A DNA stretch of 64,000 bases from an uncultured Spirochaetota bacterium (GTDB taxonomy: Bacteria; Spirochaetota; Brevinematia; Brevinematales; JAOACQ01), in NCBI GenBank assembly GCA_963768055.1, contig CAVYGN010000002.1, positions 992,001 to 1,056,000 on the forward strand, given 5' to 3'. This document shows positions 1-64,000 of the stretch, in pieces. The stretch's first letter is position 1, and every line of letters begins with the position of its first letter. A program made the position numbers and the translations under genes. The notes beneath the pieces were generated by a model. The model was given only the letters and a program-made list of their open reading frames with translations, was not told where the DNA came from and ran no database searches.

Positions 1-164
1 GTGGATGAATCTTGTGTCTTCCACTGCCACTAACCTGTTCTGCGTGATTTTTTTCCTGCTATTACGGAAATAGCCGGTTTATGAAAGGATTATTATTTCC
101 GGAAAGGATTGACTATATGAAGCTGTGTGATAAAATATACAAAATTATATGAGGGAGTTTTCAT

Positions 165-725
165 ATGAAAGAGTTTGTAATTTGCAAATCCTGCGGTTTT
201 ATTATGCCGAAAGGCAGCTTGAAGGATAAATGCCCTGCATGCGGTGTCCCCGCTAAGATGTTCGAACCATACATAGAAAGGGTTTCGGAACACAGAAAGA
301 TGATACTGTCCCTTGACATACATCCCGTTCTTGTCCACTTTCCGGTAGCCTTCAATTTTACAATCCTGGTCCTTTCCGCAGCCTTGCTTTTCATAACAGG
401 GACCGCTCTTTATAAACTCATGACCGCTTTGACTGTTATGACATATTTTCTCCCTATAGTTATAATAGCCGCATTTCTTGGGGGCCTCCTGGACGGTAAA
501 ATCCGTTTCAGAAGAGTTTCTACTCCGATATTGATACGCAAAATGATTTTCGGATCATTGTTCTTTTTAATCTCCTTTTTCATGCTTTTAATTAACCGGT
601 TCTACGGCTTGGGCAGTCCTGGAGCCGCTATGATCACGGTAATCCTATCGGCTGGAGGAGTCGCATGTTCGACTATCCTGGCAAAATACGGCGTTAGCCT
701 CCTGCCTGCGAAATTTCCGGGATAA
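165..725 (+). CDS. Rubredoxin-like metal-binding domain fused to DUF2231-like membrane domain
   Basis: N-terminal CKSC...CPAC, then HPVLVHFP motif and four hydrophobic helices; GAGGGAG RBS. Confidence 0.7.
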   Translation: MKEFVICKSCGFIMPKGSLKDKCPACGVPAKMFEPYIERVSEHRKMILSLDIHPVLVHFPVAFNFTILVLSAALLFITGTALYKLMTALTVMTYFLPIVIIAAFLGGLLDGKIRFRRVSTPILIRKMIFGSLFFLISFFMLLINRFYGLGSPGAAMITVILSAGGVACSTILAKYGVSLLPAKFPG

Positions 726-729
726 TTTT

Positions 730-1632
730 ATGAAAATATTCATGACAGGCGGGATGGGATTTATCGGATCGTCAGTTGTGACGGCCCTTCTGGACAAAGG
801 GCATGAGTTTACATTGCTTTCCAGGAATCCGGACAAGATACCCGCTTTTAAGTCGAATCCGGGCATCAGGGTGCTGAAAGGCGGTCTCGAGGATAAAAAA
901 TTGATAGAGGACCATCTGCAGGGGCATGAAGCCTGCATTCACAACGCCCTTAATTGGGGAAATTCAGCTATTGAAATGCTGACAAAAGACACATTATCCT
1001 CGGTTTTTATTTTTGAGAAGGCTGCTGAAGCGGGGATAAAGAGGTTCATATATACTTCATCTACCGCGGCGATGGGAGAATTCAGGGAAAAAATGGATGA
1101 AGAAACGAAATCGAAACCGATCAATTATTATTGCGCGACAAAAGCGGCCAGCGAGGAATATCTTCTGGCTGTTTCATATCAATATCCGATGATATGCAGT
1201 ATTATCCGACCGGGTTATACATTCGGCAGGCCCGTGATCGCAGGAGCGCCCATGGAAGTGGATTCGAGATTCAGGGAAATCGTCATGGCCGCACTTGAAG
1301 GACGCGATATCACCGTAACTATAAATGACGGAACGCAGTTTATCTGGGCGGGAGATCTTGCTAAAATTTATCTCTCGGTCCTCGATTCGGGAGAAAACAG
1401 GAATATTTATTTTGGAATGGGGAAGGATTATATTACATGGGAAAAAGTAGCGGTAGAGGCGGTTAAACAGACGGCATCAGGCAGCCGCATAATTAAAATT
1501 GACGGCGGCATCGGCGCTATTTCCCTTTTTGATTTAAGTAAAATAAAAAATTCCTTTGGGTACAGTTTTGATTCCTGGGATAAAATCGTTAGCCATATAA
1601 AATATCTTGCGGAGACTATTCCAAAAAATTAA
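730..1632 (+). CDS. NAD-dependent epimerase/dehydratase (extended SDR)
   Basis: TGGMGFIGS Rossmann motif, YTSS, YCATK catalytic YxxxK. Confidence 0.85.
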   Translation: MKIFMTGGMGFIGSSVVTALLDKGHEFTLLSRNPDKIPAFKSNPGIRVLKGGLEDKKLIEDHLQGHEACIHNALNWGNSAIEMLTKDTLSSVFIFEKAAEAGIKRFIYTSSTAAMGEFREKMDEETKSKPINYYCATKAASEEYLLAVSYQYPMICSIIRPGYTFGRPVIAGAPMEVDSRFREIVMAALEGRDITVTINDGTQFIWAGDLAKIYLSVLDSGENRNIYFGMGKDYITWEKVAVEAVKQTASGSRIIKIDGGIGAISLFDLSKIKNSFGYSFDSWDKIVSHIKYLAETIPKN

Positions 1633-1661
1633 AGGAGTAAATAATTCAGGAGGGACTAATT

Positions 1662-2540
1662 ATGAAAACAAGAATTTTGGTCCTTATTATGGTTCTCTTG
1701 GCGGCCTGCGCCTATGCTAAAAAACCGAGACTCGCAATCATTGATTTTCAGTACAAAGCCGGATCCGATTCCGGAAGCTGGCCCGTTGGGCAGGGTATTG
1801 CCGATATGCTGGCTACGGCCCTTTTTAAATCGGGTAAGTTTGACGTAATGGAAAGAACGAAATTGGAAAGTGTTCTCGATGAACAGAAACTGCAGATGAG
1901 CGGCATAACCACGCCCGAGTCGGCGGTTAAGGCAGGTAAAATACTCGGCCTGCAGTATATCGTTATCGGAAGCGTCAACCAGTTCGGCCAGAAAGCGGAT
2001 CAGACAAAGGCTTTCGGGGTCATTGTCAATAACATTACCGCAAGGGTTGCTACAGATGTGCGTATTATAAATGTGGAAACCGGCAGGGTGGAGGGAGCGG
2101 AAACAGGCGCCGGCGAGGAGACATCTACAGGGGTTTCAGTTGAAAATGAGAACCTGCCTACAGATCTTGCATTCGGATCTACAGGATTCGATGAAACTAT
2201 AATCGGTAAAGCGACAAAAAAATGCGTTGACGATCTTGTCAATCAGTTCACGAAAACCTTCGGTAATATGCCTATTGAAGGAAAAATTATGAAAGTGGAC
2301 AATGATTCGGCTTATATCAATCTAGGTAAAGATTCGGGTGTTGCGGTAGGAATGGTGCTGGTTGTAATGGAAAAGGGGGAGGAACTGATCGATCCCGATT
2401 CCGGAGAAAGCCTCGGAAGCGAGGATAAACAGGTCGGATCCCTGAAAATAAAGGAAATCAAGGATAAATACTGCATTGCGGATATTGTGGACGGTAAAGG
2501 CAGTATTAAAGCGAATGATGTAGTCTTGCAGAAAAAATAA
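1662..2540 (+). CDS. CsgG/HfaB-family exported protein with FlgT-like C-terminal domain
   Basis: Signal peptide; RLAIIDF, FDVMERTKLESVLDEQKL, DVRIINVETG; C-terminal YINLGKDSGV...DPDSGESLG. Confidence 0.75.
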   Translation: MKTRILVLIMVLLAACAYAKKPRLAIIDFQYKAGSDSGSWPVGQGIADMLATALFKSGKFDVMERTKLESVLDEQKLQMSGITTPESAVKAGKILGLQYIVIGSVNQFGQKADQTKAFGVIVNNITARVATDVRIINVETGRVEGAETGAGEETSTGVSVENENLPTDLAFGSTGFDETIIGKATKKCVDDLVNQFTKTFGNMPIEGKIMKVDNDSAYINLGKDSGVAVGMVLVVMEKGEELIDPDSGESLGSEDKQVGSLKIKEIKDKYCIADIVDGKGSIKANDVVLQKK

Positions 2541-2542
2541 TT

Positions 2543-3505
2543 ATGGATCCAAAGAGCGCATGGAAGGCTGACAGAAGCGAACGTGAGATTTTCGATTCAT
2601 ACTCGCAAACAGTAATATCGGTCTCAAAAGCTATAAGTTCCTCAGTCGTACATATTAAAGTAGGGCAAAATAAAACCCCGGACGGGGAAGGCAGCGGTTC
2701 AGGATTTATTTTTACTCCTGATGGGTTTATTTTAACAAATAGTCATGTTGTTCATAATCAAAAATATATCGAGGTAGCCCTTTCAGATTCCCGTCATTAT
2801 GAAGGAACCCTGATCGGAGATGATCCTGATACGGATCTTGCAATATTAAGAATTTCGGAATCGGATCTTTCAGCGGCTGTTTTCGGGGATTCTTCACGCC
2901 TGATTGTAGGTCAGCTTGCCGTTGCAGTCGGCAATCCCTACGGATTTCAAAACACCTTAACAGCGGGTGTAATCAGCGCTCTCGGCAGGTCTTTTCATTC
3001 GTCCAACGGACGCCTTATAGATAATGTAATTCAAACGGATGCGGCTTTAAACCCGGGCAATTCAGGAGGGCCGCTTTTGAATTCACATGGAGAAGTAATA
3101 GGCGTAAACACCGCGGTTATTCTTTCGGCCCAGGGATTATGTTTTGCCATTCCAAGCAATACGGCCCAGAAGGTCGCTTCGCTTCTTATCAAGAACGGGA
3201 AAATCCGCCGCGGTTATCTCGGGATAGGGGGACAGAATGTGGAACTTCATAGGAAGCTTGTGCGTTATTACCAGCTCCCGTTTGAAACCGGGGTCCTGAT
3301 TATAAATATTCAGAAAAGCAGTCCGGCAGAAGCGGCGGGCCTTCTTGAAAGGGATATAATCATTGATTATAATGAAAACCCGGTCGGTTCCATGGATGAT
3401 CTTCACAGCCTGCTTACTGAGGACAGCATAGGGCACCCTTCGAGAATGACAATAATTCGCTTTAATGAAAAAAGGACTCTTGAAATTATACCTGTTGAAT
3501 CATAG
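2543..3505 (+). CDS. HtrA/DegP-like trypsin serine protease with PDZ domain
   Basis: GSGF, TNSHVV, DLA, QTDAALNPGNSGGPL; C-terminal PDZ; no obvious signal peptide. Confidence 0.9.
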   Translation: MDPKSAWKADRSEREIFDSYSQTVISVSKAISSSVVHIKVGQNKTPDGEGSGSGFIFTPDGFILTNSHVVHNQKYIEVALSDSRHYEGTLIGDDPDTDLAILRISESDLSAAVFGDSSRLIVGQLAVAVGNPYGFQNTLTAGVISALGRSFHSSNGRLIDNVIQTDAALNPGNSGGPLLNSHGEVIGVNTAVILSAQGLCFAIPSNTAQKVASLLIKNGKIRRGYLGIGGQNVELHRKLVRYYQLPFETGVLIINIQKSSPAEAAGLLERDIIIDYNENPVGSMDDLHSLLTEDSIGHPSRMTIIRFNEKRTLEIIPVES

Positions 3506-5293
3506 TCATAAAGTCTTATTAAAGACCTCGAAGATCAGAGTACGCTCGGCAACCTGTTTGATATTTTTACTGCCGGAAGCTCTGGGAACAAGCCAGCATA
3601 CCGCCCTGTTCCCCTTGAAATATTTCATTGCCGAGGAAATTACCTTTTTAAGAGAATAAGGATTTCTGGAAACAATATTTATCATTATCATCAGCCAGTT
3701 TATCGAATAATGGCTTATATTGGAACCTCCATTGAAAAGCTGTGTAACTGAAGGGCCGGATGTCTTTTTTTTCGCATGTCCGAAATCCGGGGCTTCTGCC
3801 TTTCCTATCGGATCGACTCCGGCTGCCAGACAAAAATCTTCCGAGGCCCATTTTGCCACCGATTCAGTGGAAGAAATCCTGGAATAATTACAGCCATACA
3901 GGTCAATTATAAGTTCGAACGAACTTGAAAATCCGTCTTCGACAGGTGATTTGAACGATCTGGACAGGACTTTTGTCGGATCTGTGAGCCTCGGTTTATA
4001 ATATTCATTATCCGGTTTTAGCCTTTTATTATCCTGGGTCAGTTCCGCCCTGTAAATCAGGCTGTTATTCCGGATTTTCCGGATATCGGCGAAAGAACCA
4101 CGGGGTATGTGAAGGCAATTTCCCGATGAAGCTCCATAGTAAATAAGAGAATAGGAAACGGCATTATCAACGGGAAGTTCTGCACAGGTAAAGCAGTTGG
4201 CGCATCCTATGGAATCATACTGCCTGTAATTTATTGCGCTTGTTTCAATATACTGGATCAGGGTATCCCCCTCTCCGAATATTTCGTTTGAAACGATAGG
4301 AGTCCCGAAGGCCTTCATCTTGATAGCCTCGCATGTCTTTTCGCTCCATTCGGCAACTTTTTCCATTGTCGGGATCCTGTTGTTTTTCAGTTCGATATCA
4401 ATAACAATTTCTTCGCCATACTTATCCTGTTCGAGCCTTCGTTGAAATTCGGGATAAATCGATACGGATACATCAGGAGAATACCAATTAAATTTAAGCC
4501 CCGATTCTTTGAAAGCCTTTTTCGAATTATTTACAGACCTGGGGAAAACTTTTCTGCCCTTAGAGCCGGCGGTGAGGCTGAAAGGGCCTCCGATATAACT
4601 TGAATTTGAGAACTGGATTACCCTTACATCGTCAAAAACCCTTTCGACCTGTCTCCAGCTTGCAGGACATTCGGAAGGTTGTAATATAAGCGATCCCGTC
4701 TGGTGTATAGCTATTCCGCCATCAACAAGAGCATCGTAAACGCTCTGATAAAAATCGGTATTGAAAAGGCTTTGTGCGGGTCCGATGGGGTCGGTCGAAT
4801 CTATTATTATAACATCGCATTTATCTTTCAAGGATTTTATTACGTCCGCGCCGTCGCCGATTACAAGGTGTAATCTTTTATCGTCCCATACCCCTTCGGA
4901 TACGCTCGGCATGAATTCCCTGCACTTCTCTATTATCATTTTATCTATTTCAACCAGTGTGACAGATTTGACGGATTTATGCCTGAGCACCTCCCTGGCT
5001 ACTCCCCCGTCTCCTCCGCCTATGATAAGAATATTCCTGGCTGGTTTTAATAACGAGAATAAGGGCCAATGGGTTATCCATTCATGGTATATGCCCTCGT
5101 CCTCCTCGGTCAATTGTACCACGCCATCCAGAACGAGCACCCTTCCCAGACGGGATGTTTCAAGAATCAGCATATCCTGGTAACCGGTATCAGTGAGCGG
5201 TACCAGGACCTTTTCTACCTTAAAACCGTAAGTGATATCTGAATAAAGGTCTTCATAATACCAGAATTCCTTATTGCGGCTGATTAATCCCAT
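3506..5293 (-). CDS. speE: Spermidine synthase (aminopropyltransferase) fused to two tandem S-adenosylmethionine decarboxylase-like domains
   Basis: LDGVVQLTE, YHE, IIGGGDGG, VEID, DSTDP in the first ~290 aa; then YGEEIVID...QYIETSA...CFTC and FELIIDLYGC...GPSVTQL...SNISH. Confidence 0.88.
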   Translation of the reverse strand: MGLISRNKEFWYYEDLYSDITYGFKVEKVLVPLTDTGYQDMLILETSRLGRVLVLDGVVQLTEEDEGIYHEWITHWPLFSLLKPARNILIIGGGDGGVAREVLRHKSVKSVTLVEIDKMIIEKCREFMPSVSEGVWDDKRLHLVIGDGADVIKSLKDKCDVIIIDSTDPIGPAQSLFNTDFYQSVYDALVDGGIAIHQTGSLILQPSECPASWRQVERVFDDVRVIQFSNSSYIGGPFSLTAGSKGRKVFPRSVNNSKKAFKESGLKFNWYSPDVSVSIYPEFQRRLEQDKYGEEIVIDIELKNNRIPTMEKVAEWSEKTCEAIKMKAFGTPIVSNEIFGEGDTLIQYIETSAINYRQYDSIGCANCFTCAELPVDNAVSYSLIYYGASSGNCLHIPRGSFADIRKIRNNSLIYRAELTQDNKRLKPDNEYYKPRLTDPTKVLSRSFKSPVEDGFSSSFELIIDLYGCNYSRISSTESVAKWASEDFCLAAGVDPIGKAEAPDFGHAKKKTSGPSVTQLFNGGSNISHYSINWLMIMINIVSRNPYSLKKVISSAMKYFKGNRAVCWLVPRASGSKNIKQVAERTLIFEVFNKTL

Positions 5294-5343
5294 TTTTTTA
5301 TCCTTTGTTCTGAATTGAAATAAACCCGGAAATATTGTTAATG

Positions 5344-5372
5344 ATTTTATTATAGGGTTTTTTTTATGTCAA
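5344..5372 (-). promoter_or_regulatory. Sigma70-type promoter for the speE fusion
   Basis: TTGACA-17 bp-TAAAAT on the minus strand. Confidence 0.55.
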
Positions 5373-5392
5373 GGATAGGAACTTGAATAACG

Positions 5393-5421
5393 TTGACAAA
5401 GCGCTGGTTTTTATAGATAAT
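5393..5421 (+). promoter_or_regulatory. Sigma70-type promoter
   Basis: TTGACA-17 bp-GATAAT upstream of the 5512 ORF. Confidence 0.55.
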
Positions 5422-5511
5422 GTGAGGCTTATAAAATAACAAAGAGCATCCTGAAGTATGAATCTTAATAAAGCGGTATTATTATGACGATCTTTATAGA
5501 AGAGGAACTGT

Positions 5512-7317
5512 ATGGATAATGAGAAAGAAAAGAACTATATGGAAGCCTCCCTCGAGTATTCACGAATGGCGGAATTATTGAAGAAAGAGCGTCCCGCTGA
5601 AGCCGCGATTATGGTAAAAGATATTCTGGAATCGGGCGAGAGCCTCCAGGAAAAGATACGTAAAATAGAATTGATCGATGCGCAGGAAATTTCACTTTCT
5701 ATAGAGCAAACCCTCATTACAAATGAAGAAGCTCAGGACATAATACGTAAAAAGCATGTATTGACGGAGGAAACGGCCAGGAAAAATTGTGAAAAAATAA
5801 AAATAAAACTGCCGAAAAATCACTTTCTTTTATATTTATTCAGGGATTACAAAAAAATTCGTTTATTCGGTAAGTCTGCCGGTTTTATCAGATTCGGCTT
5901 CAATCCCTCCGGTGTAAAATTTGATTTTACCAGGCTCAGGACTTTATTAAATTCGCTGCAGAAAGATGCCGGCGATCTTATGGAAACATTGAATTTCGTA
6001 CTGGATAAAGGCTGGATGGACCTGGATAAGCTTGGGTATAATCTTATCGTTATTTTTAAACAGCTTTGCCAGGCAATAGTATCGGCGCCGATCGCCAGAA
6101 TAGGGACATCGGGCCGCCAGCTTCTAATGAAATACAGGGATGTTGAAACCTTTTTCCTTTCCTGCCATTATCAGCCCGAATATCCGGATATTATCCGGGC
6201 AAGTATCGTAGACGTACTTCTAAAACAGAAGAAAGCTGAAAGCACGATCGAGCTCTCTGAGATCCAGACAAAGAGGATCCTGTGGGAGCAGGGTAACTTT
6301 CTCTGCCTTCACAATTTCATACTTTCGATAAATATGTTCGAGTATAGAAGATTTGTCAAGCTGGACGATCTTATCCACAGGCAGCAGGGTGGAATAGTGA
6401 ATACGTTCTCATTCGATTGCCCGCCGAATATCCAGCAGAAGATCAATGTCTATATAAACGATAAGACACAGTCCCTGCAGAATTTGTTAAGGGACAAGGT
6501 AGAGATAAACAGGATCCAGTATTTTTTAAAACATTTCATCAAACAGGATTCCTCGGGTTACAGGAGTTATAATTTCAAGATTTTCATCGATTTTTACAAC
6601 TATACCGGTTTCGGGGCCGAAGAGGATTGTTTCAGCTACGATAAGAGCAATACCGCCAAATTGGCCTTCAATATTTTTTCAAAATTTTTAGCAGAGTTCG
6701 AAAATTTTTTTATCGACAAGATAAATATTGAGGATTTCGGTCCTATCAGGGTATTCAGCAGGGAAGTCTTTCAGCTTGAAATCGATAAGCTCCGCCTGGG
6801 GGTTTTGAAATTTTCGGATTCAATTTTTACCCTGCCGATAGTTTCCAGGAGGGAATTCTTTGAATTAAAAACCTCTAAAAAGGAAGTAATGCCGGCCCCT
6901 CCCGTACTGGCTATGATACAAACTATCGACGCTCTTTCCGACATTCTCTCTGAAATAGGGACAAAACTTGGCAATATCCATATAAACTATAAAAATGCAT
7001 CCTTAGAAAACCCTGCGGAAAATCAGGTCAACCCTCTTGAAATCTCTGCAACCAGGCAGCGGGTTGTTTCAGTCCCATACTGGGATAAAAAAATTATGAC
7101 TCCGGGGTTTTTAAGGGAAAAATTTTTTTCTGACGCGGTTGCGACAATTACGAGCCTTTGTTTTCTTTCGGCGGTTTATTTTTATAATATGCGTTTTTAT
7201 ACGGTCCTCGAAAAGGAAATGAAGATCAACAATATGATAATGGATGTAAAGAAAACCCTCGAAAGGCTAGCCGATGTGGTAACTTATGAAAAGATCAGAA
7301 AACTGCAAGGCGATTGA
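5512..7317 (+). CDS. Hypothetical protein, predicted mostly alpha-helical and cytoplasmic
   Basis: 601-aa ORF with AGAGG RBS; no recognisable motif. Confidence 0.7.
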   Translation: MDNEKEKNYMEASLEYSRMAELLKKERPAEAAIMVKDILESGESLQEKIRKIELIDAQEISLSIEQTLITNEEAQDIIRKKHVLTEETARKNCEKIKIKLPKNHFLLYLFRDYKKIRLFGKSAGFIRFGFNPSGVKFDFTRLRTLLNSLQKDAGDLMETLNFVLDKGWMDLDKLGYNLIVIFKQLCQAIVSAPIARIGTSGRQLLMKYRDVETFFLSCHYQPEYPDIIRASIVDVLLKQKKAESTIELSEIQTKRILWEQGNFLCLHNFILSINMFEYRRFVKLDDLIHRQQGGIVNTFSFDCPPNIQQKINVYINDKTQSLQNLLRDKVEINRIQYFLKHFIKQDSSGYRSYNFKIFIDFYNYTGFGAEEDCFSYDKSNTAKLAFNIFSKFLAEFENFFIDKINIEDFGPIRVFSREVFQLEIDKLRLGVLKFSDSIFTLPIVSRREFFELKTSKKEVMPAPPVLAMIQTIDALSDILSEIGTKLGNIHINYKNASLENPAENQVNPLEISATRQRVVSVPYWDKKIMTPGFLREKFFSDAVATITSLCFLSAVYFYNMRFYTVLEKEMKINNMIMDVKKTLERLADVVTYEKIRKLQGD

Positions 7318-7321
7318 CTTT

Positions 7322-9037
7322 TCACATTCTTTCGACTGTTTTTATACCAAGCAGGTCAAGTCCGGATTTTATTATTCTGGATGTCCTTTCCGCCAGCAGC
7401 ATCCTTGAATTCATAATTTCTTCCCTTACTTTAAGGACGGGCAGCGAATTGTAAAAACTGTTGAAATTCTGCGCCAGTTCAAAGAGGTAATCGGCAATAA
7501 AATTAGGCGTATAATTTTCAGCGGACTTTACAACAGTATTAGGAAACCTGGTTAACATTACCGCAAGCGTCCGCTCAATTTTTTCCGAAATTACTATTTC
7601 CGATTCATTATTAAAAATCTTGTTCATTTCCGATGCCTTTCGAAGGATCGACCTGATCCTTGCGTATGTATAAAGCAGATAAGGGGCTGTATTGCCGTCG
7701 AAATTGAGAGCCTTATCCCATTCGAAAACAAGGGCGCTTGTACGGTTCTGGCTCAGATCGAAATATTTTACAGACGCTGTTCCTATCACTTCAGCGGCTG
7801 TATCTCTTTCCTCCTTCGGAAGGTTCGGATTTTTTAGAGCGATTATAGCGGAAGAACGCTTTTTCGCCTCGTCAAGAAGGTCTTCGAGGCGGATTACATT
7901 GCCCTTACGGCTTGAAAAAATTCCGTCGGGGAAGCGCATTACTCCGAACCAGACATGTTCCTTTTTTAAATTCCAGCCTAATATATCCGAAATCCTGAAA
8001 ACCTGGCGGAAATGAGTTATCTGCCTGTCGTCCGTCACATAAACGATCCTGTTAAGATCGTAATTTTCATGCCTGTATTTCAAACATGCAAGATCGGAGG
8101 TAGCGTAAAGATATGCTCCGTCTTTCTTTTGAACAATGCAGACGGGAAGATTCTCTTTCTCGTCAAAAAAAACGACAAGGGCATCTTCCGATTTCACCGC
8201 AATGCCTTTCTCCTTCAGTTCGGTTATTACCGAAGGCATCAAATCATGGTAAAACGATTCGCCGTAGCTTGTGTCGAATTCCACTCCCAACCGTTTGTAA
8301 ATTTTATCATATTCGCAAAGCGAGGCCTCAACAAACTCTTTCCAGAGGTTCATGCTTTCCTTTTTTCCGTCCTGGAGGTCTTTTAATTCCATCCTTGCAT
8401 TTTCAAGAAGCGAGGGGTCCTTTTCCGAGCGCTTTTCGAATTCGACATAAATGCGCTCCAATTCTTCGATGGGATTTTTATCGTAGGCTTTTTTATCAAG
8501 CCATTTTTTAAACCCGACGATCAATTTTCCGAATTGCGTACCCCAGTCCCCCAGATGATTGTCGCCGATGACGCTGTAACCCAGGAAACGGAATATCCTT
8601 TTTAATGAGTCGCCTAAAACCGTGCTTCGCAGGTGTCCTATGTGCATCCTTTTGGCTATGTTGGGCGACGAATAATCGATTATGATATCGCCTTTCCGAT
8701 TTAAAAAGGAGAAATCATAATCCTCTTCGCCTATTTTTCGGACCGTTTCCCCTATAAAATTATCGTTTATAAATATATTGATGAAACCTGGGCCGGCGAC
8801 TTCCATTCTTTTTATAACCTCATTGACTCCCGCTGATCTTACGATCTCACCGGCAAGGGCCCGGGGGTTCATTTTAAACGCCTTTGCATTCACCATTGCG
8901 AAGTTCGTCTGGTAGTCGCCGAATTCTTCGCTGTTTGTTTTTTGAATAAAGAGTTTGTCCCGGCCGTCGAAATCCGGATATAATTTTTCCAGGGACGAGA
9001 TTAAGATCTCTTCAAGGAATTTTTCGAATAGCTTCAT
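7322..9037 (-). CDS. argS: Arginine--tRNA ligase
   Basis: FGDYQTN, AGPGFIN, SSPNIAKRMHIGHLRS, GDWGTQFG, FSSRKG, C-terminal ERM. Confidence 0.97.
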   Translation of the reverse strand: MKLFEKFLEEILISSLEKLYPDFDGRDKLFIQKTNSEEFGDYQTNFAMVNAKAFKMNPRALAGEIVRSAGVNEVIKRMEVAGPGFINIFINDNFIGETVRKIGEEDYDFSFLNRKGDIIIDYSSPNIAKRMHIGHLRSTVLGDSLKRIFRFLGYSVIGDNHLGDWGTQFGKLIVGFKKWLDKKAYDKNPIEELERIYVEFEKRSEKDPSLLENARMELKDLQDGKKESMNLWKEFVEASLCEYDKIYKRLGVEFDTSYGESFYHDLMPSVITELKEKGIAVKSEDALVVFFDEKENLPVCIVQKKDGAYLYATSDLACLKYRHENYDLNRIVYVTDDRQITHFRQVFRISDILGWNLKKEHVWFGVMRFPDGIFSSRKGNVIRLEDLLDEAKKRSSAIIALKNPNLPKEERDTAAEVIGTASVKYFDLSQNRTSALVFEWDKALNFDGNTAPYLLYTYARIRSILRKASEMNKIFNNESEIVISEKIERTLAVMLTRFPNTVVKSAENYTPNFIADYLFELAQNFNSFYNSLPVLKVREEIMNSRMLLAERTSRIIKSGLDLLGIKTVERM

Positions 9038-9052
9038 TATTATTTTCCATTT

Positions 9053-9115
9053 AGGGCACTTCTAATAACTGCCCCCCTTACGGGGACAAGTGCACCATTG
9101 GGCGGAATTATTAGA
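9053..9115. repeat. Short palindromic (MITE/REP-like) element, related to 13469..13580
   Basis: AGGGCACTTCTAATAAC at left, partial inverted copy TTATTAGA at right. Confidence 0.5.
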
Positions 9116-9216
9116 TTCATTATTACTATTGCTTTTCAAAAATCTAGTTTTTTGAACCGCCCTTTATTAAATTTTCGAGGTTTATTATAAAGAAAAGCGG
9201 TATTTTATTCTATTAT

Positions 9217-9245
9217 TTGACTGCGGAAACGTATGATTATATACT
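9217..9245 (+). promoter_or_regulatory. Sigma70-type promoter
   Basis: TTGACT-17 bp-TATACT. Confidence 0.55.
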
Positions 9246-9270
9246 TTTTTTTACCAAAGGGGGCTGATAA

Positions 9271-9770
9271 ATGAAAATAAAACGGCAGGTATATTCCTGG
9301 CATTAAGCTTCCTCCTGGCCGGCATAAATTATTCCTTTCCCGATTCAACAAATAAAAGTTTTATGAGCCTTGTCACTCCTGACGACATTGATAAAGAAAG
9401 GGGTATTCGGGGATCGGTTGAAACGGAAAGATTCTTTAAAAAAATAAACGGGGCAAGCCTGAACTTCACAAGGGAGGACGGGGGACAGCTTTTGAGCGTT
9501 GTAATTCAGATAGTAAACCCGGAGGATTTGAGGGAGGAAGAGAAAACCAGGGATTTTCAGGACCTATACTACGGCCCCGTTAAAGATCTGGGGGATAAAG
9601 CCTACGAGGGGCCGGCAAAGGGCGACAGGTACATTCTGTCATTTCTCAAGGGTTCATACTGGATAACCTTGTCGTCTTATTTAACGATACCCAGCTTAAA
9701 ACCTATCTTCGACCAGAATGATCTAAGAAAACTCGCGAATATCATGATCTCCAGGATATCCGCAGAATAA
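9271..9770 (+). pseudogene. Exported hypothetical protein with a 1-bp frameshift just after the start (or a sequencing error)
   Basis: RBS AAAGGGGG and ATG at 9271 are out of frame with a signal-peptide-like stretch (KTAGIFLALSFLLAG) that is in frame with ORF 9363..9770. Confidence 0.55.
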
Positions 9771-9796
9771 AACACCCCCGGGTAGATTTTTATTAA

Positions 9797-9846
9797 TAAA
9801 AAACAGGCGGCATTCGCGGGAGGGTAATCGCATTACCGCCTGTTTT
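9797..9846 (-). terminator. Intrinsic terminator, possibly bidirectional
   Basis: AAAACAGGCGG...CCGCCTGTTTT stem followed by a T6 tract on the minus strand. Confidence 0.7.
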
Positions 9847-10026
9847 GTTAGCACAAAATTCTGATGAAGAGTACTTGCGGATTAATTAGTTTCTGATTAG
9901 ATAATTAATCCATCTTAAGAATAAATGCAGTCCCCGGAAAGAGTCAACTTCCCTTTCCAAGGACTTGAGACCCTGAGCTTAAACTCCTATGAAAAGAATC
10001 GATTTTCTGATGTACTACACATGTAG
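9797..10026 (-). ncRNA. Candidate structured non-coding RNA, family unknown
   Basis: Promoter upstream, two hairpins (9929-9965 with G-U pairs on the minus strand; 9879-9911), terminator, no credible ORF. Confidence 0.5.
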
Positions 10027-10061
10027 TATATAAATATACTACAACTGTAGTAATAAGTCAA
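10013..10061 (-). promoter_or_regulatory. Sigma70 promoter overlapped by two TACTACA-N2-TGTAGTA palindromic operators (BlaI/MecI/CopY-like)
   Basis: TTGACT(10061-10056)-17 bp-TATATT(10038-10033); palindromes at 10013-10028 and 10037-10052. Confidence 0.7.
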
Positions 10062-10218
10062 GGGTTTTTGAAAAAATATTTTTATTGGGTTTTTTCGGCT
10101 GAACTATGAACCGGCCGGCCATGCTTTGACAAACTTTTGTCTGGCCGATTCCCCCGGCGATATATGGATTTCAAATGTTCAGGTAAAAGAGGTTATGGAT
10201 TAAATCTTATGCGTCCTT

Positions 10219-10788
10219 TCAAATCGACGATATGAATTTGCTCTCCAGCATAACAAGCATCCGCCGTTCCTTTTGAAGCGAATTCCTCATGTCGAATAAA
10301 AGTTTCCTTGTCTGCGCCGGGTTTTTTATATCGGCCCCGCCGCTTTTCGCCTGAGAAAGATAATCGGGGAACCTCCCTGCTATATAACTTGAAACGGAGT
10401 CTTCGGATTTGAAAACATCGCTGATTTTCTTGAGATACGGCATCCATTTTTGCGAATCCTGAGCCTGTATTTTTAACATCTCATCAAGGTGGGATTTGAT
10501 CGTGCTTATCGTCGAGCAAAAACGGAAGTTTTTTTCCGCAAGCGCCCATTCTTCCTGTTTTTGAAAGTTTGCAAGTTCTTTAGCGAGCTGGCCGTCCTCT
10601 GCCGATTTCAAAATGTCCTTCAGCCTGACAATGATCATATTGATCGTCGTGCTCATAAGGCAATAAATTTCCTCGAGAGCTTCGAATACGGTTTCCCTTT
10701 TTTCCCTTAAATTTGCTTTGTCGGACCTTAAGCCTTCCTGCGCCCTGCCGAGGTCGTCTATCATTTCCTTAAAAAAACCGGTCGCCAT
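10219..10788 (-). CDS. Hypothetical helical/coiled-coil protein
   Basis: 189-aa ORF immediately downstream of thyX with AGGGG RBS. Confidence 0.65.
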   Translation of the reverse strand: MATGFFKEMIDDLGRAQEGLRSDKANLREKRETVFEALEEIYCLMSTTINMIIVRLKDILKSAEDGQLAKELANFQKQEEWALAEKNFRFCSTISTIKSHLDEMLKIQAQDSQKWMPYLKKISDVFKSEDSVSSYIAGRFPDYLSQAKSGGADIKNPAQTRKLLFDMRNSLQKERRMLVMLESKFISSI

Positions 10789-10797
10789 TTTCGTCCC

Positions 10798-12291
10798 CTA
10801 TTGATTATAATAATCCCTCTTGATTTTTTCAAATTCGTCTTTTCCGCATGCAAGGGCCGCGGCAGCGGGAGCGGTTTTTTTTACGGTTTCAACCATTTCG
10901 GATGCTATTTTCCGTATATCCCACTGCGCGTAAGCGTCCATGCGCAACCTCGCGATATGATAGATTTCCCGTAAATTGACATTTACAAGTATCCTTCGCC
11001 TGTGGGCGTTAGTAAGGATGTAGTCCGAGGCCATGCCGTTTTCAGTCTTTAATTTTTCATAAGTATTTTCCGTTTCTGCAATGATATTATTAAATAAGCC
11101 GGCCATTCCGATCTCTTCGATCGATGGGGGTAATGTGACACCGAGCGAAGTCTCATAGGGCTGCTTGAGTATAGTCATCATCCGGTGCCTTTTCATCTGT
11201 GCAAAGGCGCTTGAACTAAGGATAATTTCAAACAGGAAATTCACATTTTCGAATTCCCTGTAAAGAGCGTCGTGCTCGCCCAGGTCTTTAAATATCTCTT
11301 TAAAAAAAAGAGTCCGCCCGTTTTCATTCATATTTTCCGCGGCCGACAGGCATTCCATGAAAGATCTCGCCGATGACGAATGAAGAAGGCTTGCTATGAT
11401 TTTTATGTCGGGTTCGGGCGTTTGTTCAAGAAGGGTCACGTTCCTGCCTGTTTTCGACTCTTTTCCGTTAAGATATTTTTTTGCCAGTAATTTAAGGTTT
11501 TCCCTGCCCTGTTTCAATATGCCGTCGGAAACGTCTCTGCCCGTTTGTTTTTTAAAACTTTCCCGGTCGGTCAATATAATAAGGGAGGGCACTACGGTCT
11601 TAGCCTTTTCGTAAAGTTTTAACGACAGGTCCCGGACTTCACTGAGAGGGTGGTATTTAAGTTTCCTGATAATATTTTCTAGGTTCCTGGCGTTAACGGA
11701 AAATCCGAGCTGGCATTCGGTGGCAAGAGACATGACATAACGGGCGTCTTCCTTGGCCCGCCCCTCTATTATGTTCGCTCCGGATTTCGTGGCTGTCATT
11801 TCAGGATGGGCGGCTTTCTGCGCTTCATGGAGAGCAGGGAAGAGTTTCATGTAAGCATCTATCTGTTTACAATAAGCGGAAGAGAAGAGCTCTTTATCTT
11901 CATCATTAAACTCTGCGGGTATTACCGTATCTCCCTCAAGGGTTATATATCGCTGTGATTTTTCCGTATACGAACTCAAACGTGATTCTTCAAGGGCTTC
12001 GACAGCGAGCCTCGATAAGCCGGTAATATCGAAATTCAGGCAGGCATGTTCGGCAACAGAGTGGTGCCCCATTTTAAATATAATGTTTTCGTTAGATTTC
12101 CTCGCTTTATCAAGAGCGTCCCTAGCCGCCGCGCGCAGTTCGCCGACAGGGCGTTCGTCCCTGCTGATTCTCGCATAGGCTGCGGAAAGCGTCTCCGGAG
12201 TAATGTTGTCCCTGCCGTCCCAACCTCTTTCTTTGAGGGATTCCAGGACTACTGCATCTACGTTAAATCCGGCAAGTTCGATTTTAAGCAT
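10798..12291 (-). CDS. thyX: FAD-dependent thymidylate synthase, tandem two-domain form
   Basis: GHHSVAEH, EKSQRY, EDARY in domain 1; QMKRHR, NLRE, HIARLR, AQWDIR in domain 2. Confidence 0.9.
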   Translation of the reverse strand: MLKIELAGFNVDAVVLESLKERGWDGRDNITPETLSAAYARISRDERPVGELRAAARDALDKARKSNENIIFKMGHHSVAEHACLNFDITGLSRLAVEALEESRLSSYTEKSQRYITLEGDTVIPAEFNDEDKELFSSAYCKQIDAYMKLFPALHEAQKAAHPEMTATKSGANIIEGRAKEDARYVMSLATECQLGFSVNARNLENIIRKLKYHPLSEVRDLSLKLYEKAKTVVPSLIILTDRESFKKQTGRDVSDGILKQGRENLKLLAKKYLNGKESKTGRNVTLLEQTPEPDIKIIASLLHSSSARSFMECLSAAENMNENGRTLFFKEIFKDLGEHDALYREFENVNFLFEIILSSSAFAQMKRHRMMTILKQPYETSLGVTLPPSIEEIGMAGLFNNIIAETENTYEKLKTENGMASDYILTNAHRRRILVNVNLREIYHIARLRMDAYAQWDIRKIASEMVETVKKTAPAAAALACGKDEFEKIKRDYYNQ

Positions 12292-12313
12292 AAATTCCTC
12301 AATGAACCGTACG

Positions 12314-13342
12314 CTAGTCTAACACTCCGATTTCCAGGGGAGGCCTTTCTATCAGTTCGTACTTCACCCCGGCTTCCTTGAAAAGCTCTTCGAAAGTTTT
12401 ATCGGGATAATAAGAACAGGCAATGAATTTCCTGATCTTTGAATTCACGATCATTTTAGCACAGATTATGCAGGGGGAGTGAGTGCAGTAAATAGTTGCG
12501 CCTTCAGTGGTTATTCCATTTAAGGCGGCATGTATAATGGCGTTCTGCTCGGCATGGACTGCGCGGCAGATCTCGTGCTGCATGCCCGATTTGATTCCAA
12601 GCTGGTCCCTGAGACAGCCGAGTTCAATGCAGTCTTTAATTCCGGAAGGGGCCCCGTTATAACCGGAACTGACTATATGATTATTATTTACTATGACAGC
12701 GCCTACATGGTGCCTGATGCAGGTGGAGCGTTCCGCTATGAGGTAGGCCATCTTTATAAAATATTCGTCCCAGGACGGCCTGATGTAAGGTTTGTAATTA
12801 AGTTCGGCAAGGATTGCGTCCAGTTTTTTATACATGGACCTCAAGCTTCCGGAATTATCGATTTTATAATCGGCAAGCTCCAGACAGCGGTTAAGCTGCT
12901 GGGCCTTATCATCCGAGGAGTTTTCTCTTTCCTCTTTACGGATAAATTCCTCAAGGGTCTCCCCGTCACCGACCCTTCCCCTCTTAATAGACCTTTCGAA
13001 CCTGTTATGTATGTCGGCCGTTATACCGATGAGTTTGAAAGATTTAAGATTGCTTCTTAAAACTTCGATTTCATATGGGTTTCTTATACTGTCGACAATC
13101 GCCTGCGGGAGGTTTTTAATCTTTGTTATGACCCTTTTAGCCAGGGTCGCCGGGCCTTCGCTTTCCCTCAAGTCATTGCCTATATCGATAAGACTGTCGC
13201 GGTTTGATTCCAGACCCTGCCTTACAGCTTCTTCCCTGATAATGTCGGAAAGAGAAAAAGCGATGAATTTTTTCTTTTCCACGAGGTATTTTATAGCTTC
13301 GCCCTTTCCGGCGGCGTTCGTCCCTGTAAAACCTAGAAACAT
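12314..13342 (-). CDS. P-loop nucleotide-kinase-like domain fused to dCMP deaminase
   Basis: GTNAAGKG P-loop, DSIRN; RPSWDEYF, RSTC, GYNG, HAEQNA, PCIIC. Confidence 0.9.
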   Translation of the reverse strand: MFLGFTGTNAAGKGEAIKYLVEKKKFIAFSLSDIIREEAVRQGLESNRDSLIDIGNDLRESEGPATLAKRVITKIKNLPQAIVDSIRNPYEIEVLRSNLKSFKLIGITADIHNRFERSIKRGRVGDGETLEEFIRKEERENSSDDKAQQLNRCLELADYKIDNSGSLRSMYKKLDAILAELNYKPYIRPSWDEYFIKMAYLIAERSTCIRHHVGAVIVNNNHIVSSGYNGAPSGIKDCIELGCLRDQLGIKSGMQHEICRAVHAEQNAIIHAALNGITTEGATIYCTHSPCIICAKMIVNSKIRKFIACSYYPDKTFEELFKEAGVKYELIERPPLEIGVLD

Positions 13343-13468
13343 GCCACCCTCCCGAAAAATTATTGCCCCCGCGACAATTATTTTATAAAGTCATTGAGAA
13401 AATCACAAAATATCGGCGATTGAAATAATCAGCTGCTGAAATTAATGACAATTTAACCGTATTAAATT

Positions 13469-13580
13469 AGAGCGCTTCTAATAACCTTCGGATAGGAAGC
13501 GCCCATAGGGCATGCAATTAAAGTTAAATAGCAAGTCTCAAGCGCAAGGAGCGATATTCTTGAGTTATTAGAACTGCCCT
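13469..13580. repeat. ~112-bp MITE-like element with imperfect 17-bp terminal inverted repeats
   Basis: AGAGCGCTTCTAATAAC ... GTTATTAGAACTGCCCT. Confidence 0.6.
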
Positions 13581-13615
13581 TTATAATATTGGGGTTTTAT
13601 CAAGAACGAGGCGCT

Positions 13616-16600
13616 ATGCCCAAAAGGACTGACATACATAAAATTCTTATAATCGGTGCAGGTCCGATCGTAATCGGCCAGGCTTGCGAATTCGATTATT
13701 CAGGTACCCAGGCCTGCAAAGCTCTTTGTGAAGAAGGTTTTGAGGTTGTTCTCATCAATTCAAATCCCGCGACAATAATGACAGACCCTGAAATGGCCGA
13801 CAGGACTTATATTGAACCGATAACCATCGAATATCTTGAAAAAATTATCGAGCATGAACGCCCTGACGCCTTATTGCCCACTCTGGGCGGTCAGACTGCC
13901 CTCAACGCTGCTGTAAAGTTGTATGAAGCCGGGATCCTTGAAAAATACAAGGTTGAAATGATAGGAGCAAATTACGAGGCTATAAAAAAGGGAGAGGATA
14001 GGGAAGAATTCAACAAAGCTATGAAACGGATCGGTTTAAAGCTGCCGGAAAGCTGCGTGATACATACCATGGAGGAAGCCATCGCTTCGATAGACAGGAT
14101 CGGGTTTCCGAATGTTATCCGCCCGTCTTACACGCTTGGGGGGACAGGGGGCGGTATAGCTTACAACATAGACGAGTTTAAAGAGGTCGTGAAAAGAGGT
14201 CTTGACGCCAGCATTAAAAGCGAGGTGCAGATAGATAAATCCCTTCTGGGCTGGAAGGAATTCGAACTTGAGGTAATGAGGGACAAAAAAGACAATGTGG
14301 TTATTGTCTGCTCCATTGAAAACTTCGATCCCATGGGAGTTCATACGGGGGATTCAATTACCGTTGCTCCAGCTCAAACATTGACTGACAAAGAATATCA
14401 GAAACTGAGGGATTATTCCATAGCAATAATAAGGGAGATCGGCGTAGATACCGGGGGATCCAATATACAATTCGCAGTTAATCCGATGGACGGCGAGGTG
14501 ATAGTTATAGAAATGAATCCAAGGGTTTCCAGGAGTTCCGCTCTTGCTTCGAAAGCGACGGGTTTTCCTATTGCTAAATTTGCGGCAAAACTTTCAATCG
14601 GATATACGCTGGACGAGATACCCAACGATATAACCAAAGAAACCCCGGCTTCGTTCGAGCCGACGCTTGATTATGTAGTAGTTAAAATCCCCAGGTTTAA
14701 TTTTGAAAAATTCAAGGAAACGAAACCTTATCTTGGAACACAGATGAAATCTGTCGGAGAAGTAATGTCGATCGGCAGGACGTTTAAGGAAGCGCTCCAG
14801 AAGGGCCTTCGTTCGCTGGAAAACAAATATACCGGTTTAAACGATTTCATGTTCGGCAAAGAGGGATTTACACCCGCCGAATTCAGGAAGATGCTTATCG
14901 AAAAACTGAGGATTCCTAATCCTGAAAGGATCCTTATTATCAAAGATGCATTGAAAACAGGGTTTTCCATCGATGAAATCCATGAAATCTCTAAGATAGA
15001 CCGCTGGTTTTTACATAATATCAGTGAGATCATTGAAAAGGAGAAAGAGATCGCCGGCAGGGAACTTGCAAGTTTAGATAGGGATGAAATGAAGGAGATA
15101 AAACAATTCGGCTTTTCCGATATGCAGCTCTCAATGATTTTGAATCATAATCCTCTAGAAAAAGATGTCAGGGCATTTAGAAAATCCGTCGGTGTAGAGC
15201 CGACATACAAACTCGTGGATACATGCGCAGCGGAATTTCAGGCAAAAACGCCTTATTTTTATTCGACATATGAAGACGAAGACGAAGCGGATCCCGATAG
15301 CAGTAAAAAGGTCATGATCCTTGGCAGCGGGCCTAACAGGATAGGGCAGGGCATCGAGTTTGATTACGCTTGTGTTCATTGTTCAATGGCTTTGAGGAAA
15401 GAAGGTTATGAAACTATTATGGTCAATTCGAACCCTGAAACGGTATCGACCGATTACGATATATCGGATAAACTCTATTTTGAGCCTTTGACATTTGAAG
15501 ATGTCATGAACATTTATGAAAAGGAAAAGCCTATAGGAGTTGTGCTTCAGTTCGGAGGCCAGACCCCGCTAAAATTGGCAATTCCACTTACAGAAGCGGG
15601 TGTTCCCATCCTGGGAACATCGTCTGAATCGATAGACATCGCAGAAGACCGGGACCGTTTTCATGACCTTATAGAAGATCTCGGATTCAAGCAGCCCCCC
15701 TCTTCGACGGCTGAAAATATCAAAGAGGCCCTTGTAATAGCCGACAGAGTCGGTTATCCTATTCTTGCCAGGCCCTCCTATGTTCTGGGCGGCAGGGCCA
15801 TGCTCATAGTTTACTCCAGGGAAGATCTTGAAAAGTACATGAAAGAAGAAGCCGAATCGCTGAAGGATGGTCCTGTTCTTATAGATAAATTTCTTGAAAA
15901 TGCCCAGGAAATCGACGTAGACGCGATAGGGGACGGCGAAAATGTCATAGTTGCAGGAATAATGCAGCATATCGAGGAAGCCGGCATACATTCGGGGGAT
16001 AGCGCGATGATTCTTCCGCCCCTGACTATCGACAAAAAAATCCTGCTTGAGATCGAGAGGCAGTCTATCACGGTCGGTAAAGCTCTTCATGTAAAGGGCC
16101 TTATGAATATCCAATTTGCGATAAAAGATTCTGAAATATATTTCATTGAGGTAAATCCGAGGGCTTCAAGGACCGTTCCTTTTGTCAGCAAGGCAACCGG
16201 GGTGCAGTGGGCAAAAATGGCGGCTCTGACGATGGTGGGCCATACCCTGAAGGACCTCGGAATTATGAAATACAGGGAACCGAAATATATTTCAGTAAAA
16301 GAGGTTGTTATACCTTTCAACAAATTTCCCGATGTAGACGCGGTCCTGGGCCCTGAAATGAAATCAACCGGGGAAGTCATGGGCGTCGATCAGGATTTCG
16401 GAACCGCTTTCCTGAAATCCCAGCAGGCTGCCGGGCAGAAATTCCCTAAATCCGGTTCGATACTTGTCACCGTAAACGATCTTAACAAATCCGGTATTTT
16501 AGCACCCGTAAAGAAATTGAAAAATCTTGGGTATAACTTTATCTGCACCGAAGGTACCGCCAACTTCCTTAATGATAACGGGATAGAATGCAGGACTGTT

Positions 16601-16855
16601 TTTAAATTGTCGGAAGGCCGCCCTAACATAATCGATGAAATAAAAAACGGCGGCATTCAGATAATATTCAATACACCCGCTGGCAAGGAAGCGCATACCG
16701 ACGATACGTACATCCGTAAAACCGCTATAACGCTCCAGATCCCGTTGTTTACAACGATCCAGGCAATGCTGGCGCTTGCTGAAGCGCTTGAATCCCTTCA
16801 TCATAAAGGGCCGGATGTCCGCCCTCTGCAGGAATATTATAAATTCGAGCAGTAA
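13616..16855 (+). CDS. carB: Carbamoyl-phosphate synthase large subunit
   Basis: MPKRTDI start, [15 protein letters not shown], two ATP-grasp halves, MGS-like C-terminus. Confidence 0.98.
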
Positions 16856-16877
16856 ATAAAGAAAGGGGCTTTGACCT

Positions 16878-18470
16878 ATGAAGAAGATCCTTACAGCCGC
16901 CTTGTTTTTAATAATCGCCGGCAATGCTTATCCCGACCTTACCAAGGATTTGATTGTAGGTATTTCTAAGGGAAAGCTGAAAGATGTTCAAAAAATTGTG
17001 GAAAAAGGCGCAAATGTCAACGATCATCTTTACAGGGACAGGACTCCCCTGCATTGGGCGGTACTGCGGGCAGACATAAAAATTGCCTCTTATCTTATTT
17101 CGAAGGGTGCGGATGTAAATGCCAGGGATAAAAACCTGGTAACCCCTCTGGAATACTGCTCCCTTTTAAAAAACCTCGACATGGTAAAACTCCTGGTAAT
17201 GAAAGGGGCAGATGTAAATCTTTATGATAAATACGGCTGGACGGCTATGCATTACTTTACCTTTTATGACGACGATCTGGGGGTCAAGTATCTAATTGTC
17301 CAGGGGGCTTCGATAACAAACCGTTCATTCCAGAGTTTTATGGATATTAATGAAAAATCCACTCCCCTTGATATTGCCGTAAAGAAGGATTATTCGAATA
17401 TAATAACTACCCTTCTTAACCCGGATAAATATCTCCGCCTGTCCAACAGGCCCATATTAACGGTGGCATGCGAGAAAAATTTGGGGCCGGATAATGTCTT
17501 GATGTCTCCGAAAAAAGGCTCTCTCTCATTCTCCATTGAGAACAAAGGCGGGTCTGAGTCAGTGGACCTTTCCATTGAGATAGAAGGCGTATCCAATTAT
17601 GACGGAGTATCCTTTGACAATCCTCCTGTTTTTAACGTGGGAAGCGGGGAAAAATATGATTTTACGCTAAATGTAGAAGCGCAAAGGGATGTAAAGGAGG
17701 GTACAGCATTATTCAGGTTTTATGCCCATGAAACGAATTCTTTCATTAAAAGCGATCCCATAATGATTGAAATTCCGAAGAGGCCGGCCCTTCCCCCCTT
17801 ATTTCAATTAACCGCCGAATTGCCTGAAAATAACGCGGGGTTCCATGCCCGCTTAAGCAATTTGATCAGGGTAAATCTCCAGAACAAAGGTAAAGGCTAC
17901 TCTGAAAACAACGACATTAAAATCCTGGCGAAAACAGGCTGTGAAGAAATATCCTTTACTCCCGGGATCAGCAATATAGACATCGGCCCCGATGAGACCA
18001 AAACATTCGAACTGACGGCTGAAGCCTCTGATAATCTAAAGGACGGGAATGCCGAATTTCTGATCATCGCTGAAGATAATGATTTTCTGATATCTGCGAC
18101 AAACCTGGTAGCCGCAGCTACTTTCCATCTGCCAAGGCCTTCGTTAAAAGCTTACTTTCAAATAAATACCTCTCTTAATACTAATTTTATTATCAGGGTT
18201 GATAATGACGGGGAGGCCGCCGCCAGTAACCTTGAACTGGACCTTAGGGTTTTCGACGGCGGAAATAACAGTGCGAATACCAACGAACTTCAGCTGTTCC
18301 ATTACAGCATTAAGGAGATCGGAACCAACGATTACATGCTCCTGAAATTACCCTCTGTATTGACAAATTATTTAGATTTTGATAATTATATCTGGAATTT
18401 ATCAGGTTATGACGGGGAAAAGCTTTCAAGTATTAGTACGAATCTTGGAAGCGATACTGCTAAAAACTGA
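16878..18470 (+). CDS. Exported ankyrin-repeat protein with C-terminal Ig/CARDB-like beta domains
   Basis: Signal peptide; TPLHWA, GADVN repeats; repeated I.N.G... beta-sandwich motifs. Confidence 0.8.
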   Translation: MKKILTAALFLIIAGNAYPDLTKDLIVGISKGKLKDVQKIVEKGANVNDHLYRDRTPLHWAVLRADIKIASYLISKGADVNARDKNLVTPLEYCSLLKNLDMVKLLVMKGADVNLYDKYGWTAMHYFTFYDDDLGVKYLIVQGASITNRSFQSFMDINEKSTPLDIAVKKDYSNIITTLLNPDKYLRLSNRPILTVACEKNLGPDNVLMSPKKGSLSFSIENKGGSESVDLSIEIEGVSNYDGVSFDNPPVFNVGSGEKYDFTLNVEAQRDVKEGTALFRFYAHETNSFIKSDPIMIEIPKRPALPPLFQLTAELPENNAGFHARLSNLIRVNLQNKGKGYSENNDIKILAKTGCEEISFTPGISNIDIGPDETKTFELTAEASDNLKDGNAEFLIIAEDNDFLISATNLVAAATFHLPRPSLKAYFQINTSLNTNFIIRVDNDGEAAASNLELDLRVFDGGNNSANTNELQLFHYSIKEIGTNDYMLLKLPSVLTNYLDFDNYIWNLSGYDGEKLSSISTNLGSDTAKN

Positions 18471-19347
18471 CTGTATATTTTTTTATCAGTCTAAAGGGCG
18501 AGTAACTGAGCTTCGCCTTTCTTAAACCTTCGACGCCCATATCCTGCTCTCTGTTGACATAAGGGTATATAGGGAATACTTCGTTCTGAATAAAAAGCTG
18601 GTTTATTATCTGGTAACTTCCTATAAATTCCAGATCCGCTTTTTCAAAGTGAACCACGAATGTGGTATCGTTCAGCCTTTCGCCGAAGGCAAACGCCGCA
18701 AGCCGGTCTTTTACGAATATAAGGCCCCCGGTCAGGGTATCGGAAAGGCTGCTGAAATTAGATAAGAATTCCCTGAATGAAAAATATTCGTCGTTAATAT
18801 TCTTGTCCATCAGGTGTTTTTCACCCAGCCAAATCTCGTAAAGTTCTAGGCACTGGCTTTTAAATCCGTCATCATAGCAGACATACTCGTAAGAATAATT
18901 CTGTATGAATTTTTTTATGAAGCCTCTTTTACCGTCAAGGCGCCACCCCTTTAGAGAGGCAAGAGACGATGATTTATAGATATAATCGAAGCTGTTCCTG
19001 TCAGGTATGATCCTGCAGGGTTGGCCTTTCAAATATTTCTTCTGGAATTCGGGCAAAAGCTCAATAAGGCGTATATCGTTTTGCTTTCCATATTCAATCA
19101 AAAATTCAAGTACCACTTTACAGTTCTCAAAACCGATCGGGGGCAGAAAATAGCTCCTCCCCTCCCTGTCCAGGGCAGTCATAATAAGCCCGCCCTCGTA
19201 TATTGCGTAACGGATGTCCCTGGGTTTAGACCAGATGAAAAGGTTGGTGAATGTATATTCCGATATTTTGGGCAGATATGAGTTGAAGTAATGATCGAAG
19301 ACATGCTTATCTTCAATGCTTATTTTTTTAAATTCAAGGGAGTTCAT
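18460..19347 (-). CDS. DUF2156 / phosphatidylglycerol lysyltransferase C-terminal-like (GNAT-fold) protein
   Basis: SEYTFTNLFIW, FDYIY, VHFEKA, VNREQDMGVEGLRKAKLSYSP. Confidence 0.85.
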   Translation of the reverse strand: MNSLEFKKISIEDKHVFDHYFNSYLPKISEYTFTNLFIWSKPRDIRYAIYEGGLIMTALDREGRSYFLPPIGFENCKVVLEFLIEYGKQNDIRLIELLPEFQKKYLKGQPCRIIPDRNSFDYIYKSSSLASLKGWRLDGKRGFIKKFIQNYSYEYVCYDDGFKSQCLELYEIWLGEKHLMDKNINDEYFSFREFLSNFSSLSDTLTGGLIFVKDRLAAFAFGERLNDTTFVVHFEKADLEFIGSYQIINQLFIQNEVFPIYPYVNREQDMGVEGLRKAKLSYSPFRLIKKYTVSF

Positions 19348-19670
19348 TCCTTCTCCTTAAGGGTTTTATTTATCCATTCAAGATAATCGCCGGAACCTCC
19401 CGCGATATCTCTCGAGATTATCTCCGGCACTTCGTAAGGGTGCATTTTCTTTACTGATTTTTCAATTCTATCAAGGAATTCGATCCGGGTTTTTATAGTA
19501 AGGGTCCATTCAATTGAATTTTCTTTTTTCCCTTTCCACCAGTAAAGGCTTTTTACAGGCCCGCCTATCTGGACACAGGCGGCCAATTTTGAATTCAGAA
19601 GTTCATCTGCAATTTTCAATGCCTTATTTTTATTATCGATTGTGACAAAGGCTTCAATAAAACCGGACAT
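19344..19670 (-). CDS. cutA: Divalent-cation tolerance protein CutA
   Basis: LAACVQI, SLYWWKG, HPYEVPEI, YLEWI. Confidence 0.92.
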   Translation of the reverse strand: MSGFIEAFVTIDNKNKALKIADELLNSKLAACVQIGGPVKSLYWWKGKKENSIEWTLTIKTRIEFLDRIEKSVKKMHPYEVPEIISRDIAGGSGDYLEWINKTLKEKE

Positions 19671-19686
19671 AGCACCCCCGATTCGC

Positions 19687-20631
19687 TCAAATATAATAAC
19701 CCCCGCTCTTTTTTAAAATACCTGCATAGAAATTGACCCCTTCTTCAAGGGAGGTAAATTTACCGGAGTAACCGGATTTTCTTAGCAGGGTAAGGTCCGC
19801 CCTTGTGAAAGCCTGGTATTTTCCTTTTAAGTTTTCAGGGAATGGGATAAACTCCAGGTTGCTATCTGAAAACGAGGTTTTCATAATATTGGCTATCTTG
19901 AGGAAACTTTCAGCGTTTCCGGTCCCGCAGTTGAATATTCCATTCTTTGACGGATTTTTTAAAAAAAACAGGTTAACTTCGACAACATCGCCGACGAAAA
20001 TAAAATCTCTTAAGAATCCATCGCTGCCTTCGAAAAGCCTCATTTTTCCTTCTGTTTGAATTTCCTCGTAAAAATGACAGATCACGCTGGACATTTTGCC
20101 TTTATGGTTTTCCTGAGGACCGTAGACATTAAAATAACGAAGGCCGACTACCTGTGTTCTGATCCCCGGAAGAATCTTCCTGACATATTGATCGAAAAGA
20201 TACTTGGAAAAAGCATAAATATTAAGGGGATATTCGCAGCGGCGCTCTTCGTTAAAACCCCTTGACCCGTCTCCATAAACGGAGGCTGAAGAGGCGTAAA
20301 TAAAGGGTATTTTATTATCAAGACAAAAATGAAGCAGTTTTTTTGAATAGCCGTAATTGTTATCCATCATATAGCGGCCATCTTTTTCCATGGTATCGGA
20401 ACAGGCCCCCAGGTGGAAAACCGCTTTAATTCCCGATTTATTAAAACTGTCAAGAGTAGAAATAAAATCCAGCCTGTCGATATAATCTGAAAAATAGAGA
20501 CTGTTCAGGTTTTTGTGTTTTTCACCGTTTAAAAGGTCGTCAACTATAAGGATATCGTTTTCCGATATCGCGTTAAGCCCTTTAACCAGATTACTGCCTA
20601 TGAACCCGGCCCCTCCAGTTACTACGATCAT
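19687..20631 (-). CDS. hldD: ADP-L-glycero-D-manno-heptose 6-epimerase
   Basis: MIVVTGGAGFIGSN, FHLGACSDT, YASSA, RYFNVYGP, KYQAFTRAD. Confidence 0.95.
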   Translation of the reverse strand: MIVVTGGAGFIGSNLVKGLNAISENDILIVDDLLNGEKHKNLNSLYFSDYIDRLDFISTLDSFNKSGIKAVFHLGACSDTMEKDGRYMMDNNYGYSKKLLHFCLDNKIPFIYASSASVYGDGSRGFNEERRCEYPLNIYAFSKYLFDQYVRKILPGIRTQVVGLRYFNVYGPQENHKGKMSSVICHFYEEIQTEGKMRLFEGSDGFLRDFIFVGDVVEVNLFFLKNPSKNGIFNCGTGNAESFLKIANIMKTSFSDSNLEFIPFPENLKGKYQAFTRADLTLLRKSGYSGKFTSLEEGVNFYAGILKKSGGYYI

Positions 20632-22046
20632 ATTTTTTCCGCTCCCATTTTTTTTATAGTCGCCGTTGTCGAGTATCCTTCCAGGTATGGAATTACGGCT
20701 GTTCTTCCGGCGAATTTCCTACCGACGATTTCCTCTTCCTTGTAATCGCCGCCCTTGACAAGAATGTCCGGTCTGATTGTGCGGATAAGGTCCAGAGGGG
20801 TCTTTTCGCTGAAAAGGACAATATAATCGATAAATTCCAGGGCCGATAAAACCTCTGCGCGGTCCCTTTCATTGTTAAACGGTCTGCCCGTGCCCTTGTT
20901 CAGCCCGATGGAAGAATCGGTGTTCAGCCCGATTATGAGCGAGTCGCCCATCTCTTTGGCTTTACGGAGATATTCGATATGGCCTCTGTGTATAATGTCG
21001 AAGCAACCGTTTGTGAAAACTATAGTCTTGCCTTCCTTTTTAAGGCTTTCGGCAACAGCGCCGATTCTATCCATCCCGACGATCTTGCCTTCCTCCCTAT
21101 CTTCGAAAGAATTCAACAGTTCATCCTTCTCTATCGGGTTGGTTCCGAATTTTCCGATGACTATACCCGCGGCTTTATTGGAAAGTTTGACTGCATCCAG
21201 GAGGTCCATTCCGCCGGCTATTCCAAGAGTGACTGTCGCTATAGCGGTATCCCCGGCCCCGGAAACATCGTAAACTTTCCTTGCCTCAGTCTGGATATGA
21301 AAAGCGTCTTTTTTTCCGATAAGGCTCATGCCTTTTTCAGACCTTGTGACCAGAAGGCAACCGAAGGAATATTTTCTCAATATTTCCCTTCCGCATTCCT
21401 CGATTTCAGAGTCCTCGTTTTTGATGTCTGCCGAACAAATTTCGCTCAGTTCTTTTAAATTCGGGCTTATTATAAATGCACCGGAATACTTGCGCCAATC
21501 ACTGCCTTTAGGGTCTATTATTACACGCTTATTGTGCCTGTCGGCAAGGCTGATGGCGCCTCTGCAGAGAGAATCGGAACAAAATCCTTTGGCGTAATCG
21601 GAAATAATAACCGCGCTGGACCTGTCAAGGGATTGTTCAACAAGCTCAAGCGCCTGTTCTGCAGTCTTTTCATTTATTTCGGCCCGTTTTTCAAAATCCA
21701 GCCTGACAATCTGCTGGTGTTCGCCGATGACCCGCATTTTTGTTACTGTAGGGCCCTCAGTTTTTATAAGGCTGCTCGCCATTTTCTTTTTTCTTAAAAT
21801 TTCAGAAAGCATTTTTCCGTTCTGATCGCCGCCTATAGTACCAATTAATATAGGCAAAGCCCCCAGCCGGGATATATTATAAGCCACATTGGCCGCACCG
21901 CCGGGAGTGTAAACGCAGTCTTCAACTTTGACGACCGGGACAGGGGCTTCAGGGGAAATCCGGCTGACCCGCCCGTAGTAATATTGATCAAGCATCACGT
22001 CTCCGATCACAAGTATGGCCGTTCCGGTAAAATCGGGTATTTTCAT
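20628..22046 (-). CDS. hldE: Bifunctional heptose-7-phosphate kinase / heptose-1-phosphate adenylyltransferase
   Basis: GDVMLD, RISPEAPVPV, DVSGAGDT; FTNGCFDIIHRGH, KGGDY. Confidence 0.95.
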   Translation of the reverse strand: MKIPDFTGTAILVIGDVMLDQYYYGRVSRISPEAPVPVVKVEDCVYTPGGAANVAYNISRLGALPILIGTIGGDQNGKMLSEILRKKKMASSLIKTEGPTVTKMRVIGEHQQIVRLDFEKRAEINEKTAEQALELVEQSLDRSSAVIISDYAKGFCSDSLCRGAISLADRHNKRVIIDPKGSDWRKYSGAFIISPNLKELSEICSADIKNEDSEIEECGREILRKYSFGCLLVTRSEKGMSLIGKKDAFHIQTEARKVYDVSGAGDTAIATVTLGIAGGMDLLDAVKLSNKAAGIVIGKFGTNPIEKDELLNSFEDREEGKIVGMDRIGAVAESLKKEGKTIVFTNGCFDIIHRGHIEYLRKAKEMGDSLIIGLNTDSSIGLNKGTGRPFNNERDRAEVLSALEFIDYIVLFSEKTPLDLIRTIRPDILVKGGDYKEEEIVGRKFAGRTAVIPYLEGYSTTATIKKMGAEKI

Positions 22047-22103
22047 CTATTTTCCCGCTTATTATAGACTCGAAAGAATTATAATAACCTGACCCGCCTT
22101 CTG

Positions 22104-23243
22104 TCAAATTATTAATTCGGAGAGAATATTGACATTAAAATCCATGCATGTCATATCATCACACCCTGTTTCGCATGGTTCGCATGGCCTGTCGAGAGAG
22201 AGTATGTTAATATTTCTCCCCAGGGGACGCCATTGATTATGGTCGCCCATCCCGCAGAAAAACACTATTGTTTTAACGCCGCTCCAACCCGCTATATGCG
22301 AACTCAGGCTGTCAACGGTAATGATCATTGAGGATTTTTTAAAAAACAGGGCCAGTCGTGGGATAGTCCATATACCGGCGGAGATAAACGCGGAGTTTGA
22401 AGCTATATCCTTTAACAGCCACGCCTCCCCGGCGCTCCCTGTCAGAATTACTTTGTAGCCTTTCAACATAAGTATCTTGATCACGTTTTTCCATTGATCC
22501 TTTGTAAGTGTCTTTTTCATAATGCCGGCTCCGGGGTGCACTATAGCTGTTTTATCAAATGATGAAAAATTCTCTTTCCAATAAGAATCAACTGAGGTTT
22601 CATCCTCAACGGAAGGGTAGATTCCGTAAGAAAGGTCTTCCGGTTCTGCGGCTATACCCAGAGGGCGGAGGACCTCGAGGAAATGGCTTGTTTCATGCAG
22701 ACCCTTTTCCCAGCCTGCTTCAAAAGAGAGCAGGGGTCCGAAACCGGCGGTGCCATGACCGATAGAGTATGCAATTTTACCCAGGAGGGCAAGGTAAATC
22801 ATATTTCCGCGCCTGGAGCGCATAAAAAGACCGAGGTCGTATTTCTCCCTTCTGATCTTACGCAGAGCAGGAAAAAGAGTATTGAAATAAATCAAAATTT
22901 TTTTTATCCTTCCCGGTGTTTCTCTGTTCGTGGATGAATTATTGATTATATATATTTTGCGGATATGAGGATTGTTTTCAAGGACAGTCATTGACCAGGC
23001 GCCGCAAACAATGTCTATAATCGCATCGGGAAATCTATTGCTGATAAGGCCTAAAACGCTTGTAAGAAGGAGCATATCGCCCATATGATCGGGTTTTATA
23101 ATGAGGATTTTCAGAATCCTCGACGGCATACTTTTCTTTTTACGGAAGGAAAATGCCTTCAAGACTGTGTCGATAATGGTTAAAATGAGCCTGTTGCTCT
23201 TTTTTTTTGATAAGTAATGAGTATTCCGGCATGTGCAGTTCAT
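22104..23243 (-). CDS. Glycosyltransferase family 9 (heptosyltransferase-like)
   Basis: HMGDMLL, HPGAG, TVDS..SHIA, C-terminal PCEPC...C...C. Confidence 0.88.
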   Translation of the reverse strand: MNCTCRNTHYLSKKKSNRLILTIIDTVLKAFSFRKKKSMPSRILKILIIKPDHMGDMLLLTSVLGLISNRFPDAIIDIVCGAWSMTVLENNPHIRKIYIINNSSTNRETPGRIKKILIYFNTLFPALRKIRREKYDLGLFMRSRRGNMIYLALLGKIAYSIGHGTAGFGPLLSFEAGWEKGLHETSHFLEVLRPLGIAAEPEDLSYGIYPSVEDETSVDSYWKENFSSFDKTAIVHPGAGIMKKTLTKDQWKNVIKILMLKGYKVILTGSAGEAWLLKDIASNSAFISAGIWTIPRLALFFKKSSMIITVDSLSSHIAGWSGVKTIVFFCGMGDHNQWRPLGRNINILSLDRPCEPCETGCDDMTCMDFNVNILSELII

Positions 23244-23490
23244 AATTTTTGAAGCTCCGATATTATAAGACGGATTTTATATTAGCATAAAATCGGGCAT
23301 AGGTAAAATTTTACGATTATTATCATTAATCCGGGCTGCTTCGCCTGTAGATAAAGTTTATTTAATATCTTTTATGTGCTATAATATCCGGATCATTATT
23401 GAGATTGCCATAGGTTCGGGCACTGATATTATATCGGAATTATTCGGCAGTTGCAGTGAATAAATAATAAGGAATAAAAAGGAATAATGA

Positions 23491-24546
23491 ATGAAAATTG
23501 TACTAAGTTTATTAATCGCTGCTGAAATATCCGCGATAGCGGCGTGCCAGGGGAGAATATTCGGTGAAGACACTTTAACTTTAAAAGCTACGGGGGACAT
23601 AGTGCCTTACTCAAATTATCCCCCCGGAAAATTTGTCCGTCCGGCATCGATAACGAATCTGCTTGACGCCGCAATACCTTATTTAAGCGGCGCAGACATT
23701 GTAGTCGGAAATTTCGAAGGCCCCATCACCGTTTACCAGCACTCGAGCAAGGACATGACTAAGAGCAAATACCTTATAGCCTTCAGATATCCTCCCGTTG
23801 AAACCGAGGCCCTTATAAAAAGGGCAGGTTTTAATATTGCTCATATAGCCAATAATCATGACCTTGACTTCGGTATTGTCGGAATGGACAATACCATTAT
23901 GGCCTTCAAGAAGGTCGGGGTCGATTGTGTAGGCCTGAAAGATGAAATATTATATAAAAAGCTTAATAATATCAGGGTCGCTGTAATAGGTTTTAACTAT
24001 GTAGGATGGGTCTATAACAGCATGTATGAGACTGATAACGCTTTGAAGCTTGTCGGAGAAGCGAAAACGAATGCTGATATCGTAGTCATTACAGTGCATG
24101 CCGGGGGCGAAGGCGCCGACCACTGCCATGTCACGAAAAAAGAGGAGATTTTCCTTGGGGAACACAGAGGGGATATCTATAATTTCAGCCATAAAATGAT
24201 CGATGCCGGGGCCGACTGCGTTATAGCGTTCAGCCCCCATGTACTCAGGGGTATGGAGATGTACAGGGGACATGTTATTGCTTATTCCCTGGGAAATTTT
24301 ATAGGCTATGGCGGTGAATCGAACCGTGAAGGGGTCCTTGCGAATTCTGCAATTCTTGTACTGAACATGACCGGAACCGGTGAATTTTTATCGGGCAGGA
24401 TCATTCCTATGAGGATAAGTGAGAACGGCATCCCTGTATATGACGATAAATACAGGAGTGTGGCTTTCATCAAGGGATTATCGGATGAGGATTTTCCCGA
24501 ATCCGGGATGGAGATCGATACAAACGGCGAATTTGTAAAAAAGTAA
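23491..24546 (+). CDS. CapA-family (PGA_cap) metallophosphoesterase-fold exported protein
   Basis: ATGDI, GNFEG, ANNHDLDFG, HAGGE, PHV, YSLGNF. Confidence 0.88.
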   Translation: MKIVLSLLIAAEISAIAACQGRIFGEDTLTLKATGDIVPYSNYPPGKFVRPASITNLLDAAIPYLSGADIVVGNFEGPITVYQHSSKDMTKSKYLIAFRYPPVETEALIKRAGFNIAHIANNHDLDFGIVGMDNTIMAFKKVGVDCVGLKDEILYKKLNNIRVAVIGFNYVGWVYNSMYETDNALKLVGEAKTNADIVVITVHAGGEGADHCHVTKKEEIFLGEHRGDIYNFSHKMIDAGADCVIAFSPHVLRGMEMYRGHVIAYSLGNFIGYGGESNREGVLANSAILVLNMTGTGEFLSGRIIPMRISENGIPVYDDKYRSVAFIKGLSDEDFPESGMEIDTNGEFVKK

Positions 24547-24621
24547 GGTGTTTGCCATCGTGGCTGATTTTAACTATTTTCTTATTAAATATTCGCAAAG
24601 CGCCTTTTTACCGGAGGTATT

Positions 24622-25416
24622 ATGCATCATTTAGGGTTGAAACTCTATTCCACGAACATAAATTATGTTAAGCCGGCACAGGATTTGTTCGATAAGGGCC
24701 TTTATCAATACATAGAGCTTTATACCGTACCTGGTTCTTTAAGGGAATTCGTTAAAATCTGGAAAGACATGCAAATACCGTTCAATATACATGCGCCGCA
24801 TAATAATGACGGCCTTAATTTCGCTATAAAAGAAAATGAAAAAATCAATAAGGCTCTTGCTGCTGAAGCTCTCAGGTTCGCCGATGCTTTAAAGGCTTCG
24901 GTGATAATATTTCATCCCGGTGTGAACGGGGATATCCGGGAAACTGCGAGGCAGATTATAGCTATAAACGATGAAAGGATTATTGTCGAGAACAAGCCTT
25001 ATTACGGTAGCGGTGAAAAACTTATCTGCAACGGCTCTTCGCCCGAAGAAATTCTTTATGTTATGAACGAGACCGGCTCCGGTTTCTGTCTGGATTTCGG
25101 CCATGCTATTTGTTCCGCGAACGCGCGCGACTATAATCCGGTTGAATACCTTGAGCGTTTCATCGAATTGAAACCGCGGATTTATCATTTTACCGACGGC
25201 GACTACACAGGGTTGTATGACAGGCATGATCATTATGGCGAGGGAAGCTTCCCGCTTGAACGTCTTGCCGGTATGATACCCCGAGGTTCTTATATAACAA
25301 ATGAATCGGCCAAGAATTCCGATCAAAATCTGGATGATTTCGCGGCTGATATCGGAATACTCAAAGGCTTATTATTGGGGGAGGGAATAATTGATATTAT
25401 TGATAACTCATATTAA
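24622..25416 (+). CDS. Xylose isomerase-like / AP endonuclease 2 TIM-barrel protein
   Basis: IHAPH, FHPG, VENKP, CLDFGHA, HFTD, DRH. Confidence 0.75.
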   Translation: MHHLGLKLYSTNINYVKPAQDLFDKGLYQYIELYTVPGSLREFVKIWKDMQIPFNIHAPHNNDGLNFAIKENEKINKALAAEALRFADALKASVIIFHPGVNGDIRETARQIIAINDERIIVENKPYYGSGEKLICNGSSPEEILYVMNETGSGFCLDFGHAICSANARDYNPVEYLERFIELKPRIYHFTDGDYTGLYDRHDHYGEGSFPLERLAGMIPRGSYITNESAKNSDQNLDDFAADIGILKGLLLGEGIIDIIDNSY

Positions 25417-25449
25417 AATAATTGTTAAAATTATTTTTTGGAGTTTTTT

Positions 25450-26451
25450 ATGTCCAGATCTTTAAAAAGAAAATTGTTAATTGTAGTTGTATTTTTAATC
25501 TTCAGTGCGTTGAATTATCTCTACGGCGGGAATGCAGTTGTTTTCATCTATGCGGCTGTATTGGCCCTTATGACTATTCTTCTGGAAAGTATGTTTTATT
25601 CCAAGAGAGGAATATTTCTTTATTCCCTGCTTGGATTGATAGCGGGTTTCTACAGCGGCAAATTAATGTATGAGCTTTTCAGCCAGATGATGCCTTCACT
25701 CTTCAAGGATCAGATAGGGCTGATAGCCGAGCAGGTCAAACCTTATTTTATACTGGCGTTTTCATACCTCGGATTTATACTTCCCACTCTTTCATCTCAA
25801 AAATACGGCGGATACGCCTTGAATTTTCCATTCGGCGGAGAGCCGGAAAAGAAAAATGACGATGTAAAACTGCTTGACACCAGCGTTATAATCGATGGAA
25901 GGATTGCCGATATAGCCGAAACCGGATTTATTTGCGGTACTCTTATCCTTCCAAAATTTGTTCTTAATGAAATACAGGCCCTGGCGGATTCAAAGGATCC
26001 TATCAAGAGGAGCAGGGCGAGGCGCGGATTGGATGTATTGAACAAGCTTAAAGAAATTCAAACTCTCGACATGAAGATATTTTCCAAGGATTATATGGAT
26101 ATTAAAGGGGTTGACGCGAAATTGATAGCACTGGCCAAAGAACTTTCCGCAAGCATAATAACCAATGATTATAACCTGAATAAAGTTGCAAAGCTTGACA
26201 GTATACAGATCTTGAATTTAAACGATCTTGCTAACGCAATGAAACCTGTCCTGCTTCCGGGTGAAGAAATGGAACTTGATGTTATAAAAGAAGGAAAAGA
26301 GAATAATCAGGGGGTCGGGTATCTTCCCGACGGGACGATGGTTGTCGTGGCTAACGGGATCAATTTTATCGGCAGAAAAATAAATGTGAAGGTCACCAGC
26401 ATACTCCAGACTTCGGCGGGCAGGATCATTTTTACCGAACCTAAGAGGTAG
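25450..26451 (+). CDS. PIN/TRAM domain membrane protein (YacL-like)
   Basis: Read directly on + (ATG TCC AGA TCT at 25450, TAG at 26449-26451); LLDTSVIIDGRI, RRGLD, TNDYNL, GYLPDGTMVVV; the ORF track strand label is wrong. Confidence 0.92.
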   Translation: MSRSLKRKLLIVVVFLIFSALNYLYGGNAVVFIYAAVLALMTILLESMFYSKRGIFLYSLLGLIAGFYSGKLMYELFSQMMPSLFKDQIGLIAEQVKPYFILAFSYLGFILPTLSSQKYGGYALNFPFGGEPEKKNDDVKLLDTSVIIDGRIADIAETGFICGTLILPKFVLNEIQALADSKDPIKRSRARRGLDVLNKLKEIQTLDMKIFSKDYMDIKGVDAKLIALAKELSASIITNDYNLNKVAKLDSIQILNLNDLANAMKPVLLPGEEMELDVIKEGKENNQGVGYLPDGTMVVVANGINFIGRKINVKVTSILQTSAGRIIFTEPKR

Positions 26452-26452
26452 C

Positions 26453-26917
26453 ATGCTGAAGATCGGTCTGGGTTACGATTTGCACCGTCTTGTTCACGGT
26501 AGAGCATTTATCCTGGGCGGCGTAATAATAAAAAGCCGCTTCGGGGCTGCGGCACATTCGGACGGTGACGCTTTTATCCATGCCCTTGTAGACTCCATTC
26601 TTTCGCCATTGGGCGCTCCGGATATCGGTGTGTTATACCCCGACAGCGACGACTCGATTAAAGGGATTAACAGTATCTCGATGCTGAAATGCGTGAGGGA
26701 TAATTACCTGCTTAATTGCAGGATTATCAATATCGACGGTGTAGTGATACTCGACAGTCCTAAGATTTACCCCTATATACCTGAAATGAGGAAAACGATT
26801 GCGGAAGTACTTGGTATTTCAAGCGACAGGATAGGAATTAAGGGTAAAACATCGGAGCATACGAGACCTTTCACAGTCGAATGCCATGTGGTTACCCTGC
26901 TTGATGGGGACTTTTAA
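26453..26917 (+). CDS. ispF: 2-C-methyl-D-erythritol 2,4-cyclodiphosphate synthase
   Basis: IGLGYDLH, HSDGD, DIG.LYPD, KGKTSE. Confidence 0.93.
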   Translation: MLKIGLGYDLHRLVHGRAFILGGVIIKSRFGAAAHSDGDAFIHALVDSILSPLGAPDIGVLYPDSDDSIKGINSISMLKCVRDNYLLNCRIINIDGVVILDSPKIYPYIPEMRKTIAEVLGISSDRIGIKGKTSEHTRPFTVECHVVTLLDGDF

Positions 26918-26928
26918 AGGAGGAAAAC

Positions 26929-28002
26929 GTGAGACAGAAAAAAGATAAAAAAAATATGACATTCAAGGAAAAATTGATAGATAATATCAATGTCTTCCTG
27001 TCGGCGTATGCGATAGCATTTGTGATCAGGCTATTCGCAGTCGAGGCATATCAGATACCATCGCAGTCAATGGTCCCGAGTCTTCTGGTAAAGGATATCC
27101 TGATGGTCGAAAAGGTTACGATGGGTTCACGGGTCCCGATCATTAACTGGAAAATACCGGGCCTTGTCAAGGCCGATAGAAACGACATTATCGTTTTCGT
27201 GACCCCGGCCTGGAAAAGCCCGGGGATTGACAGAGAGATCATTTCGCTTCTGTCCTTATCATTAATAAATCTCGATAACACTTTCGATAATCCTAAAAAC
27301 CTTGTAAAACGGCTCGTCGGCATACCGGGCGACAGGATATCGATGACGAACCAGACGCTTATGATTAACGGACAAACGGTGACAAAGGAACTCGTACGCT
27401 CTGCTGTCCCTGAAAGCAGTTATGAACAGCTTGTAAAAAGGCGCGAGAGGCTGTTTTTCGACCTTTACCAGGAAGAATTCATGGGCAAAAAAAGGATAAT
27501 CCAGCATATTTACGAGGGAATACCGGCGGCGAAGGATGATTATTTAGGCATATCCTCATTTAGAGGGGTTGCCGCTGATAATGAAGAAGCCTATTTTCAA
27601 AGCCAGAATGCCGCTTATATCAAGAGAACGGTACTTAATAACAATTTTTCCGAAATTTATGTGCCGAAAAAGGGTGATGTCATTACCTTTAAAGATAAAA
27701 ACGACTATTACAGGGGATTATTGAAACTGCTTGTAGAAAGAGAGTCCGGTAAAATCGTTATAATAACAAACGGCGCTTTTTATATCGATGGAAATGAACT
27801 TCAGAACTGGAAAATCAGGGATAATTATTATTTCTGCATGGGAGACGACAGGGACTTGAGCTATGACTGCCGTTATTTCGGTTTTATTCCCGAAAAAAAT
27901 ATTTTCGGGAAACCTCTCTTCCGGTATTGGCCTTTTACAAGGTTCGGATTCGGGGTCGATGAGAATTCAAATTCCGTAAAAAGCCACAATTTTGAAGACT
28001 AG
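26929..28002 (+). CDS. lepB: Signal peptidase I
   Basis: IPSQSMVPSL, VKRLVGIPGD, YFCMGDDRDLSYDCRYFG; AAGGAGG RBS. Confidence 0.92.
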   Translation: MRQKKDKKNMTFKEKLIDNINVFLSAYAIAFVIRLFAVEAYQIPSQSMVPSLLVKDILMVEKVTMGSRVPIINWKIPGLVKADRNDIIVFVTPAWKSPGIDREIISLLSLSLINLDNTFDNPKNLVKRLVGIPGDRISMTNQTLMINGQTVTKELVRSAVPESSYEQLVKRRERLFFDLYQEEFMGKKRIIQHIYEGIPAAKDDYLGISSFRGVAADNEEAYFQSQNAAYIKRTVLNNNFSEIYVPKKGDVITFKDKNDYYRGLLKLLVERESGKIVIITNGAFYIDGNELQNWKIRDNYYFCMGDDRDLSYDCRYFGFIPEKNIFGKPLFRYWPFTRFGFGVDENSNSVKSHNFED

Positions 28003-28064
28003 ATCCGGTATTAAATTTCCTTTTCCATTTTGTCAGACTAATATATTATTGAGGTTATATATTT

Positions 28065-30623
28065 ATGAAGAAGAACAAATCTCTTGAAATAAAAAAGGGC
28101 CCGAATTGGCCGATCTATGTCGGCGTATTCCTTGTGTCCCTTTCCATTCTTTGCCTGGAGGTTATATTAAACAGGATGTTTTCCCTGACTTTCTGGTATC
28201 ACTTCGGTTTTATCATATTGTCGGTTGCACTGTTCGGTATAGGCTTCGGAGGGTTACTTGTCTTCTTCACAAACCGCTATTTGAAAAATTTCGCAATTAT
28301 TACCCTGGTCGCGGTCTCCGTTTGTCTGGCAGCGTCGATCCCATTCGCCCTTTTAGAGATCAACAGGATACCGCTTGAAATGAATGTTATGTCCGAATAT
28401 CCCATTCATAATAATTATACTTCTAAACTGTCGGCTGTTATCGAAAAGTCGGGTATTACCGATGGAGAGAAGACCAGCCTGAAAAGTATTTTAAAACAAA
28501 TCATACAGCCGCCCATCGATGCAGGTCAAATAACCAATCTCCGGAACGAGATATCCAAATCGTCCTTTACGAAAAGTCAGAAGTCCGTCCTCTACAAGCT
28601 GGTGAACCAGAACTCGCAGAAGGAATATTTCACCCTATTTCTCATGATACTACTTATACCCTTCATATTCGCGGGGTATATATTTTCTTTCATGTTTACC
28701 AATTTCAAGGAACATATCAACACGATCTACTTTTTCGATCTTGTCGGCGGGGGTATAGGCTGTTTTTTCGCGCTTATGATATTTCCCCATAACGGGCCTC
28801 TTGTCGTTTCTTTTATTATTTCCATCATTGTGATCATAGCAGCAGCGATTTTTGCCTTCGAGAGGCATTTTATCTTTGCTGTAGCTGTGGCCCTCCTCGC
28901 AGTCGCCGATTTCTATTATATTTATCCGCTTGTTAAAAACACGGAGGTTAGGGTAAGTGAAGAGAAAAGGAATGTAAACTCTTATAAAGATAAAATCCAG
29001 TCTGATTGGGATAATTTCGGTTATGTGGCCGTCCACAGAAGGACCCCGGAAACATGGGTCTTCACGGTTGATTATTCATGTTTTACATACCTCTATCATG
29101 TTACGCAGACCAATGACCTCTCGATGTTTAAAACTGTCCTGCGGACCCAGTATTATCCCTATGTAATTAAGAAGGATCCCGCGAATGTAGGTATTGTCGG
29201 GGTCGGTGCCGGAAAGGATATTATCCTTGCCCTTGCAGCCGGAGCGAAAAATGTCAATGGAGCGGAGTTTAACAGCACGATCTATAACCTATTCAACAAT
29301 GTTTACAGTAAAAGACTGGGAGATATCGGGCACAGGACAAACGTTCACATAGAATTCCAGGAGGGGCGGTTCTTTATCCGCTCGTCAGAGAAAAAATACG
29401 ATGTACTTGTTTTCGACAACTCGATCTCCCAGGTGGCAGTATCTTCCGGTTCTTTCACACTTGCTGAAAGCTACCTTTTCACTGTCGAGGGGATGATCGA
29501 CTATATTACCCACCTGAAAACTGACGGGATCTTATATCTTTCCAATCCTTATGTTGACGGGCCGAGATTTGTAACGGTGCTCCGGGAGGCTTTCAGGAGA
29601 CTGGGTAAAGATAAGGATTTCGATAGAAGCATCATTATTTTTAACGAACCGGGAGATTATCATAAATGCAAGATCCTCGTTAAGAACGGGATATTCACGG
29701 AAAATGAAACAGCGCTGCTTGCCGCTTACGGCAAATCTATCGGCCAGGGATTAATATATTCTCCATATGCCAAGACAGGCAGCAAGGAAGAAAAACTGGT
29801 AAGATCCGATAATATATTAAGGGAATACTTTCTTTCCGACACCGATATACGGCCTTCAACGGACGACTGGCCGTTTTTTTCCCAGCGTGTTAAACCTGAA
29901 AACACTTCATTGACCAAGGGCGACAACGCCGTTAGTTTTTTCTATCCCCAGCCGTTTTTCCTGCTCAGGGAAGTCACAAGCCAGGTTGTGTTTTATTGCG
30001 CCCTTTTCCTGGTTGTTCCGTTGATTTTCTTAAACCTGAAGGGCCTGAGAAAGCTTCCGCATAAATTCGGGAGCATTATTTATTTCTCATCGCTGGGCCT
30101 GGGATTCATGCTCATAGAGATAGTAATGATGCAGAAATACACCCTTTTGCTCGGACACCCTATTTTCGCCTTCGCCGTGGTGCTTTCATCTCTTTTAATC
30201 AGTTCAGGACTGGGAAGCATGTTCAGCCAGAGGTTTAAAAATCCCTATAAAGCGATCTGGGTGGCCCTTGGAGGGATAGCCTTGACAATGATTTTCTCTT
30301 ACGGCTTTGTTTTTTTACTGGGAACAACAATGATCGGGTGGCCTCTTATTGTCAGGATGATGATAATTATCGTCCTGATTGCGGCGTCGGGATTTTTTAT
30401 GGGGTTTATGATGCCTTCGGGAATCAGGGCAATCTCGGAGAACGAAGAGGGCAGTTCTATACCCTGGATGTGGTCTGTAAATGGAGTATTCTCTGTCCTG
30501 GCGAGTTTTGTAGCAATATATGTCTCGATCATTTTCGGATATACCCTGGTCTTCGTACTAGGGCTTGCCGTTTATGCCATAGGCACCGCCGCGTTTTCGA
30601 TAAGGATGAAATTAAGGAATTGA
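28065..30623 (+). CDS. Polytopic membrane protein with central spermidine-synthase-like SAM-binding domain
   Basis: LEVILNR...SVALFGIGFGG, YFFDLVGGG, VGVGAGKD, EGRFFIR, STDDWPFF, WMWSVNG. Confidence 0.8.
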   Translation: MKKNKSLEIKKGPNWPIYVGVFLVSLSILCLEVILNRMFSLTFWYHFGFIILSVALFGIGFGGLLVFFTNRYLKNFAIITLVAVSVCLAASIPFALLEINRIPLEMNVMSEYPIHNNYTSKLSAVIEKSGITDGEKTSLKSILKQIIQPPIDAGQITNLRNEISKSSFTKSQKSVLYKLVNQNSQKEYFTLFLMILLIPFIFAGYIFSFMFTNFKEHINTIYFFDLVGGGIGCFFALMIFPHNGPLVVSFIISIIVIIAAAIFAFERHFIFAVAVALLAVADFYYIYPLVKNTEVRVSEEKRNVNSYKDKIQSDWDNFGYVAVHRRTPETWVFTVDYSCFTYLYHVTQTNDLSMFKTVLRTQYYPYVIKKDPANVGIVGVGAGKDIILALAAGAKNVNGAEFNSTIYNLFNNVYSKRLGDIGHRTNVHIEFQEGRFFIRSSEKKYDVLVFDNSISQVAVSSGSFTLAESYLFTVEGMIDYITHLKTDGILYLSNPYVDGPRFVTVLREAFRRLGKDKDFDRSIIIFNEPGDYHKCKILVKNGIFTENETALLAAYGKSIGQGLIYSPYAKTGSKEEKLVRSDNILREYFLSDTDIRPSTDDWPFFSQRVKPENTSLTKGDNAVSFFYPQPFFLLREVTSQVVFYCALFLVVPLIFLNLKGLRKLPHKFGSIIYFSSLGLGFMLIEIVMMQKYTLLLGHPIFAFAVVLSSLLISSGLGSMFSQRFKNPYKAIWVALGGIALTMIFSYGFVFLLGTTMIGWPLIVRMMIIIVLIAASGFFMGFMMPSGIRAISENEEGSSIPWMWSVNGVFSVLASFVAIYVSIIFGYTLVFVLGLAVYAIGTAAFSIRMKLRN

Positions 30624-31481
30624 CCGGGCTCCGAATATGGTGATAAGATTGGAATAAAGGCCCGGGCTTTTCCAGAAATCCCAGTTATGAGAAAAACCAT
30701 TACCGATCGCCGTTTCGTCTATGACGTCGATATTGGTTAAATGTGAGTTTATCAGGATCTCAGCCTGGGGCCGGAATATGGAATTTTCCTCCGAGAAAAC
30801 ATAGACCGTTGTCTTTTTCATTGTTTTTAATATTTCAAGGGGATTTTCACTTTTCCATTGGTTGTTTTGCCTATCGAAAATCTTTTCATGTATTTTATAT
30901 TCCCCGCTTGACGGCGATAAACTGTAATAATCGAAGGTGCCTGAAAGGCAAACTACGGATCTCACACCGTTAACGAGCGACGCTAGCTTAACGGCCCCCT
31001 CCGAGCCCGTAGAAATTCCTGTGAATATTAACCCTTCCGGCGGTAATTTCTTTTTAAAATAAAGAACAATTTCGGAAAGGACCTTAATGTCCGAAACAGT
31101 TTCATTGGAGGCAGGGACCAGCGGATAAATTGTACTCCCCATGTCCGGGATAAAAAAGATGTCATGATCGAAACACGAGACCTGCTGCAGATTCCAATTT
31201 TTAGCGATAATTCCGGGGTCCTGAAAATAAGGGTCGCCTTCAGGTTTGTAGCCATGCAGGATCCAGACTTCATTTCTTATATTCCTCTCTTCGTAATTTA
31301 TGATTATTAGCGGAATTTTCCTCACGAAAACTCCGCTTCCGTATGTTGCTGTAAAATAATAAATGTTATCGCTTTGCGATGTTATAAATGCGGATATCGA
31401 CACCGCCGGCTGGCAGGAGCAGGAAGAAACGGCTGCTCCTGAAAGGATAATGCAAAAGGATAATAAAATAATTGCTTTCAT
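30612..31481 (-). CDS. Exported alpha/beta-hydrolase (esterase-like), possible lipoprotein
   Basis: LHG, GISTG nucleophile elbow, HNWDFW. Confidence 0.7.
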   Translation of the reverse strand: MKAIILLSFCIILSGAAVSSCSCQPAVSISAFITSQSDNIYYFTATYGSGVFVRKIPLIIINYEERNIRNEVWILHGYKPEGDPYFQDPGIIAKNWNLQQVSCFDHDIFFIPDMGSTIYPLVPASNETVSDIKVLSEIVLYFKKKLPPEGLIFTGISTGSEGAVKLASLVNGVRSVVCLSGTFDYYSLSPSSGEYKIHEKIFDRQNNQWKSENPLEILKTMKKTTVYVFSEENSIFRPQAEILINSHLTNIDVIDETAIGNGFSHNWDFWKSPGLYSNLITIFGARSIP

Positions 31482-31517
31482 ATAGGCTCCTATAATAATC
31501 GATAAATTAAAAATTAT

Positions 31518-31689
31518 AAAGTTTAGGTCCTGAAAATTTTTATCCTCTGAAAATCTTCTGTCAACCTTGAGCCGCAGGCTCAGGGTTGGCGGAAGTTTTC
31601 CTTACAGGACTTTAGAAAAAGAAATTTGTCCTTTTGCCGCCCCATTTACTATTATTGTTTGTTTGAATAATTATTAAAGGCGGTGGCGG
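31518..31689 (+). promoter_or_regulatory. Structured 5' leader of mntH (candidate cis-regulatory RNA)
   Basis: ~23-bp hairpin 31550-31599 with G-U pairs, enclosing helix GTCCTG/CAGGAC, anti-SD GCCGCC. Confidence 0.5.
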
Positions 31690-32979
31690 ATGGCTGGCCC
31701 TAAAAAAATGGATAAGGGTGTAATCAGCGAGGCCGAGGCAATACTTTCAAGTTCCGGTAAAAAATATGGCCTTTCAAAGATCCTTCCATTTTTAGGGCCG
31801 GCCTTTATTGCCAGCATCGCTTATATGGACCCCGGGAATTTTGCCACAAATATCCAGGGGGGGTCAGAATTCGGCTATACCCTTATCTGGGTCATTGCGG
31901 CTTCTAACCTTGCTGCTATGCTTATCCAGGTATTATCGGCGAAACTGGGCATCGCGACCGGCATGAACCTTGCGGAGTTGTGCAGGAAAAAACTGAGTTA
32001 CCCTGCTGTTTTTACTATGTGGATCATTATGGAAATTGTGGCCATGGCGACCGATCTTGCCGAATTCGTCGGAGCTGCTGTCGGCTTCAACCTGCTTCTC
32101 GGGATTCCCCTGGGCATGGCGGGCATACTGACGGCAGTAATTACATTTCTTATCCTTGCCCTGGAAACTTACGGATTCAGGCCGCTGGAGGCCGTAATTA
32201 CCTCTCTTGTCGGGGTCATAGCGGTAAGTTATCTTGTGGAAACAATTTTAAGCCCGCCTGACTGGAGGTTGGTGGCTTATAATACATTAATTCCGCAGTT
32301 TAAAGGCAAGGAGAGCATTGTCCTCGCGGTGGGAATTCTAGGTGCGACGGTAATGCCGCATGTGATCTTTTTACATTCCTCGCTGACCCAGGGAAGGATT
32401 GTTACAAGGGACGCGGTCAAGCTTAAAAGGCTTTTCCATTTCGAACTGATCGACGTTGCTGTAGCTATGGGCATAGCAGGCCTGATAAACGCCGCCATGC
32501 TTATCATGGCGGCATCGACCTTCTATAAAAACGGTTTAAACACCGTGGCTACAATTCAGGACGCATACAAGACCCTTATCCCTCTTCTCGGGCCGGCTGC
32601 AGCTGTTATTTTCGCCATCTCCCTGCTCGCTTCCGGCATTTCTTCCTCTTCGGTGGGAACAATGGCGGGGCAGATAGTCATGCAGGGATTTATCAGGAAA
32701 AAAATACCGGTCTGGATCAGGAGGATCATAACGGTAATTCCCTCCATGGTCGTTTTACTTGCGGGCCTGGATGCGACGAGGACGCTTGTTTACAGCCAGG
32801 TCGCTCTCGGCATGGGGCTGCCTTTCGCGGTTATTCCGCTTATCTGGTTTACCGGCAGCAGGAAGATAATGGGAGGGCTTGTCAACCGTCTTTATACGAA
32901 TATCATGGCCTATTCTGCCGCGCTTTTTATACTTGCTCTCAATGTTTATTTAATATATCAGACAATTTTCGGAGGATAA
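31690..32979 (+). CDS. mntH: Nramp-family Mn2+/Fe2+ transporter
   Basis: AYMDPGNFATN, ATDLAE, GATVMPH, GTMAGQIVMQGF. Confidence 0.95.
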   Translation: MAGPKKMDKGVISEAEAILSSSGKKYGLSKILPFLGPAFIASIAYMDPGNFATNIQGGSEFGYTLIWVIAASNLAAMLIQVLSAKLGIATGMNLAELCRKKLSYPAVFTMWIIMEIVAMATDLAEFVGAAVGFNLLLGIPLGMAGILTAVITFLILALETYGFRPLEAVITSLVGVIAVSYLVETILSPPDWRLVAYNTLIPQFKGKESIVLAVGILGATVMPHVIFLHSSLTQGRIVTRDAVKLKRLFHFELIDVAVAMGIAGLINAAMLIMAASTFYKNGLNTVATIQDAYKTLIPLLGPAAAVIFAISLLASGISSSSVGTMAGQIVMQGFIRKKIPVWIRRIITVIPSMVVLLAGLDATRTLVYSQVALGMGLPFAVIPLIWFTGSRKIMGGLVNRLYTNIMAYSAALFILALNVYLIYQTIFGG

Positions 32980-32980
32980 G

Positions 32981-33883
32981 ATGTACAATAGCATACTTAT
33001 ACCGCTGGACGGTTCTTCATATTCCGAAGCGGCTGTACCGTTTTCAATTTTCCTGGCCGGGAAGCTTGATGCCAGGGTCACACTACTGCATGTTATCGAA
33101 AAAAGCCCGCCGAAAAGCGTGCATGGGGAGCATCACCTTGCCGGCTACGAAGAAGCCTCCGCTTACCTGGAAAATTTAAAGAAAAAGTTTTACCAGTCCG
33201 GTATAAAAGTTGATTATCATATACACGCAGGAGATGAAATAAGCGTCGACAGGGCCATAGCTATGCATAATGAAGAGATCTCAGCCGATATCATTTTAAT
33301 GACAACACATGGATGGGGGGGGCTTAAAGAAATATTTTTCGGCAATATCGCCCAGCAGATCTTAAACATCGGTACAATGCCGGTCCTTTTCATCCCCCCT
33401 GTTTTTAAAGCCCTTCCCCAGGGAGCAAAATGGCCCCTTAAGATACTGCTGCCCCTCGACGGTACCAGCGTTCATGAAAAAGGCCACGAAGCGGCCGCGG
33501 CAATAGCGAAATCATGCGGATCTGAATTATATCTAGCGTTTGTAATTCCGACATTAAACACCCTTCCGGCGGAACAGACCGCGGTAGGAGTATTGCTGCC
33601 TGGCGCTACCAGGGAAGTCCTCGAAATACAGGAAAATGATGCACAAGATTATTTACAAAAGAAAAAAGAAGAATTCCAGGCCAAGGGTCTCACAGTAAAA
33701 ACAGAGATCTGCCGGGGCGATCCGGCCCTGGGCATCAACAGGATAGCAAATGAATACGATATCGACCTGATAGTGCTCGGAACACATGGCAGGGCGGGAT
33801 TATCGGCATTCTGGGCCGGCAGCATAGGCGCAAGGATCACTAACAGGGCGAGGGCGGCGATATTGTTTGTGCCGATAAATTAG
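32981..33883 (+). CDS. Tandem universal stress protein
   Basis: Two ILxPLDG...THG...G domains. Confidence 0.9.
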   Translation: MYNSILIPLDGSSYSEAAVPFSIFLAGKLDARVTLLHVIEKSPPKSVHGEHHLAGYEEASAYLENLKKKFYQSGIKVDYHIHAGDEISVDRAIAMHNEEISADIILMTTHGWGGLKEIFFGNIAQQILNIGTMPVLFIPPVFKALPQGAKWPLKILLPLDGTSVHEKGHEAAAAIAKSCGSELYLAFVIPTLNTLPAEQTAVGVLLPGATREVLEIQENDAQDYLQKKKEEFQAKGLTVKTEICRGDPALGINRIANEYDIDLIVLGTHGRAGLSAFWAGSIGARITNRARAAILFVPIN

Positions 33884-33976
33884 GGATCACACAAAGACGC
33901 CAAGGACTTATACTGTAAAGACGTAGTTGGGATAAACTGTCCGCTAAGTCATGCGAAGGGTGATACGGGGGAAATT

Positions 33977-34003
33977 TTCACAGGGAGAAACGGAGAAGTG
34001 GAG
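33977..34003 (+). repeat. Left arm of 27-bp inverted repeat pair (partner 39066..39092)
   Basis: TTCACAGGGAGAAACGGAGAAGTGGAG; 25/27 match to the reverse complement of the partner. Confidence 0.75.
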
Positions 34004-34816
34004 AAAAACCTTTTTATGCAATGTTTTCACATGTGTAAATTTTCTAAAATAATCCTCTCTTATTTTCATGAATTTTGACAATAAATATTTAATTCTTTAA
34101 CATTACGCCATAATATTTTGTAGGGTTTTACTTTATCAAAATTGTCTTTATTGAGTACAGGAGTATTAAGTACCAGGTGAAATATTTATCTATTCTTTTT
34201 ATTGATATTTAAATTTTGTGCGGCATATTATAAGGAATATTTTTTAGCTATAATCTGCTGAACAATACTTTCGAGGTAAATATGAAACTAGTTTATTATT
34301 TCATTTCCTTATTCTTTATATTAATTCCAATTACATATGCATATGAACTTACATGTTAACAATACAAACTATACAAATAATTTACAACTTTGTGTAGGTT
34401 TTGAATATATGCATGGTTATGCACTTTATGAAATCGAATTTAATAACCCTATTGTAACAACGCCAAGAAGTGAATTAAAATATCCGGTAAACTTATTTTT
34501 ATTGACTGCTTCTCTTTCCTGGAATTTAAGTGATGAAACAAAACTTCAAATTATCTTAAAGGGTAGTATATCCACAAACACTGGAATATTTGAAGACTAT
34601 GATTGGGGTATTTATTATTATGATTTTCAGGAATCCTGGGCAAGTCCCACCTCTCTTGATTGTTATTCAACAGCTGAAACAACATTGGGATTTTATTCAA
34701 TCGAAGGTTCATTAATTGTCGAGGACCGGGTAGATTCCCCAGTGGCAGGGGCATGAGATTCCCCACCTTTTCCTGAAAAATACCGTTCTTGATTTTAGAG
34801 AGAAATCATAAAACTT

Positions 34817-35563
34817 TCAAATAGTTTTCCCTTCCTTCCGGAAAGATTTTCCATCTTTGGATTTTACCAGGATTTTAATTGAGCCTGAAACAAGGCGGTC
34901 AAGCATAGCCCCTCCAATCACAGGATCAGGGAAGATTGCCAGCCAGTCCTCCGGAGGCCGGTTGCTTGTCAGAATAATGGACCTGTTTCCAAGCCTTTCA
35001 TCGACAATCCGGTATAGGTATTCCGTTTCTTCATTGTCGAGTTTTTTAAATCCGAAATCGTCTATTATCAGGAGGTCTGTTTTAATACACTTTCTGAATA
35101 GAGTATTCTTAAACATAAGCTTTTCGCTTTTCAAGTCTTCAAGAAGAACCGCGGCTTTCTTGAAAAGAACTGTGTTTCCTCTTCTGCAGGCCTCATGGCC
35201 GACTGATTTTGCAATGCATGTTTTACCTATGCCGGGAGGCCCGGCGATGACAACAAACTGTCTCATATCCATGAAACGGCAGGACGCGATTTCACGAATA
35301 AGCCTTGAAGGGATAGCGCTCTCATTGAAATTAAAATCAAACCCCTCGAAAGTGTTTTCCTGGCCGAACTTCGCTTCTCTCAGCCTCTTTTTGAGCATGT
35401 TATTATCCCTCTGGCATAATTCATCCTGAACTAACAAAGAGAAAAATTCTCCATAGTCCAGGTTTGATTCTTGAGCCTCCCTGATCCGCATAGGAAGGTT
35501 GAATAGCATCCCAGGAAGCTTTAACCTCCTTAAGTTTGCCTCAAGCTGATTCTGATGTTCCAT
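34817..35563 (-). CDS. istB: IS21 helper ATPase
   Basis: GPPGIGKT, LLIIDDFG, TSNR, AMLDRL. Confidence 0.95.
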   Translation of the reverse strand: MEHQNQLEANLRRLKLPGMLFNLPMRIREAQESNLDYGEFFSLLVQDELCQRDNNMLKKRLREAKFGQENTFEGFDFNFNESAIPSRLIREIASCRFMDMRQFVVIAGPPGIGKTCIAKSVGHEACRRGNTVLFKKAAVLLEDLKSEKLMFKNTLFRKCIKTDLLIIDDFGFKKLDNEETEYLYRIVDERLGNRSIILTSNRPPEDWLAIFPDPVIGGAMLDRLVSGSIKILVKSKDGKSFRKEGKTI

Positions 35564-35581
35564 ATTTCCTCCTCATTATCT

Positions 35582-37123
35582 CTATTGAAAGTAATAGCTG
35601 CCGTCCCTGGTCATTTCAGACCCTTCTTCTGAAATTTCAAACAGGGTGTCCTGTTTATCCTTTCCTTCATTTTCCATCCAGCTTTTGAATAGTTTGGGAT
35701 CGGTTATTTTTGCCGATATTGCTCTTTCACAGACTTTATTAAAGTATTCTTCTTTCGAGAATGTTTCCATTACACTTAAGAACCCCAGGGCCCTCCGGCA
35801 ATTCAGATTAGCATGAACAGCAAGGATTTGAAAGATCAACTGGTATGCGGCTTCTCCGTATTTCCTCGACTGGTCTAATAAATACTTGGGGTATCCCCCG
35901 GATAGCATCTCCCTTGTATTCTCCGGAAAATCAGTCTTTTCATATGCTGCATGTCCTCTTGGTACGACAAATTCCCGGATAAGTTTGTACTGGAAGAAGA
36001 TCTTCACTAAATTGCCGGTTCTCCTGACAAAGACTTCCTCTCCACGATACCTGGGAGGCAGGGAATACCTCTTTTTCTCGAACTGGACAAATTGGTCCGG
36101 GTGTACCTTGGCCTTTTTCCATACGGGAGTCTTAAACCTTTCTTCAGGAAGCTTCTTAAGCAGGGGCTTCTCTATCGTTTCAAATACCTCTATTGGTTTC
36201 AAACCTGTTGTTCCATGGTTCCTCATCCCGTATTCATACCTGCACCATTCCAGAGCTTTGATGTTTAATTCCTTTAACGAGGCTCCGGGATTAAGGGCTT
36301 TAAGTTTTCTGAAAAGCTCTCTGGCAACAGGGACCATTCTCTCTATCTTGGCTTTATCCTTTGGTTTCCTTACCCTGCAAGGATCAAGAAAAGTATTGTA
36401 ATACTCCGCATAATCAGCATATGCCTGATTATATTTAGGATCGTAAAGGTCCGGTGATATGATGCCGGTTTTCAGATTGTCCAGGGATATTCTTACAGGC
36501 ACACCGCCGTAAAACTCCAGCATATCCACATTGCTTTCAACGAATGATTCCTGGTTTTGTGAATAGACATATTGAACAAATGGCAGCCTTGAACTCGACA
36601 TTATTCCGATAAAAGACTGCACGATCTTGTTGTGCCCCAGGTATTCCATTGTGCCGGCCCTGCCGTAGTCAAGCTGGATCTCCTGACCAGGGTTAGTTTC
36701 AATCCGGATGGTTTCCTTTAATTCTTTAGCTGTAAGGCCGCTCTTTATCGAGAATCTCTTGAAACTTGTATAGCTTATGTCCAGATTATGCCTTATACAG
36801 ACAACTTCAAAGGCTGTCTTGGGTTTCATTCCGTTTTTCGGGTCATTTATGAGCCCGTACAGCTCATCTTTATATCGTTCAAGTATGCTTGCCTTATTTT
36901 CATTTTTTGGAGGCCCTACAAAGGGGCGTTTCAGATGGAATTCTTCCCGGCTTATTGTTTCTCCCGCCTTTTCAAAGCCGTAATCGATAATTTTTTGAAT
37001 CGCTAGTCGGACTGTTTTCCTATCCCTGTTTTCCTGTTCGGAAATTTCACTTATGCTTTGATCGGCTTTCCATCGTCTGTAAATGTCATAGTAATCCTGT
37101 TCGTTCATAAATCTGTACCCCAT
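35582..37123 (-). CDS. istA: IS21 DDE transposase
   Basis: N-terminal HTH, PGQEIQLDYG, GGVP..ISLDNLK, PKDKAKIER, HGTTG. Confidence 0.95.
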   Translation of the reverse strand: MGYRFMNEQDYYDIYRRWKADQSISEISEQENRDRKTVRLAIQKIIDYGFEKAGETISREEFHLKRPFVGPPKNENKASILERYKDELYGLINDPKNGMKPKTAFEVVCIRHNLDISYTSFKRFSIKSGLTAKELKETIRIETNPGQEIQLDYGRAGTMEYLGHNKIVQSFIGIMSSSRLPFVQYVYSQNQESFVESNVDMLEFYGGVPVRISLDNLKTGIISPDLYDPKYNQAYADYAEYYNTFLDPCRVRKPKDKAKIERMVPVARELFRKLKALNPGASLKELNIKALEWCRYEYGMRNHGTTGLKPIEVFETIEKPLLKKLPEERFKTPVWKKAKVHPDQFVQFEKKRYSLPPRYRGEEVFVRRTGNLVKIFFQYKLIREFVVPRGHAAYEKTDFPENTREMLSGGYPKYLLDQSRKYGEAAYQLIFQILAVHANLNCRRALGFLSVMETFSKEEYFNKVCERAISAKITDPKLFKSWMENEGKDKQDTLFEISEEGSEMTRDGSYYFQ

Positions 37124-37908
37124 CCATTCCCCTCCGGTTTTTTCCGGAGAGTATGTTTGATTTTTTAGATTCTGAACAGGAAAAGGTGGGTGGGGAATCT
37201 CATGGCCCTATTTTGCCTTTTTACTGGGGAATCTGGGTGGCCCCGGACACATTAATCAACAAATTTGCTTCCTGGAACGATTTTGAATTCTCAAGAAGCC
37301 TTGGATTGATATGTCAATATTACAACTATAATGTTTATAATGACAATGAATCATTTCCTTCAAAGGGAATATATGGTTCAAATGCAATAAATCTTGTCCC
37401 GAATTATGACTTTTCCAGCGGTTTAGGTCTTACTTACCTTCTACAGGAATATATGCCTTATGCGTCATTTATTATCGATTACAATTCACTAAATTTTAAA
37501 ATTAATAGCCTGTTGGGGATTTCACCGGTTTTTTGTTTCGGAACTGACACTCATTATATTAATAATCAAAATGGTGTACCGCAATTGGAAGTTTTCATGC
37601 CGAGTTTTGGGTTAGGTATAATTTCAAGGCTTAGCATCTCGTATTACTTTAGCAGTAATTTTTTTATTAAGCTCAATTTAGAATCTATATATGTATTAAG
37701 CTATGGTTATGATTTTAATAATCAGAATAGCTCCAACATCGAATCTACCAGTCAGGAAAGCCTGCAATTTAATGCGGGAATAAATATAGGAGTCGTATTT
37801 TAATATTTCCAAAACAATTTTGAAACGGTTTTTATTAACTACGATAAATTTCCTAGAATAGTATAAAACGATAAAAATAATTATATAAATAAATTCAATA
37901 TATTTCCT

Positions 37909-38814
37909 CTATAATTCAAAATAGTCATTATCTATTTTTTTAATTTCATACGAATTTACCAATGCAGTGCCAATATTATGTTCAATCATTAATTTACTCA
38001 TTTCCATACCATCGATTAATATTATATTTGCGTCAATTTTTAACACATATTCTTTTGCATCTTTTGTAAAACCTGATGTTGTTATAAAAATTCCTTTTTT
38101 AGCTTTTTTACCTAACAAAGCCCCGGCGAATTTTTGTATTTCAGGCCGTCCAACTACATTATCCCATTTTTTAGCTTGTACATATATTACATCTAAACCC
38201 AATTTATCTTCTTTAATTACACCATCAATTCCTTCATCTCCACTTTTTCCTACTACTTGGCCTGCTTCTTTTAAAGAACCTCCATAACCCATTTTTACTA
38301 ATAAATCCACAACAATTAACTCGAATTTTTTTGAAGTAACGTTCATTAATTTTTCAACCAGTTCTTGTGATAAAGAATTTTTAATTTTTTCATAAGCATA
38401 TTCAATTGATTCTTCCGGGGTTATTGAATCAATGAAATTTGAATCTTCGTAAATTTCTTCTTTATCATTTTTTGAATTTTGAAACTCGTTAAATTCATCA
38501 AACTTTTTTAGATAATCACTATCAATAATTTTAGGATTTTCTTTTAAAACAATTAATCCTCTTTTTGATATTTTAAAAATTGATCTTCCGACCTTTTCAA
38601 GTAATCCCGCTTTAGTTAAATAAGTTTTTGCCCACCCAATTCTATTGTGAAAAGTTGATTGCGTCCCGGAAGGTAGCATTTCGTTTAAATCTTCTTCTGA
38701 TAGTTTAAAATTTATTGATAAATGTTGTCTTACTTCGTTTAAATCATGTTCCTTATTATCAGAAGCAAATTGTAATATAGGAAGCATAAATTCAAAATAT
38801 TTTGGAACAGACAT
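37909..38814 (-). CDS. mrr: Mrr-family type IV restriction endonuclease
   Basis: Mrr_N (NRIGWAKTYL) plus catalytic GDEGIDG...YVQAKKW...FITTS; visibly AT-rich. Confidence 0.93.
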   Translation of the reverse strand: MSVPKYFEFMLPILQFASDNKEHDLNEVRQHLSINFKLSEEDLNEMLPSGTQSTFHNRIGWAKTYLTKAGLLEKVGRSIFKISKRGLIVLKENPKIIDSDYLKKFDEFNEFQNSKNDKEEIYEDSNFIDSITPEESIEYAYEKIKNSLSQELVEKLMNVTSKKFELIVVDLLVKMGYGGSLKEAGQVVGKSGDEGIDGVIKEDKLGLDVIYVQAKKWDNVVGRPEIQKFAGALLGKKAKKGIFITTSGFTKDAKEYVLKIDANIILIDGMEMSKLMIEHNIGTALVNSYEIKKIDNDYFEL

Positions 38815-38941
38815 AAAAATTATCCATATTTTTATTGCAGTTATATTATCATTATAATGATAACAATAATATTATGTAAATATTTTTGAATTTAAAAATT
38901 GAAAATTACGAAGCTGTTTATTAAAGATTATTCCTCAACGT

Positions 38942-38995
38942 CCTTTGCACCCTCTGCGTTCTCTAACTTTGCGTTCTTCGCGACTTTGCGGTAAA
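38942..38995. repeat. Degenerate short-unit repeat (CTTTGCG/CTCTGCG type)
   Basis: CCTTTGCACCTCTGCGTTCTCTAACTTTGCGTTCTTCGCGACTTTGCGGTAAA; loosely complementary to CACACAAAGACGCCAAGG near 33890. Confidence 0.5.
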
Positions 38996-39065
38996 CCCCA
39001 TAAAACTAAAAATAATTACGAAAAGCTGCAAAAGAATTATCAAAGAAGAGATTATTCAATCTCTG

Positions 39066-39092
39066 CTCCGCTTCTCCGTGTCTCCCTGTGAA
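39066..39092 (-). repeat. Right arm of 27-bp inverted repeat pair
   Basis: CTCCGCTTCTCCGTGTCTCCCTGTGAA. Confidence 0.75.
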
Positions 39093-39140
39093 TTTATCCC
39101 TGAAATGTAGTGAGTTATTTATTTAACTATATTGAATTAC

Positions 39141-39635
39141 CTATAATAATTTCTGATAATAGACATTGTCTAAAATTCTTTCGAACTTATGCACCATATT
39201 TTTAAAATAACCGCATTTTATATATGAACTCTTTTCAAACAATTTTATACTTGCTTCATTTTCCGAACATATTCCCGCAATTATAGTTTTTATTCCTTTC
39301 TGTTTGGCTATTTTTTCGAGATATGAAACGGCGGATGTTCCTATCCCCATGTTCGTGTATCCGCTTTTTATGTATATTGTAATTTCATAAGTATATCTAT
39401 AACCGTCTTTTACGCTATAAGGCCTCAGTAGGCAGAATCCGCAAAAAGCCGATTTATAATAAATGCAATAAGCGTATGTTATTGAACTTTCAATATTAAA
39501 ATATGAAATAATTTCCTGTGTTGAAAGGGGTTTAATAAAAGCTATCGCGGTAGAATTTTTGATATAGTAATTGAAAACATCCGAGATATCGTTGTAGTCG
39601 ATCTTTCCCGATTTTTTAAAGGTAATATTATTCAT
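39141..39635 (-). CDS. GNAT N-acetyltransferase (YncA/phosphinothricin acetyltransferase-like)
   Basis: FNYYIKNSTA, GYRYTYEITIY, GIGT, NEASIKLF. Confidence 0.85.
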   Translation of the reverse strand: MNNITFKKSGKIDYNDISDVFNYYIKNSTAIAFIKPLSTQEIISYFNIESSITYAYCIYYKSAFCGFCLLRPYSVKDGYRYTYEITIYIKSGYTNMGIGTSAVSYLEKIAKQKGIKTIIAGICSENEASIKLFEKSSYIKCGYFKNMVHKFERILDNVYYQKLL

Positions 39636-39717
39636 GATCTATACAAACTTAAATTTTCCGAATTGATATCAATCTTTTCATAAAAATCCATAAATACCTC
39701 TTAAGGCAAAAAATCTA

Positions 39718-40347
39718 TTATCTGATAAATATAAAAAGAATAAATCCGGTGACAGCCAGTGAGAAGATTCCAATCAAAATAGATTGAAATTTATTTGTTT
39801 TTAGCGAAGCATATGCTCCAATAGGGAAAAGTATGATGTACCAGGCCAGAGCAATGAACTGATAAATATCGGCGAAAACCCTCCAGAAGCCCGGCCTTGC
39901 TATTATTCCGAGCCATTCTTTTTGTGTTAACAGACCGGTCGCAAACAGAATACTGCCGATTGTTTCCGGAATCCAGGTTAATAGACAGGGAAGCGCGAAA
40001 GCAAAACCCATAACGGCGAGAGTCGAATCAAAAGACCCCTGTCCTATAAAAACTTTGCCGGTTAAATAAATTAATGAAGAAGCAAAAATCCAGCCCATTG
40101 CAAATATCGGCAGTGCAAAAAATATTTCCCAGAAATAATATTTTTCCGCCGGGATATTGATCCAGGCCGGTGTTATTATCTTTGCATTTGATGCGGCCAG
40201 CATTATAACCGTGATGGTGTAAAGAAAGCCGATAATAAGTATAATACAAGCCCCGTATCTCAGGCTGTTTTTGTCTTTTACCAGTTGGTCGAATGTTTTA
40301 TGAGGACGCAGGATTGATCTGAACATGTATTTCAGAAATTTCTTCAT
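39718..40347 (-). CDS. Yip1-like membrane protein
   Basis: ILRPHKTF start, about five TM helices, FALP..L..IP. Confidence 0.65.
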   Translation of the reverse strand: MKKFLKYMFRSILRPHKTFDQLVKDKNSLRYGACIILIIGFLYTITVIMLAASNAKIITPAWINIPAEKYYFWEIFFALPIFAMGWIFASSLIYLTGKVFIGQGSFDSTLAVMGFAFALPCLLTWIPETIGSILFATGLLTQKEWLGIIARPGFWRVFADIYQFIALAWYIILFPIGAYASLKTNKFQSILIGIFSLAVTGFILFIFIR

Positions 40348-40616
40348 GCTTTCCACCTTGATTACTAAACTTAATTATTAATTTCAATCAAGTTTTTCCA
40401 AACGACTTCATTATTGCCGCTTTCAATGGTCTATTCATTCATATAACAATTTAAAATCATCACTTACAAATATATTTTCTTCGTGCCGTCCTATTAAATA
40501 AAATTCCTTATTCATAATTATATTATGTTTCACAGATAAATCCAATTTTATAATCAGTGCAATCAGTGCGATCTGTAGTTTCAATTTGTTTATTCCCCCC
40601 CGGTTGCTTCGATTTA

Positions 40617-41276
40617 TTAATCTTCCTCGTCGATAAGCACGACCCTGTTGGGCACGCCTTTTTTAACCTCGGGATAATTTTCCAGCAGCAGTCGTCCGTC
40701 GGATTTCCTGAAATAGAAATCGAAATGGAAAAAACTTCCGATGAGGCCGGTCAATGCCACTTTCACTTTCACGGATTCCACCTTGGACCCGCCCAGATCG
40801 ATGGTTTCTTCTTTTTTCTTGACGGCTTTAAATTCTGCAATCTGATTCAAATTATTCGGGTTTACTGACCAGAATGTTTTTTCCTTAGTGTCTGACATTA
40901 TGTAGCTTTCCAGGCCGATTTCCCACTGTTCTATCCAGGGATCGCTGTTTATCGAGATTGTTTTGTCAATTGGTTCCCCCTTGAATATGCCTTTTATTTT
41001 AATCGTATTTCCTACTCGGACGCTTTCGAGATCGATCTTTTTGCCGGGGTTTGAATATTTCCATTTTAAGGTGCTGAAATCCGGATTCAAAATAAAATCA
41101 TTGTTTCCGGTAAGATCCGAAATTCCCGTTAAATGATAACCGTTTTCTATAGAGCTCATAACCAGCACATGGTACAGATCATTTGAAATGGTGTTTTGCC
41201 TGTACTTAAGCGTTAAACTGTAAACCGGGACACATATAAAAATAAAAATAATTATAATACTTAATCGGAAATCCAT
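40617..41276 (-). CDS. Exported hypothetical protein (DUF3108-like beta sheet)
   Basis: Signal peptide; EETIDLGGSKVESVKVKV...FYFRKSDGRLL. Confidence 0.6.
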   Translation of the reverse strand: MDFRLSIIIIFIFICVPVYSLTLKYRQNTISNDLYHVLVMSSIENGYHLTGISDLTGNNDFILNPDFSTLKWKYSNPGKKIDLESVRVGNTIKIKGIFKGEPIDKTISINSDPWIEQWEIGLESYIMSDTKEKTFWSVNPNNLNQIAEFKAVKKKEETIDLGGSKVESVKVKVALTGLIGSFFHFDFYFRKSDGRLLLENYPEVKKGVPNRVVLIDEED

Positions 41277-41417
41277 AAACTCCTCTGCTTTTTTAAAAAA
41301 ACATGCAATTTAATAAAAATATTTTCTTACTAAAAATTTTTATTTTACCATTAGTATTAATATAATAATGGAAAGTAAAATAACAAAAAGAATTTCTCTT
41401 TTATTTAGAGGCATAAG

Positions 41418-41786
41418 ATGAATACAGAAATATTCCGCGATCCGGCAACACATGAACCCTTGAAATATGAGCCGGGTAAAGGATTCATAAACCCTGCGAC
41501 AGGGATAAAATATCCTGAAAAGAATGGAATTGTCCGTTTTATCGATGATGGCGAACTTACCGGAAACAATAAAAAGTACGCGAAACTTTATGACAGGCTG
41601 GCTTTTCTATATGACTTACCGGTGAAATTATATGCAGTCATCCGTAACGGCGGTTTAAAGAAGCGGCGGGAAGAATTCCTGAGGGAAATCGAGATCAAAC
41701 CTGGGGGCCTTGTCCTGGAAACATCCGATCAGGAAATCGCTATCTTAAATAATGCCCGGCCAGGCCGATCAACGCTCCGAGGATAA
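41418..41786 (+). pseudogene. Truncated SAM-dependent methyltransferase with Trm112-like N-terminus
   Basis: DPATHEPL...YPEKNGI, YDRLAFLYD; similarity breaks at VLETS before the glycine motif, then overlaps the convergent gene. Confidence 0.6.
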
Positions 41787-42057
41787 TAGACATTAAAGAG
41801 ATTATAAAGGCCGATTTATTAGCTTTAGACGATACTATTATGATAGTCGGAAGAACCAGGGCCAGGGAAATTAGACTTCCCTGCAGCCACCAGACAACTC
41901 CGGGCAGGTTTATATTTACAATGATGATCGATATGAAAAAGTATTGAAGAAAAGCGGCTATAATTGCGCGTTTATCCATCTTCTGGAGGACCATCGGTAA
42001 AATATCGATAACTCCGGCGACTACTCCGATTAACATCGATAAAAATAAAATTCTCAT
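41740..42057 (-). CDS. Small 4-TM hypothetical membrane protein
   Basis: Hydrophobic 105 aa, AAGGAG RBS. Confidence 0.7.
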   Translation of the reverse strand: MRILFLSMLIGVVAGVIDILPMVLQKMDKRAIIAAFLQYFFISIIIVNINLPGVVWWLQGSLISLALVLPTIIIVSSKANKSAFIISLMSIILGALIGLAGHYLR

Positions 42058-42179
42058 ATATTCTCCTTATATTATATTTCTTTTTCCATAAAACAGCATG
42101 CTTGTTTAAAATCCCTATAGAGACCTTTTTTCCCCCCAGATCGCCGATAAAGCGAGAGGTTTCATCCGTTATTTATCCT

Positions 42180-42677
42180 TTAAGATTTTATATACTCCAC
42201 AATGGGCCGGATTTCATCCCGGTTTATCCTGTTAAAATCCCTGGCCATCAGCTTCGCTTTTTCCGGGTCAGTTTTTGCAGTCATTTTAACGGCAAAATTA
42301 ATAATACTTCGTTCCAGCCACTTGAATTCTTTGAATATCATTTTGCCGTTTAGGGGGAAATAGGGCAGACTTAAACAGATTTCTTCAGGGAAATTGGATT
42401 TAAAGTGATTTTGGAGCTCCGGATCGGTCTTTAAAGCTGCGGATGTCGTATAATAGACAAGTTTTTTTCCCTTGAGCTTCGGCCAGTTTTTTTTAATCCA
42501 TCTTCCGATAGCTGGCGAGCCCATTCTTATACAGCTTCCGATGATCAGTATATCGTAATCTCTAATATCCCTTACTTTACTGACAGGTACCGCTTCGAAC
42601 CCTGTCTCTTCCTGGAGCCATTTTGCATAGCACTCCGCCGAACCTGTAATTGTCCTGTAAATGATCAATCCTTTCAT
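42180..42677 (-). CDS. Flavodoxin-domain protein (HemG-like)
   Basis: IIYRTITGSAECYAKW, YDILIIGS. Confidence 0.8.
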   Translation of the reverse strand: MKGLIIYRTITGSAECYAKWLQEETGFEAVPVSKVRDIRDYDILIIGSCIRMGSPAIGRWIKKNWPKLKGKKLVYYTTSAALKTDPELQNHFKSNFPEEICLSLPYFPLNGKMIFKEFKWLERSIINFAVKMTAKTDPEKAKLMARDFNRINRDEIRPIVEYIKS

Positions 42678-42856
42678 AATATTCTCCTATTAATAGCGAT
42701 AAATGCGTGTGACAATCGATAATTATAATATAATATCATGTATAATTCCAGCATTAGTTACCAGCCGTTACTTGTTCAAATATTTGACAAGATAAAAAAA
42801 TTCGATTAATATATGGACTATTAATCCAATATGGAATATAATTCTATGAGGATTAT

Positions 42857-43486
42857 ATGGGAACAAAAGATAGAAAATTGAGAGAATTGGAAAAGAGGCG
42901 CAGATTGATCCTTGATAAAAGCAGGGATCTGTTCTTCCGGAAGGGGTTCGATAATGTTACCATAGATGAAATCTGCACTGCTATAGAATACGGAAGGAGC
43001 GCTTTGTACAAACTTTTTCAAAGTAAAGAAGAAATATATTTCAATATTTGTATTGAAGGGATAAACCTCCTTGGGGAGAGTTTGATGGATCTGAACATGA
43101 AAAGTTATTATTTTGAAGAGGAATTTTTAAGAATCCCTAAAATCTTTGTAAAATTTTTCTTCGAACAGAAAAACTATTACGAAGCAATGTTATTTTTCAC
43201 AAAAAACAAGCAGGCAGATCTCAGTATTTCAAACGAACTCTTTGACAGGATGCTGGATGTCAGCCGTATTGCAATGAACCCTATCGACCTCCTGGTAGCT
43301 CGGGGAATCGAACTGGGAATATTGAAAAAAGCCGATTACGGGCGGATCATTATTTTATTTAAAGTCTCACTTACCGGCCTGCTGGATAAGTTTTTCCTTG
43401 ATAGGGACAGTATTGAAATGAATATTATCGAAGAATTTTGCCTCGACCATGCAAGGATTTATTTGAACGGCTTAAAATCGATGTGA
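42857..43486 (+). CDS. TetR/AcrR-family transcriptional regulator
   Basis: LFFRKGFDNVTIDEI...ALYKLFQSKEEI; divergent from the flavodoxin gene. Confidence 0.9.
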   Translation: MGTKDRKLRELEKRRRLILDKSRDLFFRKGFDNVTIDEICTAIEYGRSALYKLFQSKEEIYFNICIEGINLLGESLMDLNMKSYYFEEEFLRIPKIFVKFFFEQKNYYEAMLFFTKNKQADLSISNELFDRMLDVSRIAMNPIDLLVARGIELGILKKADYGRIIILFKVSLTGLLDKFFLDRDSIEMNIIEEFCLDHARIYLNGLKSM

Positions 43487-43626
43487 TGATCGGATCCGGG
43501 GCCGATGTTAATATCTCTAATAAGGACGGTATGACTGCGCTCTCTATAGCCGTATTGAAAGGACAGGGCGATATTGCCGAAAAGCTTAAAAAAGCCGGGG
43601 CAAGATTAAAGAATTCATTTAATTGA
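43486..43626 (+). pseudogene. Ankyrin-repeat gene remnant (C-terminal single repeat)
   Basis: GADVNISNKDGMTALSIAVLKGQGDIAEKLKKAGA. Confidence 0.6.
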
Positions 43627-43644
43627 AAAAAAGATCATAAAATT

Positions 43645-43673
43645 TTGCAAAAAAGGCAAAGGAGTGATATACT
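43645..43673 (+). promoter_or_regulatory. rRNA operon promoter
   Basis: TTGCAA-17 bp-TATACT upstream of the 16S leader. Confidence 0.65.
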
Positions 43674-43858
43674 ACTGACCGCCTCCGAGAAGGAAGCGAA
43701 AGGTAATAGAACTATGGTGAGAGTCCAGTGCGAGTCCTACTCGGTCACCGAGGGTTAAAGCTCGGTGATGGAGGAAGACAAACAATTTCTTAAGAACCCC
43801 GCGCCGGCTTGCCGGAGCGGGGAGATGAAACAGATCAAACAAGAAATGATAATAAAAT

Positions 43859-45390
<1,532 letters not shown>

Positions 45391-45640
45391 TTTAGGGAGA
45401 AAAAAAGTCACTGGACTCTCATCATTTATATAAAAATAAAGGATGAATATAAAAAAGGTATCTTGATTTGTTTAACGCAGATCGAGAACAATTCGCCTGT
45501 CAACGTATATAAATCGTTGAGGTTCATCTGAGCTCATTGGGGTAATGAGCTCACGCCGAACTTTTGCGAGGCGTAGAGCGAATTACACCGAAGTTAATGA
45601 GCCAAGCCGAGCAAAGTGAGGCATAAGGCGAATTAACCGA

Positions 45641-45714
45641 GGGTGTATAGCTCAGTTGGTTAGAGCGCAGCCCTGATAAGGCTGAGGTCGGTGGTTCGAA
45701 ACCACCTACACCCA
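45641..45714 (+). tRNA. tRNA-Ile(GAT)
   Basis: Cloverleaf, anticodon loop CTGATAA, GGTTCGAA T-loop; CCA not encoded. Confidence 0.96.
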
Positions 45715-45765
45715 ACCCCTCACAAGGTGAGGAGCGTACTTGATCGCATATGCGCTCAAGCACGG

Positions 45766-45838
45766 GGGGGTGTAGCTCAGCTGGGAGAGCGCCTGCCTTG
45801 CAAGCAGGATGTCAGGGGTTCGATTCCCCTCATCTCCA
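45766..45838 (+). tRNA. tRNA-Ala(TGC)
   Basis: Cloverleaf, TTGCAA loop, G3:U70 pair; CCA not encoded. Confidence 0.96.
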
Positions 45839-45910
45839 GGCAAGAAACAAAGAAAAGAAAAGAATAGGAAAGAAAAAGAAAGAAAAGCGGTTATAGGAAT
45901 AAGGTAAGAA

Positions 45911-48803
<2,893 letters not shown>

Positions 48804-48834
48804 TTCTTTCCTTTATTCTTATATCGTTTTATTT

Positions 48835-48940
48835 GCTCTCGACCATAGCGCAGGTGTTACACCCGGTCCCATTCCGAACCCGGAAGTTAAGCCCTGCGTC
48901 GCCGATGATACTCGTTTCGGGGAAAGTAGGTGTCGAGAGC
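48835..48940 (+). rRNA. rrf: 5S rRNA
   Basis: GCTCTCGAC/GTCGAGAGC terminal helix, CCCATTCCGAAC, GCCGATGATACT. Confidence 0.93.
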
Positions 48941-48976
48941 TTTTTTTATTTATTTTAAGACAAAAAGAGGAAAAAT

Positions 48977-50179
48977 ATGGTTAACGCGCTGAATACCATA
49001 GAGGAAGCGTTAATAGAAATTAAAAAGGGGAATATGGTTATCGTCGTAGATGACGAAACAAGGGAAAATGAAGGGGATCTTGTGATGGCTGCGGAAATGG
49101 CCACCCCTGAAAAAATAAATTTCATCATCAGGGAAGCAAGAGGCCTTCTGTGTTCGCCCCTTACTTCCGAAAAAGCCTTGAAATTAGACCTTCCAATCAT
49201 GACCGATGAAAAGAACGAAAAATGGGGAACGGCGTTTACGGTATCTGTCGATGCCAAAACAGTCAACACGGGGATATCTGCATTCGAAAGAGCCGAGACT
49301 TTGAAGAAACTGGCCTATCCCGGCGCTGCCAAGGAAGATTTTGTAAGGCCGGGACATATTTTCCCTGTTCAGGCCAGGCCCGGCGGAGTATTAAAAAGGG
49401 CCGGGCATACAGAGGCGACTGTTGACCTGATGTCCCTTGCAGGACTTCAAGAAGTCGGCGTTATATGTGAAATATTAAACGAAGACGGTACGATGGCAAG
49501 GATGCCCCAGCTTAAACAATTCGCGAAAAAACATGAACTCAAAATAATCAGTGTTGCGCAGCTTATCGAATACAGGACAATGAAGGAAAAGCATGTATTC
49601 AAGGAAACAGAAGCGCGTCTTCCTACTAAATACGGTGATTTCAAAATTATAATTTATAAAAATAATATAGACGATAAGGAACATGTAGTTCTTTTAAAAG
49701 GGAAGATTAAAAAAGAACCGCCTGTCCTCGTACGTGTCCACTCGGAATGCTTTACCGGAGATATATTCGGGTCCCTTCGCTGCGATTGCGGAGAGCAACT
49801 GCACAAGGCAATGGAATTGATTGAAAAAGAGAATTGCGGGGTCATTCTTTATATGCGGCAGGAGGGCAGGGGTATCGGACTCCTTAATAAGATTAAAGCT
49901 TACTCCTTACAGGACCGCAAGGGTCTTGACACAGTCGAGGCTAATATTGAACTTGGCTTCGGAGAGGACCTTAGAGATTACGGGATCGGGGCACAAATTT
50001 TGAAAGACCTTGGACTTTCAAAAATACGGCTCCTTACCAACAATCCGAAAAAAATAATAGGCCTTGAGGGTTTCGGTATAGAAATAGTGGAAAGGATTCC
50101 CTTAATAATAAAATCCAATGAAGAAAATGAAAAATACCTTATGACTAAAAAAAACAAAATGGGACATATCCTGGACTGA
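48977..50179 (+). CDS. ribBA: Bifunctional DHBP synthase / GTP cyclohydrolase II
   Basis: [45 protein letters not shown]. Confidence 0.97.
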
Positions 50180-50887
50180 TCAATTCGGATTTTCAATCAT
50201 TCTCCTGTATATATATTTTGCTATCTTCCTCATTCCGGCCTGTTCTACGTTATCGAAATGAAAACCGGCAGAGTCGTTTCGCAAATTGATCAATGTCGCA
50301 AGCGTTTTAATCCCTATCCCCTCTATCATGATAAGAAGCGGATCGTAAATGGTTTTCGGCGCCAGAAGAGACATTTCAGAAGCATTATCGAATTTTACAG
50401 CGCATCCTCCGGCACTGATGTCGATTACTTTCCCTTTTACATACCTGTTTATTTCCTTGATGCAGAGCGCGCTTTTTATTACCTCGGTTTCTTTCGGCCT
50501 GACCCGGACATGAATTCGCTGGTCTTTTTTATGTATGTTATTGACGATGATGAACCGGATAACTTCCTCAGCGATATGTGCGGTATTCTGCGAGAAATTT
50601 ATTATAGCGTTAACACCAACAGGCAAGAGGCTTTTAATTAATTCGGGTTTCATGTCGTTTTTTACAATCAGGAATATATTTATTGAAGGGTTGATCTCTT
50701 TTATCTGCTTAAGCTGGTCGATATCCTGAGTTCCTGTCAGAAGTATAGGAATTGTAATGTCTTTTTTCATGGCGCTTACTAATTCATCTCTAGAGGGGCA
50801 ATCGACACATTCAAGCCCCATGGGAATCAGATCTATCATTAAATCGGCCGCTTTATTGAGGAAAAGATCGTAAGCAAAAATTTTCAT
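50180..50887 (-). CDS. PilZ-domain (c-di-GMP-binding) protein with receiver-like N-terminus
   Basis: QRIHVR (RxxxR) and DISAGG (DxSxxG). Confidence 0.8.
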   Translation of the reverse strand: MKIFAYDLFLNKAADLMIDLIPMGLECVDCPSRDELVSAMKKDITIPILLTGTQDIDQLKQIKEINPSINIFLIVKNDMKPELIKSLLPVGVNAIINFSQNTAHIAEEVIRFIIVNNIHKKDQRIHVRVRPKETEVIKSALCIKEINRYVKGKVIDISAGGCAVKFDNASEMSLLAPKTIYDPLLIMIEGIGIKTLATLINLRNDSAGFHFDNVEQAGMRKIAKYIYRRMIENPN

Positions 50888-51036
50888 CTGGGAAGCCGCC
50901 TTGTTTACTGTTTAGAAAAAGGCCTTTTAAACCGAATAAATATAGGATGATTTATTTTTAAAATCAAATTTTATCCGACTATTTTCATGCCCGGATTTAT
51001 TATTTTTAGGTAGATTATACCAAGCAGGAGAATTAT

Positions 51037-52065
51037 ATGAAAAGTTTGTTAATTACCGTACTGCTCGTCTTCATATTCGGCAAAGCTTTTCCGTTCAATA
51101 TTATTTTTCCGGAATTTTATGCATATTCGGAATATAATTCAAGCAATGACATAAACTCTTCTTACCTTATAGATATGGTTATCGATACAGGGCTCAAATA
51201 CGGAGTTAAATTCGGACTTGGATTTAAAGAATACAATATATCATCTCTTCCTACAAATAACGGGGGGCTGGATTCCCTTAAAATATATGTAAACCCTGTG
51301 GATACGCTTAACATAGGTTATTTCCTTGGAAAGAACGTTACGCTGGGTAATGCCGAAATAGGTTATCAGGGCTTTCAATTTCACCAGCAGACCGGTCTTG
51401 AGTATATCGGATATAAAGATATCAGCGGTACCGGGCTCGAGGCTTATATGGATTTAATGGACAATCTTCTTGAGCCCCATATATATATTTACCAGCCTTC
51501 AGACACGAACCAGGTAAATCTCGATACTGTTTTTTATTTGAGGATGGAACATTATGTGTTTGAAGCTTACTTCGGCATCAATGATGTAGATGTTATTGAT
51601 GCATCTGAAAGCAACACCCTGGCTTACAGGCTGGGATTTTTTGTGAAAACCGTATACGGAAAAATAGATTTTCTTGTAGGCCTTTATGCTCCCGACACTC
51701 TTTTCGGGCAGATACCCGCGTCTGATTCAATATATTTAAACATAACCGAACATATTGTTATTGATAATTTCGAACAGACTTTGACCATCTTTACACGGCC
51801 GTCGTCTTATAACGGTGTTACGGAAAATATATCTAACGACGTAGACTTGTATTTAGCGACAGGGGTGAAGTTCGACGATATAGGAGCCGGAATTGAAAAT
51901 TCGCTTCTTTTTGCGTCAAATTATTCCACAACCGACAAACCCGGTTTATATTTCTATTTTTTGATGGACAATCTTATGTACAAAATCGGTGTTTATTATA
52001 CTGTCATAGGAAATGCCTTCGCTTCGAAGTATGGGGGATTTGTAAGCATCAGCGGCAATATTTAG
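51037..52065 (+). CDS. Exported, probably beta-barrel outer-membrane protein
   Basis: Signal peptide, Tyr/Phe/Gly-rich alternating strands; AGGAG RBS. Confidence 0.55.
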   Translation: MKSLLITVLLVFIFGKAFPFNIIFPEFYAYSEYNSSNDINSSYLIDMVIDTGLKYGVKFGLGFKEYNISSLPTNNGGLDSLKIYVNPVDTLNIGYFLGKNVTLGNAEIGYQGFQFHQQTGLEYIGYKDISGTGLEAYMDLMDNLLEPHIYIYQPSDTNQVNLDTVFYLRMEHYVFEAYFGINDVDVIDASESNTLAYRLGFFVKTVYGKIDFLVGLYAPDTLFGQIPASDSIYLNITEHIVIDNFEQTLTIFTRPSSYNGVTENISNDVDLYLATGVKFDDIGAGIENSLLFASNYSTTDKPGLYFYFLMDNLMYKIGVYYTVIGNAFASKYGGFVSISGNI

Positions 52066-53428
52066 TCTGGATTTTCATCAGTTCGCCGACGGTGTTTTCA
52101 AGTTTCATTCCGTGCGAGGCCTTAAGCAGTACTGTGTCCCCGTCCAGTATCATTTCCGTCAATTTATTGATTAGTTCTTCCTGGTTCTGGAAGAATTTTT
52201 TTTCTATGCCGGTTTCTTTGATATTTTCAATGATATTCCGGGAATTGTGACCATAAGCGAACACTATATCGGCGGATTTGTTTTCAGATATATGCCTGCC
52301 GATCATACCATGAAGTTCATGAGCCAAATGACCGAGTTCCAGCATATCCGATAAAACAGCAATTTTCCGCCCTTTAGCCTTTTCAAGAAGTTCGAGGGCT
52401 TTAATCATTGATGAAGGATTGGCGTTATATGTGTCATGAATTATTGTGAAATTTCCCCGGATTATTTCACTTCTTCCATTTACCGGCTTGAACCCGGATA
52501 CTGAACTGACCATTTCTTTTTCATCGATCTGATAAATTTCACTGACTTTAAAAGCGGCGGCAAGATTTGACAGGTTATGTGACCCGGTGGCATGAAAATC
52601 AAATTCATTATTTTTGTATGAAAGTCTGTAGCCTTCAAGACCCCTGTCTTCGAGTATCGACAGGTCTGATATTCCGAAATCCATAGTCTCGACAGGCGAT
52701 ATTTTTTTGAAATATTCCAGAAACCGGTCGTCCCGGTTAAGCAGGGCAATACCATGAGGATTTATTCCGGAGAATATTTCCGATTTGGCTTCCGCTATTT
52801 TTTCAAGGCTTCCGAACATGCCTATATGAGCGTAACCGACATTGGTGATAAGCCCTAACAGGGGCTGTGCGGTTTCAGAGAGATGCCTAAGTTCGCCTTT
52901 GTGATTCATCCCCATTTCAAGTATGAGAATATGGGTTTGAGGCGGAGCCTGAAGCATGGTAAGCGGTAAACCGATATCGTTATTATAATTCTTTGCGGAA
53001 CTATGTACATTATATTTGGTCGATAATATCAGGGAAATAAGCTCCCTCGTAGTCGTCTTGCCGGAGCTCCCGGTTATGCCGATGGAACTTGCAAAGATAT
53101 GTTTTTTATATGCCTTTGCCAGGAAAGATAATGATTCTTTAGTGTCCCTGACAGGTATAACAAAACTATTGTGAATATTTTTTTTTATCCTGCTTTTATA
53201 ATCGTTTTGAACAATAAAAAACCTCACTCCTTTAGAGTTACATTCGTTGATGAAATTGTGACCGTTATGATTTTCACCGACTATTGCAATAAAACACTGA
53301 TTTAGTGTAATATCCCTCGAATCGATTGAAAAACCCTCGACAATGGAATTTTTAGGGTGTCCGATCTTGATTGAAGGGCTCTTGAGGCTCTTTTCAATAA
53401 AACCTATATCTACCATCAAAATCTCCAC
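52049..53428 (-). CDS. murF: UDP-N-acetylmuramoyl-tripeptide--D-Ala-D-Ala ligase
   Basis: DSR, GITGSSGKTTT, NNDIGLP, LEMGMNH, DTYNANPSSM, DMLELG, KASHG. Confidence 0.95.
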   Translation of the reverse strand: MEILMVDIGFIEKSLKSPSIKIGHPKNSIVEGFSIDSRDITLNQCFIAIVGENHNGHNFINECNSKGVRFFIVQNDYKSRIKKNIHNSFVIPVRDTKESLSFLAKAYKKHIFASSIGITGSSGKTTTRELISLILSTKYNVHSSAKNYNNDIGLPLTMLQAPPQTHILILEMGMNHKGELRHLSETAQPLLGLITNVGYAHIGMFGSLEKIAEAKSEIFSGINPHGIALLNRDDRFLEYFKKISPVETMDFGISDLSILEDRGLEGYRLSYKNNEFDFHATGSHNLSNLAAAFKVSEIYQIDEKEMVSSVSGFKPVNGRSEIIRGNFTIIHDTYNANPSSMIKALELLEKAKGRKIAVLSDMLELGHLAHELHGMIGRHISENKSADIVFAYGHNSRNIIENIKETGIEKKFFQNQEELINKLTEMILDGDTVLLKASHGMKLENTVGELMKIQTKYCR

Positions 53429-53583
53429 GGCTTAACACAATAGCCATTCTATATTGTATGTGCTGAGATGATATTTTGGCAAATTTTTGAAAACTTATTT
53501 ACATTTTTTCATTTTTCTTATAAAATAAATAATTGTTTCAAAATAGGTGTAAAGTTGAAATCTCCCCTCTTCCGGAGGAATTA

Positions 53584-54990
53584 ATGCAACTAAATAGCTT
53601 GCATAGAGTAAGCGATTATGAATGGATGATTCCAAAACAAGACGCTATGATCGTGGACGGAATTATTATTGGAAGCCGTTTAATTGTAGAAAATATGGAG
53701 GAAGCCGTTTATCTGCAATTGAAAAAAGTCGCTTCCCTTCCGGGTATACTTGAGAAAGCGATTGCGCTCCCGAACGCCCATGCCGGGAACGGCTTTCCGG
53801 TCGGTTGTGTAGCGGCATTTGATCCTAAAGAAGGGGTCATCTTCATAGAAGGGGCCGCATATGATTTTAATTGTGGGGATAGGCTTGTTACCACTAACCT
53901 GATCTATCAGGACATAGAAAAGAAGGTAGATACACTGATCAAAGCTTTTTTTAAGACAATCCCAACCGGTGCGCTGACTACAGGCAAACTTACCCTCTCA
54001 AGGAAAGAACTCAGGGACCTTATGGCTGAAGGAGCGAAATGGGTAATTAACAACAGAGGAATGGGAAAAGAAGACGAGCTTGAATATATTGAGGACTTCG
54101 GGTTTACCGGCGGCGCAGACCCGGATGATGTCAGCGAGGAAGCCATAAAAAAGGAAAAGAACAATCTCGGAACGATGGGAGCCGGAAATCATTTTCTCGA
54201 ACTGCAGGTTGTGGACGAGGTTTTCGATATTGAAAAAGCAAGGGTATTCGGCCTTTTCAAAAACCAGGTTGTGGTAACTTTTCATGCAGGTTCGAGGGGG
54301 CTGGGAAACCAGATCGGTATCGATTATCAGTCGCTTTTCAGGAATAAAAAATCAGAAGACCCTATTTATATTCCGGCTGATTCGGAAGAAGGCAGGAGGT
54401 ATTTAGGAGCAGTCCGATGTGCTTTTAATTACGCTTTTGCAAACAGGCAGGTGATAAGTCATGCGGTCCATAACGTTTTTAACGATATTATAAAAGATGT
54501 AGATACTAATACTATGTATGATTTAGGACATAATACTATAAAAGAAGAAATCCATAAAATAGGTGCTTCAAAAAGGGCTGTCCTTATTCATAGAAAAGGC
54601 AGCACAAGGAGCTTTTCAGGTAAAATGCCGGAGATAGCCCGGCCGTACAGGGTATCCGGGCAGCCTGTAATTGTCGGGGGTTCGATGGGGACTTACAGTT
54701 ATGTTCTCGCAGGCAGGGAAGATGCAATCGAAAGGACATTTGCATCGACTGTTCATGGTTCTGGAAGAACTATGTCGCCTGCCGATGCAAAAAAGTTATC
54801 GGATTTTGACAATCTAAATGAAGATCTTTTAAAAAAAAATATATTCCTTAAAACGAAGAATAAAGAAGGTGCTGTCGAGGAAGCGCCCTATGCTTATAAG
54901 GACATTGAAGAAGTAATACAATCTATAAGCAAGTCAGGGCTTTCACAGAGAGTGGCAAGGCTTAAACCCATAGGGGTAATCAAGGGTTGA
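53584..54990 (+). CDS. rtcB: RtcB-family RNA ligase (long archaeal-like type)
   Basis: DFNCG, GNHFLE, HAGSRG, HN, HRKG, HGSGR, EEAPYAYK; GGAGG RBS before ATG 53584. Confidence 0.9.
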   Translation: MQLNSLHRVSDYEWMIPKQDAMIVDGIIIGSRLIVENMEEAVYLQLKKVASLPGILEKAIALPNAHAGNGFPVGCVAAFDPKEGVIFIEGAAYDFNCGDRLVTTNLIYQDIEKKVDTLIKAFFKTIPTGALTTGKLTLSRKELRDLMAEGAKWVINNRGMGKEDELEYIEDFGFTGGADPDDVSEEAIKKEKNNLGTMGAGNHFLELQVVDEVFDIEKARVFGLFKNQVVVTFHAGSRGLGNQIGIDYQSLFRNKKSEDPIYIPADSEEGRRYLGAVRCAFNYAFANRQVISHAVHNVFNDIIKDVDTNTMYDLGHNTIKEEIHKIGASKRAVLIHRKGSTRSFSGKMPEIARPYRVSGQPVIVGGSMGTYSYVLAGREDAIERTFASTVHGSGRTMSPADAKKLSDFDNLNEDLLKKNIFLKTKNKEGAVEEAPYAYKDIEEVIQSISKSGLSQRVARLKPIGVIKG

Positions 54991-54992
54991 AT

Positions 54993-55637
54993 ATGTTCTT
55001 AGATGTTTTACCGGCAGGTATTTATGGCATTACAGCCGAAGAGTATTCAAATGGACGCAAAAATATTGAAGTGGTCAGGGAAATGGTTAAAGGGGGGGTT
55101 AAAGTCGTCCAGTACAGGGAAAAGGGTGATAAGCCGTTACGCCTGAAATTTGACGAATGCATGGAAATCCGTAAAATAACAAAGGGTGAAGGCGTTATTT
55201 TTATAGTTAATGATTTTATCGACATTGCCCTTGCTGTTGATGCGGATGGAGTCCATATCGGCCAGGACGATATGCCCTTCGGCGCAGTCAGGAAACTTTT
55301 GGGGAAAAAGATCATCGGGATTTCAACCCACAGCAGGAACGATGCGATTGCAGCTGTGCAGGCCGGTGCAGATTATATAGGTGCCGGGCCGGTCTACAAG
55401 ACTTTTACGAAAAAACACGAGGGAGGGCCTGTTGGCCTTGGATATCTGGATTTTGTTATAAAAAATATCCCGATACCTTGTGTCGCGATCGGCGGTATAA
55501 AAGAAGATAATCTTGAAGAAGTTTTAAAAACCGGTGTTAAGACTGTTGCGCTTGTCACGGAGATTGTAGGCGCTCCGGATATTTGTAATAAAGTGATTAG
55601 TTTGAACAGACTTCTGACCAGATTTCAAATTTCCTAG
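54993..55637 (+). CDS. thiE: Thiamine-phosphate synthase
   Basis: QYREK, IVND, GVHIGQDD, GISTH, TFTK, AIGGI. Confidence 0.93.
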   Translation: MFLDVLPAGIYGITAEEYSNGRKNIEVVREMVKGGVKVVQYREKGDKPLRLKFDECMEIRKITKGEGVIFIVNDFIDIALAVDADGVHIGQDDMPFGAVRKLLGKKIIGISTHSRNDAIAAVQAGADYIGAGPVYKTFTKKHEGGPVGLGYLDFVIKNIPIPCVAIGGIKEDNLEEVLKTGVKTVALVTEIVGAPDICNKVISLNRLLTRFQIS

Positions 55638-55651
55638 TGATGAGGTGTTTT

Positions 55652-57469
55652 ATGGATACTATTAATAATGAAGAAAAGATGACTCCGGCAGTCTGGCTTA
55701 TGGTTATATTGATCATCATCCTGTCTGTTATCCCGTTTATTTCCAATTATAAATACTGCGATAATCATAATAACTGGCTGAACCATGATTATTGTAAATA
55801 TCTCATGTCTTCAACGGAAGAAGGGTCTATTTATATGACCGAAGGCGGGGATAACCAGGTTTTTGGCAGCCTTTACTTTACCTATGCGGAAAAACTCAGG
55901 CCGGACATTACCCCATACGACCAGAAAGGAAATATTTTCAAAAAGATATACGGGGACATGAGATATATTAGCGACCCTGAGACACTGCCAAGAAGGATGA
56001 ATTTAGTCGATTCTCATCTTTTTGAAAGCGAACAGCCTTTTTACGAAGATTTGAGAAATTCCGCGGATCCTTATTTTATACCTTACTGGCAGGGAAAAAG
56101 ACCGGTATATTTATTATGGCAGAGGCCTGACCCCTGGCAGCTCGGGGATTATTATTATAAACGTTTCGGTACTTATATGTATAAGGTGCAGGATATTGCG
56201 TTTTCTCTGGTCGATTATCTTGAGCTGAAAGGATCGGTTTCTATCAAAGAAGCGCAGGACCAATTCTCGGGATGGCTCCACCGGACGGTAGATATTAATT
56301 ACACCATCGATAAAATACATCCCATGGAAAAAGCGGGATATTTGAAGATGGAAGGCAACAGGGTTTATTTTGTGAAAATGTATCCGGCTCCTCATCAAGG
56401 AGATTACTTCAACGATTATCTTTTGCGCTGGCATCAGACCCCTAACGCGAAATACTGGGATTATCTTTCCAGGGAGATAATTGTTACCTATGATTACACG
56501 ATGGGTGAGATATACAGGGATAAGATCAATGAACTCCAGGCTGTTAAATCCAATGAGACTCGCAAGGGAATCCTTACCGAAATAGATAAGGAGATAAATG
56601 AAAACTGGCAGAAAGCCAAAGAATACTTCAATGACGCCCTCACATACGGAGGCGATTTTAATTCAACCCTTCATAATATAGCTGTTGTTTTTATGAGAAA
56701 CGGGATTGAAGATATGAATGGCAGGGCGAGGGAACTGCTTACCAGGGCCCTTACACTTTATCAAAATCAATGGAGCACATATTATATTACATTGACATTC
56801 CTGGTTCTTGATTCTTTTAAAACCCCCGGTCATGAGGAAGAGAATATCAGGGAAGCGGATAAATGGATTGCCCAGCTCAAGGGTGAAGCGCAGCATTACT
56901 CCTCGGATAAGACAAGAGATTCCATCCTTAAAAATTTTGAAGGCCTTGAAAGGTTTTATGACTCCCTGAAAATGACCTCCACAGCACGGCTTGATGCGGC
57001 GGCTTTATCGTTTTCAAACGAGATTAAGAACAATCCTGCACAGGTAGATGCCAACCAGGCTGAAAATGTCATCGACCTTCTGTATTCACGCGGCCTGCCG
57101 TTTCAGTATCAGCCGTATATAATAATGGCTGATGAGCTCTTTAACGAGATGATAACGCTGAAGAGAGGAGATTACCCTTATCTTTACAGGGCGTTTATGG
57201 TGGCTTTCCAGACCCAGAGGCTGGAAAAGGCTTATAGCCTGGGCAGGGATATTGAGGCCCACACTTCATACAGCGGCGACTTTTCATTCAATTATTACAT
57301 GGGTGTGATCAGTTATTATCTGCATAGATACGATGATTCCGTGCGTTACCTGAACAGGTTTAACGACCTAGTAGGCTTGAGCAGGGAAAATATGATGAAG
57401 GCTGGCGAAATGGTTAAAAACGCTACAGAAATATTGAACCAGATCAAAACGGAAGAGAAGATCAGGTAG
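55652..57469 (+). CDS. Membrane-anchored protein resembling the extracytoplasmic C-terminal part of DUF2723/TMEM260 proteins, with TPR-like tail
   Basis: One N-terminal TM; DYCKYLMSS...SIYMTEGGDNQVFGSLY...LRPDI; helical C-terminus. Confidence 0.6.
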   Translation: MDTINNEEKMTPAVWLMVILIIILSVIPFISNYKYCDNHNNWLNHDYCKYLMSSTEEGSIYMTEGGDNQVFGSLYFTYAEKLRPDITPYDQKGNIFKKIYGDMRYISDPETLPRRMNLVDSHLFESEQPFYEDLRNSADPYFIPYWQGKRPVYLLWQRPDPWQLGDYYYKRFGTYMYKVQDIAFSLVDYLELKGSVSIKEAQDQFSGWLHRTVDINYTIDKIHPMEKAGYLKMEGNRVYFVKMYPAPHQGDYFNDYLLRWHQTPNAKYWDYLSREIIVTYDYTMGEIYRDKINELQAVKSNETRKGILTEIDKEINENWQKAKEYFNDALTYGGDFNSTLHNIAVVFMRNGIEDMNGRARELLTRALTLYQNQWSTYYITLTFLVLDSFKTPGHEEENIREADKWIAQLKGEAQHYSSDKTRDSILKNFEGLERFYDSLKMTSTARLDAAALSFSNEIKNNPAQVDANQAENVIDLLYSRGLPFQYQPYIIMADELFNEMITLKRGDYPYLYRAFMVAFQTQRLEKAYSLGRDIEAHTSYSGDFSFNYYMGVISYYLHRYDDSVRYLNRFNDLVGLSRENMMKAGEMVKNATEILNQIKTEEKIR

Positions 57470-57857
57470 ATGCCGGCCATGAGGACTCGACATGGACTTC
57501 GATGCCCCCGCGATTGTTCCATTCAGCGCTAATGCTGATCCGGCGCGGTTTAACAGCCGCGACGAAATCATCGAGTATCTTATTTGTAGCGTTCTCCTGG
57601 AAAATCCCTATATTCCTGTAACCGGTAAGGTATAGTTTAAGCGACTTTTCCTCAACCAGAAGCTTATCCGGCACATAAATAATTGTCAGTTTAGCGTAAT
57701 CCGGGAGCCCGGTTTTGGGGCAGATGGTTGTAAATTCGTCTGTCTTCAATTCTACAGTGTAATCCCTGTCCGAATATATATTTTCAATTACTTCAAGCCC
57801 TGGAGTTATTGCAAGGTCTCTTATACGGCCCTGGCGGTTTCGATAAGAGGAATTCAT
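57462..57857 (-). CDS. queF: PreQ1 synthase (7-cyano-7-deazaguanine reductase), type I
   Basis: EFTTICPKTGLPD, EEKSLKLYL, RGGI. Confidence 0.9.
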   Translation of the reverse strand: MNSSYRNRQGRIRDLAITPGLEVIENIYSDRDYTVELKTDEFTTICPKTGLPDYAKLTIIYVPDKLLVEEKSLKLYLTGYRNIGIFQENATNKILDDFVAAVKPRRISISAEWNNRGGIEVHVESSWPAST

Positions 57858-59251
57858 TATTTCTGTTCTCCTTGTTTATTTATTAATACACTTCTTAAGT
57901 AAACTTTCAATTCATCGACAATATTTTTAGGTTTGTATCTGCTATTTTCTAAACTATAATCCACATTAATTGATTTATCCAGGAAAATACTATCAGGATT
58001 ATCGGAAGTAAAAGTTATATGGCTTTCCCTGATTTCAATTGGCGGGACTATTATTTTTTTAAGCCCTTTTTCTTTCGCCTCCATAATTATTTTTTGTCTG
58101 TCAGACATCTGTTTTGCTAAAAAATAATTACTGAATAATCCCAGAGTGCAATCCACCGCCAGGATGCTCATAAGGGAGACGGTAATGATTTCATTTATTT
58201 TTTCTTTATTAAAGGCTTTGAGATTCTTAACATTTATATTCAATAAACTCATAAAGGAGAGTGTGATGAAAATTATAAAAAAATACATAGGTCTCTGGCC
58301 GCCGAAAGGGAAAAGAATTACTAGAAGGATACTGACAAATGCTGTTATCAGCCAGAGTATAGAATCATTCATCCTGTCTCTGGTAATTTTGCCGTTTAAT
58401 ATGAACGAAGTCAATACAATAACTACAAGCCATATCCAAAATGACTCCGCACCATATCCTATTACGTAAATAATAAAATCTCCGATTTGTTTGGCAAGCT
58501 TTCCGAATAAATTTTCATTAATCGAGAAAGCGCCCATTCTTTTATAATTTCCAGGAGCTAAGAACGATATTAATCCCCCGATAATAAAGGAAGCAAACCC
58601 GAAATATAAATAATACGGCACCTTTTTCTCAATATTTTTAAACCATAAAATATAAGCAACCCAGACTCCCATTAAGAAGCCGATACTGATGACTACCTGT
58701 TCGTGCGACAGCCCGGCTATTATTCCCGCAAATATTATGAGAATACTGTATAATATTTTATCGGGAAAAACCGATTTTCCGGATTTATACCACAAAACAA
58801 AAGGGGTTATAAATATCAAACCGAAAAGCATAGGCCAGAGATAGGAACCCGAGCCGGATCTCCAAAAAACACATTCTCCTAAAGCAGGCATTCCGAACCA
58901 GACTGCTGAAAAAGCCATTAAAAAAATCATTCTGTCGTAAGAAAATATATCGGGAAATCTTCCAAGCGCACAGATTATAATTATAAAAATTGAGGCTAAA
59001 AAAGCGGCTCCGTTTAAAGCGCCTGATAGATAATGGAAAAAATCATTATATGTGCTGAATTTCATTATAAATAAATTTAAAACCCTTCCGCTCCAGTTCA
59101 TATATGTATTGGATAATATCTGAAAAAAATGCTGCTCGTGAAACTGATCATAATAGCCGTAATCATCCGCCATCCTCGGCTGTAATGCTCCGATTGAAAG
59201 AACAATAATAAAAATGATTATCAGAAAAATATTATTAAAACTATTTTTCAT
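57857..59251 (-). CDS. Polytopic membrane protein, GT-C-like (DUF6056-type)
   Basis: ADDYGY after first TM, YMNWSGR, FWRSGS..YLW, APGNYKR. Confidence 0.7.
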   Translation of the reverse strand: MKNSFNNIFLIIIFIIVLSIGALQPRMADDYGYYDQFHEQHFFQILSNTYMNWSGRVLNLFIMKFSTYNDFFHYLSGALNGAAFLASIFIIIICALGRFPDIFSYDRMIFLMAFSAVWFGMPALGECVFWRSGSGSYLWPMLFGLIFITPFVLWYKSGKSVFPDKILYSILIIFAGIIAGLSHEQVVISIGFLMGVWVAYILWFKNIEKKVPYYLYFGFASFIIGGLISFLAPGNYKRMGAFSINENLFGKLAKQIGDFIIYVIGYGAESFWIWLVVIVLTSFILNGKITRDRMNDSILWLITAFVSILLVILFPFGGQRPMYFFIIFITLSFMSLLNINVKNLKAFNKEKINEIITVSLMSILAVDCTLGLFSNYFLAKQMSDRQKIIMEAKEKGLKKIIVPPIEIRESHITFTSDNPDSIFLDKSINVDYSLENSRYKPKNIVDELKVYLRSVLINKQGEQK

Positions 59252-60512
59252 TAATAATAGTCCCTTTAATTTCAAGGGTATTATCATAATCCGACTGCAA
59301 CTCCTGATTTTGAGAAAGACCGGCGATAATCCAGAAAAATACCCCTATTGGAACGGCATAGAAAACAGCATCGTATAATGAACTTATAAAAAAGGCGGTT
59401 AAAAAAGTGAAAGCGTTTAGATTGATCGGATTCCAGCCCCTGCTCCTTTTTTTAATAATTGAAATATACAGCAATATTAGAAATCCGAAAAAGCCGATGA
59501 AGCCTAATATCCCCGTTTCGATTAGAATGGCAAGATACGTATTATGGATAAAAGAATTTGCGGTATAAATAAACAGACCGGGGTATTTTTTGTTAAATTC
59601 CACCTGAAAATTCAAAAGCCCGATCCCCAGCAGAATATTGTTTTTTGAATATATTTTCAGGCCCTCTTTATACTGAAATAAACGGGAAGGCACATTGGGC
59701 GAATTCAGAGGATCCTCAAAGGTTGAAATAATTTTATCACCCTTAAAAATCAGAAAAAATACGGCAATGGCGACAAGGAAATATAAAATAATATATTTTC
59801 TTGTCAGGATAAAACTGAGAATTGATACGACAATTACTGACACAACTGCTGCGCGTGTAAAGGTGAGATAAAGGGTGAGAAGCGATATAAGAATAGCCGC
59901 AACAAGGACTGTATTTTCAAACATGTTTAATTTATTGTATTTAATGATAAAAAAAGTTAGTATGAAAGTCAAAACGATAAAAATAAGGTTCCCTCCGCGC
60001 CATGGATGCTGGAAAACCGAGTTGAGGGGATGATTTGTAAAGTCTGTCTGGGGCTCTAGGGTATAATAATGCTGGCCGAAGAGATTTATTTCGATATTTT
60101 GCCTGATTATGAAGTAATGTATAAGGGCAAAACCGCAAGCGACAATCAGGGAAACCGATATGGCGTAAATTATTTTTTTATACTTCTTTTTATCGAGCGG
60201 CATCAGCTTAAAAAATAAATAAACCAGTATATAAAAGCAAAAAACCCCGAAGCCCTGCCAGGCATAGTATGGATTTATAGAAAATATTGTGCTTAAAAGG
60301 AGCGAAAAGATGAAGAAGGCGATAAAATAATCATGAAGTTTAAATGAAATGGATAAATATCCTTTTGTTTTTATATAATATATTATGAAAACGATGAGGG
60401 AACAGGCGAGAAAGAAGAAAAACGGCGCTGCGAATATGCAGAAGAAAAAAGAAATCAGCAGCAGTATATAGTAGATCTTTTCAGACGATAATGGCTTATT
60501 TATCTTTTCCAA
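59241..60512 (-). CDS. O-antigen ligase / Wzy_C-family membrane protein
   Basis: LTFTRAA, R...Y..G, LLGIGLLNF, HNTYL.ILIETGILG. Confidence 0.85.
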   Translation of the reverse strand: MEKINKPLSSEKIYYILLLISFFFCIFAAPFFFFLACSLIVFIIYYIKTKGYLSISFKLHDYFIAFFIFSLLLSTIFSINPYYAWQGFGVFCFYILVYLFFKLMPLDKKKYKKIIYAISVSLIVACGFALIHYFIIRQNIEINLFGQHYYTLEPQTDFTNHPLNSVFQHPWRGGNLIFIVLTFILTFFIIKYNKLNMFENTVLVAAILISLLTLYLTFTRAAVVSVIVVSILSFILTRKYIILYFLVAIAVFFLIFKGDKIISTFEDPLNSPNVPSRLFQYKEGLKIYSKNNILLGIGLLNFQVEFNKKYPGLFIYTANSFIHNTYLAILIETGILGFIGFFGFLILLYISIIKKRSRGWNPINLNAFTFLTAFFISSLYDAVFYAVPIGVFFWIIAGLSQNQELQSDYDNTLEIKGTIINEK

Positions 60513-60609
60513 TTTGCTTTCCTTAATATGTAATTAAGAAGATATTTTAATGATAATATGTAAAAAAGTGAACTATTCAGGGGGTATAAATAATGTTTTT
60601 GAACGGCCC

Positions 60610-61335
60610 CTAATGTAACTGCAGCTTTATCTTCATCGGCGCCTGGGGCAGATCGAAAGGATCCCCCGGGGCATTTCCTTCTTCGACAACAGTTCCCTGG
60701 TTTTTTTTAAGTTCAACTTTCTTTCCACCGGACATCACTTCGGCGCTGCCGCTTACGACCGATATGCGGGTTACACTCCCTTTATTTTCAACACTGAACC
60801 GGTCCCCGCCCCGGATAGTTACTCCGCTTGCCGTATTAACTTCCAGGGGAGTATTTGCGAAAATCCTTCCGGATTTTATAATGACTGACGGCAGGGGGTC
60901 TATACTTCTGCTACCTTCAGAATTCCCCAAAGAAATTTCCGAATTTTCATAAATCCTGATTTTTTTTGATGAAGATAATTGTATATCGACCTGCGACGAT
61001 GAAGATGTCTTTAATTGATCATGCTCATAAACGGTTTGCCCGGGTTCCATACCGATCCAATTTGAATCGGATAAGATAAAAGTTTTAAGTGTATTCGGAA
61101 GAAAAGCTATTGTTCCGAAGATTATTTTACCCTCTGTCTTCAAATTCGTTTTGATTGACGGAATTCCGGCATTTGTCAGCAAATTTGTCTGGACCTGTTT
61201 TAATATATTTTGAGGAACCTCCTGAACATTCACCTGGTGTGAATAATAGATCAGGAAAATATTCAATGAAATCCAGATAAGCGATGCCAGTGATAGTAAA
61301 ACAATCAAAGTGTAGCGGTTAAGGTTTTTTTTCAT
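60610..61335 (-). CDS. FecR-domain membrane-anchored protein
   Basis: N-terminal TM; DQLKT, IRIYENSEI, VTIRG, VVSGSAEV. Confidence 0.75.
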   Translation of the reverse strand: MKKNLNRYTLIVLLSLASLIWISLNIFLIYYSHQVNVQEVPQNILKQVQTNLLTNAGIPSIKTNLKTEGKIIFGTIAFLPNTLKTFILSDSNWIGMEPGQTVYEHDQLKTSSSSQVDIQLSSSKKIRIYENSEISLGNSEGSRSIDPLPSVIIKSGRIFANTPLEVNTASGVTIRGGDRFSVENKGSVTRISVVSGSAEVMSGGKKVELKKNQGTVVEEGNAPGDPFDLPQAPMKIKLQLH

Positions 61336-61338
61336 AAT

Positions 61339-62484
61339 TTATTCCCCTAAAGGATAAACCATCCACATTATGACGGACCTGTCTTCAGAAACCTCAATTT
61401 TCCAGGTTTTTTCGGAACTGTTTTCAAATATATCATCGGCTATGACTTTCAGGGTATGAGATCCGTTTTTAATGTATCTTAAAGACATCGGCATATTTTT
61501 ATTCGTAATGCCGTCAATGACCGTGAAAAACTGGAATACTCTGGTATCGTCGGTAATTTTCAAATTTATTATGCTGTCTCCATATGACCTGGTAGCAAAT
61601 CGTATTTCTTTTTTATTAAGATAGAGTTTTATTTCAGGCGGCTCGGTATCGACATAAAAAGTTTTAACGAGCCTGTTTTCATAATTCATAACGTTCACTG
61701 AAAATGAAACGACTTTTAATATATTTGTATCTTTTGTTACGGTATAAAATGAGCTGTCGACCTTTCTTTGATTTACCCCGAAATAGCTGTCGCATGAAGA
61801 CCATCTGTCCCTGCAGATAAAATCGATCCGGCTTCCGGGGTAAAGATATGTTTTATCCCCGAAAATAATAAAACTTTCAGGGTTAATATCCAGGTCCGGT
61901 GGCGAATGTTCGACTAAAAATCTTACAGAGGAAATTTTACTCTCTTTTCCAAGCGGATTGATAAGTTTATAGAAAAGAGTATGATACCCTTCATCCAGAG
62001 GGGTTGTATCGATTCGGATTTGAAAGCCTTTAACCTCTTTGAAATCCAATGGAATATCAAGAGAATAAAATAATGTCGAGTTAAAATTGACCGGACTGTT
62101 GGAAGAAATATCGCAATTCCATTTCAATATATTTGTACCTTCAGGGAACTCATTTTCGGATGAAGCCGGCGGTTTGACTCCGGTAAGTTTTCCTCTTCCG
62201 TTGTTGCCTTCCTCTGCTACTGTGAATTCGACCGGGTCTGAAAAAAGGCCTTCAATGCCATTTAATACCGGAGCGATTTTTAAAAAATAATGGCCGGGCT
62301 GTAAATCTATTATATAATTTGTAGTATTTATCAGATCGTCAGTGACTGGAAAGTAAAATGAAGAATTTGTAGCAATTATTATGCGGTATTGAGGAGCGCT
62401 GTTAGGCCATTTGTATTCGACAATTACGGACTGAAGGAAAGAAGGAATAACCGGAATTAATAAAAGCAAAAAAAGTCTTTTCAT
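61339..62484 (-). CDS. Exported Ig/FnIII-like repeat protein
   Basis: Signal peptide; LQPGHY, EGYHTL, VDTEPP, GSHTLKV.A.D..EN. Confidence 0.65.
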   Translation of the reverse strand: MKRLFLLLLIPVIPSFLQSVIVEYKWPNSAPQYRIIIATNSSFYFPVTDDLINTTNYIIDLQPGHYFLKIAPVLNGIEGLFSDPVEFTVAEEGNNGRGKLTGVKPPASSENEFPEGTNILKWNCDISSNSPVNFNSTLFYSLDIPLDFKEVKGFQIRIDTTPLDEGYHTLFYKLINPLGKESKISSVRFLVEHSPPDLDINPESFIIFGDKTYLYPGSRIDFICRDRWSSCDSYFGVNQRKVDSSFYTVTKDTNILKVVSFSVNVMNYENRLVKTFYVDTEPPEIKLYLNKKEIRFATRSYGDSIINLKITDDTRVFQFFTVIDGITNKNMPMSLRYIKNGSHTLKVIADDIFENSSEKTWKIEVSEDRSVIMWMVYPLGE

Positions 62485-62692
62485 ATTGAGAAGGAAACCT
62501 CTCGATTGGTTATATTACTCTATTATAAAGAGATAAATTTGTCAATTTAATTTCTTACTATACATGTCCCCGTTTCACCGAAGGTTGTGAAGCGCCCAAA
62601 ACGAAAATACTAAAATTCAGCTTTAATTTTTGCATAATTTCATTCTTTTTTATACAATAATAGATTGTTTATTCCTTTAACCGGAGATTATA

Positions 62693-64000
62693 ATGGGTAA
62701 TGTTAAGCAGACTGCCGAAAGCAAGATTTTCCTGGATATTTATCCCAATGGTTTCTCGCCTTACAGGATAAAATGGTTCGATTTAGCCTTCGCTTCCATA
62801 ATAACCCTTATTGTACTTATTCTATATATCCTGACTCTCGCACCGAGCGTTATCGCCGGAGACAGCGGAGAGTTGACAACTGAAATTTACCAGATGGGGG
62901 CATGTCATCCGCCTGGATATCCTTTATATGGAATTCTCGGCAAGCTATTTACTTTCCTGCCCGTAGGAGATATCGCCTACAGGGTTAATCTGTACGTAGC
63001 TTTCAGCGGCGCATTCGCTATATTCATGTTCTATCTTGTAATGGTTAAGCTCCTCGGCTTTAACCGTGACATAGGCAAGCCGTCCCTCTCAATTCATCTT
63101 CCGGCGGTAGCAACCTCCCTTATTTTCGCATTTTCCTATGATTTCTGGCAGCAGACATCGGCAAGCGGTAAATTTTATTCGCTTAATGTTTTACTGGTTG
63201 CGGCAATGCTGTTTATAATGATCCTCTGGTATGAGGAAATAATGTATTTCAGGAATGAGAACAATAATCATTTCGCGGAGCGTATGACAATTTTTCTCGC
63301 TTTTATTATGGGATTATCATTAACAGACCACATGCTGCCTATGTGGTTTATAGCTGTTTATGTTGTCAGCCTGCTGCCATTCGTCATATACATTCTGATT
63401 AAGGACGGTTCGCTTAAATTTAAAAAAGAATTCATGGTAAGGATACCCAGCATTTTAATCCTCCTGCTGCTTGTATTAGTGAGTTTGACTCTCCTGATGA
63501 AATATATGGTAGCTATAAAGCCGATTATTTATCCTGCCCATACTCCTATGATACTGATAGGCTGGTTCCTAGTCCCGGCTTATCTTTCGATCTATACGAT
63601 ATTGATCAGGGTCAAAAAAAAATTCGGGTTTAAAGCTGCCGCAGTAATTTTCTTTTTACTGATCTTATCCGGGATCGGCGGCCTCATTTATTTCGGATCG
63701 TATGCCAATGAGGCCCATTTTATCCCGAATACTCAATACCCTTTAAATCTTTTCAGTATAGATTTAGTGAACGAGAACGGCGTTCCCACGCCTATTATAA
63801 TCGATCCGATATTTATTATTTTCCTCGCTTTAATTACTATGATCATTTTTTTCTATGGAATTTACGATGGAGCGTTAAAAAAATCCGATGTTGAATTCGG
63901 CCTTGCAGATAAGTTTATTGAGATCCTCACATACAGCGGCTGGATGTTTATATTTGCTATGACGTTATACCTCTACCTGATGGTCAGGAATATAGCGCTG
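62693..64000 (+). CDS. DUF2723 / TMEM260-like membrane glycosyltransferase, runs off the window (absent from ORF track)
   Basis: GGAG RBS, ATG 62693; own translation gives LYILTLAPSVIAGDSGEL...HPPGYPLY...YRVN. Confidence 0.85.
   Translation, partial: MGNVKQTAESKIFLDIYPNGFSPYRIKWFDLAFASIITLIVLILYILTLAPSVIAGDSGELTTEIYQMGACHPPGYPLYGILGKLFTFLPVGDIAYRVNLYVAFSGAFAIFMFYLVMVKLLGFNRDIGKPSLSIHLPAVATSLIFAFSYDFWQQTSASGKFYSLNVLLVAAMLFIMILWYEEIMYFRNENNNHFAERMTIFLAFIMGLSLTDHMLPMWFIAVYVVSLLPFVIYILIKDGSLKFKKEFMVRIPSILILLLLVLVSLTLLMKYMVAIKPIIYPAHTPMILIGWFLVPAYLSIYTILIRVKKKFGFKAAAVIFFLLILSGIGGLIYFGSYANEAHFIPNTQYPLNLFSIDLVNENGVPTPIIIDPIFIIFLALITMIIFFYGIYDGALKKSDVEFGLADKFIEILTYSGWMFIFAMTLYLYLMVRNIAL

Follow-up and report, generated by a model that had tools for sequence, protein, structure and literature searches.

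The window, i.e., the whole stretch of 64,000 nucleotides that was analysed, contains a gene for a single-chain protein in which a spermidine synthase (SpeE) is followed by two small decarboxylase domains of the class 1b AdoMetDC fold, herein termed c1 and c2. The gene and its features are listed in the table below. The 'MGL..' start of the protein is kept in the 52-sequence alignment A1 of its relatives, and the reading frame as well as the residue and codon positions given in the first-pass annotation (e.g., S352 at nucleotides 4238–4240) are correct.

Features of the gene and of the protein it encodes, in window coordinates.
Feature	Position	Strand	Basis or remark
Whole ORF (P0001)	3506..5293	-	595 aa plus stop, ATG start
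SpeE aminopropyltransferase module, residues 1–285 (N-terminal tetramerisation and catalytic domain)	4439..5293	-	PF01564, PF17284, NF002010, Foldseek
Decarboxylase copy 1 (c1), residues 286–402, pyruvoyl and Cys half	4088..4438	-	hhalign, alignments, homologue counts
T351–S352, predicted self-cleavage site	4238..4243	-	alignment to T. maritima S63 and SpeDC S229; 110/110 relatives
S352 codon	4238–4240	-	would-be pyruvoyl residue
C370, equivalent of T. maritima C83	4184..4186	-	alignment; 110/110
Inter-copy linker, residues 403–450, ordered	3944..4087	-	AF2 pLDDT 81–96, secondary structure assigned
Decarboxylase copy 2 (c2), residues 451–573, Ser and His half	3575..3943	-	hhalign; PF02675 best stretch 461–564; homologue counts
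S515, equivalent of T. maritima S55 and human S229	3749..3751	-	alignment; 110/110
H528, equivalent of T. maritima H68 and human H243	3710..3712	-	alignment; 110/110
C-terminal tail, residues 574–595, ending in β-strand 586–591	3509..3574	-	AF2 pLDDT 84–97

The N-terminal module matches PF01564 (E 1.1e-49) and PF17284 (E 1.2e-9). It reaches equivalog level with NF002010 (285.9 bits, cutoff 260) and lies slightly below the cutoff of TIGR00417 (246.8 bits, cutoff 249.55). Its fold corresponds to that of E. coli SpeE (3o4f, Foldseek TMt 0.85–0.89). Because of the NF002010 score and the invariant motif residues in alignment A1, the SpeE module seems to be intact. The junction between SpeE and c1 is ill-defined in the full-length model (pLDDT 53–67; pTM of the model 0.66), and no fixed channel is indicated by it. 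In public records, proteins of this SpeE-tandem type are labeled just "spermidine synthase" or "polyamine aminopropyltransferase," names that would conceal a second enzyme.

The first-pass annotation described the region behind SpeE as two small bacterial AdoMetDC-fold domains, which is borne out by profile and structure comparisons. With single sequences, the evidence is incomplete: PF02675 is matched in two stretches at 21.3 bits by the whole protein and at 24.3 bits by the C-terminal 308 residues, below its cutoff of 25, and c1 alone matches nothing relevant in Pfam. Family profiles are decisive. Compared with a profile of 17 stand-alone PF02675 proteins, the c1 profile gives an hhalign probability of 99.6% (E 1.5e-24) and the c2 profile one of 99.8% (E 9e-28), and the two copies match each other at 98.1% (E 8.9e-14). 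A phmmer search of the C-terminal 308 residues against the PDB yielded just chance matches to ABCB1 (E about 1), and a further PDB sequence search returned class 1b chains only. Since Foldseek with the full-length model found SpeE structures only, the module was folded by itself. The resulting AF2 model has a pLDDT of 90.0 and a pTM of 0.91; its single domains superpose on T. maritima AdoMetDC (1tmi_A/1tlu_A) with a TMt of 0.83 and an rmsd of 2.0, and a TMt of 0.78 is obtained with 2iii. The linker has a tail strand (residues 412–418) that is the counterpart of the C-terminal strand 586–591. A look-alike search in the ESM Atlas gave a best score of 0.85, without a family.

In the bacterial AdoMetDC dimer, S63 and C83 are contributed by one protomer and S55 and H68 by the opposite one. 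The corresponding residues of c1 and c2 were mapped with the T. maritima chains 1tlu and 1tmi as anchors, which differ by a Ser-to-Ala change exactly at the aligned serine, S63. Herein, S352 and C370 of c1 take the positions of S63 and C83, and T344 that of S55. In c2, S515 and H528 take the positions of S55 and H68, and G523 and R543 those of S63 and C83. Hence, c1 has the serine and the cysteine and lacks the histidine, c2 has the histidine but a glycine at the serine position and a variable residue at the cysteine position, and the full Ser/His/Cys set is present in neither domain and is completed only by both together. The residues E350, T351, S352, C370, S515, and H528 are each invariant in 110 of 110 full-length homologues, so that the complementary half-sites of the first-pass annotation, with Ser/Cys preceding Ser/His as in the eukaryotic class 2 enzymes, are confirmed together with their conservation. 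Two of its residue assignments have to be amended. At the S55 and H68 positions of c1, it had placed Thr and Arg; T344 stands (T in 103, S in six, and A in one of the 110 relatives), but the H68 position falls into a two-residue deletion in the alignments, and R357 is reached only by counting five residues on from the serine. There is no histidine either way. In c2, where Gly and Arg had been placed at the S63 and C83 positions, G523 is kept in all 110 relatives, as is R357 in c1, but R543 is variable (R in 55/110). Drift is also seen elsewhere in the reciprocal half of c2, with at least six residue types at position 521 and G at position 522 in only 69/110.

Taken together, c1 and c2 very probably share one functional site and one ghost site, i.e., the protein has a single composite active site. 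At the predicted cleavage position, S352 aligns to the serine S229 in the "ETS" motif of D. phosphitoxidans SpeDC, which was validated by an S229A mutant in Li et al. 2023 (PMC10407285). Cleavage between T351 and S352, as proposed in the first-pass annotation, would yield chains of 351 and 244 residues. When c1 and c2 are co-folded as separate chains, the median ipSAE is 0.58, as compared with 0.00 for the best of three controls, with a contact agreement of at least 60% between runs and a partner pLDDT of at least 63. Of 157 solved complexes, 116 reach the mark applied, as do 2 of 215 mismatches; the band up to 0.60 holds only 18 of the 157 solved complexes along with both mismatches that passed. 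The co-folding thus lends weak support to the pairing, and the pass may echo the solved bacterial AdoMetDC dimer.

The conservation pattern also bears on whether the tandem module is active at all. It might be a dead scaffold with a structural or dimerisation role for SpeE, as is the N-terminal domain of animal spermine synthase; in the human enzyme, this domain is a dead class 1b AdoMetDC fold that is required for dimerisation, and either copy of the module alone is without the full catalytic set. A scaffold, however, would not be expected to keep exactly one complete catalytic set invariant in 110/110 sequences while the reciprocal set drifts, and the Glu-Thr-Ser cleavage motif is intact, which makes an inactive module most unlikely.

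The arrangement resembles that seen in class 2 AdoMetDC from eukaryotes (human 1msv/1jl0; T. brucei AdoMetDC/prozyme 5tvf), in which a single chain comprises two class 1b-like halves and one active site. In the class 2 enzyme, the first half holds the pyruvoyl serine and Cys82, the second Ser229 and His243. The two halves form one α-β-β-α sandwich, as stated in the eLife 2016 paper. With the whole module as query, the top Foldseek matches are chains E and F of T. brucei 5tvf/6bm7/5tvm and the human proenzyme chains 1msv and 1jl0, over 305–323 columns (E 6e-7 to 1e-5, rmsd about 10 Å). The match is moderate (TMq 0.42–0.49), and there is no sequence relationship beyond the fold. The pseudo-dimer with Ser/Cys first and Ser/His second shows a functional likeness only; the module differs from class 2 in its separate bacterial duplication, its SpeDC-like signature, and its fusion to SpeE.

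The origin of the two copies can be followed in the tree. In a 59-row tree, c1 (100/100), c2 (100/100), and P0127, a fusion of SpeE with one decarboxylase domain, form one clade with a support of 98/91, which is found again at 98/94 in a 51-row tree and is nested among eight single-domain SpeE fusions. This common clade points to an internal duplication within the SpeE-fusion lineage, separate from the eukaryotic one, in agreement with the independent duplication suggested in the first-pass annotation. The single-domain fusions comprise P0127, P0128, P0131, P0134, P0135, P0140, and P0142, with lengths of 435–469 aa, and P0130, a partial form of 308 aa; P0126 and P0133 were left out since they look like frame-shifted translations. 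The P0131 cluster includes P0285 (469 aa), which is named from Ca. Paceibacterota. Among intact relatives, P0127 is nearest to both c1 and c2, and a search for shorter relatives with its domain gave only three matches among seven candidates. The single-domain fusions are like the protein of the window in placing SpeE first and in using the same decarboxylase lineage, but they carry a single domain, complete with Ser, Glu-Thr-Ser, His, and Cys, that presumably must pair between two chains. No paper describing them was found in a literature search.

Three other published systems are comparable in part. The first are the SpeD1–SpeD2 (SpeD–SpeDC) fusions of D. phosphitoxidans, Ca. Omnitrophica OLB16, and V. 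vadensis, which likewise have two tandem class 1b domains in one bacterial chain. According to Li et al. 2023 (PMC10407285), they consist of a true N-terminal SpeD and a C-terminal SpeDC, with two sites or with a complete first and a dead second domain, and are encoded beside a separate speE gene; the V. vadensis protein, with one half degraded, is proposed there to model how class 2 arose. In the protein of the window, by contrast, both halves derive from one SpeDC-like domain, each has lost what the other kept, and together they are attached to the C terminus of SpeE. The second are AdoMetDC–aminopropyltransferase fusions (Pelagibacter, a delta-proteobacterium, Ca. Krumholzibacteria) and animal spermine synthase, which also join a class 1b domain to an aminopropyltransferase in one chain. 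These have a single decarboxylase at the N terminus, a true AdoMetDC (dead in animals), whereas here it is C-terminal, doubled, and SpeDC-like. The third are the stand-alone SpeDC proteins. Like the module, they have the Gln...Glu-Thr-Ser motif along with the His and Cys, but they are homodimers with two full sites. A SpeE-C-terminal, tandem, or complementary form of the decarboxylase was not found in the published literature.

The substrate is suggested by the resemblance to SpeDC. Li et al. 2023 (PMC10407285; section 7 and Fig. S5) give four ODC-diagnostic residues, Gln, Thr, Phe, and Tyr. Among the best 120 stand-alone relatives, Gln, Thr, and Phe are each present in 120/120 and Tyr in 111/120. 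The SpeE-tandem proteins keep Q347 in 109/110 and T351 in 110/110; the Phe position is Y in 104 and F in six, and neither copy retains the Tyr (A54/C40/S12 at 364; V97 at 537). Two SpeDC marks are thus kept, one is conservatively changed, and one is lost, the latter two counting against ornithine. When validated phage AdoMetDCs serve as the root, the tree places every fused domain within the SpeDC-signature clade (98/96, then 96/92), defined by stand-alone proteins with the full SpeDC signature and tied to validated SpeDC by motif and paper text; all four validated AdoMetDCs (S-PM2, phiYS40, P2559S, and phiN3) lie outside it. P0186 from Sumerlaeota (MFW6255955.1) is not among the accessions assayed by Li et al. 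(PMC10407285), and a tblastn search of phages with P0137 gave 10 records, from which the validated phage ODCs LBP and UCP01–04 are absent. The probable descent from SpeDC, i.e., from the pyruvoyl-dependent L-ornithine decarboxylases, and the Gln and Thr marks make L-ornithine the most likely substrate, so that the module most likely yields putrescine for SpeE and not dcSAM. The proposal of the first-pass annotation to assay ornithine is apt.

In its main statement, that annotation had taken the module for an AdoMetDC that possibly channels dcSAM. On this reading, the composite site would decarboxylate S-adenosylmethionine and the protein would pass dcSAM to its own SpeE, with putrescine coming from elsewhere. 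SpeE does need dcSAM, and all published decarboxylase–aminopropyltransferase fusions carry an AdoMetDC. The motifs, however, are Glu-Thr-Ser-Ala and His-Tyr-Ser-Ile-Asn instead of the Glu/Asp-Ser-His and His-x-Trp-Pro-Glu of true AdoMetDC: T351 occupies the place of the Glu/Asp before the serine, Ala and not His follows the serine, and no Trp-Pro-Glu follows H528, with V, I, or M at position 531 in 96/110 and E, T, or A in the rest. The AdoMetDC equivalog TIGR03330 (cutoff 75.65 bits) is unmatched by the module and reaches only 21–38 bits on its relatives. Moreover, validated SpeDC enzymes did not restore spermidine in a delta-speD strain according to Li et al. 2023 (PMC10407285). The same source calls a proline of AdoMetDC invariant, and by our reading of Fig. 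S5 the Pro in Trp-Pro-Glu is meant. Members of the SpeE-fused clade have in common a conserved motif of their own, His-x-Ser-x-x-Trp, with N532 and W533 each in 110/110; Pro at His+3, at the place of the invariant Pro in true AdoMetDC, is frequent among the single-domain SpeE fusions, being present in several of them. With its own motif and this Pro, a substrate change of the clade after fusion is possible. The phage enzyme phiN3, a true AdoMetDC, nevertheless groups with the ODC-like phage clade, and UCP01 accepts Arg as well as Orn for decarboxylation, so that clade position by itself does not settle the substrate; phiN3, though, has Asp-Ser-His. On this evidence, the identification as an AdoMetDC is rather unlikely, and a channelling of dcSAM is left without support on the same grounds.

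The gene neighbourhood was searched for partners. None of the 54 other ORFs of the window belongs to a polyamine family, nor, at E up to 1e-10, does any of the 98 neighbouring ORFs with 100 aa or more in six of the seven related loci (L002 was left out). A six-frame scan with the A2 profile over 2103 frames of the window and the seven loci found the eight fusion genes only. A second SpeD-like gene is thus missing from the 64-kb window and from within 10 kb of the gene in the seven related loci, which favours an AdoMetDC function of the module; an ornithine decarboxylase would need dcSAM from an AdoMetDC encoded at another place in the genome. Neither in the window nor in the related loci does the gene have an agmatinase or ureohydrolase as a neighbour, which speaks against a site that decarboxylates L-arginine, or both arginine and ornithine, with SpeE aminopropylating agmatine or putrescine. 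Such a specificity has precedents, since HTVC201P, a phage ADC, and UCP01, with dual Arg/Orn activity, both belong to the ODC-like clade and ADC activity arose several times in the class 1b fold. However, all seven stand-alone SpeDC of Table 3 and both fusions of Table 4 in Li et al. 2023 (PMC10407285) showed no activity on arginine, and the use of arginine here is very unlikely.

The preferred explanation is a two-enzyme protein that joins SpeE to a tandem-duplicated, composite-site ornithine decarboxylase, a statement that, taken as a whole, has about an even chance of being right. The N-terminal 285 residues are a normal SpeE, and the C-terminal 310 residues would be an intramolecular pseudo-dimer of the class 1b AdoMetDC fold. 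In this model, the decarboxylase domain of an older SpeE–decarboxylase fusion, derived from the SpeDC branch with its Gln and Thr marks retained, was duplicated in tandem, and each copy then dropped the catalytic half retained by the other. To the one composite site that resulted, c1 would contribute the cleavage motif E350-T351-S352, with S352 becoming the pyruvoyl group, and C370, and c2 would contribute S515 and H528. The proenzyme would cut itself at T351|S352, giving one chain of 351 aa, with SpeE and the opening strands of c1, and another of 244 aa, and the two would stay joined via their shared β-sandwich. Putrescine would be made beside the SpeE site that uses it.

Tandem duplication of one class 1b domain followed by reciprocal half-site loss is the route long assumed for eukaryotic AdoMetDC, which is thought to have passed through a step from homodimer to single chain. 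No like-with-like bacterial intermediate was known. The protein offers a natural and testable model of how a homodimer with two shared sites may become a single-chain enzyme with one. If ornithine is the substrate, it would be the first putrescine-forming enzyme fused to a spermidine synthase and would add Spirochaetota (Brevinematales) and Aminicenantota to the range of the newly found pyruvoyl ODC family.

A bolder form would regard the module as a living bacterial example of the eukaryotic AdoMetDC route in which the substrate has been widened or switched, resulting in a self-contained spermidine-making protein that provides SpeE with putrescine, dcSAM, or both. The lone gene without polyamine neighbours, the occurrence of single-domain relatives in a small-genome Paceibacterota MAG, and the reversed split of P0161 would fit such a protein, which we nevertheless consider decidedly unlikely. 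P0161 is an unrelated double-domain protein of a second lineage and has a similar complementary split in which the two domains stand in the opposite order. In its pyruvoyl half, as in that of the protein described here (R357), a conserved Arg is found at the former His position, which hints at a recurrent way to close the unused site.

The first 285 residues of the 595-aa fusion protein are an ordinary spermidine synthase (SpeE), matching PF01564 (E 1.1e-49), PF17284 (E 1.2e-9) and NCBIfam NF002010 (285.9 bits, cutoff 260), with TIGR00417 slightly below its cutoff (246.8 against 249.55). In the full-length AF2 model (pLDDT 84.6, pTM 0.66), this part superimposes on E. coli SpeE 3o4f with a TMt of 0.85–0.89. 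Public names for relatives of the fusion are solely "spermidine synthase" or "polyamine aminopropyltransferase". Recomputation from the window returned every residue and codon position named in the first-pass annotation.

Coordinates of the fusion gene, its active-site codons and other features of the window
Feature	Position (nt)	Strand	Remark
Fusion ORF	3506-5293	-	595 aa, ATG start
H528 codon	3710-3712	-	
Loop ahead of S515	3746-3793		residues 501-516
S515 codon	3749-3751	-	
C370 codon	4184-4186	-	
S352 codon	4238-4240	-	
Divergent ORF	5512-7317	+	601 aa
ThyX	10798-12291	-	497 aa, two Thy1 (PF02511) stretches
dCMP/cytidine deaminase domain	12314-13342	-	fused to N-terminal AAA_17 kinase-like domain
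Low-GC stretch	34000-43000		GC 30-38%
IS21-type IstB ATPase and adjoining transposase	34817-37123		
Mrr restriction endonuclease	37909-38814		
rRNA operon, complete	43859-48941	+	16S, two spacer tRNAs, 23S, 5S

The two AdoMetDC-like domains proposed to follow SpeE are marginal on the single sequence and settled by the profiles of relatives. With a PF02675 cutoff of 25 bits, the entire fusion reaches 21.3 and its C-terminal 308 residues reach 24.3; copy 1 alone has no Pfam match, and phmmer of the C-terminal part against the PDB gave chance matches only. Residues 285–595 have 153 relatives at E ≤1e-3 among 2484 candidates, and the aligned set comprises 110 relatives of 570–610 aa from the best 120 of these, ten shorter fragments being left out. 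When these 308 residues were searched exhaustively with phmmer in a set of 1.84 billion representatives, 43 matches were obtained; 36 were scanned with Pfam, of which 34 contain PF02675 (33 above cutoff) and the remaining two appear to be frame-shifted translations. Stand-alone PF02675 proteins (111–163 aa) were recovered separately by copy 1 and by copy 2. In profile–profile comparisons, 17 such proteins match the copy 1 family (99.6%, E 1.5e-24) and the copy 2 family (99.8%, E 9e-28), and the two copies match each other (98.1%, E 8.9e-14). Modelled by itself from an alignment of 15 rows, the decarboxylase module (pLDDT 90.0, pTM 0.91) has single domains resembling T. maritima AdoMetDC 1tmi/1tlu (TMt 0.83, rmsd 2.0). 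As a whole, it aligns in order over 305–323 columns with T. brucei AdoMetDC/prozyme (5tvf, 6bm7, 5tvm chains E/F) and human AdoMetDC (1msv, 1jl0) at E 6e-7 to 1e-5, though with a TMq of only 0.42–0.49 and an rmsd of about 10 Å. The sole low-confidence stretch of the model is the invariant loop Ala-Pro-Asp-Phe-Gly-His-Ala-Lys-Lys-Lys-Thr-x-Gly-Pro-Ser directly ahead of S515, which contains three invariant lysines.

In the bacterial AdoMetDC dimer, S63 and C83 come from one protomer, and S55 and H68 from the other. The residues of the copies were mapped by aligning a profile of stand-alone relatives and both window copies (A2) to two chains of the T. maritima enzyme, 1tlu and 1tmi. S352 aligns with the very position at which 1tlu has Ser and 1tmi has Ala, and this fixes it as the pyruvoyl position. 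In copy 1, T344 corresponds to S55, E350-T351-S352 to S61-E62-S63 and C370 to C83; in copy 2, S515 corresponds to S55, G523 to S63, H528 to H68 and R543 to C83. The arginine assigned earlier to the His position of copy 1 stands by counting alone (R357 is Ser+5), whereas the alignments show a two-residue deletion there. For human AdoMetDC, PMC3975893 describes S68 as the source of the pyruvoyl group, S229 as required for activation and H243 as needed for the second step; it equates T. maritima Ser55 with human Ser229 and reports that the S55A variant still undergoes processing. The eukaryotic monomer corresponds to two fused bacterial half-sandwiches, according to an eLife 2016 article.

The complementary split pattern noticed at first is conserved. 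Each of E350, T351, S352, R357, C370, S515, G523, H528, N532 and W533 is invariant in all 110 full-length relatives listed, Q347 and Q518 are each kept in 109, and the T344 position holds T in 103 relatives, with S in six and A in one. Across the same 110, the reciprocal positions of copy 2 drift, namely 521 (K39/R31/Q15/E14/A7/N2), 522 (G in 69, varied otherwise) and 543 (R55/Q18/T6/E6/G5/N5 and others). No other observation argues as strongly as this contrast for a functional enzyme whose one active site is shared by the copies; a dead scaffold, which would leave the live set as free to drift as the reciprocal one, is improbable. Copy 1 (module residues 1–135) and copy 2 (165–308) were also predicted as a complex of separate chains with three controls, giving a median score of 0.58 against 0.00 for the best control, at least 60% agreement of contacts and a partner pLDDT of at least 63. 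Of 157 solved complexes, 116 pass the mark used, as do 2 of 215 mismatches; at 0.60 or under, it is reached by just 18 of the 157 and by both passing mismatches. The result lends the pairing weak support. The pass may come from likeness, since the bacterial AdoMetDC dimer is already solved.

As for the substrate, the first-pass reading of the module as an AdoMet decarboxylase did not hold up. SpeDC is a class 1b clade of pyruvoyl L-ornithine decarboxylases, reported in PMC10407285 to be without AdoMetDC, Arg or Lys activity. The same paper names four residues as diagnostic, Gln, Thr, Phe and Tyr, and gives the SpeDC motif Gln-Leu-Ile-Glu-Thr-Ser ... Gly-His-Phe ... Tyr-x-Asp-x-Phe-Ser-Cys (Fig. 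S5) and the true SpeD motif Glu-Ser-His ... His-x-Trp-Pro-Glu; Ser229 of D. phosphitoxidans is the Ser of Glu-Thr-Ser, and its S229A mutant is without ODC activity. A search with the A2 profile returned 1033 proteins at E ≤1e-5 among 1706 candidates, and in the best 120 of these Gln, Thr and Phe are each present throughout, and Tyr in 111. The fusion family retains Gln and Thr in the pyruvoyl half; the Phe position beside H528 is Tyr in 104 and Phe in 6 of the 110 full-length relatives listed, and the fourth mark, Tyr, is absent from both copies. The AdoMetDC equivalog TIGR03330 (cutoff 75.65) has no match to the module and gives 21–38 bits on relatives. By motif, the module resembles SpeDC far more closely than it does SpeD.

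A 51-row domain tree was rooted on three canonical phage AdoMetDCs and speH_2 of Microcystis phage MaAM05 (canonical by motif). In this tree, all 23 stand-alone signature proteins and every fused domain fall into one clade on a long stem (98/96, stem length 1.86), and phiN3 branches immediately outside it. phiN3 is among the phage AdoMetDCs validated by complementation, together with S-PM2, phiYS40 and P2559S, the three canonical ones of the root (PNAS 2023, PMC9992855). As the known AdoMetDC nearest the ODC-like group, it has Asp-Ser-His at the cleavage site versus Glu-Thr-Ser-Ala in the window. These features suggest that the module likely converts ornithine to putrescine rather than AdoMet to dcSAM. 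The MaAM05 cluster itself holds speH_2, a non-canonical speH_1 without Pro, speE and speB.

No second SpeD-like gene was found among the 54 other ORFs of the window or within 10 kb at six of seven related loci (98 ORFs), and a six-frame profile scan of the seven loci and the window (2103 frames) matched only the eight fusion genes. This missing neighbour, the link to validated SpeDC by motif, the change of two of the four marks and the conserved His-x-Ser-x-x-Trp segment peculiar to the SpeE-fused clade hold ornithine as the substrate to roughly an even chance. AdoMet, with which the Pro at His+3 of several single-domain SpeE fusions would agree, as in true AdoMetDC, appears rather unlikely given the SpeDC-type residues. 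Arginine or dual use is likewise weighed because phage UCP01 acts on both Arg and Orn (PMC9992855), and is less likely than AdoMet.

Eight relatives combine SpeE with one complete decarboxylase domain that keeps Ser, Glu-Thr-Ser, His and Cys (P0127, P0128, P0131, P0134, P0135, P0140 and P0142, 435–469 aa; P0130, partial, 308 aa). P0285 (469 aa), from the P0131 cluster, is named from Ca. Paceibacterota, and the literature searched yielded no published description of such single-domain SpeE-first fusions. A 59-row domain tree resolves copy 1 and copy 2 (12 rows each, both 100/100) on long stems (1.18 and 1.01), and groups them with the P0127 domain (98/91) within the SpeE-fused domains (29 rows, 99/91); the 51-row tree recovers this grouping (98/94). 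Since both trees agree, the copies are taken, on phylogenetic grounds, as a tandem duplication inside a pre-existing SpeE fusion, followed by fast divergence. Their grouping with the P0127 domain supports the earlier proposal that the duplication is independent of the eukaryotic one.

The fusion is real and conserved, and is akin to known class 1b tandem fusions and to decarboxylase–aminopropyltransferase fusions. The latter carry a single, N-terminal true AdoMetDC (Pelagibacter, a delta-proteobacterium, Ca. Krumholzibacteria, animal SpmSyn); in the former, a true SpeD and a SpeDC share one chain and speE is encoded separately (PMC10407285). No description of a SpeE–C-terminal, tandem or complementary decarboxylase form was found in the literature searched, most subscription journals lying outside it. 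The module would work like the eukaryotic class 2 AdoMetDC, yet is no member of that family. Double class 1b proteins without SpeE and with reversed domain order also occur (P0161, P0157, P0159); their first domain keeps Ser and His and has lost the pyruvoyl Ser and Cys. The second domain of P0161 (258 aa; a cluster of four members, one found on 11 contigs) keeps Glu-Thr-Ser and Cys, and its His position is occupied by Arg, which resembles R357 in the fusion. Such proteins look like a second, independent complementary pseudo-dimer.

Among the genomic relatives, MAGs of Brevinematales or Spirochaetota stand closest (loci L001, L002, L003, L005 and L006; module identity 64–80%), followed by Aminicenantota MAGs (L004 and L007, 55–57%). 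L005 and L006 belong to one Spirochaetota MAG, which has two paralogous triple fusions, of 594 aa and 580 aa, each on a contig of its own. L001 and L002 have neighbours in common with the window gene, which makes a Brevinematales-like spirochaete the probable source of the window, and the divergent 601-aa ORF, which has no Pfam family, is conserved (75–77%) at the same position only in these two. At L006, an IF-2B family gene (PF01008) lies two genes upstream of the fusion. This family presumably includes the methionine-salvage enzyme MtnA; if the gene is MtnA, it would provide a tie to MTA, the by-product of SpeE.

Elsewhere in the window, ThyX looks like a tandem-duplicated single-chain form, and the 503-aa ThyX of L001 has the same two-stretch appearance. 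The low-GC stretch, which also carries a GNAT acetyltransferase, is probably a mobile island. A GC-rich stretch with short Pfam-less ORFs is explained by the rRNA operon.
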